From the NCBI GenBank assembly GCA_028700415.1, contig JAQVSS010000002.1, positions 2,323 to 66,322 on the forward strand: 64,000 bases of DNA, written 5' to 3'. A program made the translations under genes and the position numbers. The stretch comes from Kiritimatiellia bacterium (lineage in GTDB: Bacteria > Verrucomicrobiota > Kiritimatiellia > RFP12 > UBA1067). The notes under the pieces are model-generated. The model was given only the letters and a program-made list of their open reading frames with translations. It was not told where the DNA came from and ran no database searches. Every line of letters begins with the position of its first letter. The stretch's first letter is position 1. This document shows positions 1 to 64,000 of the stretch, one piece after another.

Positions 1-2092
1 GCGCCAGTACCGCAATGATCATGTTACGCGTCGACGTGTCATCGGCGTAAGGATCCGTCAATTGGCGCTCGGAGTTGCAGGGCAGTGCGGCCTCACTTGT
101 GAAGAGGCGGCCCAGTTTGAGGGAGAAACGCAGACGGCGGTTAATGGCCCAGCCGCAGGCGTTGAGGATCGGGGCGATGTCCCGCGCCCGCAATCTGAAC
201 CAGCCCAGAATCATCGACGGGCCTGAGACGATGAGGAGCACGGCGACGATGCCCAGCGCGGTTTTCCAGAGCGGCAGCCCCGAGATTACGCCGACAAGGC
301 CGCCGATGGCCGAACCGATCAAGCCGATCGCGATGCCGAGGGCCGCCACCGACGAGGCGAGCGCCGCGCCCTCCATCTTTTTGGGCGCTTCGGCAGGCGC
401 GTTCGCAGCCGTGCCGACCGTAGCCACTTTGGCGGAAGCGCTCGTGAGGGCTGCGGTCTGCCGGGCCGCAAGCATCTTGTTGACCTGCGCGCTGATCATG
501 GCCGCGATCTTGCGCCACGGATCCCAGAAGGCTTCGCGGATCGAGATGGCGTTGTCCACCATTTTGACGATGGTCGCGTCCCAGTCCTTCCCGTCGAGAT
601 CGTAGAAGATGCCGTTGCGGCCGACCCAGAGGGTTTGCGCGAAACCGGCGGTAAAGGCGGCGCAGATGGTGCGTGTCTCCTTGGAGCCGGGGCGCGTGAG
701 CGTACAGTAGGCAAGGCAACACTTGCTGGCTGCGGCTTGCGCGGAGTGCGCCCCGATGTCGTCCACATGGAAACAGAGGTTGCAGGCACGGGCGTCCATA
801 TAGAGCCTGCCAACCTGGAAGATCGCGACTTCCTTCGGGTTGTAAAGCCTGCCCATGTTGACGTAGTTGTTGAGCAGGTTGACAAGGTTCGCATGGTAAC
901 GGATCAGGCGCTCGACTTCCGTGATTTGGGCGTTCTCAGCTTCGAGGGCCGCGTCTTTGGCGATGAGCGCGGTGATTTCCGCATGAGCCTTGCTTTTGAG
1001 GAGCGCGGCGAGACGCTCATTCCCGAGCGCGGCGACTTCCGCGCCCGCCTTGGCGGCGGTCCATACATCGAAGGGTGCGAGCTTGGCTTTGAGCGCCAGC
1101 CACTGCGCGGCGGAGAGCGCCGTGCAATCCGCGCCCAGCAGCGGGTTGACGGCATTCTCCCTGAAGGCGGAGATGGCTTCCGCCCAAGCGGGGTTGATGC
1201 CCGTGAGCAACTGCAGGTCGCGTCCGGCTTCGATTTTCGCGAGCGGGAAGGAGGCCAGTGCGGGTAGGCTGTCCGTCAGTTCCATGCCGGCCAATGCGGC
1301 GAGGTCCGCGTCGGTGCGGCTGAGCGCCTGCGCGGCACGCGGGTCGAACTCCGCCATGCGGCAGCGGGTGAAGTAGTCGTCGATTTTGGCGCGGACCGCT
1401 GCGAGCGCGGCGGCGGCGGCGGCCGTCTTGTCGCCCAGCGGCAGGACTGCGGGATCTGACGAGGCTTTGCCGGTCCAGTCGAGATAAGCGGAGGCGGCGG
1501 CAAAGAAGGCGTCGGTCTTGGCTTGGTTCACGCCGGGTTTGCCGCTACGGTCGGTCTCCGCGCCGAACAGGTCGATGATGTCGGTGATGGTTTTCTGGAT
1601 GGTGGGGTCTTCTGAGGCGTCGGCGGGTATGATGCCGTCGCCGTTGAAGCGGGTTTCCGCGAAGATTTTTGCGGTGTCTCCCACATCGGCAAGGGTAATG
1701 GCGTCTGCCGAAGCTTTGCCGAGGTTGGCGAGGATGCGTTTCGCGTTCGCGAGCAGGGTTTGCCCTTCGGGCGTGGCGGGATTCAAACAGGCGAGATTGA
1801 CCGTGTCAGAACCCTCGGTCAGGGGGTCGAGTGAGGTGAGGCGTGCGGAGAGCCACGCGACGGCATTCAGGAGTTCCGGCACGCGGATGCGCCCGTCTTT
1901 GTCGGAATCAAGCAGTTCCAGCGTTTTGGCGTCGAAGCGAATGCCTTGGGTCGGGCAACTCAGGGCGGCCCAGAGCTTCTGGTCGAGCGAGGCGAGGTTC
2001 GCGATGTCTGCGCCTGTCCGGATGAGCGCTTGGTCGAGTCCGCCGGTCCTGAAAAAGTGCCAGGTGTGCGCGGGGCTGAGGTTTTTTTCCAT
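1..2092 (-). CDS. Large EF-hand-motif protein with C-terminal membrane helices, unknown function (3' end lies beyond the left window edge; at least 697 codons visible)
   Basis: Absent from the ORF track because it has no stop inside the window. Reverse-strand ATG at 2092-2090 with AGGAG about 10 nt upstream. My manual translation stays open down to position 2: MEKNLSPAHTWHFFRTGGLDQ... It has a canonical EF-hand loop (LLDSDKDGRIRVPELL) near the N-terminus, an Ala/Leu-rich coiled-coil-like middle, a Cys-rich block (ARACNLCFHVDD, KCCLAYCTL), then hydrophobic helices (LGIAIGLIGSAIGGLVGVISGL; ALGIVAVLLIVSGPSMILGW). No competing ORF of 60 aa or more is listed in this reverse frame. Confidence 0.6.
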   Translation of the reverse strand, partial: MEKNLSPAHTWHFFRTGGLDQALIRTGADIANLASLDQKLWAALSCPTQGIRFDAKTLELLDSDKDGRIRVPELLNAVAWLSARLTSLDPLTEGSDTVNLACLNPATPEGQTLLANAKRILANLGKASADAITLADVGDTAKIFAETRFNGDGIIPADASEDPTIQKTITDIIDLFGAETDRSGKPGVNQAKTDAFFAAASAYLDWTGKASSDPAVLPLGDKTAAAAAALAAVRAKIDDYFTRCRMAEFDPRAAQALSRTDADLAALAGMELTDSLPALASFPLAKIEAGRDLQLLTGINPAWAEAISAFRENAVNPLLGADCTALSAAQWLALKAKLAPFDVWTAAKAGAEVAALGNERLAALLKSKAHAEITALIAKDAALEAENAQITEVERLIRYHANLVNLLNNYVNMGRLYNPKEVAIFQVGRLYMDARACNLCFHVDDIGAHSAQAAASKCCLAYCTLTRPGSKETRTICAAFTAGFAQTLWVGRNGIFYDLDGKDWDATIVKMVDNAISIREAFWDPWRKIAAMISAQVNKMLAARQTAALTSASAKVATVGTAANAPAEAPKKMEGAALASSVAALGIAIGLIGSAIGGLVGVISGLPLWKTALGIVAVLLIVSGPSMILGWFRLRARDIAPILNACGWAINRRLRFSLKLGRLFTSEAALPCNSERQLTDPYADDTSTRNMIIAVLA

Positions 2093-2125
2093 GATGCGTC
2101 TTCTCCTGATGGGCTTGTGTGGTGG

Positions 2126-3028
2126 TTAGTGAATCGCCAGCATCGCCTCGATGGCGCGTCTGGCGCGAAGCGAGATGGGCTCGGGAACCGCGATGACCGT
2201 CTGCATGTCGCGCAAGCTCCAGAGTATTTTTTCAAGGGTGATTTTCTTCATGTTGGGGCAGACCGCCAACTCGAGCAGCGGAAAGAAGGTTTTGCCGGGG
2301 TTCTCGTTCCGCAGGCGGTGGAGGATACCGGTTTCGGTGCCGATAATAAACGTGTTTTCAGGGCGCCCCTGCACATACCGGCACATGCCGCCGGTGGAGA
2401 ACACGGCATCGGCGGCGTCACGCACGGGTTTCGGGCATTCGGGATGCACGAGAACCGGTGCGCCGGGGTGGGCGTCGCGCGCGGCCCGGATGTGGGATAC
2501 GGTGATCCGCGCGTGAGTCGGACAGAAACCGGGCCAGAGAATGAAGGTGCGCCCCAGTTTTTCGGCGGTGAAGGAACCGAGGTGGCGGTCCGGAACAAAA
2601 ATGATCTCTTGGTCCGGGGGGTAGCTTTGCGCCACGGCGACGGCGTTGGCGGAAGTGACACAACAGTCGCTTTCGGCTTTGACCTCGGCGGTGCTGTTGA
2701 CGTAGCAAAGCACCTTGGCGTTGGGGTGCTTCGCCTTCAAATCGCGGAGCTGGCAGCCAGTGATCATATCGGCCATAGGACAGCCGGCATCGGCGGCGGG
2801 CAGCAGGACGGTCTTGCCGGGGTTCAGTATGGCGGCGGTTTCAGCCATGAAATGGACCCCGCAAAAGACGATCACAGCGGCATGGATATCCGCGGCCTTA
2901 CGGGCGAGCTCCAACGAGTCGCCTGTAAAGTCGGCAATATCCTGCACTTCGGAGGGCTGATAATTGTGCGCAAGAATCACGGCGTTGTGCTTCTTTTGCA
3001 GGCTGCGGATTTCTTCATGCAAAGTCAT
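2126..3028 (-). CDS. nadA: Quinolinate synthase
   Basis: Lies inside track ORF 2126..3328(-). I trimmed it to the internal ATG at 3028 (MTLHEEIRSLQKKHNAVILAHNYQ...), which gives 300 aa. NadA-type strings: AHNYQ, GVHFMAETA, GCPMA, VNSTAEVKA, FVPDRHLG, FCPTH, VHPECP, GTETGILHRL, VCPNMK (Cys ligands of the 4Fe-4S cluster). Confidence 0.93.
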   Translation of the reverse strand: MTLHEEIRSLQKKHNAVILAHNYQPSEVQDIADFTGDSLELARKAADIHAAVIVFCGVHFMAETAAILNPGKTVLLPAADAGCPMADMITGCQLRDLKAKHPNAKVLCYVNSTAEVKAESDCCVTSANAVAVAQSYPPDQEIIFVPDRHLGSFTAEKLGRTFILWPGFCPTHARITVSHIRAARDAHPGAPVLVHPECPKPVRDAADAVFSTGGMCRYVQGRPENTFIIGTETGILHRLRNENPGKTFFPLLELAVCPNMKKITLEKILWSLRDMQTVIAVPEPISLRARRAIEAMLAIH

Positions 3029-3115
3029 ATAGGCAATGTCCCAAAGATTCGATTTCAAATTCAGGATAGCACATGTCGCGGTAAAACGGAAATAAGAAAT
3101 CACGCATGTCTGCGC

Positions 3116-3145
3116 TTGCGGAAGCGGGCCTTTTGCGCGTATAAT
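3116..3145 (+). promoter_or_regulatory. Candidate sigma70-type promoter for tolB-pal
   Basis: TTGCGG (3116-3121), an 18-nt spacer, then a perfect TATAAT (3140-3145), in the nadA/tolB divergent intergenic region. Sequence match only. Confidence 0.35.
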
Positions 3146-3167
3146 GAAAACACTTTTTGGAGCGATT

Positions 3168-4376
3168 ATGCAAAAAATTATTCTGTTTTCGGTTTTGCTA
3201 ATAATGGGGACGATGGGGGGTGACGCGTGGGCGCAGTCGGCTGGGCGTCCCCCGCTGATTTCGGTGGTCAAAAAAGGCGCCGAGAAAAACACGGTGTCCA
3301 TCACCGGACTGAAGGCGGCCGGTCCCAACGGTCAGTTGTTTTCGAGAACGCTCGCGCGCGACCTGGAGCTTTCCGGGTGGTTCAAAGTGGGGGCTTCCGG
3401 GGCTGTCAGGGTGAGCGGGACGGTTTCCGAGGCGGGGACGGGCATTCAGAGCGCGTGCAGGATCACCTGGCCGGGCAAGGCGTTCAACTGGAACAAAGTG
3501 TCGATGGGAGGGGCTGAGGTGCGGCGTCAGGCACACCAGCTGGCGGATGAGATGGTGCGGCTGATCACGGGGGAGACCGGTATCGCGCAAACACGCATTG
3601 TATTTGTGAACCGCCGCGGACGGAACAACGCGGACCTGTACATGTGCGATGCGGACGGACAGGGATTGATGCAGATCACACACGACAATGTGGCCGCCGT
3701 GGGGCCCCGCTGGGCACCGAACGGGCGCGACATTTATTACACCAGTTTCATGAAGGGGTATCCGGCGGTCTATCGCCTGATGGTGGGGGGGGGCGAGCGC
3801 AAGGCGCTGGCCGCATTCAGGGGGCTGAACACAGGCGCGGCCATTTCCCCTGACGGTTCGCGGGCGGCCCTCATTCTATCTTATCAGGGGAATCCTGAAC
3901 TGTATGTGTTGGGATTGGCTTCCGGACAGTTGGTGCGGTTGACCCGGACAAGCTACGGGGCGGAAGCCAGCCCCTGCTGGTCGCCTGACGGGCGCCGGAT
4001 CGTCTATGTGAGCGATGTCACGAAAGCGCCGCAGCTCTACATCGTGGATGTGGCAACCCGGCAGTCGCGCAGACTGACGTACAGGGGGTCGGAGAACGTC
4101 AATCCGGACTGGAGTGCCCAAGGCAAGATCGTGTATGCGACCAAACGCGGCGGCGGATACCGGATCGCGGTGCTTGACCCGCGTGCCGATGAAGGGTCCT
4201 GCGAGCTTCTGGCTTCCGCAGGCGATTACGAGCACCCTTCGTGGGCGCCGGACGGGCGGCACATCGTCTGCTCAAACCGTTCCTCGCTCTACATTCTTGA
4301 CACTCTGGGGGATCCTGCGGTACGTTTAATCAACCTTGCCGGAAACTGGATGTCCCCGGATTGGTCTAATCGTTAA
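3168..4376 (+). CDS. tolB: Tol-Pal system beta-propeller protein TolB
   Basis: Track ORF 3144..4376. I prefer ATG 3168 because GGAG lies upstream and 3144 would sit inside the putative -10. Signal peptide MQKIILFSVLLIMGTMGGDAWAQ. A TolB N-domain is followed by repeated PD40-type blades (WAPNGRDIYYTS, ISPDGSRAALILS, WSPDGRRIVYVS, WSAQGKIVYAT, WAPDGRHIVCS). Confidence 0.9.
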   Translation: MQKIILFSVLLIMGTMGGDAWAQSAGRPPLISVVKKGAEKNTVSITGLKAAGPNGQLFSRTLARDLELSGWFKVGASGAVRVSGTVSEAGTGIQSACRITWPGKAFNWNKVSMGGAEVRRQAHQLADEMVRLITGETGIAQTRIVFVNRRGRNNADLYMCDADGQGLMQITHDNVAAVGPRWAPNGRDIYYTSFMKGYPAVYRLMVGGGERKALAAFRGLNTGAAISPDGSRAALILSYQGNPELYVLGLASGQLVRLTRTSYGAEASPCWSPDGRRIVYVSDVTKAPQLYIVDVATRQSRRLTYRGSENVNPDWSAQGKIVYATKRGGGYRIAVLDPRADEGSCELLASAGDYEHPSWAPDGRHIVCSNRSSLYILDTLGDPAVRLINLAGNWMSPDWSNR

Positions 4377-4397
4377 AAGGTTCATAGGAGTTCACAC

Positions 4398-4979
4398 ATG
4401 CATATTCGTTCCGTCGTCGTCGTCAACGTTGCACTGATGGGCGCGTTGGTTCTTACTGACACCGGTTGCCGTACAAAGGCGGGTGGGTGGCGTTGGCCGT
4501 GGCAGAAGGACAAGTCTGAACTGGCGGGAGGGGTGGGCGACCCGACCTTGCTGGAGAACACCGATCTGTCGAGAGTGACCGACGAGAGCGGCAATCTGGT
4601 GAGCGGTTCGCGCTTTGAGGATACGCTTCAGGCGGTGCAGGGCGTAAAGTTTTCCCCGGTCTATTTCGCATTCGACAGTTACGCGTTGCCCCCGTCCGAG
4701 GTTGCGAAAGTTGAGCAGGTCGCACAGCACCTGCAGCAAAACACCTCGCATGTGCTGGTCGTCGAAGGCCATTGCGATGAACGCGGCAGCAACGAGTATA
4801 ACCTTTCGTTGGGCGAGAACCGCGCTTTGTCGGTCCGTTCCCATCTCGTCAATCTCGGGATTTCGGCCGACCGCATTCAGACCCGCAGCTATGGCGAGGA
4901 GAAACCCGCTGTCGCCGGTTCGGGCGAAGAAGCGTGGCATCTGAACCGCCGTGGCGAGTTCGCACTGTTCCAGAAATAA
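4398..4979 (+). CDS. pal: Peptidoglycan-associated protein Pal (OmpA-like C-terminal domain)
   Basis: OmpA_C signature: VYFAFDSYALPPSE...VVEGHCDERGSNEYNLSLGENRALSVRSHLVNLGI...QTRSYGEEKP. The N-terminal signal ends in ...LTDTGC (possible lipid-modified Cys; the lipobox is not canonical). Sits directly downstream of tolB. Confidence 0.88.
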   Translation: MHIRSVVVVNVALMGALVLTDTGCRTKAGGWRWPWQKDKSELAGGVGDPTLLENTDLSRVTDESGNLVSGSRFEDTLQAVQGVKFSPVYFAFDSYALPPSEVAKVEQVAQHLQQNTSHVLVVEGHCDERGSNEYNLSLGENRALSVRSHLVNLGISADRIQTRSYGEEKPAVAGSGEEAWHLNRRGEFALFQK

Positions 4980-5006
4980 GCGGACGGGGGTCGGGAGCTT
5001 CCAGGT

Positions 5007-5432
5007 ATGGCGTATTTTCCAAGTGTGGCGTTCCTGACCGGCTCGGTGGGCGCAGGCGAGTGGGTTGTTTTGTTTGTGGTCGTCCTGATCGTGGTCGGCC
5101 CCAAGCGCTTGCCCGAAATTGCCCGTAAACTCGGCCGCACGATGGAAATGTTCCGTCGTGCGGCAGACGAGTTCAAAGATCAGTTGATGAATATGGACCA
5201 GGAGACGCCTTCGAGCAGTCTCCCGCCGACGCCTGTGGTTCCACCTGATACGCCGGTTCCGCCGGACACGTCCGATGCTTACGATAACCCGTATCCGGAC
5301 GCCTCAGACTATCCCGGTAACGAGAGTCAAGACGAGAGCTGGTCTTCCGATTCGGGTTCAGGAACCCCGGACTCGACAATGCCGCCCGATGACGGTTCTG
5401 CTCCTGAAACGCACACGGAGGACCGGGCATGA
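5007..5432 (+). CDS. tatA: Twin-arginine translocase TatA/E/B-family subunit with a long Pro/Asp/Ser-rich tail
   Basis: TM helix plus amphipathic helix: GEWVVLFVVVLIVVGPKRLPEIARKLGRTMEMFRRAADEFKDQL. An in-frame GTG at 5046 (MGAGEW...) is an equally plausible start. The stop overlaps the tatC start (ATGA at 5429-5432). Confidence 0.85.
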   Translation: MAYFPSVAFLTGSVGAGEWVVLFVVVLIVVGPKRLPEIARKLGRTMEMFRRAADEFKDQLMNMDQETPSSSLPPTPVVPPDTPVPPDTSDAYDNPYPDASDYPGNESQDESWSSDSGSGTPDSTMPPDDGSAPETHTEDRA

Positions 5433-6244
5433 AGATCGGCCGGTTTTCACTGAAGCCGAAATCGGGAATGGGTGCGGAAGACTACGATGACCCACCGCGG
5501 CCTTTTCTGGAACACCTGATCGAACTGCGCGATTGTGTGATACACTGCGCGGTTGTTTGGGTTCTTTGCGAGATTGCCATCCTTCCCTTCGCGCCGCGGA
5601 TCACCCAATGGCTCATGGCACCCGCCCAACAGGCCCAAAGTATGATTCAAGGGCTAACCTGGACGGCCGGGTTTGATATTCTTCTCAAAATTATGCTATG
5701 GGGCGGCACGGCGCTCAGTCTGCCCTTTCTGCTTTTCTTCATTTTCCGGTTTGTGTTCCCCGGCCTGAAACGAGGCGAGCGGACGATCATCGTTTTCAGC
5801 CTCTGTACCTCTACCGTTCTCTTTGGCGGCGGTGTGTGGATGGCTTATGAACAAACGCTGAATATCGCGTTCCGCGTGTTGCAGCAAGTCAACGCGTGGA
5901 TGGGGGTGAAGGTCGAAATCTTGACGTTGGACCAGCATGTCGAGATCGTGATCAAAACGATCATTGCATTCGGGTTGGCCTTCCAGTTGCCTTTACTGTT
6001 GCTGGTGCTCGGTTGGATCGGGATCATCCCTTCCGAGGTGTTGCGCACGAGGCGACGCTTGGCGATCGTAATCATCTTTGTTATCGCCATGGTGTTAACG
6101 CCCCCAGACCCGGTCTCGCAGGTCCTGATGGCGCTACCGATGTGTATCCTGTACGAGGCGTGCATCTGGATCATCCGGTTGCGCGAACTGGCGAGAGGGA
6201 AAACCAAGGAAGAGCCCGCGCCGACGGATGGCGGCGAGGCGTGA
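5429..6244 (+). CDS. tatC: Twin-arginine translocase subunit TatC
   Basis: 271 aa polytopic membrane protein. Has the N-terminal FLEHLIELR motif, FIFRFVFPGLKRGER and LTPPDPVSQ, all typical of TatC. Translationally coupled to tatA. Confidence 0.9.
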   Translation: MKIGRFSLKPKSGMGAEDYDDPPRPFLEHLIELRDCVIHCAVVWVLCEIAILPFAPRITQWLMAPAQQAQSMIQGLTWTAGFDILLKIMLWGGTALSLPFLLFFIFRFVFPGLKRGERTIIVFSLCTSTVLFGGGVWMAYEQTLNIAFRVLQQVNAWMGVKVEILTLDQHVEIVIKTIIAFGLAFQLPLLLLVLGWIGIIPSEVLRTRRRLAIVIIFVIAMVLTPPDPVSQVLMALPMCILYEACIWIIRLRELARGKTKEEPAPTDGGEA

Positions 6245-6258
6245 AACGGAGGCGAGTC

Positions 6259-6846
6259 ATGGCACGCACAGCGACACGTACACGCACGACGCGCGAGACG
6301 GACATTGCGGTGACGCTGAACCTCGACGGGGCAGGTGTCTGCCACGTGGCGACGGGAATCGGTTTCCTGGATCACATGCTGGAACTCTTCGCGCGCCATT
6401 CGCTGACCGATCTGGACGTCCGGGCGACGGGTGACGTCAATGTGGATTATCACCACACGGTTGAAGATGTGGGGTTGGTGCTCGGCTCTTGTCTCAATCA
6501 GGCGCTCGGCGAGCGGAGGGGCATCCGGCGTTACGGCTTTTTCCAATTGCCCATGGACGAGGCGCTCTGCGAGGTGGCGCTGGATCTCGGCGGCCGCCCG
6601 TTTTTGGTTTTTGCGAGTGCGATGAAGCACATGCAGGTCCGCGATTTCGAGGTGAAACTGCTGGAAGAGTTTTTCCGCGCGTTAACGGTCGAGGGCCGCA
6701 TGAATCTGCATCTCCGGCAAATCTATGGCGATGAGGCGCACCACGTTTGCGAGGCGATGTTCAAGGGGTTCGCACGCGCCTTACGCATGGCCGTTGAGAG
6801 CGACCCGCGCGAAACGGGCATCCCCTCCAGCAAGGGCAAGATTTGA
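6259..6846 (+). CDS. hisB: Imidazoleglycerol-phosphate dehydratase
   Basis: Track ORF 5896..6846 has a spurious N-terminal extension overlapping tatC. The conserved sequence starts at ATG 6259: RETDIAVTLNLDG, TGIGFLDHMLELFARH, YHHTVEDVGLVLG, PMDEAL, LLEEFFRAL, DEAHHVCEAMFKGFARALR. Confidence 0.93.
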   Translation: MARTATRTRTTRETDIAVTLNLDGAGVCHVATGIGFLDHMLELFARHSLTDLDVRATGDVNVDYHHTVEDVGLVLGSCLNQALGERRGIRRYGFFQLPMDEALCEVALDLGGRPFLVFASAMKHMQVRDFEVKLLEEFFRALTVEGRMNLHLRQIYGDEAHHVCEAMFKGFARALRMAVESDPRETGIPSSKGKI

Positions 6847-6859
6847 TGGGTGCAGGGAT

Positions 6860-7585
6860 ATGATCATTTTACCGGCGATCGATTTGAAGGATGGCAAGTG
6901 TGTGCGGTTGCGCCAGGGTAGGGCGGAGGACGTGACGGTGTATTCTGACGACCCTGTGGTTCAAGCGCGGAAATGGCTGGAGCAGGGGGCCCGGCAGTTG
7001 CATGTGGTGGACCTCGACGGCGCGTTTCAGGGCGAGCCTAAACATGCGGAAGTCATTGCCCGGATTGTCAAGGCAGTCGGCATTCCCGTCGAGGTGGGGG
7101 GGGGGCTGCGGACAGACGCCCACATTGAAAGTTTGCTGCAAGCAGGCGTGGCCCGCGCTATCATCGGCACGCGCGCATTGGAAAGCCTCGATGCGCTGGC
7201 GGCGTTGGTTCGGCGCTTCGGCGATGCCATTGCTGTGGGCGTTGACGCGCGCGATGGGTTTGTCCAGGTCAAGGGTTGGGTCGAGACCACTCAAACGCGT
7301 GCGACGGATTTGGCAAAACGGGTCGAGTCCGCCGGAGTCCGGACGATCATCTATACGGATACCGCTACCGACGGCATGTTGGGTGGCCCCAACCTCACGG
7401 CCATGTGCCAGATGTGCGGGGCGGTCTCGTGTGACATCATCGCTTCGGGCGGCGTGAGCTTTCCGGAACATGTCACGGCACTGAAAGCGCTGGGCTGCGC
7501 GAACCTTATCGGCGCGATTGTGGGCAAAGCCCTTTACGACGGCAAGACGACGCTCGCCGCCATGAAAGCGGCGGCGGGGGGTTAA
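6860..7585 (+). CDS. hisA: ProFAR isomerase HisA
   Basis: Start at ATG 6860 (MIILPAIDLKDGKCVRLRQG). Strings: HVVDLDGAF, VEVGGGLR, AIIGT, VGVDARDG, IIYTDTATDGMLGGPN, IASGGV, AIVGKALY. Confidence 0.92.
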   Translation: MIILPAIDLKDGKCVRLRQGRAEDVTVYSDDPVVQARKWLEQGARQLHVVDLDGAFQGEPKHAEVIARIVKAVGIPVEVGGGLRTDAHIESLLQAGVARAIIGTRALESLDALAALVRRFGDAIAVGVDARDGFVQVKGWVETTQTRATDLAKRVESAGVRTIIYTDTATDGMLGGPNLTAMCQMCGAVSCDIIASGGVSFPEHVTALKALGCANLIGAIVGKALYDGKTTLAAMKAAAGG

Positions 7586-7681
7586 CGTGTGTTGGAGTTG
7601 CCCGCCGTGCCTCCTCTGCGGGACGCGTTGGGAGAACACCGGTTGCTTTTGTTGGTGACCTTGGAGTGGCATAGGATTTAT

Positions 7682-8971
7682 ATGTTGAGAAATGTTCAGG
7701 TAACCGTTCTGAAAAACGGGGCGACGGTCGTGACGGCACCCGATGCGGATGCGGAGAGCGTGTCGGTCGGCATCTGGGTCGGCGTCGGCGGACGGCATGA
7801 AAAAATATCGCAGACCGGCGCGAGTCATTTCCTTGAGCACATGCTTTTTAAAGGCACCCCGAAGCGTTCGGCGCTGGCCATCTCGCAGGCGATCGAAGGC
7901 CGCGGGGGATACCTGAACGCCTTCACGCAGGAAGAAAGCACCTGTTACTATGCGCGGCTGCCGTACGAATATCTGCGGCAGGCCTTTGATGTGTTGTCGG
8001 ACATGTACCTGAATGCCGCGATCAAAGGGGACGATTTCAACCGCGAACGCGACGTGATTTTGGAAGAGATCAAGATGTATCAGGACTTGCCTCAGCATCT
8101 GGTGCAGGAGAAATTGCAGGAAGTGATGTTCAAAGGGCACGCGCTTGGACTTCCGCTTTCTGGCGATGCGCGGTCGCTGCGCAAGATGACGCGCGAGAAA
8201 CTGCTGCGGTACAAGGAGCAGGCGTATGCCCCCAGTGCCACCGTGTTCGCGTTTGCGGGGCACCTCGACCACGCGGCGTGTGTGGCTTGCGTTGAACACG
8301 CGGTGGGTGGCGCGCGAAGCGCGAACGGTTTGGGTTTTGAAAAAATAGATGCCACGGTTCCTCAGGAACGGTTATCGCTGGTGCAGAAGGAGATCGCGCA
8401 GGTTCACGCGGTGGTGGGGTTCCGCGTGTTCGGGCGGCATGACGACCGGCGTTATGCCTTGCGCGTCTTGAACGGGCTGCTGGGCGAAAACATGAGCTCT
8501 CGGCTCTTTCAGAGCGTGCGCGAACGGCATGGCCTGTGTTACTCGATCCAGTCGAGTTTCCAGCTGTTTGAGGAAACCGGCGTGTTTGCCGTCAGTGGCG
8601 GGTTCGATACGCAGCGTGCCGTGGCGGCGCTGAAGCTGACCGCAAAAGAGATCCGGCGGGTGATCGACGAGAAGGTCGGTGCCCGCGAGCTGAAACGCAC
8701 AAAGGACTATCTGCTCGGCACGTTCCGGCTGGGACTGGAGGGCTCGGGCAGCCAGATGATGTACATCGGCGAATCGCTGTTGAACTACGGTCGCATGGTG
8801 GATCCGGAAGAGACGATTGCAGGGCTTCGGGCTGTGACGGCAGATGACGTGCGGCGTGTGGCGGAGGATGTGTTCGAGCCTTCGCGACTGACCCTTTCGC
8901 TGGTGGTGCCGAACGGGCAGCCGGAAGCAGAAGCGGAATGGCTCAACAGCCTTTCGGCACTTGAGGTGTGA
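7682..8971 (+). CDS. M16 (pitrilysin/insulinase) family zinc peptidase
   Basis: Inverted zinc motif HxxEH in GASHFLEHMLFKGT, with a downstream REVILEEI-type Glu region. 429 aa from ATG 7682; the track ORF begins at 7589. Confidence 0.85.
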   Translation: MLRNVQVTVLKNGATVVTAPDADAESVSVGIWVGVGGRHEKISQTGASHFLEHMLFKGTPKRSALAISQAIEGRGGYLNAFTQEESTCYYARLPYEYLRQAFDVLSDMYLNAAIKGDDFNRERDVILEEIKMYQDLPQHLVQEKLQEVMFKGHALGLPLSGDARSLRKMTREKLLRYKEQAYAPSATVFAFAGHLDHAACVACVEHAVGGARSANGLGFEKIDATVPQERLSLVQKEIAQVHAVVGFRVFGRHDDRRYALRVLNGLLGENMSSRLFQSVRERHGLCYSIQSSFQLFEETGVFAVSGGFDTQRAVAALKLTAKEIRRVIDEKVGARELKRTKDYLLGTFRLGLEGSGSQMMYIGESLLNYGRMVDPEETIAGLRAVTADDVRRVAEDVFEPSRLTLSLVVPNGQPEAEAEWLNSLSALEV

Positions 8972-9065
8972 CGGCACTTCCCGATGTGGTGGAACAGGAT
9001 GCCGGTGGAAGTGGGCCGTTGTCGCTTGCTGTGTCGGCCTCCTTTTGAGCCGGATGAGGGGAAGT

Positions 9066-11825
9066 ATGCTCGATTCCGTTCCACAACAGGACTCCGGATC
9101 TGTTCTTCCGCCGGTGAGCAACTGGCGCACGACGGATCAGGACGAGATCAACCGGCGCCGGGCGCGTGCCGCCAAAGAGGCCATGCAGTTCAGGAATCTG
9201 ACGCCGGAATTCCCGGTGTTCTCGAATTTCAGCGTGACGTCATCGGCGAGCGGTCAGACCTATCAGGTGGAGCTGCGCAGTCTCAAGCCGTTGGCCTGTT
9301 CATGCACGTGCGTCGATTTCCGGGTGAACGGCCTTGGAACCTGCAAGCATGTTGAGGGTGTGTTGCGCTGGCTGAGGACCGATCCGTTTCTCGTCCGGGA
9401 GACCGAGGCGTCTGGATCGCCCCGTGTGGATCTTGTTCCGGATATGACCGCTGGGCGGTTGATGGTGGAGCGCAACCTGAACACGCTGCCCTCCGGGGTG
9501 CAGGCGTTTTTCGATACCACGGGGTTGGCGCTCCCCGAGTTTTCCAAGGACGCAATCCTTGCGGCGTTCACGAAGTCGGGCCGCTCCGCCTTGCGCGTCT
9601 CTCAGGAGGTTGCCCCGTGGGTTGAGCGGCAAGCACGCGGCGAGGAGCGAATCCGCCTGAGGCGGGCCTATGAGCAACAGGTGCGGTCCGGACACTATCC
9701 CGCGCATGAGACAAAAGTGCCGCTGTTGCCCTATCAGCGCGAAGGCATGTTGCATCTGGCTTTCACGGAACGGGCGCTTTTGGCGGATGAGATGGGGCTT
9801 GGAAAGACCGCGCAGGCTATTGCGGCTGCAGCGCTGCTGCTCAGGTTGGGGCAAGTCAAGCGTGTGCTGGTGGTCGCGCCGGCTTCGCTCAAGACCGAGT
9901 GGGAAGAGCAGATCCGCCTGTTCACTGACCTGCCGTACCGGCTTGTTTTCGGTGACCGGCAAACGCGCAAGGCCACCTATGGGCATGCGGCCTTCTTCAC
10001 GCTGGCGAACTATGAGCAGATTCTGCGCGACGTGTCCCTCGTCAACACCGTCCTCAAGCCGGACTGCGTGATTCTCGATGAGGCGCAACGCATCAAGAAC
10101 TGGGACACCCAGACCGCGCAAGCGGTCAAACAGCTCAAGAGCCGCTATGTTTTCGTGCTGACGGGCACACCGCTGGAAAACCGGATCGATGAACTGTTTT
10201 CGTTGATGTCGATTGTTGATCCCGAGGTGTTGGGCCCCCTTTTCCGGTTCAACCGCGACTTCTATGTGCTCAACGCCAACGGGCGGCCGGAAGGCTACCA
10301 GAACCTTCAACACTTGCGCGAACGCCTCAAACCTTATCTGTTGCGCCGACGTAAGGCTGAGGTCGAGAACGAGTTGCCGGACCGCGTCGACCGTACCGTC
10401 CATGTGCCCATGACCCCGGAACAGAGGGAACGGTACGAGGTTCATGCGGCACGTGTGGCTAGACTCGTTGCGCACGCGCGCGAACATGCGCTGTCGGGGC
10501 AAGAATCGGAACGGCTGCAACGCGAGCTTTCCATGATGCGCATGATTTGTGACACGCCGTTCATTCTTGACCCAGAGTGCAGGGCCTGTCCGAAATTAGT
10601 CGAGATCCAAAACCTTTTGGAGAGCGCCCTTTCTGCGCCTGGGGTGAAAGTGCTCCTCTTTTCCGAGTGGGAGCGGATGCTGATGTTGGTCCGTGAGGTG
10701 TGCCTTCAGATGGGAGTTGAGTTCGCATGGCATACCGGGGCTGTGCCTCAGCAAAAGCGGCGGCTGGAGATCCTGCGTTTCAAGAGCGAGCCGGAATGCC
10801 GCGTGTTTCTGTCGACAGACACCGGAGGTGTCGGGCTCAACCTGCAACAGGCAAGCGTGGTCATCAACTGTGACTTGCCGTGGAGCCCGGCGCGGTTGGA
10901 ACAGCGTGTGGCACGCGCGTGGCGTAAAAATCAGGTGCGCAGCGTCACGGTGGTCAACCTTGTCACGGAAGATAGCGTCGAAGCACGGATGGTCGGCACC
11001 CTGGCGAAAAAAAGGTTATTGGCCGAAGGCGTATTGGACGGCGGAGGGGAGGGTCTCGAACGTCAAACCTGCGGGACTGGACGGTCGGCTTTTCTTCAGC
11101 GTTTAGAGGCGGTCGTGCCGTGTGGCTCCCCGGCGTTGTCCCCTGTGCCGCACCCCTCGTTTGAGGCGCTGAGGGCGGTCGATCCCGAATTGGGCTTCGC
11201 AGCCGCCGTGTCGGCGCGCTTGGGCGAAAGAATGGTGTCGTGTGAAATGCGGAAAACGGAGGCGGGCGCACAGGCGGTTTTGTTGGTGCTTGAGGGCGAC
11301 CTCCGGTCAGCGGCGGCGTGTGCGGAGCAGATCGGTGCCGACTGGTTTGGAAAACACCCCCGTGTTCCCCTGATTGAGGTTGTGACACAAGCCACGTATG
11401 ATGCGATGAACCGGTTGGTCGGGCAGGGTTTTTTGAGTGTGCCTCAGTGTGCGGTGCGCACCCTTTTCCTGCGTGGGCGGGGATTGGATCAGCCGCAGTT
11501 GTTGCCCGGAAGCGCGCAGGCACGGGAAGCCGAACTGCGGCTTCAGGCGGCACAGGCTTACCGGAAAGCCAGGCGCTTGGTCTCCCGGTTGGCGTTCGAT
11601 GCGTCGCGGCAACCGCTCGAAGAGTCGGTGGTGCTGTTGGCCCGGGCCTATGCGGTGCAGCGGCATCTCGCGGAACCGCAAAATGTGCGGCAAGCCCTAT
11701 CGGACGCTTACATCGGTTTGTGGGGCGACATTCGGGCTGTTCTGCAGGAACTGCTGGAGTGTGAAGGTTCACAAGTGGCGGTCGCGCGTGTGCTGATGAC
11801 AAAATTCGGCAGTCAGTCTTTTTGA
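9066..11825 (+). CDS. SWIM zinc-finger / SNF2-family ATP-dependent helicase with an uncharacterised C-terminal region of about 240 aa
   Basis: SWIM: CSCTCVDFRVNGLGTCKHV. SNF2_N: LLPYQREGMLHLAF...LADEMGLGKTAQAI, DEAQRIKN, LTGTPLENR. Helicase_C: LLFSEWERML...FLSTDTGGVGLNLQQASVVINCDLPWSPARLEQRVARAWRKNQ. I chose the start at ATG 9066 (GAGGGGA upstream); the track ORF starts at 8961. Confidence 0.85.
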   Translation: MLDSVPQQDSGSVLPPVSNWRTTDQDEINRRRARAAKEAMQFRNLTPEFPVFSNFSVTSSASGQTYQVELRSLKPLACSCTCVDFRVNGLGTCKHVEGVLRWLRTDPFLVRETEASGSPRVDLVPDMTAGRLMVERNLNTLPSGVQAFFDTTGLALPEFSKDAILAAFTKSGRSALRVSQEVAPWVERQARGEERIRLRRAYEQQVRSGHYPAHETKVPLLPYQREGMLHLAFTERALLADEMGLGKTAQAIAAAALLLRLGQVKRVLVVAPASLKTEWEEQIRLFTDLPYRLVFGDRQTRKATYGHAAFFTLANYEQILRDVSLVNTVLKPDCVILDEAQRIKNWDTQTAQAVKQLKSRYVFVLTGTPLENRIDELFSLMSIVDPEVLGPLFRFNRDFYVLNANGRPEGYQNLQHLRERLKPYLLRRRKAEVENELPDRVDRTVHVPMTPEQRERYEVHAARVARLVAHAREHALSGQESERLQRELSMMRMICDTPFILDPECRACPKLVEIQNLLESALSAPGVKVLLFSEWERMLMLVREVCLQMGVEFAWHTGAVPQQKRRLEILRFKSEPECRVFLSTDTGGVGLNLQQASVVINCDLPWSPARLEQRVARAWRKNQVRSVTVVNLVTEDSVEARMVGTLAKKRLLAEGVLDGGGEGLERQTCGTGRSAFLQRLEAVVPCGSPALSPVPHPSFEALRAVDPELGFAAAVSARLGERMVSCEMRKTEAGAQAVLLVLEGDLRSAAACAEQIGADWFGKHPRVPLIEVVTQATYDAMNRLVGQGFLSVPQCAVRTLFLRGRGLDQPQLLPGSAQAREAELRLQAAQAYRKARRLVSRLAFDASRQPLEESVVLLARAYAVQRHLAEPQNVRQALSDAYIGLWGDIRAVLQELLECEGSQVAVARVLMTKFGSQSF

Positions 11826-11892
11826 GAAAAAAGGGTTGGGCCGTTTATGCGGGTTTGCATTGATGCTACGCGAAAAAGGGGGGGGTGATCAG

Positions 11893-14800
11893 ATGAAGAT
11901 GACGAAGCCCGTTGCTGTTTTGGTGACCGCGTTTCTTGGGTGTGCGGTCCGGGCCGCCCCCGAGCCTTCGGTGCCCCGGGCAGACGCGTGGGGCGGCCGT
12001 GCGGCGCGGCCCGGAGTGGTGAATCCGGTTGTGAGGCCGCCGTTGCAGGAGGTGCTCTCCTTGCGGGGAGAATGGGAGTTCGCGACCGATCCTCAGACCA
12101 ACGGGCTTGCTGCGGGGTGGATGCGGCCTGGAGCCGTTTGGCCCGGTCAACGAACCGTCAAGGTGCCCGCCTGTTGGGAAGCCCAAGGCGTGGGTGTGCC
12201 CGGCATGAGCGAGACGTGGGATTGCAAATGGGACGCGGGGGTGTTTCCCCTGCGGAACGTCTATATGGGATCGGCCTGGTACCGCCGGGCGGTTTCCATT
12301 CCCGCAGCGTGGCAGGGCAAACGCATCTGGTTGAAAATCGGCGGGGTGAGGGCCCTGGGCTGGTTCTGGGTGAACGGCAAACCGGTCGCCCACGACTACA
12401 CGTACTGCGGCGTTTACACGTATGACATTACCGATTGTGTCTCGCCGGGGCAGGATGCTGTGGTGGTTGCCCTGGTGCGCAACGACCTGCCGAGCCGTAA
12501 GGGGAGCACGAGTTGGCGGCATCGCGCGGGCGGGCTGTACCGCGACGTGGAGATAGAGGCCACACCTGTGACATGGATCGACAGCGTGCGGGTGGCGGGC
12601 GATTTCGACCGGCGGGAGGCGGTGGTTTACGCGACGGTGTCATATGCCACGGCAGAACAGAAACTGAGAAATCCGGTCCTGAGGGTAAAGATCCAGTCGG
12701 CAGCCGGTACTGCCGCGGTCACCTTTGACGACGCGAAACAGAGCGCCGATGCGGTTTGCCGGGTACCCCTTGATCCGTTCCGCGCTTGGTCGCCGGAACA
12801 TCCGAGTCTGTACGTGGCGGAGATCACGCTGTGCGATGGCGACACGCCGATCCATGTCTGGACGGAGCGTTTCGGCGTACGGAAACTCGAAGTCCGCGGT
12901 GACCGGTTCTTCCTGAACGGCAAGCCGTTTTTCATCCGGGGATTTGGCGATGACCATATTTATCCGATCACGCTGGTGTCGCCCGCGTCACGCGAGGAGC
13001 ACCTCAAACATCTCAGGATTGCGCGTGCCGCCGGATTCAACTATGTCCGGTTGCACACGCACTGTGAAGTGCCCGAGTTTTATGAGGCCGCCGACGAGGC
13101 GGGAATCCTGATTCAACCCGAGCTGCCTTACTATGGGAAGTCCGTTGCCGAGGCGTTCCCCTATGATCCGAAGGGCGACCTCATCGAGCTGATCACGCAT
13201 TATCAGCGCTACGTGTCGCTGGCCACATGCAGCATGGGGAATGAAGGGCACCTCGGTTCACCGCTCGACCGCGAGTTGTATGAAACGGTCAAGAAACTGG
13301 CCCCGCAGCTATTGGCCCTGCACCAAGACGGGGGGAAGAACACCCGCGAAAATTCCGACTTCCGCACCGGGCCGCTTCGGCCCTGGCCCTTGGGCAGCTT
13401 TGTCTGCGATGCTCCTTATATCACCCATGAATATCTCAATCTGGCGGTAAACAGCGATCCGCGGCTGCAGCCGCTTTTCTCCGGCGCGTATGACGCCCCC
13501 CGCGATCTGAAGAGCTACGGGGCCACGCTTCAGCGTCTTGGCTTGTCCCGCGCTTGGGGCGACGCCTGTATCGGTGCAGCGCACGCGCTCCAGCGGTGTT
13601 ATCAGAAGCAGGGCATCGAATCGGCCCGGCTCGATCCGACGTGCGACGGCTATTGCTTCTGGACGATCGTCGATGTCCTTTTCCGTGCCCAGGGTCTTTT
13701 CGACCCCTTTTGGCAACCGAAACCCGGCGGGTTCACCCCAGAGGAGTTCCGGATATTCAACGGGGCGGCGGCGATTCTGCTCAAGACCGAGACCGACCTA
13801 CGGATCGCGGTCGCCGGCGACAAGGTAAAGGCCGGTTTCTGGATCACGCATTACGGTGACGAACCGCTTAAGGATACAAGAGTGGCATGGACCTTGCGTG
13901 CGGACAAACGGATCCTTGCGCAAGGCGAATGCGCTGGCGGCGATGTCGAGTTGGGGGCCACGCGGCTTTTGTCCGAGCAGGTGCTGATGATCCCGAGTCT
14001 AGACAAGCCGGTTCATGCGGTGCTGGACGTGAAACTGGTAGGGACGGTTCCCCGAACCGTCCGCGGACGCCTCGGGGAGGCGTCCCTACCGGCGGAGGCC
14101 GGAATCGCCAACCGGTGGGATTTCTGGCTCTTCCCGAAGCGTGAGCCGAAAGACGGTTCCCGCATGGCGGCGACACGGGGTGTTTACCCCGCGCTGGCCG
14201 CACGTTATCCCGGGCTTGCCCGCGTCGGGATGCCGGAGGGTGACGCGGCACAGGTTCTCATCGCGTCGGAAGATGATCCCGAAGCTTGGGCAAGCCTTTC
14301 GGCTGGACGGAGGGTCGTGCTGCTCGACCGGTGCAAGGCGCCCGACAATGTGCAGCTTGGCTGGTGGTTGCTTGGAAATCAGATGGGCACGGCCATGGCA
14401 CGCCATCCGGTGTTCGGCGATTTCCCCCATGACGGCACACTCTCCCCGCTTTGGTTCCGCATCGTCAAGCGTCCGGAACTTCTGCAGCCTGGCAACGGGT
14501 TCTGCGGCGCCGAACCGCTCATGGTCGGCGAAGGGATTGACGGGTATTCGGTTTACTTGTGCCAGGCGCGTGTCGGCAAGGGACGGCTGATCCGCGCCTG
14601 CGGGTTGGATGTGTTGACGGACACGCCCGAGGGGACGCGTCTGCTGGATGCGATACTCGGGTATGCGCGGTCAGAAGCCTTCTCACCGGAAGCGTCGCTG
14701 GATCAGGAGCGGCTGGCCGCGCGATGGAAGAGGCGGCAACAGATTTTTTGCGGGCTGAACGGCTGGGCACGTACGCTGGAGGCCGATGCCCTTCGTTCGG

Positions 14801-15234
14801 GGCACTATTTTTTCGGCGCCGCGAAAAGCCGTATGATGAGTCTGCCCGGGGGAAAGAAGAAATTGGCATGGGAAACCCTTCCGGTATCGGCGGACGAGCC
14901 GGGTGCGACGGTCACTTTCCGCTGGCTTCATGTGACGGAAATGAACGTATGGAACACAAAGGTGACGGCGCTAATCAAGGTGTTTTTGGACGAAACAGCG
15001 GTGCTGACGTATACCGCTGACATTCTCAGGAAGGAGTGGACGGTGCGTGAAGGGGATGCCGTTCTGACGTTCAGCGGTCTGGATTACACACAAAACTCGA
15101 TCACCGGGATCATGGAATTGACCGTGCCGAGGTCACGGGTACGGCCGGGCCGCCCCGGTCTCATCCGGTTGGTGGCGGAACATCCCTCAGAGGGGCAGTT
15201 GTCGACGGGGGTGATCGAGGTCAACACTCTCTGA
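11893..15234 (+). CDS. Exported glycoside hydrolase family 2-like enzyme with an extra C-terminal region of about 600 aa
   Basis: Signal peptide MKMTKPVAVLVTAFLGCAVRAAP. GH2 sugar-binding domain (SAWYRRAVSIPAAWQGKRIWLKIGGVRALGWFWVNGKPVAHDY...YDITD). TIM barrel (FFLNGKPFFIRGFGDD, FNYVRLHTHCEVPEFYEAADEAGILIQPE). Putative acid/base Glu in CSMGNEGH. Confidence 0.8.
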   Translation: MKMTKPVAVLVTAFLGCAVRAAPEPSVPRADAWGGRAARPGVVNPVVRPPLQEVLSLRGEWEFATDPQTNGLAAGWMRPGAVWPGQRTVKVPACWEAQGVGVPGMSETWDCKWDAGVFPLRNVYMGSAWYRRAVSIPAAWQGKRIWLKIGGVRALGWFWVNGKPVAHDYTYCGVYTYDITDCVSPGQDAVVVALVRNDLPSRKGSTSWRHRAGGLYRDVEIEATPVTWIDSVRVAGDFDRREAVVYATVSYATAEQKLRNPVLRVKIQSAAGTAAVTFDDAKQSADAVCRVPLDPFRAWSPEHPSLYVAEITLCDGDTPIHVWTERFGVRKLEVRGDRFFLNGKPFFIRGFGDDHIYPITLVSPASREEHLKHLRIARAAGFNYVRLHTHCEVPEFYEAADEAGILIQPELPYYGKSVAEAFPYDPKGDLIELITHYQRYVSLATCSMGNEGHLGSPLDRELYETVKKLAPQLLALHQDGGKNTRENSDFRTGPLRPWPLGSFVCDAPYITHEYLNLAVNSDPRLQPLFSGAYDAPRDLKSYGATLQRLGLSRAWGDACIGAAHALQRCYQKQGIESARLDPTCDGYCFWTIVDVLFRAQGLFDPFWQPKPGGFTPEEFRIFNGAAAILLKTETDLRIAVAGDKVKAGFWITHYGDEPLKDTRVAWTLRADKRILAQGECAGGDVELGATRLLSEQVLMIPSLDKPVHAVLDVKLVGTVPRTVRGRLGEASLPAEAGIANRWDFWLFPKREPKDGSRMAATRGVYPALAARYPGLARVGMPEGDAAQVLIASEDDPEAWASLSAGRRVVLLDRCKAPDNVQLGWWLLGNQMGTAMARHPVFGDFPHDGTLSPLWFRIVKRPELLQPGNGFCGAEPLMVGEGIDGYSVYLCQARVGKGRLIRACGLDVLTDTPEGTRLLDAILGYARSEAFSPEASLDQERLAARWKRRQQIFCGLNGWARTLEADALRSGHYFFGAAKSRMMSLPGGKKKLAWETLPVSADEPGATVTFRWLHVTEMNVWNTKVTALIKVFLDETAVLTYTADILRKEWTVREGDAVLTFSGLDYTQNSITGIMELTVPRSRVRPGRPGLIRLVAEHPSEGQLSTGVIEVNTL

Positions 15235-15264
15235 CTCTGCTGCCGAATGGCGTGTCGAATTGCG

Positions 15265-15291
15265 TTGACGCCATCGCAGGCATTTTATAAT
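15265..15291 (+). promoter_or_regulatory. Candidate sigma70-type promoter upstream of the oxidoreductase gene
   Basis: TTGACG (15265-15270), a 15-nt spacer, then TATAAT (15286-15291), 29 nt upstream of ATG 15320. The spacer is shorter than optimal. Sequence match only. Confidence 0.3.
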
Positions 15292-15319
15292 AAGAATCCC
15301 TTATGAGGAAAAAAACAAA

Positions 15320-16750
15320 ATGACGGACTTGTCGGGCCAAATGAAAACATTGCCGGTGCCTCGTAGAGAGTTTCTGCGGACTTCTGCCGCTGCGTCCGTG
15401 TTCACGATTGTGCCGCGGCACGTGTTGGGCGGCCCCGGGTTTGTCGCGCCGAGCGAGAAAGTGAATGTCGCGATAATCGGTGCGGGAGGACAGGGGCTCT
15501 CCAATGTCAAAAGTCTGCTGAATGAGCCCGAGGCGCGGATCGTCGCGGTGTGCGATGTGGCCGAACAGAGTGACCTGAACGGGTTCTGGTACCACTGCGT
15601 GGCCGGACGAAAGCCGGTTAAGGCCCTGATCGATGAGCATTATTCAAAAACGTCGGCCAAATGCCGGTGCGCCGAGTATGAGGATTTCCGCGTCATGCTC
15701 GAAAAGGAGAAGGGGATCGACGCCGTTCTTTGCGCGACTCCCGACCATACGCATGCCGTGATTTCAATCACGGCGATGAAGATGGGCAAGCATGTCTATT
15801 GCGAAAAACCGCTCGCCCACAGCATCTGGGAAACCCGTCTGGTCGCAAAGGTTGCCAAAGAGACAGGCGTTGCCACGCAAATGGGAAACCAGGGGCATTC
15901 GGGGTCGGGTATCCGCATGACGTGCGAATGGATCTGGGATGGCGCCATCGGGCCGGTGCGCGAAGTCCATGTGTGGAGCGATGCGGCTTCATGGACAAAT
16001 GGTCCGGGACGTCCGAAAGAAACGCCTCCGGTGCCTGCGGGGTTCAATTGGGATCTCTGGCTCGGCCCCCGTGAGTATCGCCCGTATCATCCGGCGTATG
16101 CGCCGTACAACTGGCGAGGCTGGTGGGCGTTCGGGACCGGGTCCATCGGCGATATGGCGTGCCACAACATGGATCCGGCCGTGTGGGCTCTGAAACTGGA
16201 AGCCCCGCTCAGCGTGGAGGCTGTCGCAACGGCGGTCGACAGCGAAGTGACGTCGCTCGGCGGTCTCTACACGTATCAGTTCGGGCCGCGCGGCGACATG
16301 CCCGCTGTGAAGATGACGTGGTACGATGGCGGGTTGCGCCCTCCTGTTCCCGAAGGTATTGATTCCGACGATCCCCGGCAACGTCTGGGCGAGAGGGGCA
16401 ACGGCATTCTGTTTGTCGGCGACAAGGGGTTCATAAACTGTCCCGGCTGGGCCGGTACGCCGCGTTTGCTGCCGTTGCCGCTACACAAGGCATACACGCG
16501 TCCTGCGCCGTCTTTGCCGCGGGTGAAAGGGCATCACGCCGACTGGTTGGCCGCCTGCAAGGGTGGTCCGGCGGCGAGCGCGAGTTTCGAGTACGGCGCG
16601 CGCTTGACGGAATTGGTTCTGCTCGGCAACGTGGCTTTGCGTGTCGGCAAAAAGATCCAGTGGGATGCGGCCAACATGAAAGCGGCGAATGCTCCGGAAG
16701 CGGATGTTTTGTTTAAAGGGAATTACCGTAAGGGATGGGAAATCGGCTAA
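15320..16750 (+). CDS. Tat-exported Gfo/Idh/MocA-family NAD(P)-dependent oxidoreductase
   Basis: Twin-arginine signal (PRREFLRTSAAASVFT). Rossmann motif VNVAIIGAGGQG. Also CEKPLAHS and a GH109/Gfo-type C-terminal domain. Confidence 0.85.
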   Translation: MTDLSGQMKTLPVPRREFLRTSAAASVFTIVPRHVLGGPGFVAPSEKVNVAIIGAGGQGLSNVKSLLNEPEARIVAVCDVAEQSDLNGFWYHCVAGRKPVKALIDEHYSKTSAKCRCAEYEDFRVMLEKEKGIDAVLCATPDHTHAVISITAMKMGKHVYCEKPLAHSIWETRLVAKVAKETGVATQMGNQGHSGSGIRMTCEWIWDGAIGPVREVHVWSDAASWTNGPGRPKETPPVPAGFNWDLWLGPREYRPYHPAYAPYNWRGWWAFGTGSIGDMACHNMDPAVWALKLEAPLSVEAVATAVDSEVTSLGGLYTYQFGPRGDMPAVKMTWYDGGLRPPVPEGIDSDDPRQRLGERGNGILFVGDKGFINCPGWAGTPRLLPLPLHKAYTRPAPSLPRVKGHHADWLAACKGGPAASASFEYGARLTELVLLGNVALRVGKKIQWDAANMKAANAPEADVLFKGNYRKGWEIG

Positions 16751-16769
16751 ATCCGGAAAGGGAAAGAAC

Positions 16770-17729
16770 ATGATGACGCAAGGGAATCGGCGGTTTACAC
16801 GGCGCGGTTTTTTTGCCGGCACGCTTGGCGTGGCGGGTTTCGCGGCGGTCGGCGGCCTGTCCGCCCGGGGCGCGGAGCAGGGGAAAAATTCCATGAAGAT
16901 CGGTTGCGGCACGGTGACCTTTAGGAAGCAACCCTTAGAAGAGGCTCTGGAAAGGATCCGCCGCGCGGGCTACGAGTATGTCGAAACGCAGGCGACCGGG
17001 CCGTGGTGTCCGCACGTCGACGCCTCGAAAGATGATCCTCAAAAATTTGTCCAGACCGTGAACAAATACGGTTTCAAGGGGGTGACGGGGCTTTGGTCGC
17101 TGCACGGCGCCATTATACCTGATGCCAAAAGCGTTGAGGGAATCACGCAGACGATCCGGTGGGCAAAGGAGGCGGGGATTCCCGTTGTCCATGCGGGCGA
17201 CGGGAAAAAACCTGACTCCATGACGGAAGCCGATGCGTTGAAGGTGTTGGCTGAACGTCTTGCGGCCATTCTGGAAGTGGCGGAAAAGTGCCAGGTATAT
17301 CTGGCTATCGAGCCGCACGGGACGTTCTCCCTCACTGCGGACGGGTTGAAAAAAATCTTGGCCCTGTCGTCGTCGAAATGGCTGGGGATCAATTACGACA
17401 CCGCCAATGTCCATCGCGCCACCTATGTGGAAACGGCCAACGGAGGTTATTCCTGGACGCCCTTCGGGCAGCGTCAGGACGAAGTGATTACGCTGAAAGC
17501 CGTTGCCGATCGCGTTGTGCACATGCATGTGAAGGACGTGGTGGGGGCAACGTGTGTGGCGCTGGGGGAAGGCAAGGTGAATCTCCGCGGCTGTCTGCAG
17601 GTGCTGAAAAAATGCGGTTACACGGGCGTGGTTTCCTTGGAGACGGAAGGCGAGTTCGGCACCGAAGAGGGGCAGCGACTTATCGAGGCCAGCCACCGTT
17701 ACCTGACTAAAACGCTCTCGGAGATCTGA
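16770..17729 (+). CDS. Tat-exported xylose-isomerase-like TIM-barrel protein (sugar phosphate isomerase/epimerase family)
   Basis: Start at ATG 16770 (MMTQGNRRFTRRGFFAGTLGVAGFAA, a twin-arginine signal). AP_endonuc_2/XI-like strings: YEYVE, VHAGDG, LAIEPHG, INYDTANV, HMHVKD, VSLETE. Confidence 0.8.
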   Translation: MMTQGNRRFTRRGFFAGTLGVAGFAAVGGLSARGAEQGKNSMKIGCGTVTFRKQPLEEALERIRRAGYEYVETQATGPWCPHVDASKDDPQKFVQTVNKYGFKGVTGLWSLHGAIIPDAKSVEGITQTIRWAKEAGIPVVHAGDGKKPDSMTEADALKVLAERLAAILEVAEKCQVYLAIEPHGTFSLTADGLKKILALSSSKWLGINYDTANVHRATYVETANGGYSWTPFGQRQDEVITLKAVADRVVHMHVKDVVGATCVALGEGKVNLRGCLQVLKKCGYTGVVSLETEGEFGTEEGQRLIEASHRYLTKTLSEI

Positions 17730-17767
17730 ACCGGATACGAAGGAAATCAAACACCATCAGGAGAAAC

Positions 17768-18784
17768 ATGCATGCGTTGATGATATCCGTGCCGATCCTC
17801 TTACTCGCCGTCTCGCTCTTGAGTGCTGCGCCGGTCAAACTCATCTTCGATACCGACATGGGCAACGATGTCGATGACGTCATGGCGCTGTGTATGATCC
17901 ACACCCTGCAGACGCGCGGCGAGGTTGAGCTGCTTGCCGTGACGATCACCAAGGATCATCCTCAGGCCGCGGCTTTTGTGGACGCCGTAAACACCTTCTA
18001 CGGGCGTCCCGATGTTCCCATCGGCGTCGTGAAAGGCGGCGTGACGCCCGAACCGGGCAAGTTCAACCCGCTGGCCGATGTTAAGAACGACGACGGCTCT
18101 CTGCGGTATCCGCACGACCTCATGCGCGGCGAAGACGCGCCCGAAGCCGTCGGGTTGATCAGGAAGCTGCTTGCCGCCGAACCGGACAACAGCGTCACCT
18201 TGGTACAGGTGGGATTTTTCACCAATTTCCGGCGTCTCTTGGAGTCGCACCCCGACGGTCACACACCGCTCAGCGGACGCGATCTCATCGCGAAGAAGGT
18301 GAAGGTGCTCTCGATCATGGCGGGCGCTTTCCAGACGGTGAACTGGGACACGCGGCCCCTCGAATACAACGTGATCAACGACATGCCTGCCGCGCAGGCG
18401 CTCGCGAAAAACTGGCCCTCGCCGGTGGTCTGGAGCGGTTTTGAGATCGGGGTGGCGGCGGCCTTTCCCCATGAGGTGATCGAACGCGGATTCGCGTATG
18501 TGAAGCATCACCCGCTCAAGGAGGCTTACACCCTCTACATGCCGCCGCCGCACAATCGGCCTACGTGGGATCCGACCGCGCTTCTGTATGCGGTATATCC
18601 AGAGTGCGGGTACTTCACGCTTTCGCCTGGCGGCACCGTCACGGTCGAGGACAATGGAGCCACGTGGTTCCGGCCGGCGCGGGACGGGAAAGGCCAGCAT
18701 CGCTATCTCGCGATGAGCGGCGAACAATCCGCCCGCGTGCGCGAAGCGGTGGTGCAACTCTGTGTGGCTCCGCCCACAAAATGA
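17768..18784 (+). CDS. Secreted inosine-uridine nucleoside-hydrolase-fold protein
   Basis: Sec signal MHALMISVPILLLAVSLLSAAP, followed directly by an IUNH aspartate cluster (LIFDTDMGNDVDDVMAL). Confidence 0.7.
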   Translation: MHALMISVPILLLAVSLLSAAPVKLIFDTDMGNDVDDVMALCMIHTLQTRGEVELLAVTITKDHPQAAAFVDAVNTFYGRPDVPIGVVKGGVTPEPGKFNPLADVKNDDGSLRYPHDLMRGEDAPEAVGLIRKLLAAEPDNSVTLVQVGFFTNFRRLLESHPDGHTPLSGRDLIAKKVKVLSIMAGAFQTVNWDTRPLEYNVINDMPAAQALAKNWPSPVVWSGFEIGVAAAFPHEVIERGFAYVKHHPLKEAYTLYMPPPHNRPTWDPTALLYAVYPECGYFTLSPGGTVTVEDNGATWFRPARDGKGQHRYLAMSGEQSARVREAVVQLCVAPPTK

Positions 18785-18804
18785 GCATGGGAAGGGACTG
18801 TCCG

Positions 18805-19965
18805 ATGAAAAATTTCACGTATTTCAATCCGGTGAAGATTGTGTTTGGCAAAGGAATGATTGCTGAACTCAACGAGCTGATTCCTGAGGGGGTCAAGGTC
18901 ATGCTCACTTACGGCGGCGGGTCGATCAAGAGGAACGGTGTCTATGACCAGGTGCGCCGGGCTCTGTCGGGACGTGCGGTGATCGAGTTCGGGGGGGTCG
19001 AGCCCAACCCGCGGTATGAGACCTGCATGAAGGCCGCCGCCCAGGCCAAAGACGAGGATGTCGGTTTCCTGCTGGCGGTCGGTGGGGGGTCTGTCTTGGA
19101 CGGGACCAAATTTATCGCTGTCGCGGCACGGTACGGAACGGGCGATCCCTGGGAGATCATGGAGGGGGGCAAGCCTGTGACGGCGGCTCTGCCGCTGGGG
19201 TCGGTACTGACGCTGCCCGCGACCGGGTCTGAGATGAACGACTTCGCGGTGATCTCCCGCAACTCGACCGGCGAGAAACTGGCGTTCGCGTCGCCGTGGG
19301 TGTATCCGAAGTTTTCCGTACTCGATCCCGAAACCACGTATTCGCTGCCTGAAAGGCAAGTCGAAAACGGCATCATCGACACGTTCGCGCATGTCATGGA
19401 GCAGTACATGTGCGCGATAGGGTGCTCGCCGTTGACCGAGCGGCAGTCCGAGGCGGTGCTGCTGACGCTGATTGAGGAAGCTCCGAAGGTGAAAGAGCGG
19501 CCGCGCGATTACGGGGTGCGAGCGAACCTGATGTGGTGCGCGACGACCGGCCTTAACGGGTCACTGGGATGCGGGGTGGAGGCGCAGGACTGGGCGACGC
19601 ACATGATCGGCCACGAGTTGACGGCGCTCTACGGCATCGACCACGGCCGTACGCTGGCGGCGATTATGCCTGCGGTACACCGCCACGAGATCACGCGTAA
19701 ACAAAAGCGGCTTGCGCAGTGTGCCCGGCGGGTATGGGGGATACATGAGGCTGACGAAGGAGTATGCGCCGCGCTGGCCATTGACAAGATGGAGGCTTTT
19801 TTCCGCAAAGTTGGGGTGCCGACGCGGCTCTCCGAGTACGGCATCGATGCGGCAGATGCGGGACGTCAGGTTGCGGAGCGGCTCGCCAAGCGTGGCGTTT
19901 TGATCGGCGAATACGGTGACCTCGGCGAGAAGGCTGTCCGTGAAATCGTCGCGCTGGCGAAGTGA
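18805..19965 (+). CDS. Iron-containing alcohol dehydrogenase (YqhD/butanol dehydrogenase-like)
   Basis: Start at ATG 18805 (MKNFTYFNPVKIVFGKGMI...). GGGSVLDGTKF, metal-ligand His region (DWATHMIGHELTALYGIDHG). 386 aa. Confidence 0.88.
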   Translation: MKNFTYFNPVKIVFGKGMIAELNELIPEGVKVMLTYGGGSIKRNGVYDQVRRALSGRAVIEFGGVEPNPRYETCMKAAAQAKDEDVGFLLAVGGGSVLDGTKFIAVAARYGTGDPWEIMEGGKPVTAALPLGSVLTLPATGSEMNDFAVISRNSTGEKLAFASPWVYPKFSVLDPETTYSLPERQVENGIIDTFAHVMEQYMCAIGCSPLTERQSEAVLLTLIEEAPKVKERPRDYGVRANLMWCATTGLNGSLGCGVEAQDWATHMIGHELTALYGIDHGRTLAAIMPAVHRHEITRKQKRLAQCARRVWGIHEADEGVCAALAIDKMEAFFRKVGVPTRLSEYGIDAADAGRQVAERLAKRGVLIGEYGDLGEKAVREIVALAK

Positions 19966-20119
19966 CACTCGCCCAAAATCGCTATCGGTATCGGGATCGG
20001 CGCCTTTGTGCCATACGTCGCAGTTTTCTTGCGATTCAAAACTTGTCCTTGCGGGGGGACTGAATCGAGGGTAAATTATACCTATATCGCGGTACTCCAT
20101 TGGAATTGAGAAGAATTTT

Positions 20120-23100
20120 ATGATAAAAAAGCTTTTTGGGGGCGATCCCCGCCAGGGTGTTTTTTTCAGGCGCATTGACTGGAACGCATTTTGGACGGCG
20201 ACAGTTATCTCATTCCTTGTTTATTTTTTCACGCTTGGGCCTTCCGTGACATTGGAGGATTCGGGCGAGTTGGCGGTGGCGGGGGATCACCTGGGCGTTC
20301 CGCATCCGCCCGGATATCCGATCTGGACGATATGCGCCTACCTTTTCTCGCGGTTGTTCAGCTGGGTCACGTTCCGGGGGCAGCCGACTCCCGCATGGAG
20401 CATCTCGTTGATGTCAGGGGTATTCGCCGCGCTGGCAGCCGGCCTTACGGCGATGCTGATAACGCGTTCGGCCTCGGACATGATGCGGGATGCGCATGAA
20501 GGCGAGGAAGATTTCCAGCAAGGCGAGAGCGACCTGTTGTGCTGGGCAGGAGGCGTTGGCGGCAGCCTGGTGTTCGCGTTCAGCCCGGTCATGTGGTCGC
20601 AGGCGACCATTGTCGAGGTCTACACGCTCAACGCGTTGTTCCTCATGTGGATTTTTCTGCTGACCTATCGCTGGATGCGGTGCCCGGCGGACAAAATCCT
20701 TTGGTTGACCGCATTTGTGTTCGGGCTGGGGCTCACGAATTATCAGGTGCTGTTGCTCGCGGCTCTTCCGCTGGTCGTGATGATTTTCCTGAGGGACATC
20801 GGGCTGTTCCGTGATTTCCTGTTGGTGGGGATACCGTTTCTGCTGACCGCGCATGTGCTGCAGATCGGCTCATTTCTGCCAGCCGCGCCGGGGGCTAACG
20901 GCCCGGCGTACGCAAAGTTCATGCCGCTGTCCAGGGTTTCCGTGCCGTCGATGGCCCTTTTGGTGACGGGCGGCGTGTGTGTGGCCTTCGCTGTGATGTC
21001 AGCACTGGTTTTGGATGCGTGCCGGAAAGTCACGGGGCAGGGAACGGGGCGCGAAAAGCAAAAAGCCGCGGCGTGGGCGACGTGGCTGGAAAAACTTGGC
21101 GGACTGAGTCAAAAGGGGGCCTGGGTCGCTGCAGGCGTGGCCGGTTTCGGTGCGTTACTGGTTTTGTTTTCGACAGCCGCCGCGCGCGAGGTGTCCGTGG
21201 CGGCGACGGACGCGCCGTTGCTTGCACCCGGGGTTTACACCAGCGTTGCCGGATTAATAATCCTTGTTCTCGCGTTTTGCCTAGGCGGTGCGTATGCGTA
21301 TAAAGGACGCCTGAATGACAAAGAAACACTCCCTTGGGTGATTGCGGCAGGGGCGGCTTTGCTGATTCTTTTTTTCCGGCTTTCTGCGATCAAGGGTGCC
21401 GTTCTCCCGCAGGGATATATGGGGGTACCGTTCGACTGGGCGCTGCCCACTGTCGGACTGGCGGGCGCATTGATTGTGCTTTTCTTGCTCAGCGCGACGA
21501 TTCCGCGCGGGGTGTTCTATGCGCTTCCTGTAGCCGCAGTCCAACTCGCCGTGTATGTGCTGCTGCGTAAAGGCGGCATGAACGGCTTGACGCATCCGAC
21601 CTCCTGGTGGTTCTGGTGGCCGGTCATCTGGAATTTCCTCGTCATCGGGCTGGCCGGGTTCATGTTGCCCAACGGGCGCAGCGTGGCGCTGACTACCCTT
21701 TTTGCCGAGTTGGGCATCTCTTTCTATATCTACATGCCGATCGTCTCTGATTTGCGCAACCCTCCCATGAATTGGGGGTATCCCCGCACATGGGAAGGTT
21801 TCAAACATGCCATCACGCGCGGACAGTATGAAAAACTGGCGCCGTCCGATGTTTTCACGAAAAAATTCCTTTTCCAACTCGGCACCTATTTTACCGATCT
21901 GCGTGTGCAGTTCACCCTTATTGCGGCAACACTGGGGTTCCTTCCGTTCACGCTATGGAGTTTCAGGGTTGGGACACGTCGCATCCGCGCGGTGTATGTG
22001 GCGACGGGACTTTACCTTCTGACCTGCTTGCTTGTGGTGCTTTCCGAATTTGTCGGCGGCGAACCGCTGTGGCGCATGGACAAATTGCTGATCGGCCTGA
22101 TTCTGTTGCTGTTGGTGATCGGCGTTGTGGCCATCGTGTTGCGCCAAGTGGAGGAGTTCGTTCTCAGGACATGGCGGGCACACAGCCTTTCTGAAGGGAT
22201 GACGGTTGGCCTTTCGCTCGCGGGTGTTATGGCCGTGATGGGCGTCTTTCTTGCCAAAGGGCTGATACATATGCTGTCGGGGCCGGGTGAACCGGGGTTG
22301 GGCATCAAAGTGAGCGCGCTAATCTTGGCGCTGCTGATTCTGGCCGCGTTAGGTGTGGGTTGGTATTACTTCCGGAAAATTGCCGAGAAAAAGACTGATT
22401 TCCGTTCCGACATGGATATGGTCACTCAGCAGTGGATGATCGCGACGGCGTCCGGATTTCTGGTGATGAGTGTTTTGTTAGTGGTTCTTGCGAACATTAA
22501 AGGCGATTTGCAGGATGCCTTTATCCAGAAGGTGAAGTTTGTGAGTTCGCACGGACTTTTCGCGATTTGGATCGGGTATGGTTTGGCATTCGGGCTGACG
22601 TTGGGTAACCGGATACTCAAGGCGCTGGCACGCAGGGGGGTGCTGCCGGGCAGGTTGCTGCCGGTGTTGCGGGCGGTTTTAGTGTGCGCGGGACTGCTCG
22701 TGGCCACGATCCCGATTTATGAGAACTATACGAACGAGTATCTGGTCTTTTCGATGAGTGGCGCGGAACAGAACGGGCACGATTTCGGTTGGCAGTTCGG
22801 TAATTATCAGTTGCGGGGGGCGGAAGCCGTCATGGAAGAATTGGAGGCGGATGAGGAACCCCTGCCCAACCCGCTCTTCCCGCCCGCAATGGAAACCAAC
22901 GCCATCTTTTTCGGCGGTACGGATCCGGGCCGTTTTGTGCCGACGTACATGATCTATTCGGCGGAGGTGAGGCCCGACGTCTTTCTGATCACGCAGAACG
23001 CGCTCGCGGACAACACCTATATGTCCACCATGCGGGATCTTTACGGGAACCCGATATGGATCCCGACGCCGGACGACAGCGCACGCGCTTTCCAAATATA

Positions 23101-24295
23101 TGTCGATGAGGTGCAGGCGGGCAAACGGCCGAAAAACGCCTCGCTCACGATCGAGAACGGGCGTGTACAGGTGAGCGGCGCGTTGGGAGTGATGGAGATC
23201 AACGGTATTTTATGCGATATGATTTTCGCGAAGAACAAAGCCCGTCACGCTTTTTATATCGAAGAGAGTTATGTCATCCAGTGGATGTTCCCTTATCTTT
23301 CTCCGCATGGCCTGATCATGAAGATCAACTCCGAGAAGCAGCAGCTTTCCCGCAGCAACGTGGAGGACGACATGGCGTTTTGGGACTGGTATACGCGGAG
23401 GCTGCTGCGCGAAGCCGCTTTCCGGCGTGATCTTCCCGCCCAGAAATCCTTTTCCAAACTGCGCAGCGCAATCGCCGGACTTTACGCGGCACGCGGTCTG
23501 CGGGCAGAGGCCGAGAAAGCCTTTCAGGAAGCCCGCACGCTTTATCCCGTAAGTCCCGAGGCCAATTTCCGGTTGATCCAGGAGGTATTGCTGGCGCAAG
23601 CGCGCTACGCGGAGGCCATCGACATTCTTGACGAATACAACCGCCGTGACCCCAACAACGACCGCGGTTTCGGTTTTGCCGATTTCATTAAGCGTATCCG
23701 CAACACCGAGGCCAAGGTCCGCATGCTGACGACAAAGGCGCAACAGGCCAAAACGCTCACGCCGGAAGATGCGTTTGAACTGGCTCTCGCGTACCGGGAT
23801 CTCGGCCAAAACGATTCGGCCGCGAACTATCTTCAACAGCTTGTCACGCTTCCAAACCTGCCCGTCACAAAACTTTTTGAGATCGGTTGTTTGTTGAGTA
23901 CTCTCAAGAAAACCGAGGCCGCCGTTAAGGCCATGGACCGTGTGATTGAACAGATGCCGGCGAATATGCCCCCCGAGCAGCTGCTTGAGGTCGTGCGGGT
24001 TTACGGTGAGGCCGGACAGGCCGACAAAATGATCGCGCCCTTGTCGCGGTACCTGCAGCTGCGGCCGAACGATTGGCAGGCATGGCTCGACATGGCCACC
24101 CTGTGCGCGATGAAGCAGCAGCAGCAGCAGATGCAGTTCGCCCTGCAGCGGGCGCTTGAACTTGGAAAAGGTCAAGCTGCGCAACGCATTCAAGAAAACA
24201 ACATCCTGAGGCAGGTCGCCGCGCCGTTTCTGCAACAGCTCATGCGGCAGAGGCCGGCCGGACTGCCGCCGATCGGACCGATACGGGGGCGTTGA
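20120..24295 (+). CDS. DUF2723/TMEM260-like GT-C-fold membrane glycosyltransferase candidate fused to C-terminal TPR repeats (1391 aa)
   Basis: N-terminal hallmark FTLGPSVTLEDSGELAVAGDHLGVPHPPGYPIWT. More than 20 hydrophobic segments. The C-terminal third is soluble with TPR-like repeats (AFQEARTLYPVSPEANFRL..., ALAYRDLGQNDSAANYL..., RYLQLRPNDWQAWLDMA). Confidence 0.7.
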   Translation: MIKKLFGGDPRQGVFFRRIDWNAFWTATVISFLVYFFTLGPSVTLEDSGELAVAGDHLGVPHPPGYPIWTICAYLFSRLFSWVTFRGQPTPAWSISLMSGVFAALAAGLTAMLITRSASDMMRDAHEGEEDFQQGESDLLCWAGGVGGSLVFAFSPVMWSQATIVEVYTLNALFLMWIFLLTYRWMRCPADKILWLTAFVFGLGLTNYQVLLLAALPLVVMIFLRDIGLFRDFLLVGIPFLLTAHVLQIGSFLPAAPGANGPAYAKFMPLSRVSVPSMALLVTGGVCVAFAVMSALVLDACRKVTGQGTGREKQKAAAWATWLEKLGGLSQKGAWVAAGVAGFGALLVLFSTAAAREVSVAATDAPLLAPGVYTSVAGLIILVLAFCLGGAYAYKGRLNDKETLPWVIAAGAALLILFFRLSAIKGAVLPQGYMGVPFDWALPTVGLAGALIVLFLLSATIPRGVFYALPVAAVQLAVYVLLRKGGMNGLTHPTSWWFWWPVIWNFLVIGLAGFMLPNGRSVALTTLFAELGISFYIYMPIVSDLRNPPMNWGYPRTWEGFKHAITRGQYEKLAPSDVFTKKFLFQLGTYFTDLRVQFTLIAATLGFLPFTLWSFRVGTRRIRAVYVATGLYLLTCLLVVLSEFVGGEPLWRMDKLLIGLILLLLVIGVVAIVLRQVEEFVLRTWRAHSLSEGMTVGLSLAGVMAVMGVFLAKGLIHMLSGPGEPGLGIKVSALILALLILAALGVGWYYFRKIAEKKTDFRSDMDMVTQQWMIATASGFLVMSVLLVVLANIKGDLQDAFIQKVKFVSSHGLFAIWIGYGLAFGLTLGNRILKALARRGVLPGRLLPVLRAVLVCAGLLVATIPIYENYTNEYLVFSMSGAEQNGHDFGWQFGNYQLRGAEAVMEELEADEEPLPNPLFPPAMETNAIFFGGTDPGRFVPTYMIYSAEVRPDVFLITQNALADNTYMSTMRDLYGNPIWIPTPDDSARAFQIYVDEVQAGKRPKNASLTIENGRVQVSGALGVMEINGILCDMIFAKNKARHAFYIEESYVIQWMFPYLSPHGLIMKINSEKQQLSRSNVEDDMAFWDWYTRRLLREAAFRRDLPAQKSFSKLRSAIAGLYAARGLRAEAEKAFQEARTLYPVSPEANFRLIQEVLLAQARYAEAIDILDEYNRRDPNNDRGFGFADFIKRIRNTEAKVRMLTTKAQQAKTLTPEDAFELALAYRDLGQNDSAANYLQQLVTLPNLPVTKLFEIGCLLSTLKKTEAAVKAMDRVIEQMPANMPPEQLLEVVRVYGEAGQADKMIAPLSRYLQLRPNDWQAWLDMATLCAMKQQQQQMQFALQRALELGKGQAAQRIQENNILRQVAAPFLQQLMRQRPAGLPPIGPIRGR

Positions 24296-24297
24296 GC

Positions 24298-25908
24298 ATG
24301 GGCAAAATCGGTTTGTCAGGCGTCGGATGGCTGGTGGCTCTAACCGGTGTTGTGGCGTGCGCGTTAGCGCTGCGTCTGCCGTGTCTTGATCAGCGGCCGA
24401 TGCATGGAGACGAGGCAAATCAGGCGGTGCGCACCGGCATTCTGATGGAGGCGGGGACCTATCATTACGACCCGACGGATCACCACGGCCCCGTTTTATA
24501 TTTTGCCGCGCTGCCGTTTTGCCGCATGACGGCGGAAACGTTCGCCGAAACGACCGAATGGAATTACCGCCTTGTGCCGGTGTGTTTCAGCATCCTCACA
24601 CTTCTTCTGATGCTGGGGTTGGGACGTGCCGGGGACGGCGGGCTTTTCCAAAACCGTATCGGCCTTTTTTGCGCGTTACTGTTCACTGCGCTATCGCCTG
24701 CGATGGCGTATTACAGCCGCTTTTTTATTCAGGAGACGATGCTGGTCACCTTCCTGACGGGGATGTTGGTGTGTGGCCGGCTCTATGCGCATGCGCGGTC
24801 GGGTGCGGAAGCCGCACAGGAAGGCGTTAGGCACTCCTTAACGGGGGCAGCCTGGTATTCGATCGGATTCGGCATGTTCGCGGGACTGGCGGCTGCGACC
24901 AAAGAGACGGTTGTCCTTTCGTTTTTTTCGATGTCGGTTGCAGCCGTTGCGGTATTCGGGTGGCGGAGGGTGCGTGCGGCATGGAACGCGCCGCATGCGG
25001 CGTTGGCCATAGGATCGGCGGCGGTTGTCGCGGTTGTGTTGTTCTCCTCTTTTTTCACTTATCCGAAAGGGGTGTATGAGGCGATAGTCTCAACGGTTCC
25101 CGCCTATCTTTCACGCGCCACGACGGTCGCCGAGCATCAACATCCGTGGTGGTTCTACCTGAAAGCCGTTTTCTGGTTCAAGTACGGTCGCAGTCCGGTC
25201 TGGAGCGAGGCGGGGTTACTTGTTCCGGCACTGCTGGCGGCGGTTGAAGCCGTATGGCCGCGCAGGCGGGACGCAGAGGCGTCACGCCGAACCCGTTTTG
25301 TCCGTTTCGTGTTGGTTTACACGCTCGTGCTGACCGGGGTATATTCCGCCATCCCGTACAAAACGCCGTGGTGTATGCTCTCGTTTCTTCACGGGTATAT
25401 CTTGCTGGCAGGTGTGGGGGTCGGTATCGCCGTGGACTGGCTGTGCCGGCAAACATGGCCCGTATCCCGCGTGGCCGGTTTGGCGACGGTGGCCGTACTG
25501 GTTGGTGGCCTGGCCTGCCGGCAGGCCAGGATGGCAGGCCGCGCCTGTTTCACTTGGGCAGCCGACCCGCGGAATCCGTTTGTCTATGCGCACACTGGAC
25601 GCGATGCGATGAATCTGGTCGCCGCCGTCGAAGAGGCGGCGAGTAAGGCACAAGGGTACGGAACGCTTATTGCTGTTGCCGTGCCGACACCCGACACATG
25701 GCCTTTGCCCTGGTATTTGCGCAAATACAAGCGGGTCGGTTATTGGACGCGCGTAGAGCAGATTCCTGAGACCGTGAAACCGGCCATTGTGATCGTAGCC
25801 GCCGATCAGGGTGATGTGGCGGACGAACGGTTCGGACAGGGAAAGCGCTCCTCTTTTTATGGTATCCGGCCGGGCGTGCTGTTGAACGTGTTCGTGCCCA
25901 GCCCGTAG
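24298..25908 (+). CDS. TIGR03663-like / GT-C (PMT/ArnT-like) polytopic membrane protein
   Basis: LRLPCLDQRPMHGDEANQAVRTGILMEAGTYHYDPTDHHGPVLYF, then about 12 TM segments. The start region abuts the stop of the preceding gene (TGA 24293-24295, ATG 24298, alternative TTG 24292). Confidence 0.65.
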   Translation: MGKIGLSGVGWLVALTGVVACALALRLPCLDQRPMHGDEANQAVRTGILMEAGTYHYDPTDHHGPVLYFAALPFCRMTAETFAETTEWNYRLVPVCFSILTLLLMLGLGRAGDGGLFQNRIGLFCALLFTALSPAMAYYSRFFIQETMLVTFLTGMLVCGRLYAHARSGAEAAQEGVRHSLTGAAWYSIGFGMFAGLAAATKETVVLSFFSMSVAAVAVFGWRRVRAAWNAPHAALAIGSAAVVAVVLFSSFFTYPKGVYEAIVSTVPAYLSRATTVAEHQHPWWFYLKAVFWFKYGRSPVWSEAGLLVPALLAAVEAVWPRRRDAEASRRTRFVRFVLVYTLVLTGVYSAIPYKTPWCMLSFLHGYILLAGVGVGIAVDWLCRQTWPVSRVAGLATVAVLVGGLACRQARMAGRACFTWAADPRNPFVYAHTGRDAMNLVAAVEEAASKAQGYGTLIAVAVPTPDTWPLPWYLRKYKRVGYWTRVEQIPETVKPAIVIVAADQGDVADERFGQGKRSSFYGIRPGVLLNVFVPSP

Positions 25909-25916
25909 TTTCCCGC

Positions 25917-26258
25917 TTATTTGGCTGTCTTCTCCAACACCGCGCCGATTTTGCAGGAAGCGGCGAACTGGTCTTGCGGCGTGCGTAACAACGCCACACC
26001 CTCGCGCCGGGCCGCATCGAGCATGTCTTCCGGGATGTCGCGGCGGTGGACCACGAGAACGGCGGGCGCGCCGACAAGCGTACAGACCGCCACCGTGTTT
26101 TTGTGGTTCTGCACGGTGACAAGCACCGCCCCGTCCGGACAGTGCGCGATCACATCGCTGAGCAGATCCGACGTGTAAGCGCCGGTCACCTCCGTCTGCG
26201 GGGCCGCCACCAGCACGGGTTCAAAGCCGCACGCATGGATCAGGTTCTGAAGGGTCAT
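25917..26258 (-). CDS. Single-domain DRTGG protein (copy 2)
   Basis: 113 aa. Contains TGAYTSDLLSDVIAHCPDGAVLVTVQNHKNTVAV...GAPAVLVV, the pattern of stand-alone DRTGG proteins. Its start overlaps the upstream gene's stop (ATGA, 26255-26258). Confidence 0.75.
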   Translation of the reverse strand: MTLQNLIHACGFEPVLVAAPQTEVTGAYTSDLLSDVIAHCPDGAVLVTVQNHKNTVAVCTLVGAPAVLVVHRRDIPEDMLDAARREGVALLRTPQDQFAASCKIGAVLEKTAK

Positions 26259-27223
26259 GGCGGCGTGTTCCCGATTTGAATCACAGATTTGACGGTCGTG
26301 CCCGAGCCTTTCTTCGAGGTGATCTCAAACTCGTCGGACACCCGCTTCACGTTCACCAGCCCCATTCCAGCGCCGAACCCCAACGACCGGATCCATTCGC
26401 TGGCCGTGGACGTGCCGTCCCGGCAGGCCCATTCCACGTCCTCGATGCCCGGCCCAGCGTCACGCGCAATGATTTCGGACCGTCCGTTGGCCACTTGCCA
26501 CGAGAGCACCCCCCCGTCAGAATGGACACAGAGATTGATCTCCAGCTCGTAGGCGGCCACCGCAACACGGCGGATGTCTTTCGGCGGGAACTTTTTCTCC
26601 TGCAAAATCTGCTTGATCTGATTCGCGGCCTTGCCGGCGCTCTCGAAATCGTATTTGCAGATGGGGAACTCGCGCAGCACATAGATGTTGCTTGACCCGT
26701 CGCGCATCACGTTCTGTCCGGACGCACTCTCCAACCGGTTCAGCTCGCTCGTCAACTCCACGAGCAGGACACGATTGATGTCGCGCTGACAAATGATGCC
26801 CACCAACCGCTGATCGCGGTTCAGCACGGGGAACCTCCCGTAGGAGTAACGGTCGAAATAGCGCAACGCGAACGAGAGCGGCATGTCGTCTTCGAGGACC
26901 ACCAGTTTTGTGGTCATATGACGGCTGCACGGATCATCGATGTAGCCGCCGCCAAGTGCCCGGATAATGTCGTCGATGCTGACAAGCCCGAAAAAGCGGC
27001 CGTTCTCTTCCACAGGTATGCCGCTGATCTTTTTCTTTCGCATCAGTTCCTGAGCGGCACGCATCGGCGCATCCCGGGACACGGTGACCAGTTTAGGAGT
27101 CATCACGTCGCGCACTTTAAGCCGCTGGATCAGTTCGAGCAAGACCAGCGGTTCATTGTCGACGCCGAAGTAAGCCCCGGTTTTGACGTGGCGGGCGACC
27201 GGACTCTGGGACACGACGCTCAT
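26255..27223 (-). CDS. CBS-pair plus GHKL (RsbW/SpoIIAB-like) serine-kinase-type ATPase
   Basis: Two CBS modules (VRDVMTPKLVTVSRDAPM...ISGIPVEENGRFFGLVSIDDI; HMTTKLVVLEDDMPL...GRFPVLNRDQRLVGIICQRDI). GHKL boxes: N (AAYELEINLCVH), G1 (ARDAGPGI), G2 (LGFGAGMGL). 322 aa. Confidence 0.8.
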   Translation of the reverse strand: MSVVSQSPVARHVKTGAYFGVDNEPLVLLELIQRLKVRDVMTPKLVTVSRDAPMRAAQELMRKKKISGIPVEENGRFFGLVSIDDIIRALGGGYIDDPCSRHMTTKLVVLEDDMPLSFALRYFDRYSYGRFPVLNRDQRLVGIICQRDINRVLLVELTSELNRLESASGQNVMRDGSSNIYVLREFPICKYDFESAGKAANQIKQILQEKKFPPKDIRRVAVAAYELEINLCVHSDGGVLSWQVANGRSEIIARDAGPGIEDVEWACRDGTSTASEWIRSLGFGAGMGLVNVKRVSDEFEITSKKGSGTTVKSVIQIGNTPP

Positions 27224-27558
27224 GCCCGGTTAAGTGCGGCATGAACCGCAACGCAGGCGTCATATTTCGCGAGCGGACAGATGGCGAGCGTCATGCGGAG
27301 GTCATTGGCGACGTTCACCATGGACGACGGCATCGGCTTGCCGTTCACAAGAATAACGCCGACCGCGCCCACAATTTGTGCCGTGCGGAGAACCTGATCA
27401 CTCGCCAACGAGGTCAAGAGCAGAAGGTCCTCCTCGTCCACGAGCAATACGTCACTCATCAGGTCGGAGGCCACCACATGCCGGACCGCCTTGTGGCAAC
27501 TTTCCCCTTTGACCAGAACATCCGCTTTGATTGCTTCCGCCACCTCAATAACCGTCAT
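27220..27558 (-). CDS. Single-domain DRTGG protein (copy 1)
   Basis: Start chosen at ATG 27558 (MTVIEVAEAIKADVLV...). Contains RHVVASDLMSDVLLVDEEDLLLLTSLASDQVLRTAQIVGAVGVILVNG. Its stop overlaps the kinase start (27220-27223). Confidence 0.72.
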   Translation of the reverse strand: MTVIEVAEAIKADVLVKGESCHKAVRHVVASDLMSDVLLVDEEDLLLLTSLASDQVLRTAQIVGAVGVILVNGKPMPSSMVNVANDLRMTLAICPLAKYDACVAVHAALNRA

Positions 27559-27686
27559 AAAACCTTTCTTTCCACACCGCACTTAAATGTCCATTGGTGA
27601 TTTAGCATGAACTGAAAAACAGGAACGTATTATATCGGCGCGGACCGTTTTGAACAACCCGAAAAACACGATTTGCAGTTTACCCT

Positions 27687-28496
27687 TTGCGCGTTACGGT
27701 TTACTATCTCCCCGTGTTCAAATTTGACCTCCATATCCACTCTTGCCTTTCCCCCTGCGGTGACTTGGACGCTTCGCCGTCCGCGATCGTACGGGCCGCG
27801 AAACGTGCCGGGCTGGACGGCATCATGATCGCCGATCACAACTCGTCCCGCAACAGTCCGGCGCTGGCCGAAGCTTGCCGCCGTGAAGCCTTCCGATGCC
27901 TGTTCGGCATGGAAGTCACCACCGCCGAGGAAGTTCACTGCCTCGCCGTTTTCGATACGCTTGGGCAGGCTGCCGCCATGACCGAGACCTGTTACAACGC
28001 ATTGCCAAAGCGCGTGAACCCCCCCGATGTTTTCGGTTACCAGGCGGTCGTGGATGCGGACGAGAACGTTCAAGAATTGGAGTGGCGCCTGCTGGGTGCG
28101 CCCACCCGCCTGACCATACGGGAGACGGGCGAGTGCGTTCACCGGATGGGCGGGGTGTTTATCGCCGCGCACATCGACCGTCCGGTTTTCAGTGTCACGT
28201 CCCAACTTGGGGGACTCTCCGGCGGCGAGGGGTTTGATGCGGTGGAACTGAGCCGTCACGCCGACATCGCGGTTTGGCGCGACAAAACCATGGGGCTTCC
28301 CTGCCTCCGTTTTTCGGACGCCCATCAACTGGATGGCATCGGTTCGGCGTGGACAGAGGCAGACCTTTCCGTCTTCTCAACAGCGGCACTTAAAGCCGCC
28401 TTTGCCGGCCGCCGTTTGAGCACGTCGTGCCGTGTTCCCGCTTTTTCCCCTTCTTCAAGCGCTCGGACAGGACACCCGCAAAGCGGGCAGAAATAA
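27687..28496 (+). CDS. PHP-domain metal-dependent phosphoesterase
   Basis: FKFDLHIHSCLSPCGDLDASP...GLDGIMIADHNS...FGMEVTTAEEVHCLAVF...AAHIDR. The start is uncertain (track TTG/GTG 27687, alternative GTG 27714). Divergent from the DRTGG operon and 126 nt upstream of the hydrogenase operon. Confidence 0.75.
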   Translation: MRVTVYYLPVFKFDLHIHSCLSPCGDLDASPSAIVRAAKRAGLDGIMIADHNSSRNSPALAEACRREAFRCLFGMEVTTAEEVHCLAVFDTLGQAAAMTETCYNALPKRVNPPDVFGYQAVVDADENVQELEWRLLGAPTRLTIRETGECVHRMGGVFIAAHIDRPVFSVTSQLGGLSGGEGFDAVELSRHADIAVWRDKTMGLPCLRFSDAHQLDGIGSAWTEADLSVFSTAALKAAFAGRRLSTSCRVPAFSPSSSARTGHPQSGQK

Positions 28497-28622
28497 TTTT
28501 TAAAACACCTCTCTTTGGGCTTGGCATCCCTGTCCCCCTTTTGTCATACTTCTTAGATTATTTTTTTTGGGAACTCCCCTGCCTTGGTACGGTTCGAGGC
28601 CGGGATAACGTGGAGGTAAACC

Positions 28623-29117
28623 GTGAGCAATGCACCGACACCCCCGGCAGGCGTTCAGAAGCTGACACCCGAGCTGAAAGCCTTCATCGCCGAATGGAAA
28701 GAAAAGCCGGGAAACCTGATCATGGTTCTGCATCGGGTGCAACAGTTTTTCGGCTATATTCCGCGTGAAGTGGCGTTCGAAGTGGCTGATCTGCTGGAAA
28801 TCCCGCTGGCAAAAATTTATGGCGTCGTCACATTCTATAACTTCTTCAAATTGAAGAAGCCGGGACGCAATCGTATCCAGGTCTGTATGGGCACCGCGTG
28901 TTACTTGAAAGGCGGCGAGGACATCATTGCGGAACTTGAAGGGATTTTGGGCGTAGGTCTCAACACCGTAACTCCGGACGGCGAGTTTTCGGCCGAAGCC
29001 GTTCGCTGCCTGGGATGTTGCGGGCTGGCACCGGTCATGGTGATCAACGGCGAGGTGTTCGGCAAAGTTAAAACGGAAGCGTTGCAGGGCATCCTTGCCA
29101 AATTCAGGAAAGGGTGA
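28623..29117 (+). CDS. hydC: NuoE-like [2Fe-2S] subunit of NAD(P)H-linked [FeFe] hydrogenase
   Basis: GTG start with GGAGG 6 nt upstream. Thioredoxin-like 2Fe-2S Cys set CMGTACYLKG...CLGCCGLAP. Also LHRVQQFFGYIP and GVVTFYNFF. Confidence 0.88.
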   Translation: MSNAPTPPAGVQKLTPELKAFIAEWKEKPGNLIMVLHRVQQFFGYIPREVAFEVADLLEIPLAKIYGVVTFYNFFKLKKPGRNRIQVCMGTACYLKGGEDIIAELEGILGVGLNTVTPDGEFSAEAVRCLGCCGLAPVMVINGEVFGKVKTEALQGILAKFRKG

Positions 29118-29665
29118 TTCCCGTGCATGCCACTGTCTGTGACACCCTCGCAGATCTGGTGCAGAACTCGATCGAGGCGGGGGCGTCGCGGATTGAACTT
29201 GACGTGTACACGGGGCCGGATGCGATCAGAGCCCGTGTGGCGGACAACGGCAAGGGAATGGATCGTGAGACGCTGCGTAAGGCGAAGGATCCTTTCTATA
29301 GCGAAAGCGGCAAACATAGTCGGCGCCGGGTAGGGCTTGGGCTTCCCTTGCTCTATCAGACCGCAGAGGCGGTCAACGGGAAGGCCGATGTCCAGTCGGC
29401 TCCGGGTAAGGGAACAACAGTGTTTTTCGAGTTTGACGCCAACCATATTGACACTCCGCCGCTGGGCGACCTGCCCGCGACGCTGCTGGGATTGATGACG
29501 TTCGAGGGCGCATATGATCTGATCCTGAAGCGGGAAACGCCAAAGGACGGGTACAAGGTTTCAAGGGGCGAATTGGCCGATGCGCTCGGCAACTTGACGG
29601 AGTCGGCCAACTTGGCTTTGGCCGGCGCCTTTTTGAGATCGCAAGAACAGGGTTTGATGTATTGA
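29114..29665 (+). CDS. Stand-alone GHKL/HATPase_c ATP-binding protein embedded in the hydrogenase operon
   Basis: GTGA overlap with the hydC stop. N box LADLVQNSIEAGA, G1 DNGKGMD, G2 GLGLPLL, then GKGTTVFFEF. No DHp/His-phosphotransfer or sensor domain. 183 aa. Confidence 0.75.
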   Translation: MIPVHATVCDTLADLVQNSIEAGASRIELDVYTGPDAIRARVADNGKGMDRETLRKAKDPFYSESGKHSRRRVGLGLPLLYQTAEAVNGKADVQSAPGKGTTVFFEFDANHIDTPPLGDLPATLLGLMTFEGAYDLILKRETPKDGYKVSRGELADALGNLTESANLALAGAFLRSQEQGLMY

Positions 29666-29686
29666 AGAGGATGAAGGAACCAAAAC

Positions 29687-30076
29687 ATGGCTAAATTGAC
29701 ACTGAACGATTTGCGCAAATTGCGTGATGAAAAACAGAAGACAATGGCAAAGCGCGACCCCTCCCATAAGGATGCGCAGATCATTGTTGGCATGGGCACC
29801 TGCGGTATCGCGGCAGGCGCAAAAGAGACGTTTAACGCGATCATCGATGAGCTGGACGCAAAAGGCATCACCCATGTGCTGGTCCGCCAGACCGGCTGCA
29901 TGGGGCTCTGCCATTCCGAGCCGACGGTCGAGGTGATTGCCCCGAACATGCCCGTCGTGATTTACGGCAACGTGGACGCTGAGACCGGACGGCAGATCGT
30001 TCATGCGCACATCATCGGCAAGACACTCGTCGACAACCATATTTGCGACAAACCAGCAATGGACATTGTCCGCTAA
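29687..30076 (+). CDS. Thioredoxin-like [2Fe-2S] ferredoxin (HndB-like)
   Basis: IIVGMGTCGIAAGA...RQTGCMGLCHSEPTVEV. 129 aa. Sits between the GHKL gene and hydB. Confidence 0.8.
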   Translation: MAKLTLNDLRKLRDEKQKTMAKRDPSHKDAQIIVGMGTCGIAAGAKETFNAIIDELDAKGITHVLVRQTGCMGLCHSEPTVEVIAPNMPVVIYGNVDAETGRQIVHAHIIGKTLVDNHICDKPAMDIVR

Positions 30077-30093
30077 CCGGGGAAACAAACATC

Positions 30094-31881
30094 ATGGGTT
30101 ATAAACAGTACATTCTGGTCTGTGGCGGGACGGCGTGCGAATCCAATCAGGGCATCGCGCTCTTCAACGCGCTGAAAAGCGCCGTCATATCAAACGGGTT
30201 GGTCAACGACGTTCAGGTTGTGCGTACCGGCTGTCTGGGGTTTTGCGAGAAGGGCCCCATCGTCAAAATTCTTCCCCAAGACACGTTTTACGTTGAGGTG
30301 AAACCCGAAGACGCCGAAACCATTGTCAAAGAGCACATCGTTAAAGGCCGCGTCGTCTCGCGTCTGCTCTACGATAAGAAGCAGAGCCAGATCAATGTCG
30401 GGATTGAGGGCATCGATTTTTATCAGAAACAGTTCCGCATCGTGTTGCGCAACTGCGGCGTCATCGATCCTGATAAAATCGACGAGTATATCGCGCGCGA
30501 TGGCTACAAGGCGCTCGAAAAAGTGCTCTTTACGATGAAGCCGCAGGAGGTGGTCGACGAGGTCTCCAAGTCCGGCCTCCGCGGGCGCGGCGGTGCAGGC
30601 TTCCCCACCGGCAAGAAATGGTCGTTCGCGGCCGCGCAGCCCGCCGGACAGAAGTACATGGTCTGCAATGCCGATGAGGGCGATCCGGGCGCCTACATGG
30701 ACCGGTCGACGCTAGAGGGCGACCCTCATTCCGTTCTGGAAGCCATGACCATCGCCGGTTACGCGATCGGCGCCGACAAGGGTTTCATCTATATCCGCGC
30801 GGAATATCCGCTCGCGATCCAGCGTCTCGAGACGGCCATCGCCCAGTCCAGGGAATATGGGTTGCTCGGGAAAGACATTCTGGGCAGCGGGTTCTCTTTC
30901 GAAATAGAGATCCGTCTCGGCGCGGGCGCGTTTGTGTGCGGCGAAGAGACCGCCCTGCTTGCTTCGATTGAAGGCAAGCGAGGCATGCCGAAACCACGGC
31001 CGCCCTTCCCGGCCGTCAAAGGCCTCTGGGGGTGCCCCACAGTCATTAACAACGTCGAGACGCTGGCCAACATCCCCGTTATCTTAACCAAGGGCGGCCT
31101 GTGGTTCAGCAAGATCGGCACGGCGACCTCCAAGGGAACCAAGGTCTTCGCCCTCACCGGCAAGATCAACAACTCCGGGCTCATCGAGGTGCCGATGGGC
31201 ACCACGCTGCGCGAGATCATCTTCGACATTGGCGGCGGTATCCGCAACGGCAAGGCCTTCAAAGCGGCCCAGACCGGCGGCCCCTCGGGCGGCATGATCC
31301 CCCCGCAGTTTCTCGATACCCCGATCGATTACGAAAACCTTGGGAAGATCGGATCGATCATGGGCTCGGGCGGGCTCATTGTCATGGACGAGGACGACTG
31401 CATCCCCAACATCGCCAAGTTCTATCTCGACTTCACGGTGGACGAGTCCTGCGGAAAGTGCGCGCCCTGCCGCATCGGTGGGCGCAAACTGCTGGATTAC
31501 CTCAAAAAAATCTGCAACGGCGATGGCACCAATGCGGACATTGAGAATATGCAGGAAATCAGCGAAGCCATGGCTCGCGCTTCCCTGTGCGGACTCGGTC
31601 AGACGGCATCGAACCCCGTCAAGTCCAGCCTGCGTTATTTCATGGACGAGTACAAAGAGCACATCGACGAAAAGAAGTGCCGTGCCGGAAAATGCAAGAA
31701 CCTGCTTCGCTACACCATCGATGCGGCGAAGTGTGTCGGTTGTACCGCCTGCGCCCGGGTTTGTCCGGCTAACGCCATCGCCGGTGAACGCAAGCAGCCG
31801 CATGTGATTGATAAAACGAAGTGCATCAAGTGCGGCCAGTGCTTTGAGGTCTGCAAGTTCCACGCCGTCAATCGCGCATAA
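30094..31881 (+). CDS. hydB: NuoF-like flavoprotein subunit of [FeFe] hydrogenase (FMN/NAD(P)H-binding, multiple Fe-S clusters)
   Basis: Start at ATG 30094 (MGYKQYILVCGGTACESNQG, an N-terminal 2Fe-2S domain). GLRGRGGAGFPTGKKW (FMN). VCNADEGDPGAYMDR (NADH). ESCGKCAPCRIG (N3 cluster). C-terminal 2x[4Fe-4S]: CVGCTACARVCP, CIKCGQCFEVC. Confidence 0.92.
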   Translation: MGYKQYILVCGGTACESNQGIALFNALKSAVISNGLVNDVQVVRTGCLGFCEKGPIVKILPQDTFYVEVKPEDAETIVKEHIVKGRVVSRLLYDKKQSQINVGIEGIDFYQKQFRIVLRNCGVIDPDKIDEYIARDGYKALEKVLFTMKPQEVVDEVSKSGLRGRGGAGFPTGKKWSFAAAQPAGQKYMVCNADEGDPGAYMDRSTLEGDPHSVLEAMTIAGYAIGADKGFIYIRAEYPLAIQRLETAIAQSREYGLLGKDILGSGFSFEIEIRLGAGAFVCGEETALLASIEGKRGMPKPRPPFPAVKGLWGCPTVINNVETLANIPVILTKGGLWFSKIGTATSKGTKVFALTGKINNSGLIEVPMGTTLREIIFDIGGGIRNGKAFKAAQTGGPSGGMIPPQFLDTPIDYENLGKIGSIMGSGGLIVMDEDDCIPNIAKFYLDFTVDESCGKCAPCRIGGRKLLDYLKKICNGDGTNADIENMQEISEAMARASLCGLGQTASNPVKSSLRYFMDEYKEHIDEKKCRAGKCKNLLRYTIDAAKCVGCTACARVCPANAIAGERKQPHVIDKTKCIKCGQCFEVCKFHAVNRA

Positions 31882-31900
31882 TTTGAAAGGTCTTTTCTTT

Positions 31901-33655
31901 ATGGCTAACATGGTTCAACTCGAAATCAACGGCATCCCGGTCGAGGTTCCAGCCGGAACAACGATCCTGAACGCCGCCAAATCGGTCCACGTCAAGATTC
32001 CCACGCTCTGCTATCACCCGGATCTCAAGCCGTGGGCAGCCTGCGGCATCTGCGTCGTAAGGACGGCCGGATCACCCAAGCTGCTGCGTGCCTGCTGCAC
32101 GGAAGTCGCGCCAGGCATGAAGATCACAACGCACGATTCGGACATCGTCCGCGTGCGCCGCACGGTGTTGGAGCTGATCCTGTCCAATCACCCGAACGAC
32201 TGCCTGCAGTGCCCGCGGAACGGCGTATGCGAACTGCAGAAGCTCGCCGCGGACTTCGGTATCCGCGAGAATCCTTTCCCGAGCGATGTGCCGTCTCTTC
32301 CGGTCGATAACTCCACGCCCTCCATCGTGCTCAACCCCGAGAAGTGCATCAAGTGCGGCCGCTGTACCCAGGTCTGCCAGCAGATGCAGAACGTTTGGGC
32401 GCTTGAGTTCATCGGGCGCGGCGAAAAGACCCGTATGGCGCCTGCAGCCGACGTCACCCTCAATGAGTCCCCGTGCATCAAGTGCGGCCAGTGCAACGCT
32501 CACTGTCCGGTCGGCGCCATTTACGAGAAGGATCAGACCCGTGAGGTGTGGAACGCCCTGCGGGATGAGAATAAGTACTGCGTGGTTCAAATCGCTCCGG
32601 CCGTGCGTGTCGCCATTGGCGAGGCCTTCGGCTTGCCGCCCGGCACGCTGATGACGGGGGAGACCTATGCGGGTTTGCGCCGGCTCGGCTTTAAGGCCGT
32701 CTTCGACACCAACTATAGTGCCGACGTGACCATCATGGAAGAAGGCTCGGAGTTTATCAAGCGCTTCACACAGGGCAGCAAGTTGCCCCTGATCACCTCC
32801 TGTTGTCCATCATGGACCGACTGGATGGAGAAATACGCCCAGGACTTCATGGAGAACTTCTCCACGGCCAAGTCCCCGCAGCAGATGTTGGGGGTGCTCT
32901 CGAAAACGTATTACGCCGAGAAAATGGGAATTGATCCGGCCAAGATTTTCATGGTTTCAGTCATGCCCTGCACCGCCAAGAAATATGAGATCTCGCGCAG
33001 CGAGACCATGTTTGCCAGCGGACACCAGGATGTTGACGTCGTGCTCACTACCCGCGAGTTGGCCCGCATGTTCAAGAGTTCGGGCATCGATTTCATCAAC
33101 CTCGAGAAAGAAGAAGCCGACTCGATCCTTGGCCACTATACAGGCGCCGGAACAATCTTTGGCGTCACCGGCGGTGTGATGGAAGCGGCTTTGCGAACGG
33201 CTTATTGCCTGATCACCGGCGAAGCTCAGCCCCCCTCGATCAATTTCGAAGCCGTCCGCGGCATGGAAGGCGTCAAAGAGGCAACGATCGACATCAAAGG
33301 CATACCCGTCAAGATTGCCGTCGCACATCAGATGGGTAACGTCGAGCAGGTGCTTGATGCCATCCGCGGAGACCGCAAAGCGGGCCGTAAACCCCGCTAT
33401 GATTTCATCGAGGTCATGGCGTGCCGCGGTGGCTGCATCGGCGGCGGCGGGCAGCCGACGGGCGCTACGGATGATGTGCGCAAGGCCCGCACGGCCGGCA
33501 TTTACACGGACGACGAGAAGTGTGTGCTCCGCATGTCGCACCTCAACCCGCAGGTTCAGAAGCTCTACGCCGACTATTTGGGCAAGCCGCTCAGCGAGAA
33601 GGCTCACAAGCTTCTGCATAACCATTACCACCCGAAGAAGATCTACGCAAAGTAA
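31901..33655 (+). CDS. hydA: [FeFe]-hydrogenase catalytic subunit (multi-cluster, HydA/HndD type)
   Basis: Start at ATG 31901 (MANMVQLEINGIPVEVPAGTTIL). N-terminal 2Fe-2S and His-ligated cluster region (CYHPDLKPWAACGICVV; HPNDCLQCPRNGVCELQ). Two 4Fe-4S motifs (CIKCGRCTQVC; CIKCGQCNAHCP). H-cluster motifs TSCCPSW, MPCTAKKYE, EVMACRGGCIGGGGQP. C-terminal small-subunit-like tail. Confidence 0.95.
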   Translation: MANMVQLEINGIPVEVPAGTTILNAAKSVHVKIPTLCYHPDLKPWAACGICVVRTAGSPKLLRACCTEVAPGMKITTHDSDIVRVRRTVLELILSNHPNDCLQCPRNGVCELQKLAADFGIRENPFPSDVPSLPVDNSTPSIVLNPEKCIKCGRCTQVCQQMQNVWALEFIGRGEKTRMAPAADVTLNESPCIKCGQCNAHCPVGAIYEKDQTREVWNALRDENKYCVVQIAPAVRVAIGEAFGLPPGTLMTGETYAGLRRLGFKAVFDTNYSADVTIMEEGSEFIKRFTQGSKLPLITSCCPSWTDWMEKYAQDFMENFSTAKSPQQMLGVLSKTYYAEKMGIDPAKIFMVSVMPCTAKKYEISRSETMFASGHQDVDVVLTTRELARMFKSSGIDFINLEKEEADSILGHYTGAGTIFGVTGGVMEAALRTAYCLITGEAQPPSINFEAVRGMEGVKEATIDIKGIPVKIAVAHQMGNVEQVLDAIRGDRKAGRKPRYDFIEVMACRGGCIGGGGQPTGATDDVRKARTAGIYTDDEKCVLRMSHLNPQVQKLYADYLGKPLSEKAHKLLHNHYHPKKIYAK

Positions 33656-33669
33656 TGGACCTTTTACAA

Positions 33670-33711
33670 CGCGAAGGGGCCTGGCATTCGCCAGGCCCCT
33701 TCGCGTTTTTA
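33670..33711 (+). terminator. Rho-independent terminator of the hydrogenase operon
   Basis: Perfect 16-bp stem CGCGAAGGGGCCTGGC / GCCAGGCCCCTTCGCG (33670-33685 / 33690-33705), 4-nt loop ATTC, then TTTTT (33706-33710). Begins 15 nt after the hydA stop. Confidence 0.9.
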
Positions 33712-33831
33712 TGTCGAGTGGGGAAAAATGCGGAAAAATGTCCGCAAATGGGTTGTGCTCAGGCTTGTTCTTTGAACAAGGGAAAGGTAAACTACCTTCC
33801 AATCCGTTTGTAGTTTCATGAGGAGTTTTTA

Positions 33832-35145
33832 ATGTCTGTCCGCGTCCGTTTTGCACCCAGTCCCACCGGTAACGTCCACATCGGCAATATCCGCGCCGCA
33901 ATTTTCAACTGGTTGTTTGCCCGTCACGAAGGAGGCAAGTTTCTGTTGCGTGTGGAGGACACCGACCTGGCGCGTTCCACCAAAGAGGCCATTGACACCC
34001 TGTTGGAATGCATGGCGTGGTTGGGCCTCGACTATGACGAACAGGTGGTTTATCAGAGCCGGAGAATAGAACGGCATCTGGCGGTGGCTGACGAACTGAT
34101 CCGCAAGGGGTTTGCGTACCGCGACAACAAAGGCGGGGGGGGGGAGTGCGTCATTTTCCGTATGCCCAAAGAGGGGCGTTTGGAATACACCGATCTCGTG
34201 AAGGGCGCAATCAGAAAAAAGGCCGAGGACACTCAGGATTTCGTGATCGTGCGCTCAGACGGGACACCGGTCTTTCATCTCTCCAACGTTGTGGATGATA
34301 TCGACATGGAGATCACACATGTGATCCGCGGCGACGACCATGTGGAAAACACCTTCAAACACATCGGGCTATTCAAGGCGGTCGGCGCGCCGGTCCCGCA
34401 TTACGCGCATCTGCCGATGATCGTAAACAACCAAGGTAAGCCCTACTCAAAGCGTGACGGCGCCGCTTTCGTGGGCGAGTTCAAAGAGCAAGGGTATTTA
34501 CCTGACGCGCTTTTTAACTTTCTGCTGCTGCTCGGTTGGGCACCGGGCGACGACCGTGAAGTGCTGACGCGCGAAGAAATGATCGCCTTGTTCACGCTCG
34601 ACCGCTGTAAATCCAGCGCTGCGCGTTTCGATATCAAAAAACTGGTGTGGATGAACGGCGAGTATATCCGCAGTCAACCGCGCGATGTGTTTGAAGCCGA
34701 GTTCATTGCGCGCGTTCGTGCGGCTGACCTTTCCGTTGAGGGGACGAATCTGCCGGGGATTATGGAGCACATGCAGGTCCGCACAAAGTTCTACTCAGAA
34801 ATACCCGCTTCGTGCGCCTATTTTTTCACGGAGGACTATGCATTTGACGCGAAAGGAGTGGCAAAACGCCTGAAGGCCGATGGCATCCCTGCGCTGCTGG
34901 ATGAGGTGGCGGAAAAATTCGCGGCTTTGCCCGTTTTCGATATGCAGACCACACACGACGTGCTGACGGCGATGGGCGAAGCCCGCAACTCGGGGTTGGG
35001 CGCAATGGTTCATCCCGTGCGTGTGGCGGTTTCCGGGTTGACTGAGGGGCCGGGGCTGTTCGAGATGCTCGCGCTGCTCGGGCGCGACAAGGTCTGCGCG
35101 CGTCTGCGCACTGTGGCAAACAAATTGCGTAACGGCACCCTATAA
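33832..35145 (+). CDS. gltX: Glutamyl-tRNA synthetase (short form, 437 aa)
   Basis: VRFAPSPTGNVHIGNIRAA (HIGH motif), LLRVEDTDLARS, HLSNVVDDIDMEITHVIRGDDH, and the KMSKS variant GKPYSKRDG. Confidence 0.9.
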   Translation: MSVRVRFAPSPTGNVHIGNIRAAIFNWLFARHEGGKFLLRVEDTDLARSTKEAIDTLLECMAWLGLDYDEQVVYQSRRIERHLAVADELIRKGFAYRDNKGGGGECVIFRMPKEGRLEYTDLVKGAIRKKAEDTQDFVIVRSDGTPVFHLSNVVDDIDMEITHVIRGDDHVENTFKHIGLFKAVGAPVPHYAHLPMIVNNQGKPYSKRDGAAFVGEFKEQGYLPDALFNFLLLLGWAPGDDREVLTREEMIALFTLDRCKSSAARFDIKKLVWMNGEYIRSQPRDVFEAEFIARVRAADLSVEGTNLPGIMEHMQVRTKFYSEIPASCAYFFTEDYAFDAKGVAKRLKADGIPALLDEVAEKFAALPVFDMQTTHDVLTAMGEARNSGLGAMVHPVRVAVSGLTEGPGLFEMLALLGRDKVCARLRTVANKLRNGTL

Positions 35146-35165
35146 ACGAGTAAAAAGGAGAAGGA

Positions 35166-35336
35166 ATGAATGTGATGGCAAGCACACTCTGGTCACAGAC
35201 ATGGCTGGTGGTTTTGTTGGGAATGTTGAGCGTGTTCGTGTTTTTATTCGTCGTTGTTCTCGGATTGCGCGTGATGTCCTACTTTGTCAATCCCGCTTCA
35301 CGGCAGCCCCAGATTGGTAAGGAGGGGTGCAAATGA
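35166..35336 (+). CDS. OadG-like small single-TM subunit of a Na+-translocating decarboxylase
   Basis: 56-codon ORF below the track cut-off: MNVMASTLWSQTWLVVLLGMLSVFVFLFVVVLGLRVMSYFVNPASRQPQIGKEGCK. GGA-rich RBS upstream. Its stop overlaps the next gene's start (ATGA 35333-35336). Position and TM pattern match gamma subunits that precede OadB-type genes. Confidence 0.55.
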   Translation: MNVMASTLWSQTWLVVLLGMLSVFVFLFVVVLGLRVMSYFVNPASRQPQIGKEGCK

Positions 35337-36592
35337 AAATCGCAACCTCCTGCACAAAAGTTACCTGGATGCTGACGGCCTGTTTTGCGCTGCTGGCCGG
35401 TTCCCTGCTCGGCGCGCAAACCTCGGGCGGCGAAGTCGCCGGTTTCGCTGAGGGCACACGCCAGATTCTGGGGTCAACCGGAATCGCGGATTATTTCGCG
35501 GCGGGCGGGATGAAGCAGCTGCTGATGGTCGGCATCGGCTTCGTCATGCTTTATCTCGGCGTGGCGAAAGGCGTGGAGCCGCTTCTGATGATACCCATCG
35601 GCTTCGGCGCGATTTTCGCAAACTCGCCGGGCGCGGAAATGGTGTCGGATCACGGTTTCCTCTATCTCATTTTCAAGGCCGGCCTGGAAACGGAAGTCCT
35701 TCCTATCCTTGTTTTCATGGGCATTGGCGCCATGTGCGACTTTGCACCCCTCATTGCAAACCCGCGTCTTGCGCTGCTGGGCGCGGCCGCGCAGCTCGGT
35801 GTTTTCGGGACCTTGATCGGTGTGGTGCTTGCCAGCGACTTGCTCGGGTTTGACTTCAACATCAGGCAGGCGTGCGCGGTCGCCATCATCGGCGCGGCCG
35901 ACGGCCCGACGTCGATCTACCTTTCGACGCGCTATGCGCCCGAGCTGATGGGGTCGATCGCGGTGGCCGCGTATTCCTATATGGCCATGGTGCCCCTGAT
36001 TCAGCCGCCCGTCATGAAGGCGCTGACCACTAAGGCCGAACGCCTCATCCACATGCCCATCAACCGCGAGGTGAGCCAGAAGGAAAAAATGTTCTTTCCT
36101 CTCATCGTATTGGCGTTGTGCGTGTTGCTGTTGCCGATGGCGTTGCCGCTGATGGGCACGTTCTGTTTTGGCAATTTCATCCGCGAGTGCGGCGTGGCAG
36201 AACGGCTCTCAAAGGCGCTCCAGAATGAGATGATGAACACGGCCACGATTCTGCTGGGACTCGGTGTGGGCATGAAAATGGAGGCTTCGGTGTTCCTGAC
36301 TCCCGTGACTCTGGCCATTCTGGGGTTGGGCCTGTTGGCTTTTGTGGTCGGAACCGCAGGTGGAGTGATCTTCGCTAAAATCATGAACCGCCTGTCGCCC
36401 AACCACCCGGTCAACCCGCTGATCGGATCGGCTGGCGTGTCGGCGTTCCCGATGGCGGCTCGGGTCTCGCACAAACTCGGGCAAGAGGCGGATCGCACCA
36501 ACTTCCTCATTTTCCAAGCCATGGGAGCGAACTTGGCAGGCCAGATCGGATCGATCGTCGCGGCAGGTGTCATTCTCGCGTTGTTGGGCTGA
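35333..36592 (+). CDS. Na+-translocating decarboxylase beta subunit (OadB/GcdB/MmdB family)
   Basis: Start at ATG 35333 (MKIATS...). Family strings: GVEPLLMIPIGFGAIFAN, LPILVFMGIGAMCDF, AAAQLGVF, AIIGAADGPTSIYLS, AVAAYSYMAMVPLIQPP, GSAGVSAFPMAARV. Confidence 0.88.
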   Translation: MKIATSCTKVTWMLTACFALLAGSLLGAQTSGGEVAGFAEGTRQILGSTGIADYFAAGGMKQLLMVGIGFVMLYLGVAKGVEPLLMIPIGFGAIFANSPGAEMVSDHGFLYLIFKAGLETEVLPILVFMGIGAMCDFAPLIANPRLALLGAAAQLGVFGTLIGVVLASDLLGFDFNIRQACAVAIIGAADGPTSIYLSTRYAPELMGSIAVAAYSYMAMVPLIQPPVMKALTTKAERLIHMPINREVSQKEKMFFPLIVLALCVLLLPMALPLMGTFCFGNFIRECGVAERLSKALQNEMMNTATILLGLGVGMKMEASVFLTPVTLAILGLGLLAFVVGTAGGVIFAKIMNRLSPNHPVNPLIGSAGVSAFPMAARVSHKLGQEADRTNFLIFQAMGANLAGQIGSIVAAGVILALLG

Positions 36593-36625
36593 TAGCGGAT
36601 TCTTAAAGAAAGAAAGGGAAACGCC

Positions 36626-37654
36626 ATGGGCAAGTCCGTATCATTTTTTGTGGCGGGGGCGACGACGGGGTTGCTGGTCGCCTGCGTGTTGGGGGCTCTC
36701 ATCATTCGCCCGAAAGGGGTGAACCAGGCCTCTTCCGGTTCGGGGGGCCGTGCGATCGTTTTGAAATTGGCACATGGCCTCGACGAGGCTCACCCTGTGC
36801 ACAAGGCCATGGAGTTCATGAAGAAGCGTCTGGAGGAATTGACAGACGGTAAAGCCTCGCTGGATATCTATTCCGGCGGCGTGCTGGGCGCCGAAGTCGA
36901 CTGCCTCGAGCAGGTGCAGAAGGGTGAACTGGCGATGACGAAGGTCTCCACGGCCGCGATCGAAGCCTTTATCCCCGAGATGAAGGTTTTCAGCGTGCCA
37001 TACGCGTTCCGCGACGAAACCCATTTCTGGAACACCCTGCACAGCCCGATCGGCAAACGCATTTTGGATTTAGGCGTGCAGCGCCAGTTTCGCGGACTCT
37101 GCTATTATGATTCGGGTGACCGGAACTTCTATACGACGCGAAAACCGGTTCGGTCGGTGGCCGATATCAAGGGTATGAAGATACGCGTGATGAACAGCAG
37201 GACCGCCATGGACATGATCAAAGCCATGGGCGGCAGCCCCTGTCCGATCAGCTGGGGCGAACTCTATACGGGGCTTGCGCAAGGCACGGTGGACGCGGCC
37301 GAGAACAATCCGCCGTCGTTCATGACCAGCCGCCATTACGAAGTCTGCAAATATTTCATTCTCTCCAGCCACCAGCGTATTCCGGACATGGTGATCATCA
37401 GCGCCAAGGTGTGGGACACCCTCCCGCTCGATGTCCGGAAGGCGCTCCAACAGGCCGCCGATGAGTCCGAGGCCTTCCAGCGCAAACTGTGGACAGAAAC
37501 GACCGCAGAATGCTTGGCCACCATGAAAACGAAAGGCATCGAAATCATCACCCCGGATCTGACGAGTTTCCGCAACGCCTGTGCGCCCATCACCGAGGAC
37601 AAGGAGTACCTTGTGGTCAAGAAGGTTCTCTCCGAGATCCGGGAGGTGAAGTGA
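36626..37654 (+). CDS. dctP: TRAP transporter substrate-binding protein (DctP family), lipoprotein-type signal
   Basis: Lipobox GLLVAC. DctP-family strings: LKLAHGLDEAHPVHKA, VFSVPYAFRD, GMKIRVMNSRT, GELYTGLAQGTVDAAENN. Confidence 0.85.
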   Translation: MGKSVSFFVAGATTGLLVACVLGALIIRPKGVNQASSGSGGRAIVLKLAHGLDEAHPVHKAMEFMKKRLEELTDGKASLDIYSGGVLGAEVDCLEQVQKGELAMTKVSTAAIEAFIPEMKVFSVPYAFRDETHFWNTLHSPIGKRILDLGVQRQFRGLCYYDSGDRNFYTTRKPVRSVADIKGMKIRVMNSRTAMDMIKAMGGSPCPISWGELYTGLAQGTVDAAENNPPSFMTSRHYEVCKYFILSSHQRIPDMVIISAKVWDTLPLDVRKALQQAADESEAFQRKLWTETTAECLATMKTKGIEIITPDLTSFRNACAPITEDKEYLVVKKVLSEIREVK

Positions 37655-37740
37655 TGTCCGGCCGGTTGCAGAAAATCAAGATGGGTTTCATCCGCCGACT
37701 TGCTGAGTGCCCAAACCAAATCGGAGGAATAGGGTCATGA
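37654..37740 (+). pseudogene. 28-codon remnant in the position where dctQ (TRAP small membrane subunit) is expected
   Basis: ATG 37654 overlaps the dctP stop (TGATG) and its TGA overlaps the dctM ATG (ATGA 37737-37740). It encodes MSGRLQKIKMGFIRRLAECPNQIGGIGS, which has no TM helix. Only 82 nt separate dctP and dctM, and no other frame in the gap encodes a four-TM protein of about 160 aa. Confidence 0.55.
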
Positions 37741-39044
37741 TCGGCATCATCATCGTTGTTTTGGTCACTTTTGTCGTGTTGCTGCTCATGAACGCGCCGG
37801 TCGCGGTGGCGATCGCCGTCGCATCCATGCTGGCGATTTTCGCGAACGGCGGCGACGCGGCTTACACCGTGGCGCAGCGTATGGCGAACGGCGTCGACAG
37901 TTTCCCGCTGCTGGCGATCCCGTTTTTCGTGTTCTCAGGCTATCTCATGGGACGCGGCGGACTGGCGCGGCGCCTGATCGATTTTGCAGCCCTCATTGTC
38001 GGGCGGTTTCCCGGCGGACTCAGTTACGTCAACACCTTGACCTGCATGATGTTCGGTTCGATTTCCGGGTCGGCGGCGGCGGCGGTCTCCTCGATCGGCG
38101 GCTTCATGATCCCCGAGATGAACCGGAAAGGATACAACCGCGAATTTAATGTCGCCTTGACCGCGACGGCGGCGACAACCGGTCTGCTGATCCCGCCATC
38201 AAACGCGATGATCGTTTACTCTGTGGCGGCCGGTTCGGTGTCGATCGCGGCAATGTTCATGGCCGGTATCCTGCCCGGCATTGTGGTGGGGGGGTGCATC
38301 ATGGTCGCGTCGGGCATCCTCTCGGTGCGTCACGGCTACGGCAAAGCGGTGCCGGGAACCCCAGCCGAGGAACGCGTCCATCCGTTACTGGTCTGTTGGC
38401 GTGCCTTGCCGAGCCTGCTGATGATGCTTCTCATCATCGGCGGGATCCTGTTGGGGTGGTTCACTGCCACAGAGGCCGCGGCGGTTGCGGTCGCGTATTC
38501 ATTCCTGCTGTGCGTGGTGTTCTACCGCGAGATCCCTTGGAAAGATTTGCCCGGGATCTGCCTGCAGACCGGCATCACCACTGCGGTGGTCATGTTCCTG
38601 ATCGGCTCATCGAGCGCGATGTCGTGGATCATGACCGTGACCAATATCCCCCAGACGGTCTCCGCGGCGCTGATGGGCCTCTCAAAGAATCCCTACCTGA
38701 TCCTGCTGACGATCAACGCGATGCTGATGGTGGTCGGGATGTTCATGGATATGACGCCTGCGATCCTGATTTTCACGCCGATCCTGCTTCCGGTTGTGCG
38801 GCAACTGGGGCTTTCGGACATCCATTTCGGCATTATCCTGATCGCCAACCTTTGCATCGGCCTGTGCACGCCGCCCGTCGGCACCTGCCTCTTTATCGGC
38901 TGCGGAGTCGGCAAGACAACCATCGCGAAAGTTACGGTGAAGGCCGTGCCCTTCTTTTTGGCGATGATCATCGCGTTGATGTTGATTTCCTATATCCCAT
39001 GGATCTCACTCGCGATCCCGCAAATGTGCGGCCTGTTGAAGTAG
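37737..39044 (+). CDS. dctM: TRAP transporter large permease (DctM family)
   Basis: Start at ATG 37737 (GGAGGA 9 nt upstream). 435 aa, about 12 TM segments. FPLLAIPFFVFSGYLMGRGG, NTLTCMMFGSISGSAAA, LLIPPSNAMIVYS, LCTPPVGTCLF. Confidence 0.88.
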   Translation: MIGIIIVVLVTFVVLLLMNAPVAVAIAVASMLAIFANGGDAAYTVAQRMANGVDSFPLLAIPFFVFSGYLMGRGGLARRLIDFAALIVGRFPGGLSYVNTLTCMMFGSISGSAAAAVSSIGGFMIPEMNRKGYNREFNVALTATAATTGLLIPPSNAMIVYSVAAGSVSIAAMFMAGILPGIVVGGCIMVASGILSVRHGYGKAVPGTPAEERVHPLLVCWRALPSLLMMLLIIGGILLGWFTATEAAAVAVAYSFLLCVVFYREIPWKDLPGICLQTGITTAVVMFLIGSSSAMSWIMTVTNIPQTVSAALMGLSKNPYLILLTINAMLMVVGMFMDMTPAILIFTPILLPVVRQLGLSDIHFGIILIANLCIGLCTPPVGTCLFIGCGVGKTTIAKVTVKAVPFFLAMIIALMLISYIPWISLAIPQMCGLLK

Positions 39045-39069
39045 TGGGACAGTTGTAATAAGCGGAACC

Positions 39070-40986
39070 ATGGAAAGCGGTGAGAGGGTATGCGCACGGT
39101 TGCTGCAATGGGGATCCATCAGTGAATGGGGCGGATGCACGATGCGCCAGTCTGTCTTGCCACATGTCCGTTCCATGCGTGTCTTCCTCGCCGGGCTGGC
39201 CACCGGCGACGGTTGGCGAACCGCTTTGGCTTTGGTCTTTCCGGCCGCTGTGATACAGACGGTGTTTCTGCTTGAGACCGCGCATGCGCTGGTTTTCCGC
39301 TATCCCTTGGTCGATGCCGCTTCCTACCATTATCAGGCGGTGGCCATACTTGCCGGCAAGGGGACGCCCGGCGCCTTCTGGCAACCGCCGGGGTACCCGT
39401 ATTTTCTGGCCGCGCTGGAATGGTTGTGCGGCGGGGCATCACCGGGCGCGGCGCGTGCGCTCCAAGCCCTGTTGCTGGCTCCGCTCCTCAGTCTATGCGT
39501 GTGGCGGGTAGGCCGGCGGCTCTTGCCGGCGGGATGGGCGTTTACGGCGGGGCTCATCACCTGCATCACCGGCCCTTTGCTTTTCTACGCTTCCCAGTTC
39601 GTGCCGGCTGCACCCGCCGCAGTGCTTGTCACCGCTGCTTTTCTCCTGGCGATGCGCGCCGCAGAGCGGCCGACCGTGTGGCGTTGGCTGGCGGCGGGCA
39701 TGGTCACCGGCCTCGCCACGCTGATGGTGGCCACGGCGGCCGCGCTTGTGCCCGCGATGGTCTGGTTTGCATGGCGGTCATCCAAAGGGCGGCGCGTGTG
39801 TGTGCAGCATGTGGCCGCGCTTGTCGCGGGTGCGGCGCTTTGCGTGCTCCCCGTCTCTTTGCGTAACCTTGCGCGAACGGGACACTGGGTGTGGCTGTCA
39901 ACCAACGACGGCATCAATTTTTATGTTGGGAACAGCCGGGATTGGCGGGTCACCCTTTCCACTCAGCCCGGCCTGGACTGGGACAAGCTGGTGCGGTTGC
40001 CTTACACGCAAGGGAATGCGCAGGACGATGTCGACGCCGCACGCTGGTTCCGGCGGCAAACTGTACGCGAGATGCGAGGCGATTCGGCTGGTGCCATTGC
40101 ACGGCTGGTACTCAAGTCCGTTGTCTTTTGGCATGGGCGGGAAATCCCGCGCAATTTAGACCTCTACGGTTGGCGGAACGAATCCGTTTTGCTGAGAACC
40201 ACAGTCTGGCACGGTCGCACCTGTTTTCCGACCGGCCTTCTTATACCTTTGGCCGTGGTCGGTATGACTGCTTTTCGCCGCCGCCGGGAAGGCGTGTTCC
40301 TGGTTGTGTCGATGGTGGCATTCGGCCTTCTCGTCGCCCTGTTCTTTCCCTGTTCCCGTTACCGGGTTCCCCTGTTGCCCGGGCTGGTTGTTCTGGCCAC
40401 GGCTGGACTAAGCACTCTAACCTCTGCGGTTTGTGCGGGGCGGCTGCGCACCGCGGCCTTTTTAGTGCCCGTCGCCGCTGTTGTGGGGGTGGCCGCAAAC
40501 GTGCCGCTTCGTTGGCCAACGGACGTTGTCCGCTACGACGCCCATCTTCAAAACGCGGTCGGTGCCGCGGCCGATATGCGGCGCGATCTTATGACGGCCA
40601 AGACCTGTTACGAGGAGGCCGTGCGGCTCGACCCGCATTTCGCCGACGCCTCTTTCAACCTGGGCACAGTCTACGAGCGACTGTCTGATACGAAACGGGC
40701 AGAGACCTGTTACGCGGACGCACTCGCGTCCCGCTACGACCATGACAAGGCGCGTATAAATCTTGCCTTACTCCTTGCACGGCGGAATCAGTTGGCTGAA
40801 GCGCTTCATCACCTTGCCATAGCCGAGACGGTCAACCCACTCAATGCGGGAGCCTGGCACAACCACGCGGCCCTTTTATTGCAAGCCGGTCGCCGCCGCG
40901 AAGCCTTGGGGCCGCTGCGCCGTGCCGCGGAACTGGATCCAAAATATTGTGACCCCTACCGGTCGCTTTTGCGTGAGGTCAGATAG
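39070..40986 (+). CDS. GT-C (PMT_2/ArnT-like) membrane glycosyltransferase candidate with C-terminal TPR repeats
   Basis: Polytopic N-terminal part of about 470 aa (FWQPPGYPYFLAALEWL and many TM segments). C-terminal TPRs (CYEEAVRLDPHFADASFNLGTVYERL..., CYADALASRYDHDKARINLALLL..., AIAETVNPLNAGAWHNHAALLL...). The start is uncertain (39070, 39142 or later). Confidence 0.65.
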   Translation: MESGERVCARLLQWGSISEWGGCTMRQSVLPHVRSMRVFLAGLATGDGWRTALALVFPAAVIQTVFLLETAHALVFRYPLVDAASYHYQAVAILAGKGTPGAFWQPPGYPYFLAALEWLCGGASPGAARALQALLLAPLLSLCVWRVGRRLLPAGWAFTAGLITCITGPLLFYASQFVPAAPAAVLVTAAFLLAMRAAERPTVWRWLAAGMVTGLATLMVATAAALVPAMVWFAWRSSKGRRVCVQHVAALVAGAALCVLPVSLRNLARTGHWVWLSTNDGINFYVGNSRDWRVTLSTQPGLDWDKLVRLPYTQGNAQDDVDAARWFRRQTVREMRGDSAGAIARLVLKSVVFWHGREIPRNLDLYGWRNESVLLRTTVWHGRTCFPTGLLIPLAVVGMTAFRRRREGVFLVVSMVAFGLLVALFFPCSRYRVPLLPGLVVLATAGLSTLTSAVCAGRLRTAAFLVPVAAVVGVAANVPLRWPTDVVRYDAHLQNAVGAAADMRRDLMTAKTCYEEAVRLDPHFADASFNLGTVYERLSDTKRAETCYADALASRYDHDKARINLALLLARRNQLAEALHHLAIAETVNPLNAGAWHNHAALLLQAGRRREALGPLRRAAELDPKYCDPYRSLLREVR

Positions 40987-41001
40987 GTGGAGAAAAACGC
41001 C

Positions 41002-42393
41002 ATGAAAAGGACGAGGATTGCCTGTTTGTTGAAGACGGAGAAGCGCGGAATCAACGTGGTGGCCGCGGGTTGGGTACGGACTCGTCGTGATTCCAAGGGA
41101 GGTTTTTCATTCGTCGAAATCAACGACGGGTCGTGCTTTGCCAATCTTCAGGTGATTGCGCCTGTCACGTTAACCAATTACGAAGACGAGATCTTGAGGC
41201 TCCATCCCGGCGCATCCGTCGTGGTCGAAGGCCTGCTGCAGGCTTCCGAAGGCAGTGGTCAGTCCGTCGAGCTGAAGGCCCGCGCGATCGGCGTTTTGGG
41301 GTTCGCGCCGCCGGTCGAGTATCCGCTCGGCAAGCAGAAGATCAGTTTTGAGCGGCTGCGTGAACTGCCGCACCTGCGTGCTCGCACCAATAGTTTTGGG
41401 GCGGTGGCACGCGTGCGGAACGTGCTTGCCCATGAAACTCACCGTTTCTTTCACGACCGCGGCTTTCTGTATGTCCATACGCCGATCATCACGTCGAACG
41501 ACTGCGAAGGCGCCGGCGAGATGTTTCAGGTCACCGCGCTCGACCCGCACGCTCCGCCAAGGCGCGGGGACGGTGCGGTCGACTATGCCAAGGATTTCTT
41601 CGGTCGGCGCGCCTCGCTCACGGTGAGTGGACAGCTCGAAGGCGAAACCTACGCGTGCGCGATGGGCGACATCTACACCTTTGGCCCGACTTTCCGTGCC
41701 GAGAACTCCAACACGCGGCGGCATCTCTCCGAGTTCTGGATGATCGAGCCGGAGATGGCCTTCGCGGATCTCGACGACGATGCGGAGCTGGCCGAGGCCT
41801 TTCTGCGTCACTTGTTCGCCGCGGTTCTCACGCAGTGCGGAGCGGATCTGCGTTTTTTCGACCAACGCATCTTGCCCGGCGTGCTGGCGCGGCTGGAGCG
41901 TTTGGCGAATGCGCCTTTCGGACGTGTGACGTACACCGAGGCGGTCAAGCTGCTAGAGGGGTCGGGCAAGGCGTTCGAGTTCGCGCCATTCTGGGGCATG
42001 GACATGCAGTCCGAGCACGAGCGGTATCTTGCGGAAGAGGTTTTCAAAGGGCCGGTGGTTGTGACCGACTATCCCGAAGCAATCAAAGCTTTCTACATGC
42101 GGCGCAATGACGACGGCAAAACGGTGGCGGCGATGGACGTGCTCCTCCCGGAGGTGGGCGAGATTATCGGCGGCAGCCAGCGCGAAGAACGGCTGGATGT
42201 GCTGGAGGTGGCCATGAGCAAGGGCGGGCTGAATCCCGACAACTACAGTTTCTATTTGGACCTTCGCAGATACGGCAGTGTGCCGCACGCCGGATTCGGA
42301 TTGGGTTTCGAGCGCATGGTGCAGTTCTGTACAGGCATGCACAATATCCGCGATGTGATCCCTTACCCCCGTGCGCCGGGGTTGTGCTATTGA
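41002..42393 (+). CDS. asnS: Asparaginyl-tRNA synthetase
   Basis: Start at ATG 41002 (MKRTRIACLL). OB-fold N-domain (GWVRTRRDSKGGFSFVEINDGS). Class II motifs: FRAENSNTRRHLSEFWMIEPEMAF, GGSQREER, HAGFGLGFERM. Confidence 0.92.
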   Translation: MKRTRIACLLKTEKRGINVVAAGWVRTRRDSKGGFSFVEINDGSCFANLQVIAPVTLTNYEDEILRLHPGASVVVEGLLQASEGSGQSVELKARAIGVLGFAPPVEYPLGKQKISFERLRELPHLRARTNSFGAVARVRNVLAHETHRFFHDRGFLYVHTPIITSNDCEGAGEMFQVTALDPHAPPRRGDGAVDYAKDFFGRRASLTVSGQLEGETYACAMGDIYTFGPTFRAENSNTRRHLSEFWMIEPEMAFADLDDDAELAEAFLRHLFAAVLTQCGADLRFFDQRILPGVLARLERLANAPFGRVTYTEAVKLLEGSGKAFEFAPFWGMDMQSEHERYLAEEVFKGPVVVTDYPEAIKAFYMRRNDDGKTVAAMDVLLPEVGEIIGGSQREERLDVLEVAMSKGGLNPDNYSFYLDLRRYGSVPHAGFGLGFERMVQFCTGMHNIRDVIPYPRAPGLCY

Positions 42394-42558
42394 TGTGCAG
42401 AAAATGGATTTGCCCAGTGCGGAGACCTTTTGATACCGTGATAACGCAGAGTATGTCCATTGCGGTTGCATGTGTGTGTCATGGACCACGCTGGACATGC
42501 GCGAACCGTAAACATCCGGTGTACGGTGGGGGATAGGATCGGTTCCGGATATTAAAGG

Positions 42559-44751
42559 GTGGACATGATCGAACGTTACGGAAGCCGTTTGCGATTGCCG
42601 TTTCTGTTTTTAGGCACTGCGCTTGCGTCCGCAGGAATTGCCGAAGATGGGCTGACGCGGGGATGGCTGAACGCCGCGGAATGCGGCGCTTCGGGATCGA
42701 AATATGTGACGACCGCGTCGACCACGACAGGCTCGCGCCAAATCACGGTGGCGGACGCGGGTGACTTTCAGGTGGGGCAGGGCGTCATGGTGTCGAAAGC
42801 CAACATTCGTTATTTACCCACCCATCTCTGGGGCACGGGCGAGCGCTACCGGAACTCGAAACCGGTGACGAACTCGGTGGAGGTGCGGGGCTACGACGGC
42901 ACGCAGGGGAGCTGGGTGGTCTACGTGCTCGACATCGCGCCGTCCAACAAGCCCGCCTTCCGGTGGACCGGTGACCTCGGGCGCACTTGGCAGCCGGAAC
43001 AGCCGGTCACGCACGGCTGGCAGCCGCTGGAGGGCGGCGTCGAGGGGCGCCTCAACCCGCGCGACTGGGAAAGCGGCTACGTGATCGCCATCGGCGCGCG
43101 CGACCAGCTGATCAGCCGGATCGAGAAGATCGAGGGCAACGTCCTGACCCTGCGCGACCCGGCCAACCGCACGGTGAGTGACGCCGTGGTCCGGCACAAC
43201 GACACGTTCGCGCTCCAGGCGGCGGTCGACCGGGCGCTCAAGGAGAAGCGCAACCTCTTCGTGCCGATCGGGCACTACCGCCTGGCCCGCGGGCTCCGGG
43301 TCGGCAACCCCGCGGCGATCACGATCGAGGGCGCGAGCGCCGTGGACACCGTGCTCGACATCAGCGAGGGCGAAGGTTCCTGCATCCACCTTTCGGAAGG
43401 CGTTGAGGCCACGGTCCGCAATTTCCGCATGATTGGTTTCATGGCGTTCGACGAGCGCGACAAGGCCGGCGAGATGCGAACGCGCGGCTCCACCGCAATC
43501 TGGGGGTTTGCGCTGAAGCACTGCAACGCCGTCACGATTTCGAACACCGAGCGCGTGCTGGTCGAGAACTGCCACGCGAGCCGGATGTCGGGCGAATGCT
43601 TCGTGGCGGGAGGGCGCAGCCGCGGCGCGGTGAAGCCCGGGCGTTCCCACACCAAGAAAATCACTTACCTGCGCTGCTCGGTCACCGATTCGGCCCGCAA
43701 CGCCTTCAACGACGTGATGTGCGGCATCGAAAACACGGACGTCCTGAACTGCCGGATCGTCGATGTCGGCGGCAATTCATGGGAGGGCGCGTCGCGGTTC
43801 GTCACTTTCGCGGGCAACTACGTCCGCAACGCCGGCCCGATCGGCATCGGCAATCTCGGGCCGGGCAACCGGGACGACACGTATCCCGATCTCGGCGCCG
43901 GTCAAACCCTCGTCGCGGACAACGTCTTCGAGGGCAACATCTGTTACGGCAACTGCGCCATCCGCACTTCGCGCGGCTCGACGCAAGTGATTGTCCGCAA
44001 CAACCTGTTCGTCAATTTCGGGTCTTCGGGGGTCAGCATCGGCGGCAACGGCTATCCGAACGAATTTCCGGCGGCCAATACCACCGTCACAGGGAACATT
44101 TTCGACATGACGGCCGTGGGGCAGAAAAGCGTCCGGCGGACCGCCATCAGCGTTGGTGCCGACGACTCGGTCGTCAGCGACAACCAGATCTATGTCCGCG
44201 GGACGAACGATGCCGCGGTGACGGGCATTTGCCTGTATGAACCCTCCGTGAACGCGCTGGTTCACGACAACCTCGTGCGCAATTGCGGCGCGGGCATTGC
44301 GGTCATCGCGGGACAGTCGGTCGTTAAAGAAGTCGTGGACGCGAAGACCTTTGTGGTGGGGTACGGGACCGTTCCCCTCGGGTGGCAGCCTCACCTGTAC
44401 CGCGGCAGGACGCTGGTCTGGTTCAGGGGAGGGAAACCCGCCGGGACATCCTGCATCGAGTGTTTTGCGCCGCTGGCTATGCAGTTTAAACTGAAGCAGC
44501 CTGCCGCCATGAAATCCGGTGACCGTTTCGAAATCCTGTCCGATGCGGCGAACTGGGTCATTCACGACAACGTGATCTCGGACTGCCTCAAGCCCGTCAT
44601 CCTCGACGCGAACGGAAGCCCCACATCGCTTTTGAAAGGCAATATGATTTCGAGGGGTGGGGCTACGGGCGCGAAGCAGGCCATCCAGGTTGTCCGCGGG
44701 CAGTTTACTTCAAGCGGCAACCTGATTAACGGCTTCGATGAGAAACCCTGA
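42559..44751 (+). CDS. Exported right-handed beta-helix protein (pectate-lyase-superfamily-like), paralog A
   Basis: Signal peptide. Contains WLNAAECGASGS (the N-x-x-x-x-GA-x-G opener typical of Pectate_lyase_3/GH28-like proteins) and repeated beta-helix rungs (TISNTERVLVENCHA, VRNNLFVNFGSSGVSIG, VSDNQIYVRG, LVHDNLVRNCGAGI, WVIHDNVISDC). Collinear with 53674..56343, roughly 40% identical by eye. Confidence 0.65.
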   Translation: MDMIERYGSRLRLPFLFLGTALASAGIAEDGLTRGWLNAAECGASGSKYVTTASTTTGSRQITVADAGDFQVGQGVMVSKANIRYLPTHLWGTGERYRNSKPVTNSVEVRGYDGTQGSWVVYVLDIAPSNKPAFRWTGDLGRTWQPEQPVTHGWQPLEGGVEGRLNPRDWESGYVIAIGARDQLISRIEKIEGNVLTLRDPANRTVSDAVVRHNDTFALQAAVDRALKEKRNLFVPIGHYRLARGLRVGNPAAITIEGASAVDTVLDISEGEGSCIHLSEGVEATVRNFRMIGFMAFDERDKAGEMRTRGSTAIWGFALKHCNAVTISNTERVLVENCHASRMSGECFVAGGRSRGAVKPGRSHTKKITYLRCSVTDSARNAFNDVMCGIENTDVLNCRIVDVGGNSWEGASRFVTFAGNYVRNAGPIGIGNLGPGNRDDTYPDLGAGQTLVADNVFEGNICYGNCAIRTSRGSTQVIVRNNLFVNFGSSGVSIGGNGYPNEFPAANTTVTGNIFDMTAVGQKSVRRTAISVGADDSVVSDNQIYVRGTNDAAVTGICLYEPSVNALVHDNLVRNCGAGIAVIAGQSVVKEVVDAKTFVVGYGTVPLGWQPHLYRGRTLVWFRGGKPAGTSCIECFAPLAMQFKLKQPAAMKSGDRFEILSDAANWVIHDNVISDCLKPVILDANGSPTSLLKGNMISRGGATGAKQAIQVVRGQFTSSGNLINGFDEKP

Positions 44752-44841
44752 CAGGGGGCTCTTTCTCTGGTCAATCCGCGAAATTTTCAACGCAGGTGTT
44801 TTTGTCGGGGACAGATCGTGCGGGATCGGGAGATGTGTGTA

Positions 44842-47337
44842 ATGAAAGGCTTCTGGATTGGGCTGTTGATGGCGACGGCGTGTCACGGGGCGCTGGAGAA
44901 TGTTGCGCTGAAGAAGCCGTATACGCTCTCGCCGACGCCGGGTTACCGGCATTGCACGGATCCCGACGATAAGATCCAGTTGACTGACGGGGTCTTTTCG
45001 AAGGGCTATTTCTGGATGCAGAAGGGGACGGTGGGGTGGCACAATGTCTTGCCGATCACCTGCGTGATCGATCTGGGCAAGGTGGAACCCATCTGTGGGG
45101 TGTCTTGGAGCTGTGCCGCCGGAACGGCGGGTGTGGCCTGGCCCCAAAGCCTGTACGTGTTGGTGAGCGAAGACAAGAAGGTCTGGACGTGCCTGGGCGA
45201 CTTGTGCCAGTTAGGCACGGAGAATCACGCGCTGCCGGAAGGATATGCGACGTTCCGGTATGCGACGGACCGGATGAAAGGCCGCGGACGTTATGTCTGC
45301 GTGCTCGCGGTGGCGCGGCCGTCGTGTTTCGTGGACGAGATCGAGGTGTGGCGCGGACCGGACGAGTGGCTGAAGGGCGTGATGCCGGGGCAGCGGACGG
45401 ATGATCTCAAACGGTTCTATACGGAATCGTGCGTCATCTCCGGCGTGGCGGCGCGAATGCGCGAGGATCTGCGGATAATCTCCGATCAGGCCGTGGCGCT
45501 GGGGTATATTGCGGTGACGGAGGAACTGAAGGCCAGAGGCGCGGATTTGGAAAAGGGTATCCCTGGCGATGCGCAAAAGATGGCCAGCATTTCGTTGCAG
45601 ACTGTGTTGCCCTACGAAGGGGTGCATAAAAGGATTCTGGCGCTCAATGCGCCGGTGTTGCGGGCTGCGGGGGTGGTCCGTCCGCTGGTGTGGCAGGGCA
45701 ACCGGTGGGATCCGCTGGCGCTGACCGACGTGCCGCCCCAGTCATGCAGGGCCGGCATCGACGGGATCACAATCGACCTGATGCGGGGCGAAGTGCGGGG
45801 CGAAGCCTTCAACATCACCAACCCGGGCGACAAAGAGCTCGATGTGGAACTGGCTGTAAGCGGCATCCCGGACGCGGCGCGGGTCGAGTTGCGCGAGGTG
45901 CTGGTCACCGACACGCTCAGCCGGAAGCCGGTGGCCGCGGCACTGCGCCGGATCGAACCCGGCGCGGAGGGGGTGCGGAGGCTGACAGTGCCTGCCGGGT
46001 GCACGCGCCAGGTGTGGGTTTCGTCCCTGCGGCCGGTCGGCGAACAATCTCGGTCATGGCTGTCCTGGGTTTCCAGCTGTTGGGCTTCGCTTGTTCGCGG
46101 CGGGGAGGCAGGTGCGTATCATGGCGTGATCCGGCTGGCATCAAAGGACGGGGCCTTTTCAAAAGGACTCGCCCTGAGTGTCAAGGTCAGGGACTTGGAT
46201 TTCCCGAAGCGGCCGTCCCTGCACCTGGGCGGGTGGGACTACCTGCAAGGCAAAGGCGACACATACAAAGCGCCGGGCAATCTCGACCCGAATCTTGCGC
46301 TGATGCGGGATATGTATGTGGACAGCCCTTGGGCCACATGGGCCGTCGCGCCCAAGGGCGCCGTGTTCGATGCCGAGGGACGTTTGCAGAACAAGGATGC
46401 GTTAGATTTCTCCGTGTGGGACGCGTGGGTTGCGCGATGGGGCGGGGCTCGCAATTACTGCGTCGCCTTTGGAACGGGAGTTTCGTTCAACGGCGAGAAG
46501 ATGGGTACGCCGCGGTTCAACATGATGGTGGGCACGTGGTTTGCGGCGTGGGTGGAGCATCTTAAGAAACAGGGGCTGAAGCCGGGGCAGTATGTGCTCC
46601 TGTTGCTCGATGAGCCGCACGAACCTGGCATGGACGCGCGCATCATAGCGTGGGCCGCGGCCATCCGCGCGGCCAAGCTGGGGATTGTCATTTTCGAGGA
46701 TCCCGCGTACGCCGATCCCACGAAAGGCGATCCCGCGATGTTTGCGGCCTGCGATGTGTTGTGTCCCCACGCGCCGACGATGGTGGCGCAGGGCAAGCCG
46801 TTCCGCGATTTCTACTTGAGGCAGAAGGAGGCTGGCAAGACGCTGTGGCTCTACTCGTGCTGCGGCCCCGCCAAACTGCTGGATCCGGTGACGTACCATC
46901 GGGCGCAGGCGTGGCTCGCGTTCCAGACCGGGGCAGAGGGGTCGTTTTTCTGGGCCTTCGGCTGCGGGGGGGGCATCGGCGATTCCTGGCGGGCTCATCT
47001 CCAAACGCACAATGAATATTCGCCTTATTTTGTGGGGCCGGACAGCGTGATGGAGGGCAAACACAGCGAGGCGATCCGCGAAAGCGTCCAAGACTACGAG
47101 TATCTCCGGATGTTGCGGGACAAGGTCGCGCGGGTTAAGGCCACAGGGCAGGACACCCCTTGGTTGGCGCGGGCGGAAGCGTTGCTGACGGAGGGCGTGG
47201 CCGAGGCCGTTAAAGCTGTGACCTCATCGAACATGTTTTGGAAAACAGAGAAAAACCGGTCTGCGATGGATACGGTGCGTGTCCAGATCCTTGATGCCTT
47301 GGATGCGGAAGAAACCGAAAAGAGGGGGGAGAGATGA
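44842..47337 (+). CDS. Exported DUF4091/GH123-like putative glycoside hydrolase with an N-terminal discoidin (F5/8 type C)-like domain
   Basis: Start at ATG 44842 (MKGFWIGLLMATACHG). N-domain: NVALKKPYTLSP...IQLTDGV...VIDLGKVEPICGVSW...WPQSLYVLVSEDKKVW. C-terminal region: GKTLWLYSCCGPAKLLDPVTYHRAQAWLAFQTGAEGSFFWAF. The family call comes from memory of these strings. Confidence 0.5.
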   Translation: MKGFWIGLLMATACHGALENVALKKPYTLSPTPGYRHCTDPDDKIQLTDGVFSKGYFWMQKGTVGWHNVLPITCVIDLGKVEPICGVSWSCAAGTAGVAWPQSLYVLVSEDKKVWTCLGDLCQLGTENHALPEGYATFRYATDRMKGRGRYVCVLAVARPSCFVDEIEVWRGPDEWLKGVMPGQRTDDLKRFYTESCVISGVAARMREDLRIISDQAVALGYIAVTEELKARGADLEKGIPGDAQKMASISLQTVLPYEGVHKRILALNAPVLRAAGVVRPLVWQGNRWDPLALTDVPPQSCRAGIDGITIDLMRGEVRGEAFNITNPGDKELDVELAVSGIPDAARVELREVLVTDTLSRKPVAAALRRIEPGAEGVRRLTVPAGCTRQVWVSSLRPVGEQSRSWLSWVSSCWASLVRGGEAGAYHGVIRLASKDGAFSKGLALSVKVRDLDFPKRPSLHLGGWDYLQGKGDTYKAPGNLDPNLALMRDMYVDSPWATWAVAPKGAVFDAEGRLQNKDALDFSVWDAWVARWGGARNYCVAFGTGVSFNGEKMGTPRFNMMVGTWFAAWVEHLKKQGLKPGQYVLLLLDEPHEPGMDARIIAWAAAIRAAKLGIVIFEDPAYADPTKGDPAMFAACDVLCPHAPTMVAQGKPFRDFYLRQKEAGKTLWLYSCCGPAKLLDPVTYHRAQAWLAFQTGAEGSFFWAFGCGGGIGDSWRAHLQTHNEYSPYFVGPDSVMEGKHSEAIRESVQDYEYLRMLRDKVARVKATGQDTPWLARAEALLTEGVAEAVKAVTSSNMFWKTEKNRSAMDTVRVQILDALDAEETEKRGER

Positions 47338-49763
47338 AGATGCTTGGTCAAGTCATGGGGGTGACGGTTTGCCTGCTCGCCGCAGGCTGTGAAATGGGGC
47401 AGAAAGCCGGTACAGGGGCATCCGGGCCCGCTGCGCCGCTGTTCAAAATCGTTGAGGACGGCAAAGCCGCGGTTTCCCTGATCGCGCCGGTAAAGGGGGA
47501 GCCGGCTTTCGAGAAAGCGGTGGCTGGCTTCACGAACGCGCTGAAGGCCGTGACCGGGGTAGCGCTTCCGGTTTCGGCGGACGCGGCGGGGCGTGTCATA
47601 CGCTGGCAGCCCATTCCAAACACGAATCTGATGAACGAGGACGAGTATTCCATCACGTTCCCCGATGCGCGGACCCTGCTGATCAAAGCCTCCCCGGTTT
47701 CGCTCCAGTGGGCGTTCAACCATATTTTGGAAACGGCCGCGGACGTGAGGTATCTCTTCCCCGAGAAATGCGGGATGGCTTACCGGGCGATGTCCGATGT
47801 GTCCCTGCCGCGTGCCGACGTCCGGAAAAGCACCTCCTTCCCGTTGCTGCGATCCGTATATGTGCTCCCTTCCATTGCGCCGCAGTGGTCGTTCAAGGCG
47901 TCCGGCATCAAGCAGAACCACGAGTTGACCGTGGTGGCTTTCCCTGCCGCCACGTACAACCGGACGGGGTGGCCGGAAGAAATCATGCCGGTTCACAAGG
48001 GGAAACGGATCACGAAGCTTCCTCACGAGAACGCGGCCTGCCACTGGCAGCCCTGTTACTCCAATCCCCGCACGGCGGAGATCGCGGCCGCCAATATACT
48101 GAAATATCTGCGGGAGCATCCGGATACGCCCTCCATCGGTTTGGGCATCAACGACAACGGCGGCTTCTGCGAATGCGAGAACTGCGCCCAGGCGAATGGC
48201 GCTGAGGGGCGGGGGCGCAACAAGTCGGAAGTCTACTTCAAATGGGTCAACCGTGTCGCGGAAGCGGTCGCCAAAGAATTTCCGCATGTTTACTTCGGGC
48301 TTTTGGCATATTCCCAAACCTACATCCCGCCCAGTTTTTCCCTGCACAAAAACGTGGTGCCGGTGCTGACCATCGACCTGTACTCGTGCGTGGACCCCGA
48401 CGTCATGGCCAAGCATAAGAAGACCATCGCGGAGTGGAGCGCGAAAGCCTCTGTCCTGGGTGTCTGGGATTATTGCTGGGGCAATAAGTATTATCTGCCG
48501 CGCGTCTATTTCACCCTCCACGCGGAGATGCTGAAGTTCCTGCATGACCACCACTGCCGGGCGTATTTCGCCGAAAACGAATTCGTGAACGCGATGGACG
48601 GGCCGAAAATGTATCTCGTCAGCCGGCTGATGCAGGACATCACGGCCGATCCGTCGGCGATTCTTGACGACTGGTATGTGCGGTGCGTGGGGCGGGCGGC
48701 GGCCCCGCACCTGAAGGCGTACTTCGACGCGTGCGAGGCGTTTTACCGGTCGCCCGAAATCAAGCGGACCCCGTGGTACACAAGCCGGAACTCGGTGTAC
48801 ATGTCCTATTACGATTTCAGCTGGATGAATGCCATGAAGCCGGGCGGGCTCGACGCATTCCGCCAGCCGCTTGAACAGGCGGTCCGCCTCGCCTCGACGC
48901 CGTCCGAGAAAGCGAGGGCCGAACGCATTCTGCTGCACTTCGCGTACGCCGAGGCGAGGATGCGGCTCTGCGGCGCGGAAGCCCTCTCTCCCGAGGGGGG
49001 TGTCGCGTCGGCGCCGCAGGCGCTGGCCCTGCTCCGGGAGTTTGCCGGGGCCGGTCCGACGCTCGAAAAATGGAGGGAAGTGAGCGAGGCGCTTCTCGCT
49101 TCCGAATTCGGCGGCTTGTATCAAAGCCAAAAACTGGTCAATCGGGGCGACGACGGCGCGCTGCTGCTGGTCACCCCGCTGATCGCTGCGGCGTCGTTTC
49201 TGCACGATCCTGCTGTCCTCGCCGCGTTCCGGGAGATCGGGGACAACAGGGGGCTGCCGGGCATGGTGCGCGGGACGGCCCGTACGCTCGCGGCGCCCGG
49301 AAAAGCCGTCAACCACTTCCCGAATCCGGGGTTTGAAAACAAGCCGTCTGCCGGCGGCGACCCCAGTGTGCCCCCGCGCTGCACGCGGACATCGGAGGCC
49401 GTCTGCAAGGGCGACTATGCGTTGAAGGTCGCGCCGGGGATTTCCGCCAATCTCATGTGGAGGCAGAGTGTGAAGCCGGGGAACTATCTGGTCACGGCGA
49501 ACGTGTACATGCGCGCCGTCAACCCGGAGGCGTATCTCGACCTGACGGCCTGGCCCATGAAGAACGGGGTGTCGCTGCACTTCGCGAACCTTCAGAAACA
49601 CGCGATTTCAGGTGGGGTTTGGCAGAACATCGCGGCCTTTTGCGCCATGCGGCCCGATGCCGACGGCCTGCAGATCATGCTGCGCCTTGGGAATTTCGAT
49701 CCGGGCGAGGCGCTCTATATCGATGATGTGACGATTACCGAAGTCGCTCCGGTTTCAGAGTGA
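47334..49763 (+). CDS. Exported lipoprotein, DUF4838-like (GH20-related fold) putative glycan-active enzyme
   Basis: ATGA overlap with the upstream gene. Lipoprotein-type signal VCLLAAGC. NDNGGFCECENCAQANG...SEVYFKWVNRVAEAVAKEFPHVYFGLLAYSQTYIPP is typical of DUF4838 proteins as I remember them. Confidence 0.5.
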   Translation: MKMLGQVMGVTVCLLAAGCEMGQKAGTGASGPAAPLFKIVEDGKAAVSLIAPVKGEPAFEKAVAGFTNALKAVTGVALPVSADAAGRVIRWQPIPNTNLMNEDEYSITFPDARTLLIKASPVSLQWAFNHILETAADVRYLFPEKCGMAYRAMSDVSLPRADVRKSTSFPLLRSVYVLPSIAPQWSFKASGIKQNHELTVVAFPAATYNRTGWPEEIMPVHKGKRITKLPHENAACHWQPCYSNPRTAEIAAANILKYLREHPDTPSIGLGINDNGGFCECENCAQANGAEGRGRNKSEVYFKWVNRVAEAVAKEFPHVYFGLLAYSQTYIPPSFSLHKNVVPVLTIDLYSCVDPDVMAKHKKTIAEWSAKASVLGVWDYCWGNKYYLPRVYFTLHAEMLKFLHDHHCRAYFAENEFVNAMDGPKMYLVSRLMQDITADPSAILDDWYVRCVGRAAAPHLKAYFDACEAFYRSPEIKRTPWYTSRNSVYMSYYDFSWMNAMKPGGLDAFRQPLEQAVRLASTPSEKARAERILLHFAYAEARMRLCGAEALSPEGGVASAPQALALLREFAGAGPTLEKWREVSEALLASEFGGLYQSQKLVNRGDDGALLLVTPLIAAASFLHDPAVLAAFREIGDNRGLPGMVRGTARTLAAPGKAVNHFPNPGFENKPSAGGDPSVPPRCTRTSEAVCKGDYALKVAPGISANLMWRQSVKPGNYLVTANVYMRAVNPEAYLDLTAWPMKNGVSLHFANLQKHAISGGVWQNIAAFCAMRPDADGLQIMLRLGNFDPGEALYIDDVTITEVAPVSE

Positions 49764-49807
49764 CAGCGAAACGGCAAAACCGGTTTTACCAGAAAGGAAA
49801 CTGCACA

Positions 49808-51139
49808 ATGCGCAAACGGGTATGGACACAGGGGATTTTGACGATTTTGGCGACGGGCACGGTCATGGCGGCTGCAACCGAAACAGCGGCGGCGCGCAGG
49901 GCAGAGACGGCGCGCAGGGTAGCCTTGCGCAAGGCCGCCATCGCGACGTGCAATAACGATGAGGCGAAGGTGAAGCCCTACACGCTGCCCGACCCGCTGG
50001 TCTGTTTTGACGGGCGGGCGGTGCGGGAGGTGAAAACATGGAGGGAGATCCGCCGTCCGGAAATTCTGGCCGCGTTTGAAACGAACGTGTATGGCCGTAT
50101 CCCGCCTCTTTCGCCGCGCCTGAAGTGCGTGACGCGCGAGTCGGACGCCCGCGCCCTGAACGGGCTCGCGACGCGCCGCCAGGTCGAACTCCAGTTTTTC
50201 GAGGAGGCGGCCGCTCCGAAAATCCTGTTGCTGATGTATGTTCCCAACAACGCGCCGAAACCGGTTCCGGTATTTCTGGGGCTGAGCTACGGGAATCAGG
50301 GGATCAGCGCCGATCCGGCCATCATCCCGTCGCCCGAAACGGTTTCGACAAATGCCCAGCATGCCCGTCGCTGGCCGCTGGAAATGATCCTGAAACGCGG
50401 GTATGCCGTGGCCACATTCGCCGGGGCGGACATCGAGATCGACCAGCACGGTTCGGGAACCGATCCGAAAAAACGGTCGAACGGCTGGAAACTCGGGATC
50501 CGCGGCTATGCGGCCCGGAAAGCGGGACGCGAGGAGCCGGCGGATGACGAGTGGGGAACACTCGCGGCATGGGCGTGGGGCATGAGCCGCGTCGCGGACT
50601 ATTTTGAGACGGACCCGGCGATCAACGCCAAAAAAGTCGCCGTGTTCGGACACTCGCGCACCGGAAAAGCCGCGCTGTGGGCGGCTGCGAAAGACGAGCG
50701 GTTCGCGCTGGCGATCTCGAACAACTCCGGCGAGGGCGGCGCCGCTCTCGCACGCCGCTGGTTTGGCGAAACAGTCGCCGCGTTACCCGACATCTGGTTC
50801 GCGAGAAATTACAAGCTGTTCGCCGAAAACGTAAATGCGTTGCCCGTGGACCAGCATCTTTTGATCGCGCTGGTCGCGCCGCGCCCCGTGTATGTCGCCA
50901 GCGCGTCAAAGGACAGTTGGGCCGATCCCCGGGGCGAGTTCCTGTCCGCGCTCCACGCGGAACCGGCCTACCGCCTCTACGGTTTGAAGGGCGTTGGCGT
51001 GAGTGAGATGCCCCCTCCGGACACGCCGGTGGGAAGTGCGGTCCGGTACCATGTCCGCACGGGGGGGCACGACATCACGCCGTACGACTGGGAACAGTAC
51101 CTCTCCTTTGCAGATGCGCATCTGGGAGAGAAAAAATAG
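49808..51139 (+). CDS. Carbohydrate esterase family 15 (glucuronoyl esterase)-like
   Basis: Start at ATG 49808 with a signal peptide. Nucleophile motif VFGHSRTGKAALWAAA. NNSGEGGAAL. C-terminal His region RYHVRTGGHDITPYDW. Confidence 0.75.
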   Translation: MRKRVWTQGILTILATGTVMAAATETAAARRAETARRVALRKAAIATCNNDEAKVKPYTLPDPLVCFDGRAVREVKTWREIRRPEILAAFETNVYGRIPPLSPRLKCVTRESDARALNGLATRRQVELQFFEEAAAPKILLLMYVPNNAPKPVPVFLGLSYGNQGISADPAIIPSPETVSTNAQHARRWPLEMILKRGYAVATFAGADIEIDQHGSGTDPKKRSNGWKLGIRGYAARKAGREEPADDEWGTLAAWAWGMSRVADYFETDPAINAKKVAVFGHSRTGKAALWAAAKDERFALAISNNSGEGGAALARRWFGETVAALPDIWFARNYKLFAENVNALPVDQHLLIALVAPRPVYVASASKDSWADPRGEFLSALHAEPAYRLYGLKGVGVSEMPPPDTPVGSAVRYHVRTGGHDITPYDWEQYLSFADAHLGEKK

Positions 51140-51221
51140 CCGGAACGGCTCACATGCAGCCTTGCCGCTCGGCAGGGTGGAACGGGCGTTAAAGCCCGGG
51201 GACTCGCGAAAGGGGGGGTAA

Positions 51222-52706
51222 ATGCAACGGATGGATGCCGTGGACAGGATCAGGCGTTCGGTAAAGGTTCAGGGATGGGTTGCCGCGCTGATCGGCGTGA
51301 CGCTGGCCGGCGCGGTGGATGCGGCGGAGACCGTGACCTTCCGGGCAGGCGCGGCAAAAGGCAACATCACGCCCGCATTGGGGTGCGAGATCGTTGGGGG
51401 ATTCAATCCTTTCCCTTCCACGCACATCCATGACGACTTGTGGGTGCGTTGTCTGGTGCTGGACGACGGCACGACGCGCGTGGCGTTCGCGGTATGCGAC
51501 CTGGTGGGCTTCACGCGCCACATGAGCGATGCGGCGCGGCGGTGGATTCAGGAGGAGACCGGCCTGCCTGCGGGCAACATCCTCATTTCCGCAGTCCATA
51601 CCCACTCGGCGACGACCTCGCTGGGCGATGACCGCTATCTCATTGAGCTTGAAATGAATGCGTACCAGAGGACGGTGGCGCGCCGCGTCGCGGACACGGT
51701 GCGCTGTGCCGTCAACAATCTGGCGCCCGCCCGCATCGGCTGGGCCACGGCCAGCGAGCCGCGCCACGTCTTCAACCGCCGCAGGTATATGAAGCCCGGC
51801 ACCGTGCCGATGAACCCCTTCGGCGGGACGAACGATGTCGTGCAGTTTAACCCCGGACATTGCAACCCGAACATCGTCAAGCCCGCGGGACCGACCGACC
51901 CCGGGATTTGCCTGTTCGCCGTGCAGACGCCCGAGGGCCGTCCGGTCGCGTTTTTCGCCAACTACTCGCTGCACTATGTGGGCGGCGTGCGCGGCGCGGA
52001 CATTTCGGCCGACTACTACGGGATGTTCAACGACCGCATCCAGCACCTGCTGGGGGCGGACCGGCAGGATCCGCCCTTCATCTCCATCATGAGCAACGGC
52101 ACCAGCGGCGACATCAACAACATCGACTTCACCAGGCCCGCCGAAAAGCTTCCGCCGTACGCGAAGATGCGGATTGTGGCGGACGATGTGGCGCAAAAAG
52201 CGTTCCAGGCCTACCGGACGATCCAGTGGCGCGACCACGTGGCACTCGGCGCGTCGTACAAGGAAATCGATTTGAAATTCCGCCGTCCGACACCTGAACA
52301 ACTTGCGCGGGCCGAGGGGGTGATCCGCGCGAAGGCCGCGAGCGGACGAAAAGGGGACACGATGGAATCGTACTTCGCGGAACGCCTGGTGCGCATGGCC
52401 AAGTTGCCGGAATATGTGAAGATCCCGTTGCAGGCGCTGCGCGTCGGCGAGGTCGGTATCGCGGCTGTGCCGGTCGAGCCTTTCTGCGAGATGGGGCTGG
52501 ACATCAAGGGTAGAAGCCTGTTCAAGCCGACGTTTGTCGTGTCGTTGGCCAACGGGTATTTCGGGTACCTGCCGACGCCCGCACAGCTCAAGCTCGGCGG
52601 ATACGAGGCTTGGCTCGGTTCCAACCGGCTCGAACCCGAGGCCATGCCGAAGATGACCGACGCCCTGTTGCGGATGCTGACGGGATTAAAGGAGGGGGCA
52701 AAATAA
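51222..52706 (+). CDS. Neutral/alkaline ceramidase-fold hydrolase (exported)
   Basis: Signal peptide. Strings: GAAKGNITPALGCEIVGG, IHDDLWVRCLVLDDGTTRVAFAVCDLVGF, ISAVHTHSATT, SNGTSGDINN, NGYFGYLP. Confidence 0.6.
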   Translation: MQRMDAVDRIRRSVKVQGWVAALIGVTLAGAVDAAETVTFRAGAAKGNITPALGCEIVGGFNPFPSTHIHDDLWVRCLVLDDGTTRVAFAVCDLVGFTRHMSDAARRWIQEETGLPAGNILISAVHTHSATTSLGDDRYLIELEMNAYQRTVARRVADTVRCAVNNLAPARIGWATASEPRHVFNRRRYMKPGTVPMNPFGGTNDVVQFNPGHCNPNIVKPAGPTDPGICLFAVQTPEGRPVAFFANYSLHYVGGVRGADISADYYGMFNDRIQHLLGADRQDPPFISIMSNGTSGDINNIDFTRPAEKLPPYAKMRIVADDVAQKAFQAYRTIQWRDHVALGASYKEIDLKFRRPTPEQLARAEGVIRAKAASGRKGDTMESYFAERLVRMAKLPEYVKIPLQALRVGEVGIAAVPVEPFCEMGLDIKGRSLFKPTFVVSLANGYFGYLPTPAQLKLGGYEAWLGSNRLEPEAMPKMTDALLRMLTGLKEGAK

Positions 52707-53585
52707 ATGAAGCGGGATATCTGGATAGGGCTATGCGTGGGACTCACGGGCTTTATGGTAATGGCCGCGCCGGACACCAGTGTGCCCTGCAAAGGATCCG
52801 TTGTCACCCTGCGCAGCGGCAGCTACGAAGTGCATGTGAATCCCGCGACCGCGTGGACGCCGTGCGCGATCCGCTACGACGGAATACAGGTCGGGCTTTC
52901 GAATGGCTTCTACGGCGCTGTCCTGTGGACGGGGCCCGCCAAGTTCATCGGCACCGGCCACCGGGAAGGCGGCGTCGAAATCGTTACCAACCTTTCGCTG
53001 ATTGTGGACGGCGAGGCACGCGACGTTTTGCCGGGCGCGGTTTATGCCGGCGCCAAGCTGGTGCTGACGAAGCGCTCGCTGATTGACCGTCTCGGTGCCG
53101 AGGCGGTGCTGAGTGTGGCGGCGAATGGCGTGGGAGAGTTTTTGCGGGTGACCGCAAGGGAGCCCCAGACTGTGGAAGGGATGTATGTGTTTATGCACCC
53201 CTTCACGGCCTCAACGCGCGAATGGATTGCGGGCAAGGGGACGAATGTGTACGGGGGCGAGTTGCGGAGCGACAACGATTGGGAGTTGCGGCGGCAGGTC
53301 GATTGGGCGGGACTGTACAGCCCGGGTGACGAACTGGGCGTGGTTGTTGCCTATCCCGAGGCGTATGATGTGGCCGGCATAAAGAACGGCATCTGGGATC
53401 TGACGCGCTATCATAAGCTCTACCTGCAGGCGATGGCCAAGCGGACTTTCGCGCCGGGCGAAACCCAGGCGTGGTCTATGCGTCTCCGCTGTTTCCGCGC
53501 GCCACCCGGCACGTGGCGTGTGGAGGCGCACAGGGTTCGTGATCAGATCAACCCGGAGTGGGCGGGTGCGCAAGCGGGCAGATGA
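52707..53585 (+). CDS. Exported hypothetical protein (no motif recognised)
   Basis: The ATG immediately follows the upstream TAA. Signal peptide MKRDIWIGLCVGLTGFMVMAAP. 292 aa, beta-rich composition, embedded in the CAZyme cluster. Confidence 0.6.
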   Translation: MKRDIWIGLCVGLTGFMVMAAPDTSVPCKGSVVTLRSGSYEVHVNPATAWTPCAIRYDGIQVGLSNGFYGAVLWTGPAKFIGTGHREGGVEIVTNLSLIVDGEARDVLPGAVYAGAKLVLTKRSLIDRLGAEAVLSVAANGVGEFLRVTAREPQTVEGMYVFMHPFTASTREWIAGKGTNVYGGELRSDNDWELRRQVDWAGLYSPGDELGVVVAYPEAYDVAGIKNGIWDLTRYHKLYLQAMAKRTFAPGETQAWSMRLRCFRAPPGTWRVEAHRVRDQINPEWAGAQAGR

Positions 53586-53673
53586 GGCTCGTTTCAAAAA
53601 CGGTTCAGGTCGGTGGGGGCGAAGAACGTCGGGTGAGCGGATGTTCACCGAAATAAACACGGAGGAAACGGCG

Positions 53674-56343
53674 ATGCGATGCAAAACGAACATGATGTTG
53701 GCCGCGGCTATGCTTCTGACAGGATGGGTGGTTTCCCCGGCTCTATCCGGACCGGCGCCGGCGGTTGGGAAGGTCGCTTCCTTCGAGACAGATGCGGACA
53801 ACCCCTTCGTACTTAGGAACAATATTGCCGGCACACGGGTCACCGAACACGCCACCGATGGCCAGTATTCGTTGCGCGTGGTGGCCAAAGGGTCGGACAA
53901 GCCGAGTTGGCCGGCCTTGTGGCTTTATCCGAAAGCGGAGCCCAATTGGTCCGCCCGCCAACTCTTGGTCATGGACATTTTCATCGAAACCCTTGAGAGC
54001 GTCGAATTCGGCGCCCAGCTTTGTCTGGAGGGCCGTAAGGAAAACCTGACCCTGTCGATGGGACGCCTCACCCCGGGCTGGAATAAAAACCTTACTCTTT
54101 GCCTGCAAGACTTTGAGGCGGATCTCTCCCGCGTCGCAGACTTGGCGCTCTATGTCGCCCGGCCCCGCAAGGACGTCGTTTATACCATCGACAACGTGAG
54201 GTGGGAGATTCCGCCGCTACTCGCCGCGTCAAACGGCTGGCTCAACGTTCGGGATTTCGGCGCCTCGGGTTCGGAGTTTGAGACCGTGGCCACGGCGGCC
54301 GCAGGTTCCAACCAGATCACGGTTGCCGAGGCGGGCGATTTCCGGGAGGGGCAGCAGGTCAGCGTCTCCAAATGCAACATCCGTTATCTCTCTCCCACGC
54401 GGTATGGGCCGGGTGAACCTTACGCCACCTCGCGGCGCCTCGGCGATGCGCTGGAAATGCGCGGATATGACGGCGAGGGCGGAAGTTGGCTCGCCTATGT
54501 GGTGGAGATTGACGGGGCCGATCCGCTCACCTTTCGTTGGAAAGGCGACATCGCCAAACCTTGGGCCGCCTCGAAAGTCCCCGTGACGTGTGACTGGCAA
54601 CCGCTCAGCGGAGGCACCGAAATCCGTTTCAAAAATAAGGAGTGGAAGCCTGGCGAACTGGTCACCTTCTCCGCCCGGGACCAGCTCATCGCCACGATCG
54701 AGAAGATCGAGGGCCGTGTGCTCACGCTCAGCGAGACAGCGAACCGGACCGCCACCAACGCTGTGCTCCGGCATACCGACCGGGTTGCGGTCCAGAAGGC
54801 CATTGACCTCGCCCGCAGGCGGAAATGCAACGTTTTTTTCCCTGCGGGACACTATCGCATCCCCGGCGGACTGCGCGTGGTGAAGCCGGACGCCATCCGT
54901 CTGGAAGGGGCGAATGCGGAAACGACGGTGCTCGACATCAGCGATGGCTCAGGCGCTTGTTTGAGCCTTTCCGGCGGCACCGAAGTGACCATCCGCAACT
55001 TCACCATGGTCGGGCACACGGGGCTCGCCGAGGCACCGAAGTCTTTCACCACCTCGAGCGGTTACGGGTACTGGCCCAACAGCCTGAAGGGTTGCAGCGC
55101 GGTCGTCATGTCCGGCACCGAGCGGGTGCTGATCGAAAACGTCCATGCCCGGCGCATGGCGAGCGAATGTTTCTACGCCCAAGGCCCGGTTCGCGAAGGG
55201 CAGAAAGAGCCTGCACAATACCAGAAAGCGCTGACGTATCTGCGCTGTTCGGTGACCGACTGCGCGGCCAACGCCTTCAACAACAACGACCGCGGCGAAA
55301 ACACCAGCATTCTTTACTGCCGGGTCGACGGGGCGGGATGGCACGCGGCTGAAATGCCCGCGCGTTTCCTGCGGGTTATAGGCTCCTACTTCAGGAACAC
55401 CGGTGCCATCACGGTGGGCGACATGAGCCACCGGTTTGAGGATTTGAACGAGTTGGGATGCGGACAGGCGATGGTGTGCGACAACGTGTTCGAGGGGATC
55501 GGCCGCAGCGGAGGGGTTTATGTCGGGCACGGGTCATCCCAAGTGGTGATCTCCGGGAACCTTTTCATCAATTTCAACGGTTCGGCGATCACCGTTTCAA
55601 GCCAGACCGTGCGTCCCTCCCTGCCCTGGTTTTCGCCGACGGCCCCGCTGTCGTGGGGCTCCTACCCGTCGCGCAGCGTCGTGATCCGCGGCAACATCAT
55701 CGACATGACCTATCCGGGGACAAACGCGGATGCCCGCGTCCGCACGGGCATCTGGGTGAACGCTTCGGAGGTGACGGTGGCTGACAACCAAGTGTATGTC
55801 CGCGGCGCCTGCGACCCGCGCGTGACGGGCATCAGCCTGAGCGAGCCGGCCTTGCATGTGACTATCCACGACAACCTGATCCGCAACTGCGGGGCGGGAC
55901 TGGTTACCGGGCGCACCGGGTCGCGCGTGACTCAAGTGATCGATTCCACCACGTTCCTGGACGCGTCTCTCCCGCTGGAGTGGCGTTACTCCCATCAGTA
56001 TCAGGGCTGGAACATCGTTTGGTTCAGCCGCAACCAGACCAACGGCACATCGGTCATCGATTCCTACGATCCGGCCACGCTGCGCTTCAAACTTACCGCC
56101 CCGCGCGACATGAAGGTCGGAGACACCTTTGAGGTCTTCCCCCCGGGGTCGGCAAACTGGCTCATCCACGACAACACCATCACGGGGTGCCAGCGTCCGG
56201 TGGTGCTCAACTCCTACGGGAGCGACACCTCCATTTTGAAAGGCAACCTGATCTCACGGGGCGAGGCCACAGGTGCCACACAGGCCATTCACGTCGTGCG
56301 CGGGCAGTTCAAACTGATCGATAACCAGATCAACGGGTTCTGA
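53674..56343 (+). CDS. Exported right-handed beta-helix protein, paralog B, with an extra N-terminal beta-sandwich (CBM-like) domain
   Basis: Start at ATG 53674 (GGAGGA 8 nt upstream) with a signal peptide MRCKTNMMLAAAMLLTGWVVSPALS. The unique N-domain of about 190 aa ends in VYTIDNVRWEI. Then comes WLNVRDFGASGS and rungs collinear with paralog A (IEKIEGRVLTL, TYLRCSVTDCAANAFNN, DNVFEG, IHDNLIRNCGAG, WLIHDNTITGC, AIHVVRGQF). Confidence 0.65.
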   Translation: MRCKTNMMLAAAMLLTGWVVSPALSGPAPAVGKVASFETDADNPFVLRNNIAGTRVTEHATDGQYSLRVVAKGSDKPSWPALWLYPKAEPNWSARQLLVMDIFIETLESVEFGAQLCLEGRKENLTLSMGRLTPGWNKNLTLCLQDFEADLSRVADLALYVARPRKDVVYTIDNVRWEIPPLLAASNGWLNVRDFGASGSEFETVATAAAGSNQITVAEAGDFREGQQVSVSKCNIRYLSPTRYGPGEPYATSRRLGDALEMRGYDGEGGSWLAYVVEIDGADPLTFRWKGDIAKPWAASKVPVTCDWQPLSGGTEIRFKNKEWKPGELVTFSARDQLIATIEKIEGRVLTLSETANRTATNAVLRHTDRVAVQKAIDLARRRKCNVFFPAGHYRIPGGLRVVKPDAIRLEGANAETTVLDISDGSGACLSLSGGTEVTIRNFTMVGHTGLAEAPKSFTTSSGYGYWPNSLKGCSAVVMSGTERVLIENVHARRMASECFYAQGPVREGQKEPAQYQKALTYLRCSVTDCAANAFNNNDRGENTSILYCRVDGAGWHAAEMPARFLRVIGSYFRNTGAITVGDMSHRFEDLNELGCGQAMVCDNVFEGIGRSGGVYVGHGSSQVVISGNLFINFNGSAITVSSQTVRPSLPWFSPTAPLSWGSYPSRSVVIRGNIIDMTYPGTNADARVRTGIWVNASEVTVADNQVYVRGACDPRVTGISLSEPALHVTIHDNLIRNCGAGLVTGRTGSRVTQVIDSTTFLDASLPLEWRYSHQYQGWNIVWFSRNQTNGTSVIDSYDPATLRFKLTAPRDMKVGDTFEVFPPGSANWLIHDNTITGCQRPVVLNSYGSDTSILKGNLISRGEATGATQAIHVVRGQFKLIDNQINGF

Positions 56344-56399
56344 CCCAGTTCCCGGGTGAACATGGGGATTACGGTAATTCTTAGCTAAGGGGGTGCAGC

Positions 56400-57782
56400 A
56401 TGATCGAAGGTTCAGGTGTCAAGTCGACGGTTCCGTTTTTCGCCGCCTTGTGGGCGGGTTGCGTATTTGCCTTGATGGCTGTCGCGCAGGAGAAGGGGAG
56501 TCTTGCCGAGCTGACGGCGGATGACTGTTTGCGCGGTTGCGTGACCCGGGAGATTCCCGTCTTCAAGCCGGGCGAGGAAATCGTCTTCAGGGTGGAGCTC
56601 GCAGGTTTCACTGGCCGCGACACGGCCGGATTCATCCTTAAATGGGAACGGACGGGGGACGACGGGAGGAAAGAAATTGGCGAAACGGGAATCGCGAAAC
56701 CGTTCGTCTACAGTACGTCGTTGGGCTGTCCCGGGTTCGTGCGGTTTCTCGGGAAACTTGTCGATGCGAAAGGAGAACCCGTCAAACGCCACACCCCGAG
56801 GGGAGGCTGGCAGCCGATCGAATGCGATCTTGGCGCCGGGGTCGACATTCTGGCGATCCGTCAGGCGGTAAAGCCGCCGACGGATTTAGACGCTTTCTGG
56901 CGACGTCGGAAAGAGAATCTGAAACGTGTTCCGATCAAGAACGTCGAATCCGTCCGGATCGGCGGGAACGACAAGGTCGAGCTGTTCGTGGTCAAGTGCC
57001 CTTGCGCTGGTGGGATGCCTGTGACGGGATTCCTGACAGTTCCCGCGGCCGCAGCTTCGGGACGGAAATTCCCGGCACACCTGTCGTTCCACGGCTACGG
57101 GGCGAGCTGGTCCCGGGGCGCGTGGGACAAACCCGATCTGGGCAAGGCAAGGGCCGATCGCCTGAACTTCGCCGTTTCCGCGCATGGATTCGATCTGATG
57201 AAGGACGCGAAGTACTATGCCGATCTCCGGAGGGCGGCGAAATCCAACGGGCATGATTACGGATTTGACCCAGAGCAGAATTCCGATCAGGAAAAGACAT
57301 ATTACAGCGGGATGGCTTATCGCGTGATGCGGGCTCTGGAATACGTGAAGACGAGGCCGGAATGGAATGGTAAGGACCTTTGTGTTGCTGGCGGTTCGAT
57401 GGGCGGCATGCAGGCCGTCTGGGCGGCGGCCATGGATCACGACGTCAATGGCTGCAACGTCTCCATTCCGTGGAATTGCGACATCGGCGGCACGGAAACC
57501 GGACGCAACCGGGGGGACTGGTACGTGAAATGGACGCCGGCACTCGGCTATTACGATACGGCGTCGATGGCGACGCTCATTCCGGCGACGTGCAGGACGA
57601 CGGTGCCCATGGCGGGACTCGGCGACTACATCTGCCCGCCGACCGGGGTCATGGCCTTCTACAACAACCTCAAGTGTCCAAAGGCGCTTTCTTTCCGGCA
57701 GAACGCCCGGCATGGGGATTGTCTCCAGCCCTCTCCCGTGCAGTCCTTTCGGATAACAGGGGAAGACATAACCGCGAAATGA
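56400..57782 (+). CDS. Carbohydrate esterase family 7 (acetyl xylan esterase/cephalosporin-C deacetylase)-like with an N-terminal extension
   Basis: Signal peptide. AXE1 strings: DLDAFWRRRKENL, FLTVPA...HLSFHGYGAS, nucleophile elbow VAGGSMGGMQAVW, GLGDYICPPTGVMAFYNNL, and a C-terminal His in NARHG. Confidence 0.7.
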   Translation: MIEGSGVKSTVPFFAALWAGCVFALMAVAQEKGSLAELTADDCLRGCVTREIPVFKPGEEIVFRVELAGFTGRDTAGFILKWERTGDDGRKEIGETGIAKPFVYSTSLGCPGFVRFLGKLVDAKGEPVKRHTPRGGWQPIECDLGAGVDILAIRQAVKPPTDLDAFWRRRKENLKRVPIKNVESVRIGGNDKVELFVVKCPCAGGMPVTGFLTVPAAAASGRKFPAHLSFHGYGASWSRGAWDKPDLGKARADRLNFAVSAHGFDLMKDAKYYADLRRAAKSNGHDYGFDPEQNSDQEKTYYSGMAYRVMRALEYVKTRPEWNGKDLCVAGGSMGGMQAVWAAAMDHDVNGCNVSIPWNCDIGGTETGRNRGDWYVKWTPALGYYDTASMATLIPATCRTTVPMAGLGDYICPPTGVMAFYNNLKCPKALSFRQNARHGDCLQPSPVQSFRITGEDITAK

Positions 57783-58049
57783 GTATGCGGAGGAGCACAG
57801 CTCTATGTAGATGAACTGGACAACGTGATCGCGACCGCGCTGGACGTGAACGCCGACGGCGTCATCGACTGCGCGGCTTCCGGCCGGATCAGTGCCGCTC
57901 TCGGCGTGCGACGGCTTCGGACGGGCCGTGTAAGCCAGATATACACGAGATGTACACCAAGCAACGGACGCTTGACCGCAGGGGAGTGTAACGGGTAAAG
58001 TAACACCCGTGTTTTGGGGCATCAGCATTCTGAATACGGATAGGAGCAT

Positions 58050-58733
58050 ATGATGAGTAATTCAACTGCAGCCCAGTTGCAGCGTGGTGTGATTGTCGAG
58101 TTCGATTTTTCGGTGCTGTCGGGGCATGCGTTTCTGAGCGATATTTGCCGTGCGCGACTGGAAAAAGAAGGGATCAAGGCGGATGGGAAACTGATGAGCC
58201 GGCACATGGGCGGAAAATCGTTCTCCTCCGGCCTGAATGCGTTGTGCAACAAGCTTCAAAAGACGGTGGACGTGCCGGCGGTGATCGCAGAGTGTAACGG
58301 GGCGTTCGCCGAAGCGCTGAAGGGCGCTCTGTCCAGCGTGCCCAAAGGGTTCGTGGAGTTTGTCAAGGCGCTCCTTGCCAAAGACATCAAGGTGGTGCTC
58401 GTTTCGCGGGCGGACAGCGAAGCGGTGCGCGCTGTGTTTGCGGACGTGCAGTCCGGGAAACTGGTGGTTTTGCACGACACGGCGACCAGTTTCGGATTCT
58501 GCAGTTGGGACGGTTGGCGACGCACGGCCCGCAAGAACGATTTGTACGAGCGGTTGTGCGTGGCAGTGGCGGGGAGCGGGTTTTCCGCCAAGGGCGCGCT
58601 GGTCTCCGGGATGGGCGTGGTGGTGAAGGAAAACCCCTTGACCGAGTATCAGGATATCAGCGGGAGCGATCTGCACATCAGCGAGTTCACAGCCGCGTTG
58701 GCGGACGACGTGTGCCGTATCCTGCGCGTCTGA
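58050..58733 (+). CDS. HAD-fold-like protein with degenerate catalytic motifs
   Basis: 227 aa. The motif I position reads IVEFDFSVL instead of hhhDxDGT. Motif II-like VVLVSRA. The motif IV position reads VAGSGFSAKGALVSGM instead of GDSxxDxxxAxxAG. Confidence 0.5.
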   Translation: MMSNSTAAQLQRGVIVEFDFSVLSGHAFLSDICRARLEKEGIKADGKLMSRHMGGKSFSSGLNALCNKLQKTVDVPAVIAECNGAFAEALKGALSSVPKGFVEFVKALLAKDIKVVLVSRADSEAVRAVFADVQSGKLVVLHDTATSFGFCSWDGWRRTARKNDLYERLCVAVAGSGFSAKGALVSGMGVVVKENPLTEYQDISGSDLHISEFTAALADDVCRILRV

Positions 58734-58770
58734 GGCGGGTTCGGCGCTGTATCTGTGGATGGATTCTCAC

Positions 58771-58808
58771 GGCTCCGTTTCGGGAAAAACGGAGCCGGTC
58801 TTATTTTA
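58771..58808 (+). terminator. Rho-independent terminator
   Basis: Perfect 10-bp stem GGCTCCGTTT / AAACGGAGCC (58771-58780 / 58787-58796), a 6-nt loop, then GGTCTTATTTTAT. Lies between the HAD-like gene and mazG. Confidence 0.65.
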
Positions 58809-58821
58809 TGGAGGTGGAAAG

Positions 58822-59625
58822 ATGGAAACGGTGTTGAAAGGGGTCGCCCGCCTTTATGAGGTGATGAAACGCCTGCGCGCCCCGGGCGGATGCCCGTGGG
58901 ACCGGGAACAGACGATTGAGACGCTGAAGCCGTGTCTGCTGGAGGAAACCTACGAGCTGTTGGAGGCGATGGACGGTCAGGATCTGGCTTTGCATGTGGA
59001 GGAGTTGGGGGACGTGCTTTTGCAGGTGGTCTTCCAGTGCGCCATACGCGAAGAGGAGGGGCTATTCACGCTCGACGATGTGGCAGAGGCGTTGGCGGAG
59101 AAACTGGTCCGCCGGCACCCGCACGTGTTCGGCGAAGTGGAGGTGAATTCTTCCGGTGAGGTTTTACGCAATTGGGAGGCGATCAAACAGACCGAGAAAG
59201 GGAAAGCACCAGACCGTTCGGCCATTGACGGTGTCCCGGCGACGTTGCCCGCGCTGCTCAAGGCGCAGCGCCTCCAGGCCAAAGCCGCCCGGGTGGGGTT
59301 TGACTGGAAGGATGCGACGGGGGCTACGGAAAAGATCGAGGAAGAACTCGACGAGCTAAAGGAGGCCGTGGCTGCGGGCGACCAGCGGAAGATGACCGGG
59401 GAAATGGGCGACCTGCTGTTCTCGGCGGTTAATTATTGCCGGTTCATCGGTGTCGATGCGGAGAGCGCCTTGGAGGGAACGAGCAAGAAATTCGCCCGCC
59501 GTTTCCGCGAGGTTGAACGTCGCATCCGCGAAGAGGGACGGACGCTGAAGGCCTGTACGCTGGCTGAGATGGATGCCGTATGGGATGCGGTGAAGGCCGA
59601 GGAACAGGCTGAACAGAGGGGATGA
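58822..59625 (+). CDS. mazG: Nucleoside triphosphate pyrophosphohydrolase MazG
   Basis: Start at ATG 58822 (GGAGGTGG upstream). LRAPGGCPWDREQT, LLEETYELLEA, EELGDVLLQVVF, KLVRRHPHVF, and the second MazG repeat EELDELKEAV...GDLLFSAVNYCRF. Confidence 0.9.
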   Translation: METVLKGVARLYEVMKRLRAPGGCPWDREQTIETLKPCLLEETYELLEAMDGQDLALHVEELGDVLLQVVFQCAIREEEGLFTLDDVAEALAEKLVRRHPHVFGEVEVNSSGEVLRNWEAIKQTEKGKAPDRSAIDGVPATLPALLKAQRLQAKAARVGFDWKDATGATEKIEEELDELKEAVAAGDQRKMTGEMGDLLFSAVNYCRFIGVDAESALEGTSKKFARRFREVERRIREEGRTLKACTLAEMDAVWDAVKAEEQAEQRG

Positions 59626-59696
59626 TGTTTTCCTTCGGCAGTTAATCCCGGCAAACTTGCGCGAAGCCGGTAAACGTGGCAAACTAATCATTTTTC

Positions 59697-59966
59697 ATGT
59701 GTTCGTGTGGTGAGGAGATGGCGATGTCTAATCAGGAGAAGCAAGAAACAGCACCCCTGTTGCCCCGGCCGGTGATTGATGCCGACGAGTGCAAAAGCTG
59801 TGGGCGCTGCGTGAATGCGTGTCCAAAGAAATGTTTGCGTCTGGCAACCCGGTTGAACCGGCGTGGGGTCAAACCCGCAGAGTATGTGGGCGAGGGGTGT
59901 ATCGGATGCGCGATCTGTTTTTACAACTGTCCCGAACCGTATGCGATCGTGATTGAGAAACCGTAA
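59697..59966 (+). CDS. 2x[4Fe-4S] ferredoxin-type delta subunit of 2-oxoacid:ferredoxin oxidoreductase
   Basis: CKSCGRCVNACP and CIGCAICFYNCP. Sits directly upstream of the alpha subunit. The start is uncertain (59697, 59718 or 59724). Confidence 0.8.
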   Translation: MCSCGEEMAMSNQEKQETAPLLPRPVIDADECKSCGRCVNACPKKCLRLATRLNRRGVKPAEYVGEGCIGCAICFYNCPEPYAIVIEKP

Positions 59967-60013
59967 CCCCCCGGGGGGGATGACAAACGTTTCGGGAAGG
60001 GTGAGGAGTGGGC

Positions 60014-61069
60014 ATGACCAAGTTTGTGAAAGGCAACGAGGCTGTTGTGATCGGTGCGCTGTATGCCGGATGTGATGTTTATTTCGGATATCCGATCACG
60101 CCGGCCAGCGAGATCGCGCACGGGGCGGCGAAGTGGTTCCCGTCTGTGGGGCGCGAGTTTCTGCAGGCCGAGTGCGAGACCGCCTCGATCTACATGGTGT
60201 ACGGCGCGGCGGCGGCGGGGCGTCTGGCGATGACGGCGACCTCGGGGCCGGGCATGAGCCTGATGCAGGAGGGGATCTCCTACATGGCGGCCGCGAACCT
60301 TCCGGGCGTCATCGTGAACGTCATGCGCGCGGGACCGGGGCTCGGCAACGTCTATCCCGAGCAGGGCGACTACAACCAGGCGGTCAAGTGCGGCGGCCAC
60401 GGCAATTACAGCTGCGTGGTGCTGGCCCCCGCCAGTGTGCAGGAGATGTGCGACCTGACCATCCGCGCGTTCGAGCTGTCGTTCAAGTATTTTACGCCGG
60501 CGATCGTTTTGGCGGACGGCCTTCAGGGGCAGATGATGGAGACGCTGGTGCTGCCGGAGCACGAGATGCCGAAACCCGACACAACGCCGTGGGCGGTTCA
60601 GGCCACGCAGGAAACGCGCAAAAACCTGATCACTTCGATTTATCTGGACGCGCCCGCGCAGGAGGCGCACAACCTGCGTCTGCAGGCGAAATATGCGAAA
60701 ATGTCGGCGGATGCGCGGCACGAGACCTATCTGTGTGAGGATGCCGAACTCGTGCTGGTGGCGTACGGCATTTGCAGCCGTATCGCCCGGACTGCGGCCG
60801 AGACTTTGCGGTCTGGTGGCGTTAAGGCCGGAGTTTTCCGCCCCGTCACGCTGAGCCCGTTTCCGGGTGCCGCCTTGAGCGAGACCCTCAAAGGGCGCAA
60901 GGCCCTGGTGGTTGAGCTGAGCGCGGGACAGTTTCATGACGATGTGCTGCTGCATCTCGTGAAAGAGGGCGGGCGCTATCAGCCGGTGGACCTTTGTAAC
61001 CGTATGGGCGGCATGGTGATGACCGTGGATGATGTGGTCGCGGCCGCCCGCAAGACGATGAAGAAGTAG
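60014..61069 (+). CDS. 2-oxoacid:ferredoxin oxidoreductase alpha subunit
   Basis: MTKFVKGNEAVVIGALYAGCDVYFGYPITPASEI, ECETASIYMVYGAAAAGRLAMTATSGPGMSLMQE. 351 aa. Confidence 0.88.
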   Translation: MTKFVKGNEAVVIGALYAGCDVYFGYPITPASEIAHGAAKWFPSVGREFLQAECETASIYMVYGAAAAGRLAMTATSGPGMSLMQEGISYMAAANLPGVIVNVMRAGPGLGNVYPEQGDYNQAVKCGGHGNYSCVVLAPASVQEMCDLTIRAFELSFKYFTPAIVLADGLQGQMMETLVLPEHEMPKPDTTPWAVQATQETRKNLITSIYLDAPAQEAHNLRLQAKYAKMSADARHETYLCEDAELVLVAYGICSRIARTAAETLRSGGVKAGVFRPVTLSPFPGAALSETLKGRKALVVELSAGQFHDDVLLHLVKEGGRYQPVDLCNRMGGMVMTVDDVVAAARKTMKK

Positions 61070-61078
61070 GGCTTTGAA

Positions 61079-62494
<1,416 letters not shown>

Positions 62495-62512
62495 GAGGAG
62501 TGGAGGGCGCAC

Positions 62513-63064
62513 ATGGTGAACCAGAGGCATGACATCGCTGTAAGGATCAAAGGGCTGAGGGATGCGGCGGACCTGACGCGGGCAACGGTCGCGGCCGCGA
62601 CCGGGGTTCCGGTCGAGACCTATACCCAATACGAGGCGGGCGCGACGGATGTTCCGATGAGTTACCTTGTGGTCTTGGCCGCGTTTTACAAGGTGGACGT
62701 GACCGCCATTCTTACGGGCGGCGATTCACACGCCAAGGTTTTCCATGTAACCCGCAGGGGTACGGGGCCGATGGTCGAACGCCGCCACGTGTATCATTAC
62801 GAGGCGCTCGGCACGCTTTTCACCGGTAAGGTGATGGAGCCGTTCATCGTTACGGTCGAACCCTCGCTGAAAGAGCTGCACCTCAACACCCATCCGGGGC
62901 AGGAGTTCAATTACGTCCTGTCCGGCATGCTCCGGCTGACGGTGGGCGAAAATTCCGTGGTATTGTCGCCGGGGGACAGCATTTATTTCGATGCCGCCAC
63001 ACCGCACGGCATGCAGGCGGAAGGCAAATCGGCCGCGACGTTTCTGGCTGTGATCACCGCGTAG
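62513..63064 (+). CDS. XRE-family HTH plus cupin-domain transcriptional regulator
   Basis: N-terminal HTH_3 (IAVRIKGLRDAADLTRATVAAATGVPVETYTQYEAG) and a C-terminal cupin (HPGQEFNYVLSGMLRLTVGENSVVLSPGDSIYFDAATPHGM). Confidence 0.8.
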   Translation: MVNQRHDIAVRIKGLRDAADLTRATVAAATGVPVETYTQYEAGATDVPMSYLVVLAAFYKVDVTAILTGGDSHAKVFHVTRRGTGPMVERRHVYHYEALGTLFTGKVMEPFIVTVEPSLKELHLNTHPGQEFNYVLSGMLRLTVGENSVVLSPGDSIYFDAATPHGMQAEGKSAATFLAVITA

Positions 63065-63082
63065 AAGGAAAGGGCGACGATT

Positions 63083-64000
63083 ATGGAATGCCGGTGGCCC
63101 GAACAGGCGACGTTTAAATCATATGGGGATTTTTACAAGAAATTCCGTGTGAAACTGCCTGCGACGTTCAATTTCGCGTTTGATGTCCTGGATGTGGTTG
63201 CGGCAAAAGATCCCGGCCGCCGCGCGCTGGTGTGGTGCGACGACCACGGCGAGGAACGGGTCTTCACGATGGAGGACATTTCCCGCGAGAGCAACCGGGC
63301 GGCCAACGTGTTCAAGGCGCTGGGCATTCGGCGCGGCGACGCGGTGATGCTGATCCTCCGGCGGCGTTACGAGTACTGGCCCGCGGTGATGGGGCTATGT
63401 AAACTCGGCGCGATCGCCATTCCGGCGACGAACCAGCTGATGAAGAAAGACATCGCGTACCGCGTGAAGGCAGCCGGCGTGAAGATGATCCTCTCGGTGA
63501 ACGAGCCCTCGATCCGCGAAGCGGTGGACCAGGCGGCGGAGGAGGTGCCGGTCGGGGTGCGGGCGCTGGTCAACGGCGGCGGGGACGGTACGGCGTGGCT
63601 CAATTTCGATGCGCTTGCGGCCGGCGCGCCGGATGTGCTCGACGAAGCCGACTGCGTGCGGAAGACGGGCGCGGGCGACATCATGCTGCTCTACTTCACT
63701 TCCGGCACGACCGGAATGCCGAAAATGGTGCGCCACAATTTCTTCTATCCCTTTGGGCATGTTACCACGGCAAAATACTGGCAGTGCTGTGTGGATGGCG
63801 GGCTGCACCTGACGGTCGCCGAAACCGGCTGGGCCAAGGCCGCATGGGGCAAGCTTTACGGGCAGTGGATGTGCGGCAGCGCGGTGATGGCGTATGACAT
63901 GGACAGGTTTTGCGCGCGGGCGGTGCTGGATGTGATCGTCAAGTACGGGGTGACGACGTTCTGCGCGCCGCCGACCATGTACAGGTATTTCATTAAAGAG
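63083..64000 (+). CDS. AMP-forming acyl-CoA synthetase (medium-chain/ACSM-like), 3' end beyond the right window edge
   Basis: Absent from the track because it has no stop in the window. ATG 63083 with GAAGGAAAGGG upstream. My translation is open to 64000: MECRWPEQATFKSYGDFYKKF...ALVWCDDHGEERVFTMEDISRESNR... The AMP-binding signature is LLYFTSGTTGMPKMV. Confidence 0.8.
   Translation, partial: MECRWPEQATFKSYGDFYKKFRVKLPATFNFAFDVLDVVAAKDPGRRALVWCDDHGEERVFTMEDISRESNRAANVFKALGIRRGDAVMLILRRRYEYWPAVMGLCKLGAIAIPATNQLMKKDIAYRVKAAGVKMILSVNEPSIREAVDQAAEEVPVGVRALVNGGGDGTAWLNFDALAAGAPDVLDEADCVRKTGAGDIMLLYFTSGTTGMPKMVRHNFFYPFGHVTTAKYWQCCVDGGLHLTVAETGWAKAAWGKLYGQWMCGSAVMAYDMDRFCARAVLDVIVKYGVTTFCAPPTMYRYFIKE

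Follow-up and report, generated by a model that had tools for sequence, protein, structure and literature searches.

The window analysed here is a stretch of 64,000 nucleotides from a Kiritimatiellae MAG, with a G+C content of 60%. Three of its minus-strand genes, D1, K and D2, encode a CBS-CBS-GHKL protein (K) flanked by two small DRTGG-type single-domain proteins (Table 1). As a preliminary description of this DNA had claimed, D1/K and K/D2 are joined by ATGA stop/start overlaps (27220-27223 and 26255-26258, respectively), by which the three genes are probably translationally coupled. The motifs named in that description were all found, namely VASDLMSDVLL, YTSDLLSDVIAH, ELEINLCVH, DAGPGI and GFGAGMG. 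The three genes are divergent from PHP, HydC, g, a ferredoxin-like gene, HydB and HydA, and domain searches of these neighbours agreed with the described divergence from a PHP gene and an [FeFe]-hydrogenase operon. The ATG-start product of D1 begins with MTVIEV, the orthologues start with MKLxEI, and the purine tract GAAAGAAAGG precedes ATG 27558; judged from the sequence, this ATG is most likely the start of D1, rather than GTG 27582. The span 25917-27582 given earlier therefore holds at its lower end, while its upper end is probably 27558. Promoter and terminator scans of the D1-PHP intergenic region were uninformative and reported no sigma-70-like match. No genes for hydrogenase maturation or regulation were present elsewhere in the window (TRAP transporter, tRNA synthetases, glycoside-related proteins).

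Table 1. Positions in the window of D1, K and D2, their domains and the neighbouring hydrogenase genes.
Feature	Positions	Strand	Remarks
D2 gene	26258..25917	minus	DRTGG-type single-domain protein, 113 aa; downstream paralogue
D2 Ser34 codon	26157..26159	minus	Ser of DLLSD; invariant in aligned D2 orthologues
K gene	27223..26255	minus	CBS-CBS-GHKL protein, 322 aa
SpoIIAB-like GHKL ATPase/kinase domain of K	26276..26680	minus	aa 182-316
Connector helix, CBS pair to GHKL	26714..26788	minus	aa 146-170; predicted long; AF2 secondary structure H146-170
CBS pair of K	26789..27148	minus	aa 26-145
D1 ORF	27582..27220	minus	120 aa from GTG
D1 DRTGG-type single-domain protein	27220..27558	minus	112 aa from ATG 27558; upstream paralogue
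D1 Ser35 codon (ATG numbering)	27454..27456	minus	Ser of DLMSD; invariant in D1 orthologues
D1-PHP divergent intergenic region	27559..27686	none	presumed promoters
PHP phosphoesterase (P)	27687..28496	plus	Pfam PHP + PHP_C; directly after D2 in other loci
HydC, NuoE-like 2Fe-2S subunit	28623..29117	plus	HoxE/NuoE-like, 150 bits (NCBIfam)
g, histidine-kinase-like ATPase	29114..29665	plus	183 aa; second GHKL of the cassette; Pfam HATPase_c 65.7 bits
f, small thioredoxin-like 2Fe-2S ferredoxin-like protein	29687..30076	plus	Pfam/NCBIfam
HydB, NuoF-like FMN/NADH subunit	30043..31881	plus	start likely ATG near 30094
HydA	31808..33655	plus	start likely ATG near 31904

In K, Pfam detected two CBS domains (E 1e-28) and HATPase_c_2 (PF13581, 30.9 bits against a gathering score of 27.4), and 3200 homologues were obtained at E ≤ 1e-5. 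A GHKL profile searched against the PDB gave SpoIIAB as the best match (E ~1e-11), far ahead of CheA and histidine-kinase CA domains (8e-5 or worse), and matched RsbW as well (E 1.6e-3); Foldseek matched the domain to 1L0O/1TIL at TM 0.76-0.78 (1L0O, SpoIIAB, 0.78). The earlier reading of the middle protein as two CBS domains plus an RsbW/SpoIIAB-type GHKL domain was thus upheld by Pfam, profile and fold. The ATP boxes were checked for degeneracy: E226/E228/N230 (N box), D255-G257-G259 (G1) and G282-G284-G286-G288 (G2) are present, and their columns are invariant in 41 diverse homologues of 29-61% identity, so the predicted Bergerat-fold site for ATP is intact. K is a GHKL protein of the SpoIIAB/RsbW/RsbT class and a candidate Ser kinase. 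Its CBS domains carry motifs of the ribose-binding type G-h-h-x-x-x-D, GLVSIDD and GIICQRD. In CBS pairs forming a Bateman module the ribose-binding motif follows the rule G-h-h-[ST]-x-x-[DN], to which GLVSIDD conforms, while GIICQRD has Cys where the family consensus is Thr. The AF2 model of K (pLDDT 73.5, pTM 0.49) confirmed both folds and gave the CBS-GHKL arrangement without confidence.

The preliminary description had called D1 and D2 paralogous DRTGG proteins of about 112 aa. The paralogy stands on BLASTP (E 2e-6) and on a full-length hhalign match (E 2e-28), while the DRTGG assignment holds at family level and not on the single sequences: with Pfam, D2 scored 18.3 bits (cutoff 25.2) and D1 had no DRTGG match, so that the call by single-sequence Pfam/NCBIfam failed and family alignments were needed. 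PF07085 was matched at E ≤ 0.01 by 23 of 26 D1 orthologues (best 8e-9) and 24 of 26 D2 orthologues (best 1e-7), and the profiles of both reach the DRTGG structures 3L2B/3L31/2IOJ. The AF2 model of D2, of moderate quality (pLDDT 70.5), has 2IOJ as its best fold match (prob 0.84, TM 0.53, E only 0.11). By these family comparisons D1 and D2 are true DRTGG paralogues, visible only at that level. The characteristic motifs are ASDLMSDVL in D1, and YTSDLLSDV and T48-Q50-H52-N54 in D2. Each protein has an invariant Ser within the shared DL[ML]SD motif, and Ser34 of D2 lies at the N-terminus of a helix predicted by AF2 (33-39). D2 has at least 7041 homologues among the database clusters, and DLLSD was present in all 120 of 120 D2 homologues from the database. 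More than 100 full-length proteins, from several lineages, consist of D1 joined to the N-terminal side of the same GHKL domain. These fusions argue for a physical association of D1 with the GHKL domain, and 119 of 120 such proteins have a DL[MLI]SD-type motif. Two other fusion candidates were rejected, P0141 (K-D2) as a frameshift artefact and P0127 (D1-CBS-GHKL) as N-terminally cut. A kinase fused to its own substrate would be unusual, which speaks against a phosphorylation switch, and the D1-GHKL fusion fits a regulatory-domain role of D1 as well.

Next to these genes, HydA matched NCBIfam FeFe_hydrog_A6 with 805 bits (cutoff 765) and Pfam Fe_hyd_lg_C with 304 bits and contains the H-cluster motifs, and HydB scored 489 bits with nuoF_fam, below its cutoff of 558.65. 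The neighbour is, from its predicted subunits, an NADH-linked and putatively bifurcating HydABC-type [FeFe]-hydrogenase with HydA, HydB and HydC in one operon, and f is probably the 'HydD' of the literature. The N, G1, G2 and G3 boxes of g are conserved, and its C-terminal motif is SHIDRxPLGD. By position and domain content we read g as corresponding to 'HydE' of A. woodii and 'hisK' of A. mobile, histidine-kinase-like ATPases of ~180 aa likewise encoded next to hydC (PMC3315566, PMC9304861). Neither was part of the purified holoenzyme (PMC3315566 for HydE, PMC9304861 for hisK), which fits an accessory or signalling role, and 'assembly or signalling' was suggested for HydE by the A. woodii authors (PMC3315566). 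Compared with the present finding, g lies outside the three genes, and HydE and hisK were reported in operons whose published gene lists have no D, K or PHP.

A census seeded on K homologues collected 81 CBS-K loci from more than 12 phyla, 42 of them fully flanked, with counts that ignore kinship; at least 600 genome stretches matched a K-derived pattern, of which 599 encode a K relative. D1, D2 and PHP travel with K across the 81 loci: K has one or more DRTGG genes next to it in 74 of the 81, and PHP is within 2.5 kb in 33 of the 42 fully flanked loci. The co-occurrence with hydrogenase genes across phyla that the preliminary description had proposed to check was found, with a NuoF-type HydB within 10 kb of K in 25/42 fully flanked loci; the adjacency is not general, since the other 17 (mostly Spirochaetota) have no HydB in that range. 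The gene g is present in 23/25 HydB-containing loci versus 1/17 others, and the presence of D1 correlates with HydB (odds ratio 7.5, p 0.007, without phylogenetic correction). Unbiased clustering of neighbours gave no other widely conserved partner, and only Rex (13 loci) and NiFe subunit genes (12-14 loci) were further recurrent.

The partner enzyme differs among lineages. A link to [FeFe]-hydrogenases specifically was borne out in PVC and Spirochaetes, while elsewhere the partner is mostly a NuoG-like subunit, with NiFe genes at some loci, and the NuoE/NuoF module is what is shared. 'HydA-like' neighbours in non-PVC phyla were rejected as [FeFe]-hydrogenases because motif and Pfam checks identified them as NuoG-like or GltD-fused proteins without an H-cluster. 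It is therefore the NuoE/F module, and not the H-cluster, that the cassette follows. The preliminary description had placed a DRTGG/PHP/GHKL set beside HydABC-type hydrogenases in Thermotogae and Clostridia; a related set was found beside such operons in Thermoanaerobacterales, and one is present in Halanaerobium according to the annotation given in a paper (PMC4237134). The literature searched offered passing gene lists only and no functional or experimental study of the cassette, in keeping with the previous statement that no experiment is known to define its role. The cassette, to which the papers found assign no function, is very widespread and tightly linked to NuoE/F-type hydrogenases across more than 12 phyla.

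In other lineages the same GHKL domain stands alone, is joined to D1 in one protein, or has the sensory hydrogenase HydS either fused to it or encoded after it. The order D1-K-HydS-D2-PHP-g-hydC-f-B-A was found in Thermoanaerobacterales, in an Aminicenantales MAG and on a contig with a Latescibacteria-named D2. This HydS-linked cassette, which lies beside HydABC and NiFe-HydABCSL-like operons, has a GHKL domain homologous to that of K (40-47% identity), with D1, D2, PHP and g in the same order and the same enzyme family alongside. It differs in having HydS, whereas the window has no HydS gene and a CBS pair fused N-terminally to the GHKL domain; the window's cassette is also split, with D1-K-D2 on one strand and PHP-hyd on the other. 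None of the 81 CBS-K loci has HydS between K and D2. The sensor-type inputs attached to the GHKL domain are CBS, REC, HydS and DRTGG. The CBS pair is one among these inputs, which can replace each other on the same domain, and the most fitting reading of the operon is as the 'CBS instead of HydS' version of the D1-K-HydS-D2-PHP-g cassette. With the CBS pair in place of HydS, the sensed signal would probably be an adenosine-containing metabolite and not H2. The HydS-linked cassette also takes in, from Hydrogenedentota, the 'group C1 [FeFe]-hydrogenase with HATPase_C', and probably the HK-like ATPase that flanks TamHydS as well. If one conserved GHKL output takes HydS, CBS, REC or DRTGG inputs by swapping, the orphan 'sensor' HydS and the orphan HydE/hisK would be joined in one pathway. 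One D1K-D2-PHP-g set adjoins a REC protein with no hydrogenase nearby, and together with the 17/42 loci lacking HydB this indicates that the output need not be the hydrogenase itself.

The preliminary description had compared the operon with partner-switching systems. K shares its GHKL class with RsbR/RsbS-RsbT-RsbX and SpoIIAA-SpoIIAB-SpoIIE (PF13581; SpoIIAB E ~1e-11; TM 0.78), and the likeness extends to small single-domain paralogous partners, here flanking K in overlapping genes, to a dedicated phosphoesterase gene, here the adjacent PHP, and to an invariant Ser in each partner, at a predicted helix N-terminus in D2. The differences are that DRTGG stands in place of STAS and PHP in place of PP2C, that neither a sigma factor nor any other known output was seen in linkage, that the kinase-type protein carries a CBS pair, and that the genes lie within an operon for a metabolic enzyme. 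None of the proteins at the locus was recognised as STAS or PP2C, neighbour clustering gave the DRTGG proteins as the only conserved family of small proteins, and no sigma factor genes were among the conserved neighbours (HydC/f/B/A, g, Rex, NiFe subunits). By this analogy a partner-switch mechanism for D1-K-D2 is plausible.

The H2 economy of anaerobic communities is set by electron-bifurcating hydrogenases, at which bio-hydrogen engineering also aims. To our knowledge, the controls described for the activity and direction of these enzymes are transcription control of the Rex type and HydS proteins, the latter called 'putative sensory'. With somewhat less than even confidence, we favour a reading in which D1-K-D2 is the form with a CBS input of a signalling cassette that is widespread, is carried with NuoE/NuoF-type NADH-linked (electron-bifurcating-type) hydrogenases and works as a phosphorylation switch. 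An adenosine-containing ligand (AMP/ADP/ATP, Ap4A or NAD(H)) would be bound by the CBS pair, perhaps with the DRTGG proteins taking part as in the CBS-DRTGG-CBS regulatory insert of CBS-pyrophosphatases, and the ligand state would be passed through the long connector helix to the GHKL domain. The latter would bind D1 and D2 and phosphorylate the invariant Ser at the helix N-terminus, as RsbT acts on RsbR/RsbS and SpoIIAB on SpoIIAA, and the PHP enzyme encoded next to D2 would reset the switch. Free or bound DRTGG proteins, possibly with g, may then act post-translationally on the common HydB/HydC NADH module, by which H2 production or uptake would track the energy or redox state. A more far-reaching version appears rather unlikely at present, namely that single-domain DRTGG proteins are a second, STAS-independent class of phospho-acceptors, written by a SpoIIAB-like kinase and erased by a PHP protein phosphatase, which gate NuoE/F-type electron-bifurcating hydrogenases post-translationally with CBS (adenosine-type metabolite), HydS (H2) and REC as interchangeable inputs. 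If the DRTGG proteins are phosphorylated, a domain of unknown function would acquire a role, and a PHP enzyme from the TrpH-like branch would have a protein as its substrate.

The PHP family keeps H16, H18, D50, H51, E76, H84, H162, D164, D211 and H213, plus Cys24, and the conserved His/Asp/Glu positions are those which we take to be metal ligands. Its profile matched nucleotide and nucleic-acid phosphoesterases in the PDB (3E0F/3O0F, 7UG9 RNase AM, 2YB1, EndoQ, pAp phosphatase), and no CpsB/YwqE-type protein phosphatase was matched at E<0.01, so that homology gives no support to PHP as a CpsB/YwqE-like enzyme. These solved relatives count against a phosphorylation switch. They favour a nucleotide-dependent switch without protein phosphorylation, in which K would be an ATP/ADP sensor or slow ATPase, D1 and D2 regulatory or dimerisation partners, and PHP would make or destroy a nucleotide (e.g. 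pAp, Ap4A, a linear or cyclic dinucleotide) read by CBS/DRTGG, with altered contacts to HydBC or g as the output. The CBS pair of K points the same way, since its fold matches are CBS pairs binding AMP/ADP/ATP/SAM/Ap4A/c-di-AMP (including AcuB with Ap4A) and its model superposes on nucleotide-bound pairs with a target-normalised TM of about 0.8. So does the insert of CBS-pyrophosphatases (CBS-DRTGG-CBS; 3L2B, 3L31), the only solved system with a CBS pair and DRTGG, which was crystallised with AMP and Ap4A according to the PDB titles; CBS-pyrophosphatase models are the best NCBIfam matches of both the K CBS pair and D2, and the insert is among the top PDB profile matches of D1 and D2. In those enzymes the three domains form one polypeptide and control a DHH pyrophosphatase, whereas here CBS and DRTGG are separate and the output is a GHKL ATPase. 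D1 is also fused to the GHKL domain in the manner of a sensor domain. Nevertheless, we judge this account unlikely: PHP and D2 remain linked to K in variants without the CBS pair, which argues that PHP is not tied to the ligand of that pair; the class of the GHKL domain is that of the SpoIIAB/RsbW kinases and not a known non-catalytic one; and an acceptor site is the simplest reading of the subfamily-specific invariant Ser of D1 and D2.

The cassette could instead set the expression of the hyd operon and not enzyme activity. K would then be an anti-sigma factor, or K and the DRTGG proteins would jointly antagonise or assist a regulator such as Rex. The anti-sigma factors SpoIIAB and RsbW are the proteins of solved structure nearest to K; rex lies directly upstream of D1 in 13/81 loci and also in Caldanaerovirga; a hybrid histidine kinase and a sigma-54 activator follow some Spirochaete K-D2-PHP trios; and neighbouring kinases/phosphatases have been treated as possible transcriptional regulators (PMC3492117). 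Such control is nonetheless improbable in our estimate. Besides Rex, in those 13 loci only, no sigma factor or DNA-binding gene is conserved beside the cassette, and none of the cassette proteins had a DNA-binding domain match. The window operon has no adjacent rex, and no Rex-type operator, palindrome or inverted repeat was found in the intergenic region 27559..27686. In most phyla the cassette genes belong to the structural operon itself, where they stand ahead of hydC or separate hydB from the gene of the catalytic subunit, and so are under that operon's own control.

The linkage of the cassette to the NuoE/F module, rather than to the catalytic site for H2, is also what would be expected of an assembly, maturation or repair device, in which the two GHKL ATPases, PHP and DRTGG proteins would help to insert or replace cofactors (FMN, Fe-S) of the NuoE/NuoF module or to maintain its active state. 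The GHKL superfamily includes chaperone-type ATPases. Moreover, g is inside the structural operon and its counterparts are absent from the purified enzymes (PMC3315566; PMC9304861). This explanation seems very unlikely, for the inputs of K (CBS, REC, HydS, DRTGG) are typical of signalling proteins and not of chaperones, and K is closest to Ser kinases. The A. woodii HydABC operon, in its published gene list, has g without D, K or PHP (PMC3315566), which argues that D, K and PHP are not generally required for assembly.

The minus-strand operon D1-K-D2, in which a CBS-CBS-GHKL protein (K) lies between two small DRTGG-type proteins, belongs to a real, widespread and uncharacterised signalling cassette, and the window copy is a variant of it with a CBS input and a split gene order, in the PVC lineage. 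The three-gene arrangement reported in the preliminary description was confirmed, with minor corrections: ATGA overlaps join D1 to K at 27220-27223 and K to D2 at 26255-26258, and every motif quoted there was found in the three ORFs. The likely start of D1, judged from orthologue alignments and a purine-rich tract, is the ATG at 27558, giving 112 aa. On the opposite strand, 104-128 nt away, are the genes of the phosphoesterase PHP, NuoE-like HydC, g, f (a small 2Fe-2S ferredoxin-like protein), NuoF-like HydB and HydA. HydA, whose H-cluster signature is complete, scored 805 bits against the NCBIfam model 'NADH-dependent [FeFe] hydrogenase, group A6'. Nearly all other window genes read in the plus direction, which makes the three-gene operon a small island of inverted orientation. 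The G+C content of the window, from a Kiritimatiellae MAG, is 60%. Two polytopic membrane proteins converge on the operon end, one with TPR and the other possibly glycosyltransferase-like, and a third protein with PMT_2 and TPR is encoded downstream in the window.

Coordinates of the features discussed (window positions unless another locus is named)
Feature	Positions	Strand	Product
D1	27582..27220	minus	120 aa from GTG
K	27223..26255	minus	322 aa
D2	26258..25917	minus	113 aa
D2 second invariant block	26097-26129	minus	aa 44-54
PHP	27687-28496	plus	
g	29114-29665	plus	183-aa HATPase_c protein
Two polytopic membrane proteins	20120-25908		1391-aa protein with TPR and 538-aa protein
Third protein, PMT_2 + TPR	39070-40986		
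L037 (Spirochaete locus), genes after PHP	11977-16666		hybrid histidine kinase and response regulator
L081 (Caldanaerovirga locus), rex	9372-10004		Rex
L083 (Desulfobacterota locus), five-gene set	10001-12822		D1K-D2-PHP-g-REC

In single-sequence Pfam searches, D2 scored 18.3 bits against PF07085, below the 25.2 cutoff, and D1 gave no match. Orthologues were gathered from related loci (50 upstream-type, D1; 49 downstream-type, D2), and PF07085 was matched by 23/26 D1 and 24/26 D2 orthologues, with weaker matches to two related families, HprK N-terminal and PucR N-terminal. Both profiles matched DRTGG domains of known structure, 2IOJ (AF1212) and 3L2B/3L31 from the regulatory part of CBS-pyrophosphatase, as well as the HprK N-domain 1KO7, and they aligned with each other end to end (hhalign E 2e-28). 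D1 and D2 are thus identified by profile as DRTGG paralogues, visible at family level only. The AF2 model of D2 (pLDDT 70.5) had 2IOJ as top fold match and 3L2B next, with weak statistics (prob 0.84, E 0.11).

Both paralogues carry an invariant Ser in a DL[ML]SD motif (D1 Ser35 and D2 Ser34 in the census orthologues); it was present in 120/120 database homologues of D2, and a motif of this type in 119/120 D1-GHKL fusions. AF1212 has Leu at this position, so the invariant Ser is subfamily-specific. In the D2 model Ser34 is at the N-terminus of helix 33-39, and the second invariant block, T48-Q50-H52-N54, is within the sole segment of the monomer with pLDDT <50, which would fit a loop ordering only upon partner or ligand binding. 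Single-domain DRTGG proteins of the D2 type form at least 7041 clusters, commonly labelled 'serine kinase (of HPr protein)' without a kinase domain because of weak Hpr_kinase_N matches.

In K, Pfam detected CBS twice (E 1e-28), and HATPase_c_2 scored 30.9 bits against a cutoff of 27.4. The preliminary description had named degenerate ATP-binding boxes as an observation against its proposal; the N box (E226/E228/N230), G1 box (D255/G257/G259) and G2 box (G282/G284/G286/G288) were invariant in 41 homologues of 29-61% identity, which is favourable to it. The GHKL profile matched SpoIIAB best (E ~1e-11), ahead of CheA and histidine-kinase CA domains as the following class (from 8e-5), and it also matched RsbW. 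In the AF2 model (pLDDT 73.5) a long helix (146-170) links the CBS pair (aa 26-145) to the GHKL domain (182-316), and inter-domain confidence is low (pTM 0.49); nucleotide-bound CBS pairs were among the fold matches of the model, and the C-terminal half matched SpoIIAB (TM 0.76-0.78). Both CBS motifs contain G-h-h-x-x-x-D, which we take to be of the ribose-binding type, and the CBS pair and D2 both best matched CBS-pyrophosphatase models (NCBIfam). K belongs to the SpoIIAB class of GHKL proteins; its ATP site is intact and its input is a CBS pair.

The K alignment was scanned against one genome per species, giving at least 600 matching stretches, and the best 80 loci were used. These best 80 came from Kiritimatiellia/Lentisphaerae/Verrucomicrobiota, Spirochaetota, Chloroflexota, Atribacterota, Acidobacteriota, Desulfobacterota, Nitrospirota, Fidelibacterota, Cloacimonadota, Planctomycetota, Actinomycetes and Bacteroides. 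ORFs were called and searched with iterated profiles of the nine window proteins; 42 loci with at least 8 kb on both sides formed the fully flanked subset. D1 was beside K in 50/81 loci (28/42 fully flanked) and D2 in 59/81 (33/42), at least one DRTGG gene in 74/81 and both in 35/81. Among the fully flanked loci, PHP was within 2.5 kb of K in 33 and g near K in 24. HydB (at least 450 aa) was within 10 kb in 25 of the 42, a favourable outcome for the association with hydrogenase genes claimed at the outset. Gene g tracked HydB near-perfectly (23/25 HydB-positive versus 1/17 HydB-negative loci), and D1 presence correlated with HydB (odds ratio 7.5, Fisher p 0.007, kinship ignored).

Outside PVC the common co-directional order was D1-K-D2-PHP-(C-g-f-B-A) or C-f-B-D1-K-D2-PHP-g-A. 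Among Kiritimatiellia relatives the divergence is between the hyd operon and (Rex)-D1-K-(D2)-PHP; in the window the break is between D2 and PHP, so the linkage outlives rearrangement. Most loci with no HydB nearby were K-D2-PHP trios of Spirochaetota; after some of these come a 7TMR-DISM hybrid kinase and a sigma-54 activator, and others are in unrelated contexts. In the Spirochaete loci L023, L031 and L037 the gene after PHP encodes a HATPase-containing protein of ~1050-1090 aa; in L037, hydrogenase-free within 10 kb, Pfam identified it as a hybrid histidine kinase of the 7TMR-DISM type, and the next gene encodes a sigma-54-dependent response regulator. The D2 of L037 was overlooked by the census overlap filter.

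All-against-all neighbour clustering of the 81 CBS-K loci gave no further widely conserved partner except [NiFe] large and small subunits (12-14 loci) and Rex, directly upstream of D1 in 13 loci. The rex genes (PF06971 + CoA_binding) are in L005, L008, L012, L017, L019, L021, L024, L030, L032, L034, L050, L053 and L072, and also in Caldanaerovirga (L081). The window operon has no rex next to it, and the divergent intergenic region lacks a palindrome. Transcriptional control via a sigma factor or Rex would be an improbable account. In the mechanism proposed below the output would be post-translational, given that none of the cassette proteins matched a DNA-binding domain and that the genes are usually within the structural operon.

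A genuine H-cluster HydA was beside the cassette in PVC/Spirochaete loci and, outside these, in a small number such as L033, L053 and L072. In other loci a NuoG-like protein with a molybdopterin-type domain takes the place of the 'A' subunit, and some of them add NiFe small and large genes, as published for the organisation of NiFe-HydABCSL (PMC9304861). A further group has as 'A' a ~1090-aa Fer2_4-Fer4-pyridine-nucleotide-oxidoreductase fusion, followed in two loci by NiFe subunits. The common denominator is HydB/HydC plus g; the cassette tracks the NuoE/NuoF module, not the H-cluster. In six loci of Acidobacteriota, Bacteroides, Cloacimonadota and Desulfobacterota (L064, L080, L052, L067, L074, L079) the cassette is between HydB and the ~1090-aa Fer2_4-Fer4-Pyr_redox_2 (GltD-like) protein without H-cluster, and in L064 and L080 the NiFe small and large subunits come next; the arrangement resembles a NuoEF-linked type of NiFe/NAD(P)H complex that is as yet uncharacterised.

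Inputs on the GHKL domain are interchangeable. A search of 1.84 billion cluster representatives gave ~70 full-length CBS-GHKL clusters (E<1e-30) and, at 40-47% identity over GHKL, standalone ~140-aa proteins, ~530-aa GHKL-Fer4-Fe_hyd_lg_C-FeS fusions, ~270-aa DRTGG(D1)-GHKL fusions and one REC-GHKL protein. The D1-GHKL fusions (D1K), usually annotated 'anti-sigma regulatory factor / RsbT', gave >1300 matches at E<=1e-10 from Desulfobacterota, Thermoanaerobacterales and Aminicenantales. Five gene contexts were annotated with Pfam. Caldanaerovirga acetigignens (L081) has Rex-D1K-HydS-D2-PHP-HydC-g-f-HydB-HydA-Rnf, HydS being a sensory-type [FeFe]-hydrogenase-like protein. An Aminicenantales MAG (L084) has Fer4/CCG-domain/FAD-binding genes, read here as Hdr-like, then D1K-HydS-D2-PHP-g, where the contig ends. 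A JGI metagenome contig (L085) starts likewise and continues g-HydC-f-HydB-A-type subunit-FlpD-NiFe small, and a contig with a Latescibacteria-named D2 (L086) has a similar order in which D1 and K are two genes and NiFe small and large come last. Cultured carriers include Thermoanaerobacterales such as Caldanaerovirga or Thermovenabulum, which have D1K-HydS-D2-PHP-g, and spirochaetes such as Sphaerochaeta or Breznakiella, which have CBS-K. The compact set of a Desulfobacterota MAG (L083) has no hydrogenase or NuoEF genes within 10 kb, so the cassette, g included, can stand alone. A HydS-type gene between K and D2 was found in 0/81 CBS-K loci; the window operon is thus a D1-K-sensor-D2-PHP-g cassette in the version where a CBS pair takes the place of HydS.

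The conserved His/Asp/Glu positions, presumably metal ligands, are retained in the PHP family, and its motif 'DLHxHSCLSPC' contains a Cys that is invariant, which is unusual. Its profile matched 3E0F/3O0F (TrpH-like), EndoQ, TM0559, RNase AM (7UG9), Cv1693 (2YB1), PolC PHP domains and histidinol phosphatase. No CpsB/YwqE-type protein tyrosine phosphatase was matched at E<0.01, which weakens PHP as a candidate SpoIIE/RsbX analogue. In the window PHP this family-specific motif is at aa 14-26. Cys24 is invariant in the family and Cys20 frequent, at positions where S-x-D-G stands in other PHP enzymes; this may represent a metal-binding Cys or a site of redox sensing beside the catalytic metals.

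Beyond the observed identities, linkage, fusions, intact ATP site and invariant Ser, a phosphotransfer mechanism can be proposed, which as a whole we hold to be possible but short of probable. The CBS pair would read an adenosine-type metabolite, the SpoIIAB-like domain would bind D1 and D2 and phosphorylate the invariant Ser, comparable to RsbT with its paralogous partners RsbR and RsbS, PHP would reset the switch, and the output would act on the HydB/HydC NADH module or via g. Among the rival readings, a nucleotide-dependent switch without phosphotransfer, in which PHP acts on a small nucleotide, is unlikely on balance, and a role in assembly or repair seems very unlikely. The partner-switching reading with DRTGG in place of STAS is kept in part: co-occurrence and intact ATP boxes agree with it, but the label is an analogy, as STAS, PP2C and sigma-factor features were not found.

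Full-text literature searches found no functional study of these genes, and in the literature searched the subject of DRTGG came up solely in connection with CBS-pyrophosphatases, Pta and an AAA-DRTGG gene of D. vulgaris. An operon list of Halanaerobium hydrogeniformans contains a PHP protein, Fe-S hydrogenase, anti-sigma Ser/Thr kinase and unidentified ORF (PMC4237134), and group C1 hydrogenases with a HATPase_C domain were reported in Hydrogenedentota (PMC11406978). The cassette makes bifurcating-hydrogenase regulation directly testable, and likewise the roles of HydS, HydE/hisK, DRTGG and this PHP branch.

The HisK-like ATPase g has a C-terminal motif S-H111-I-D113-R-x-P116-L-G118-D, with H111, D113, P116 and G118 conserved at >=90% in 42 orthologues (L005-L080). 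It looks like a HisKA H-box set after the ATPase domain, not before it. In L083, a single-domain receiver protein follows g.
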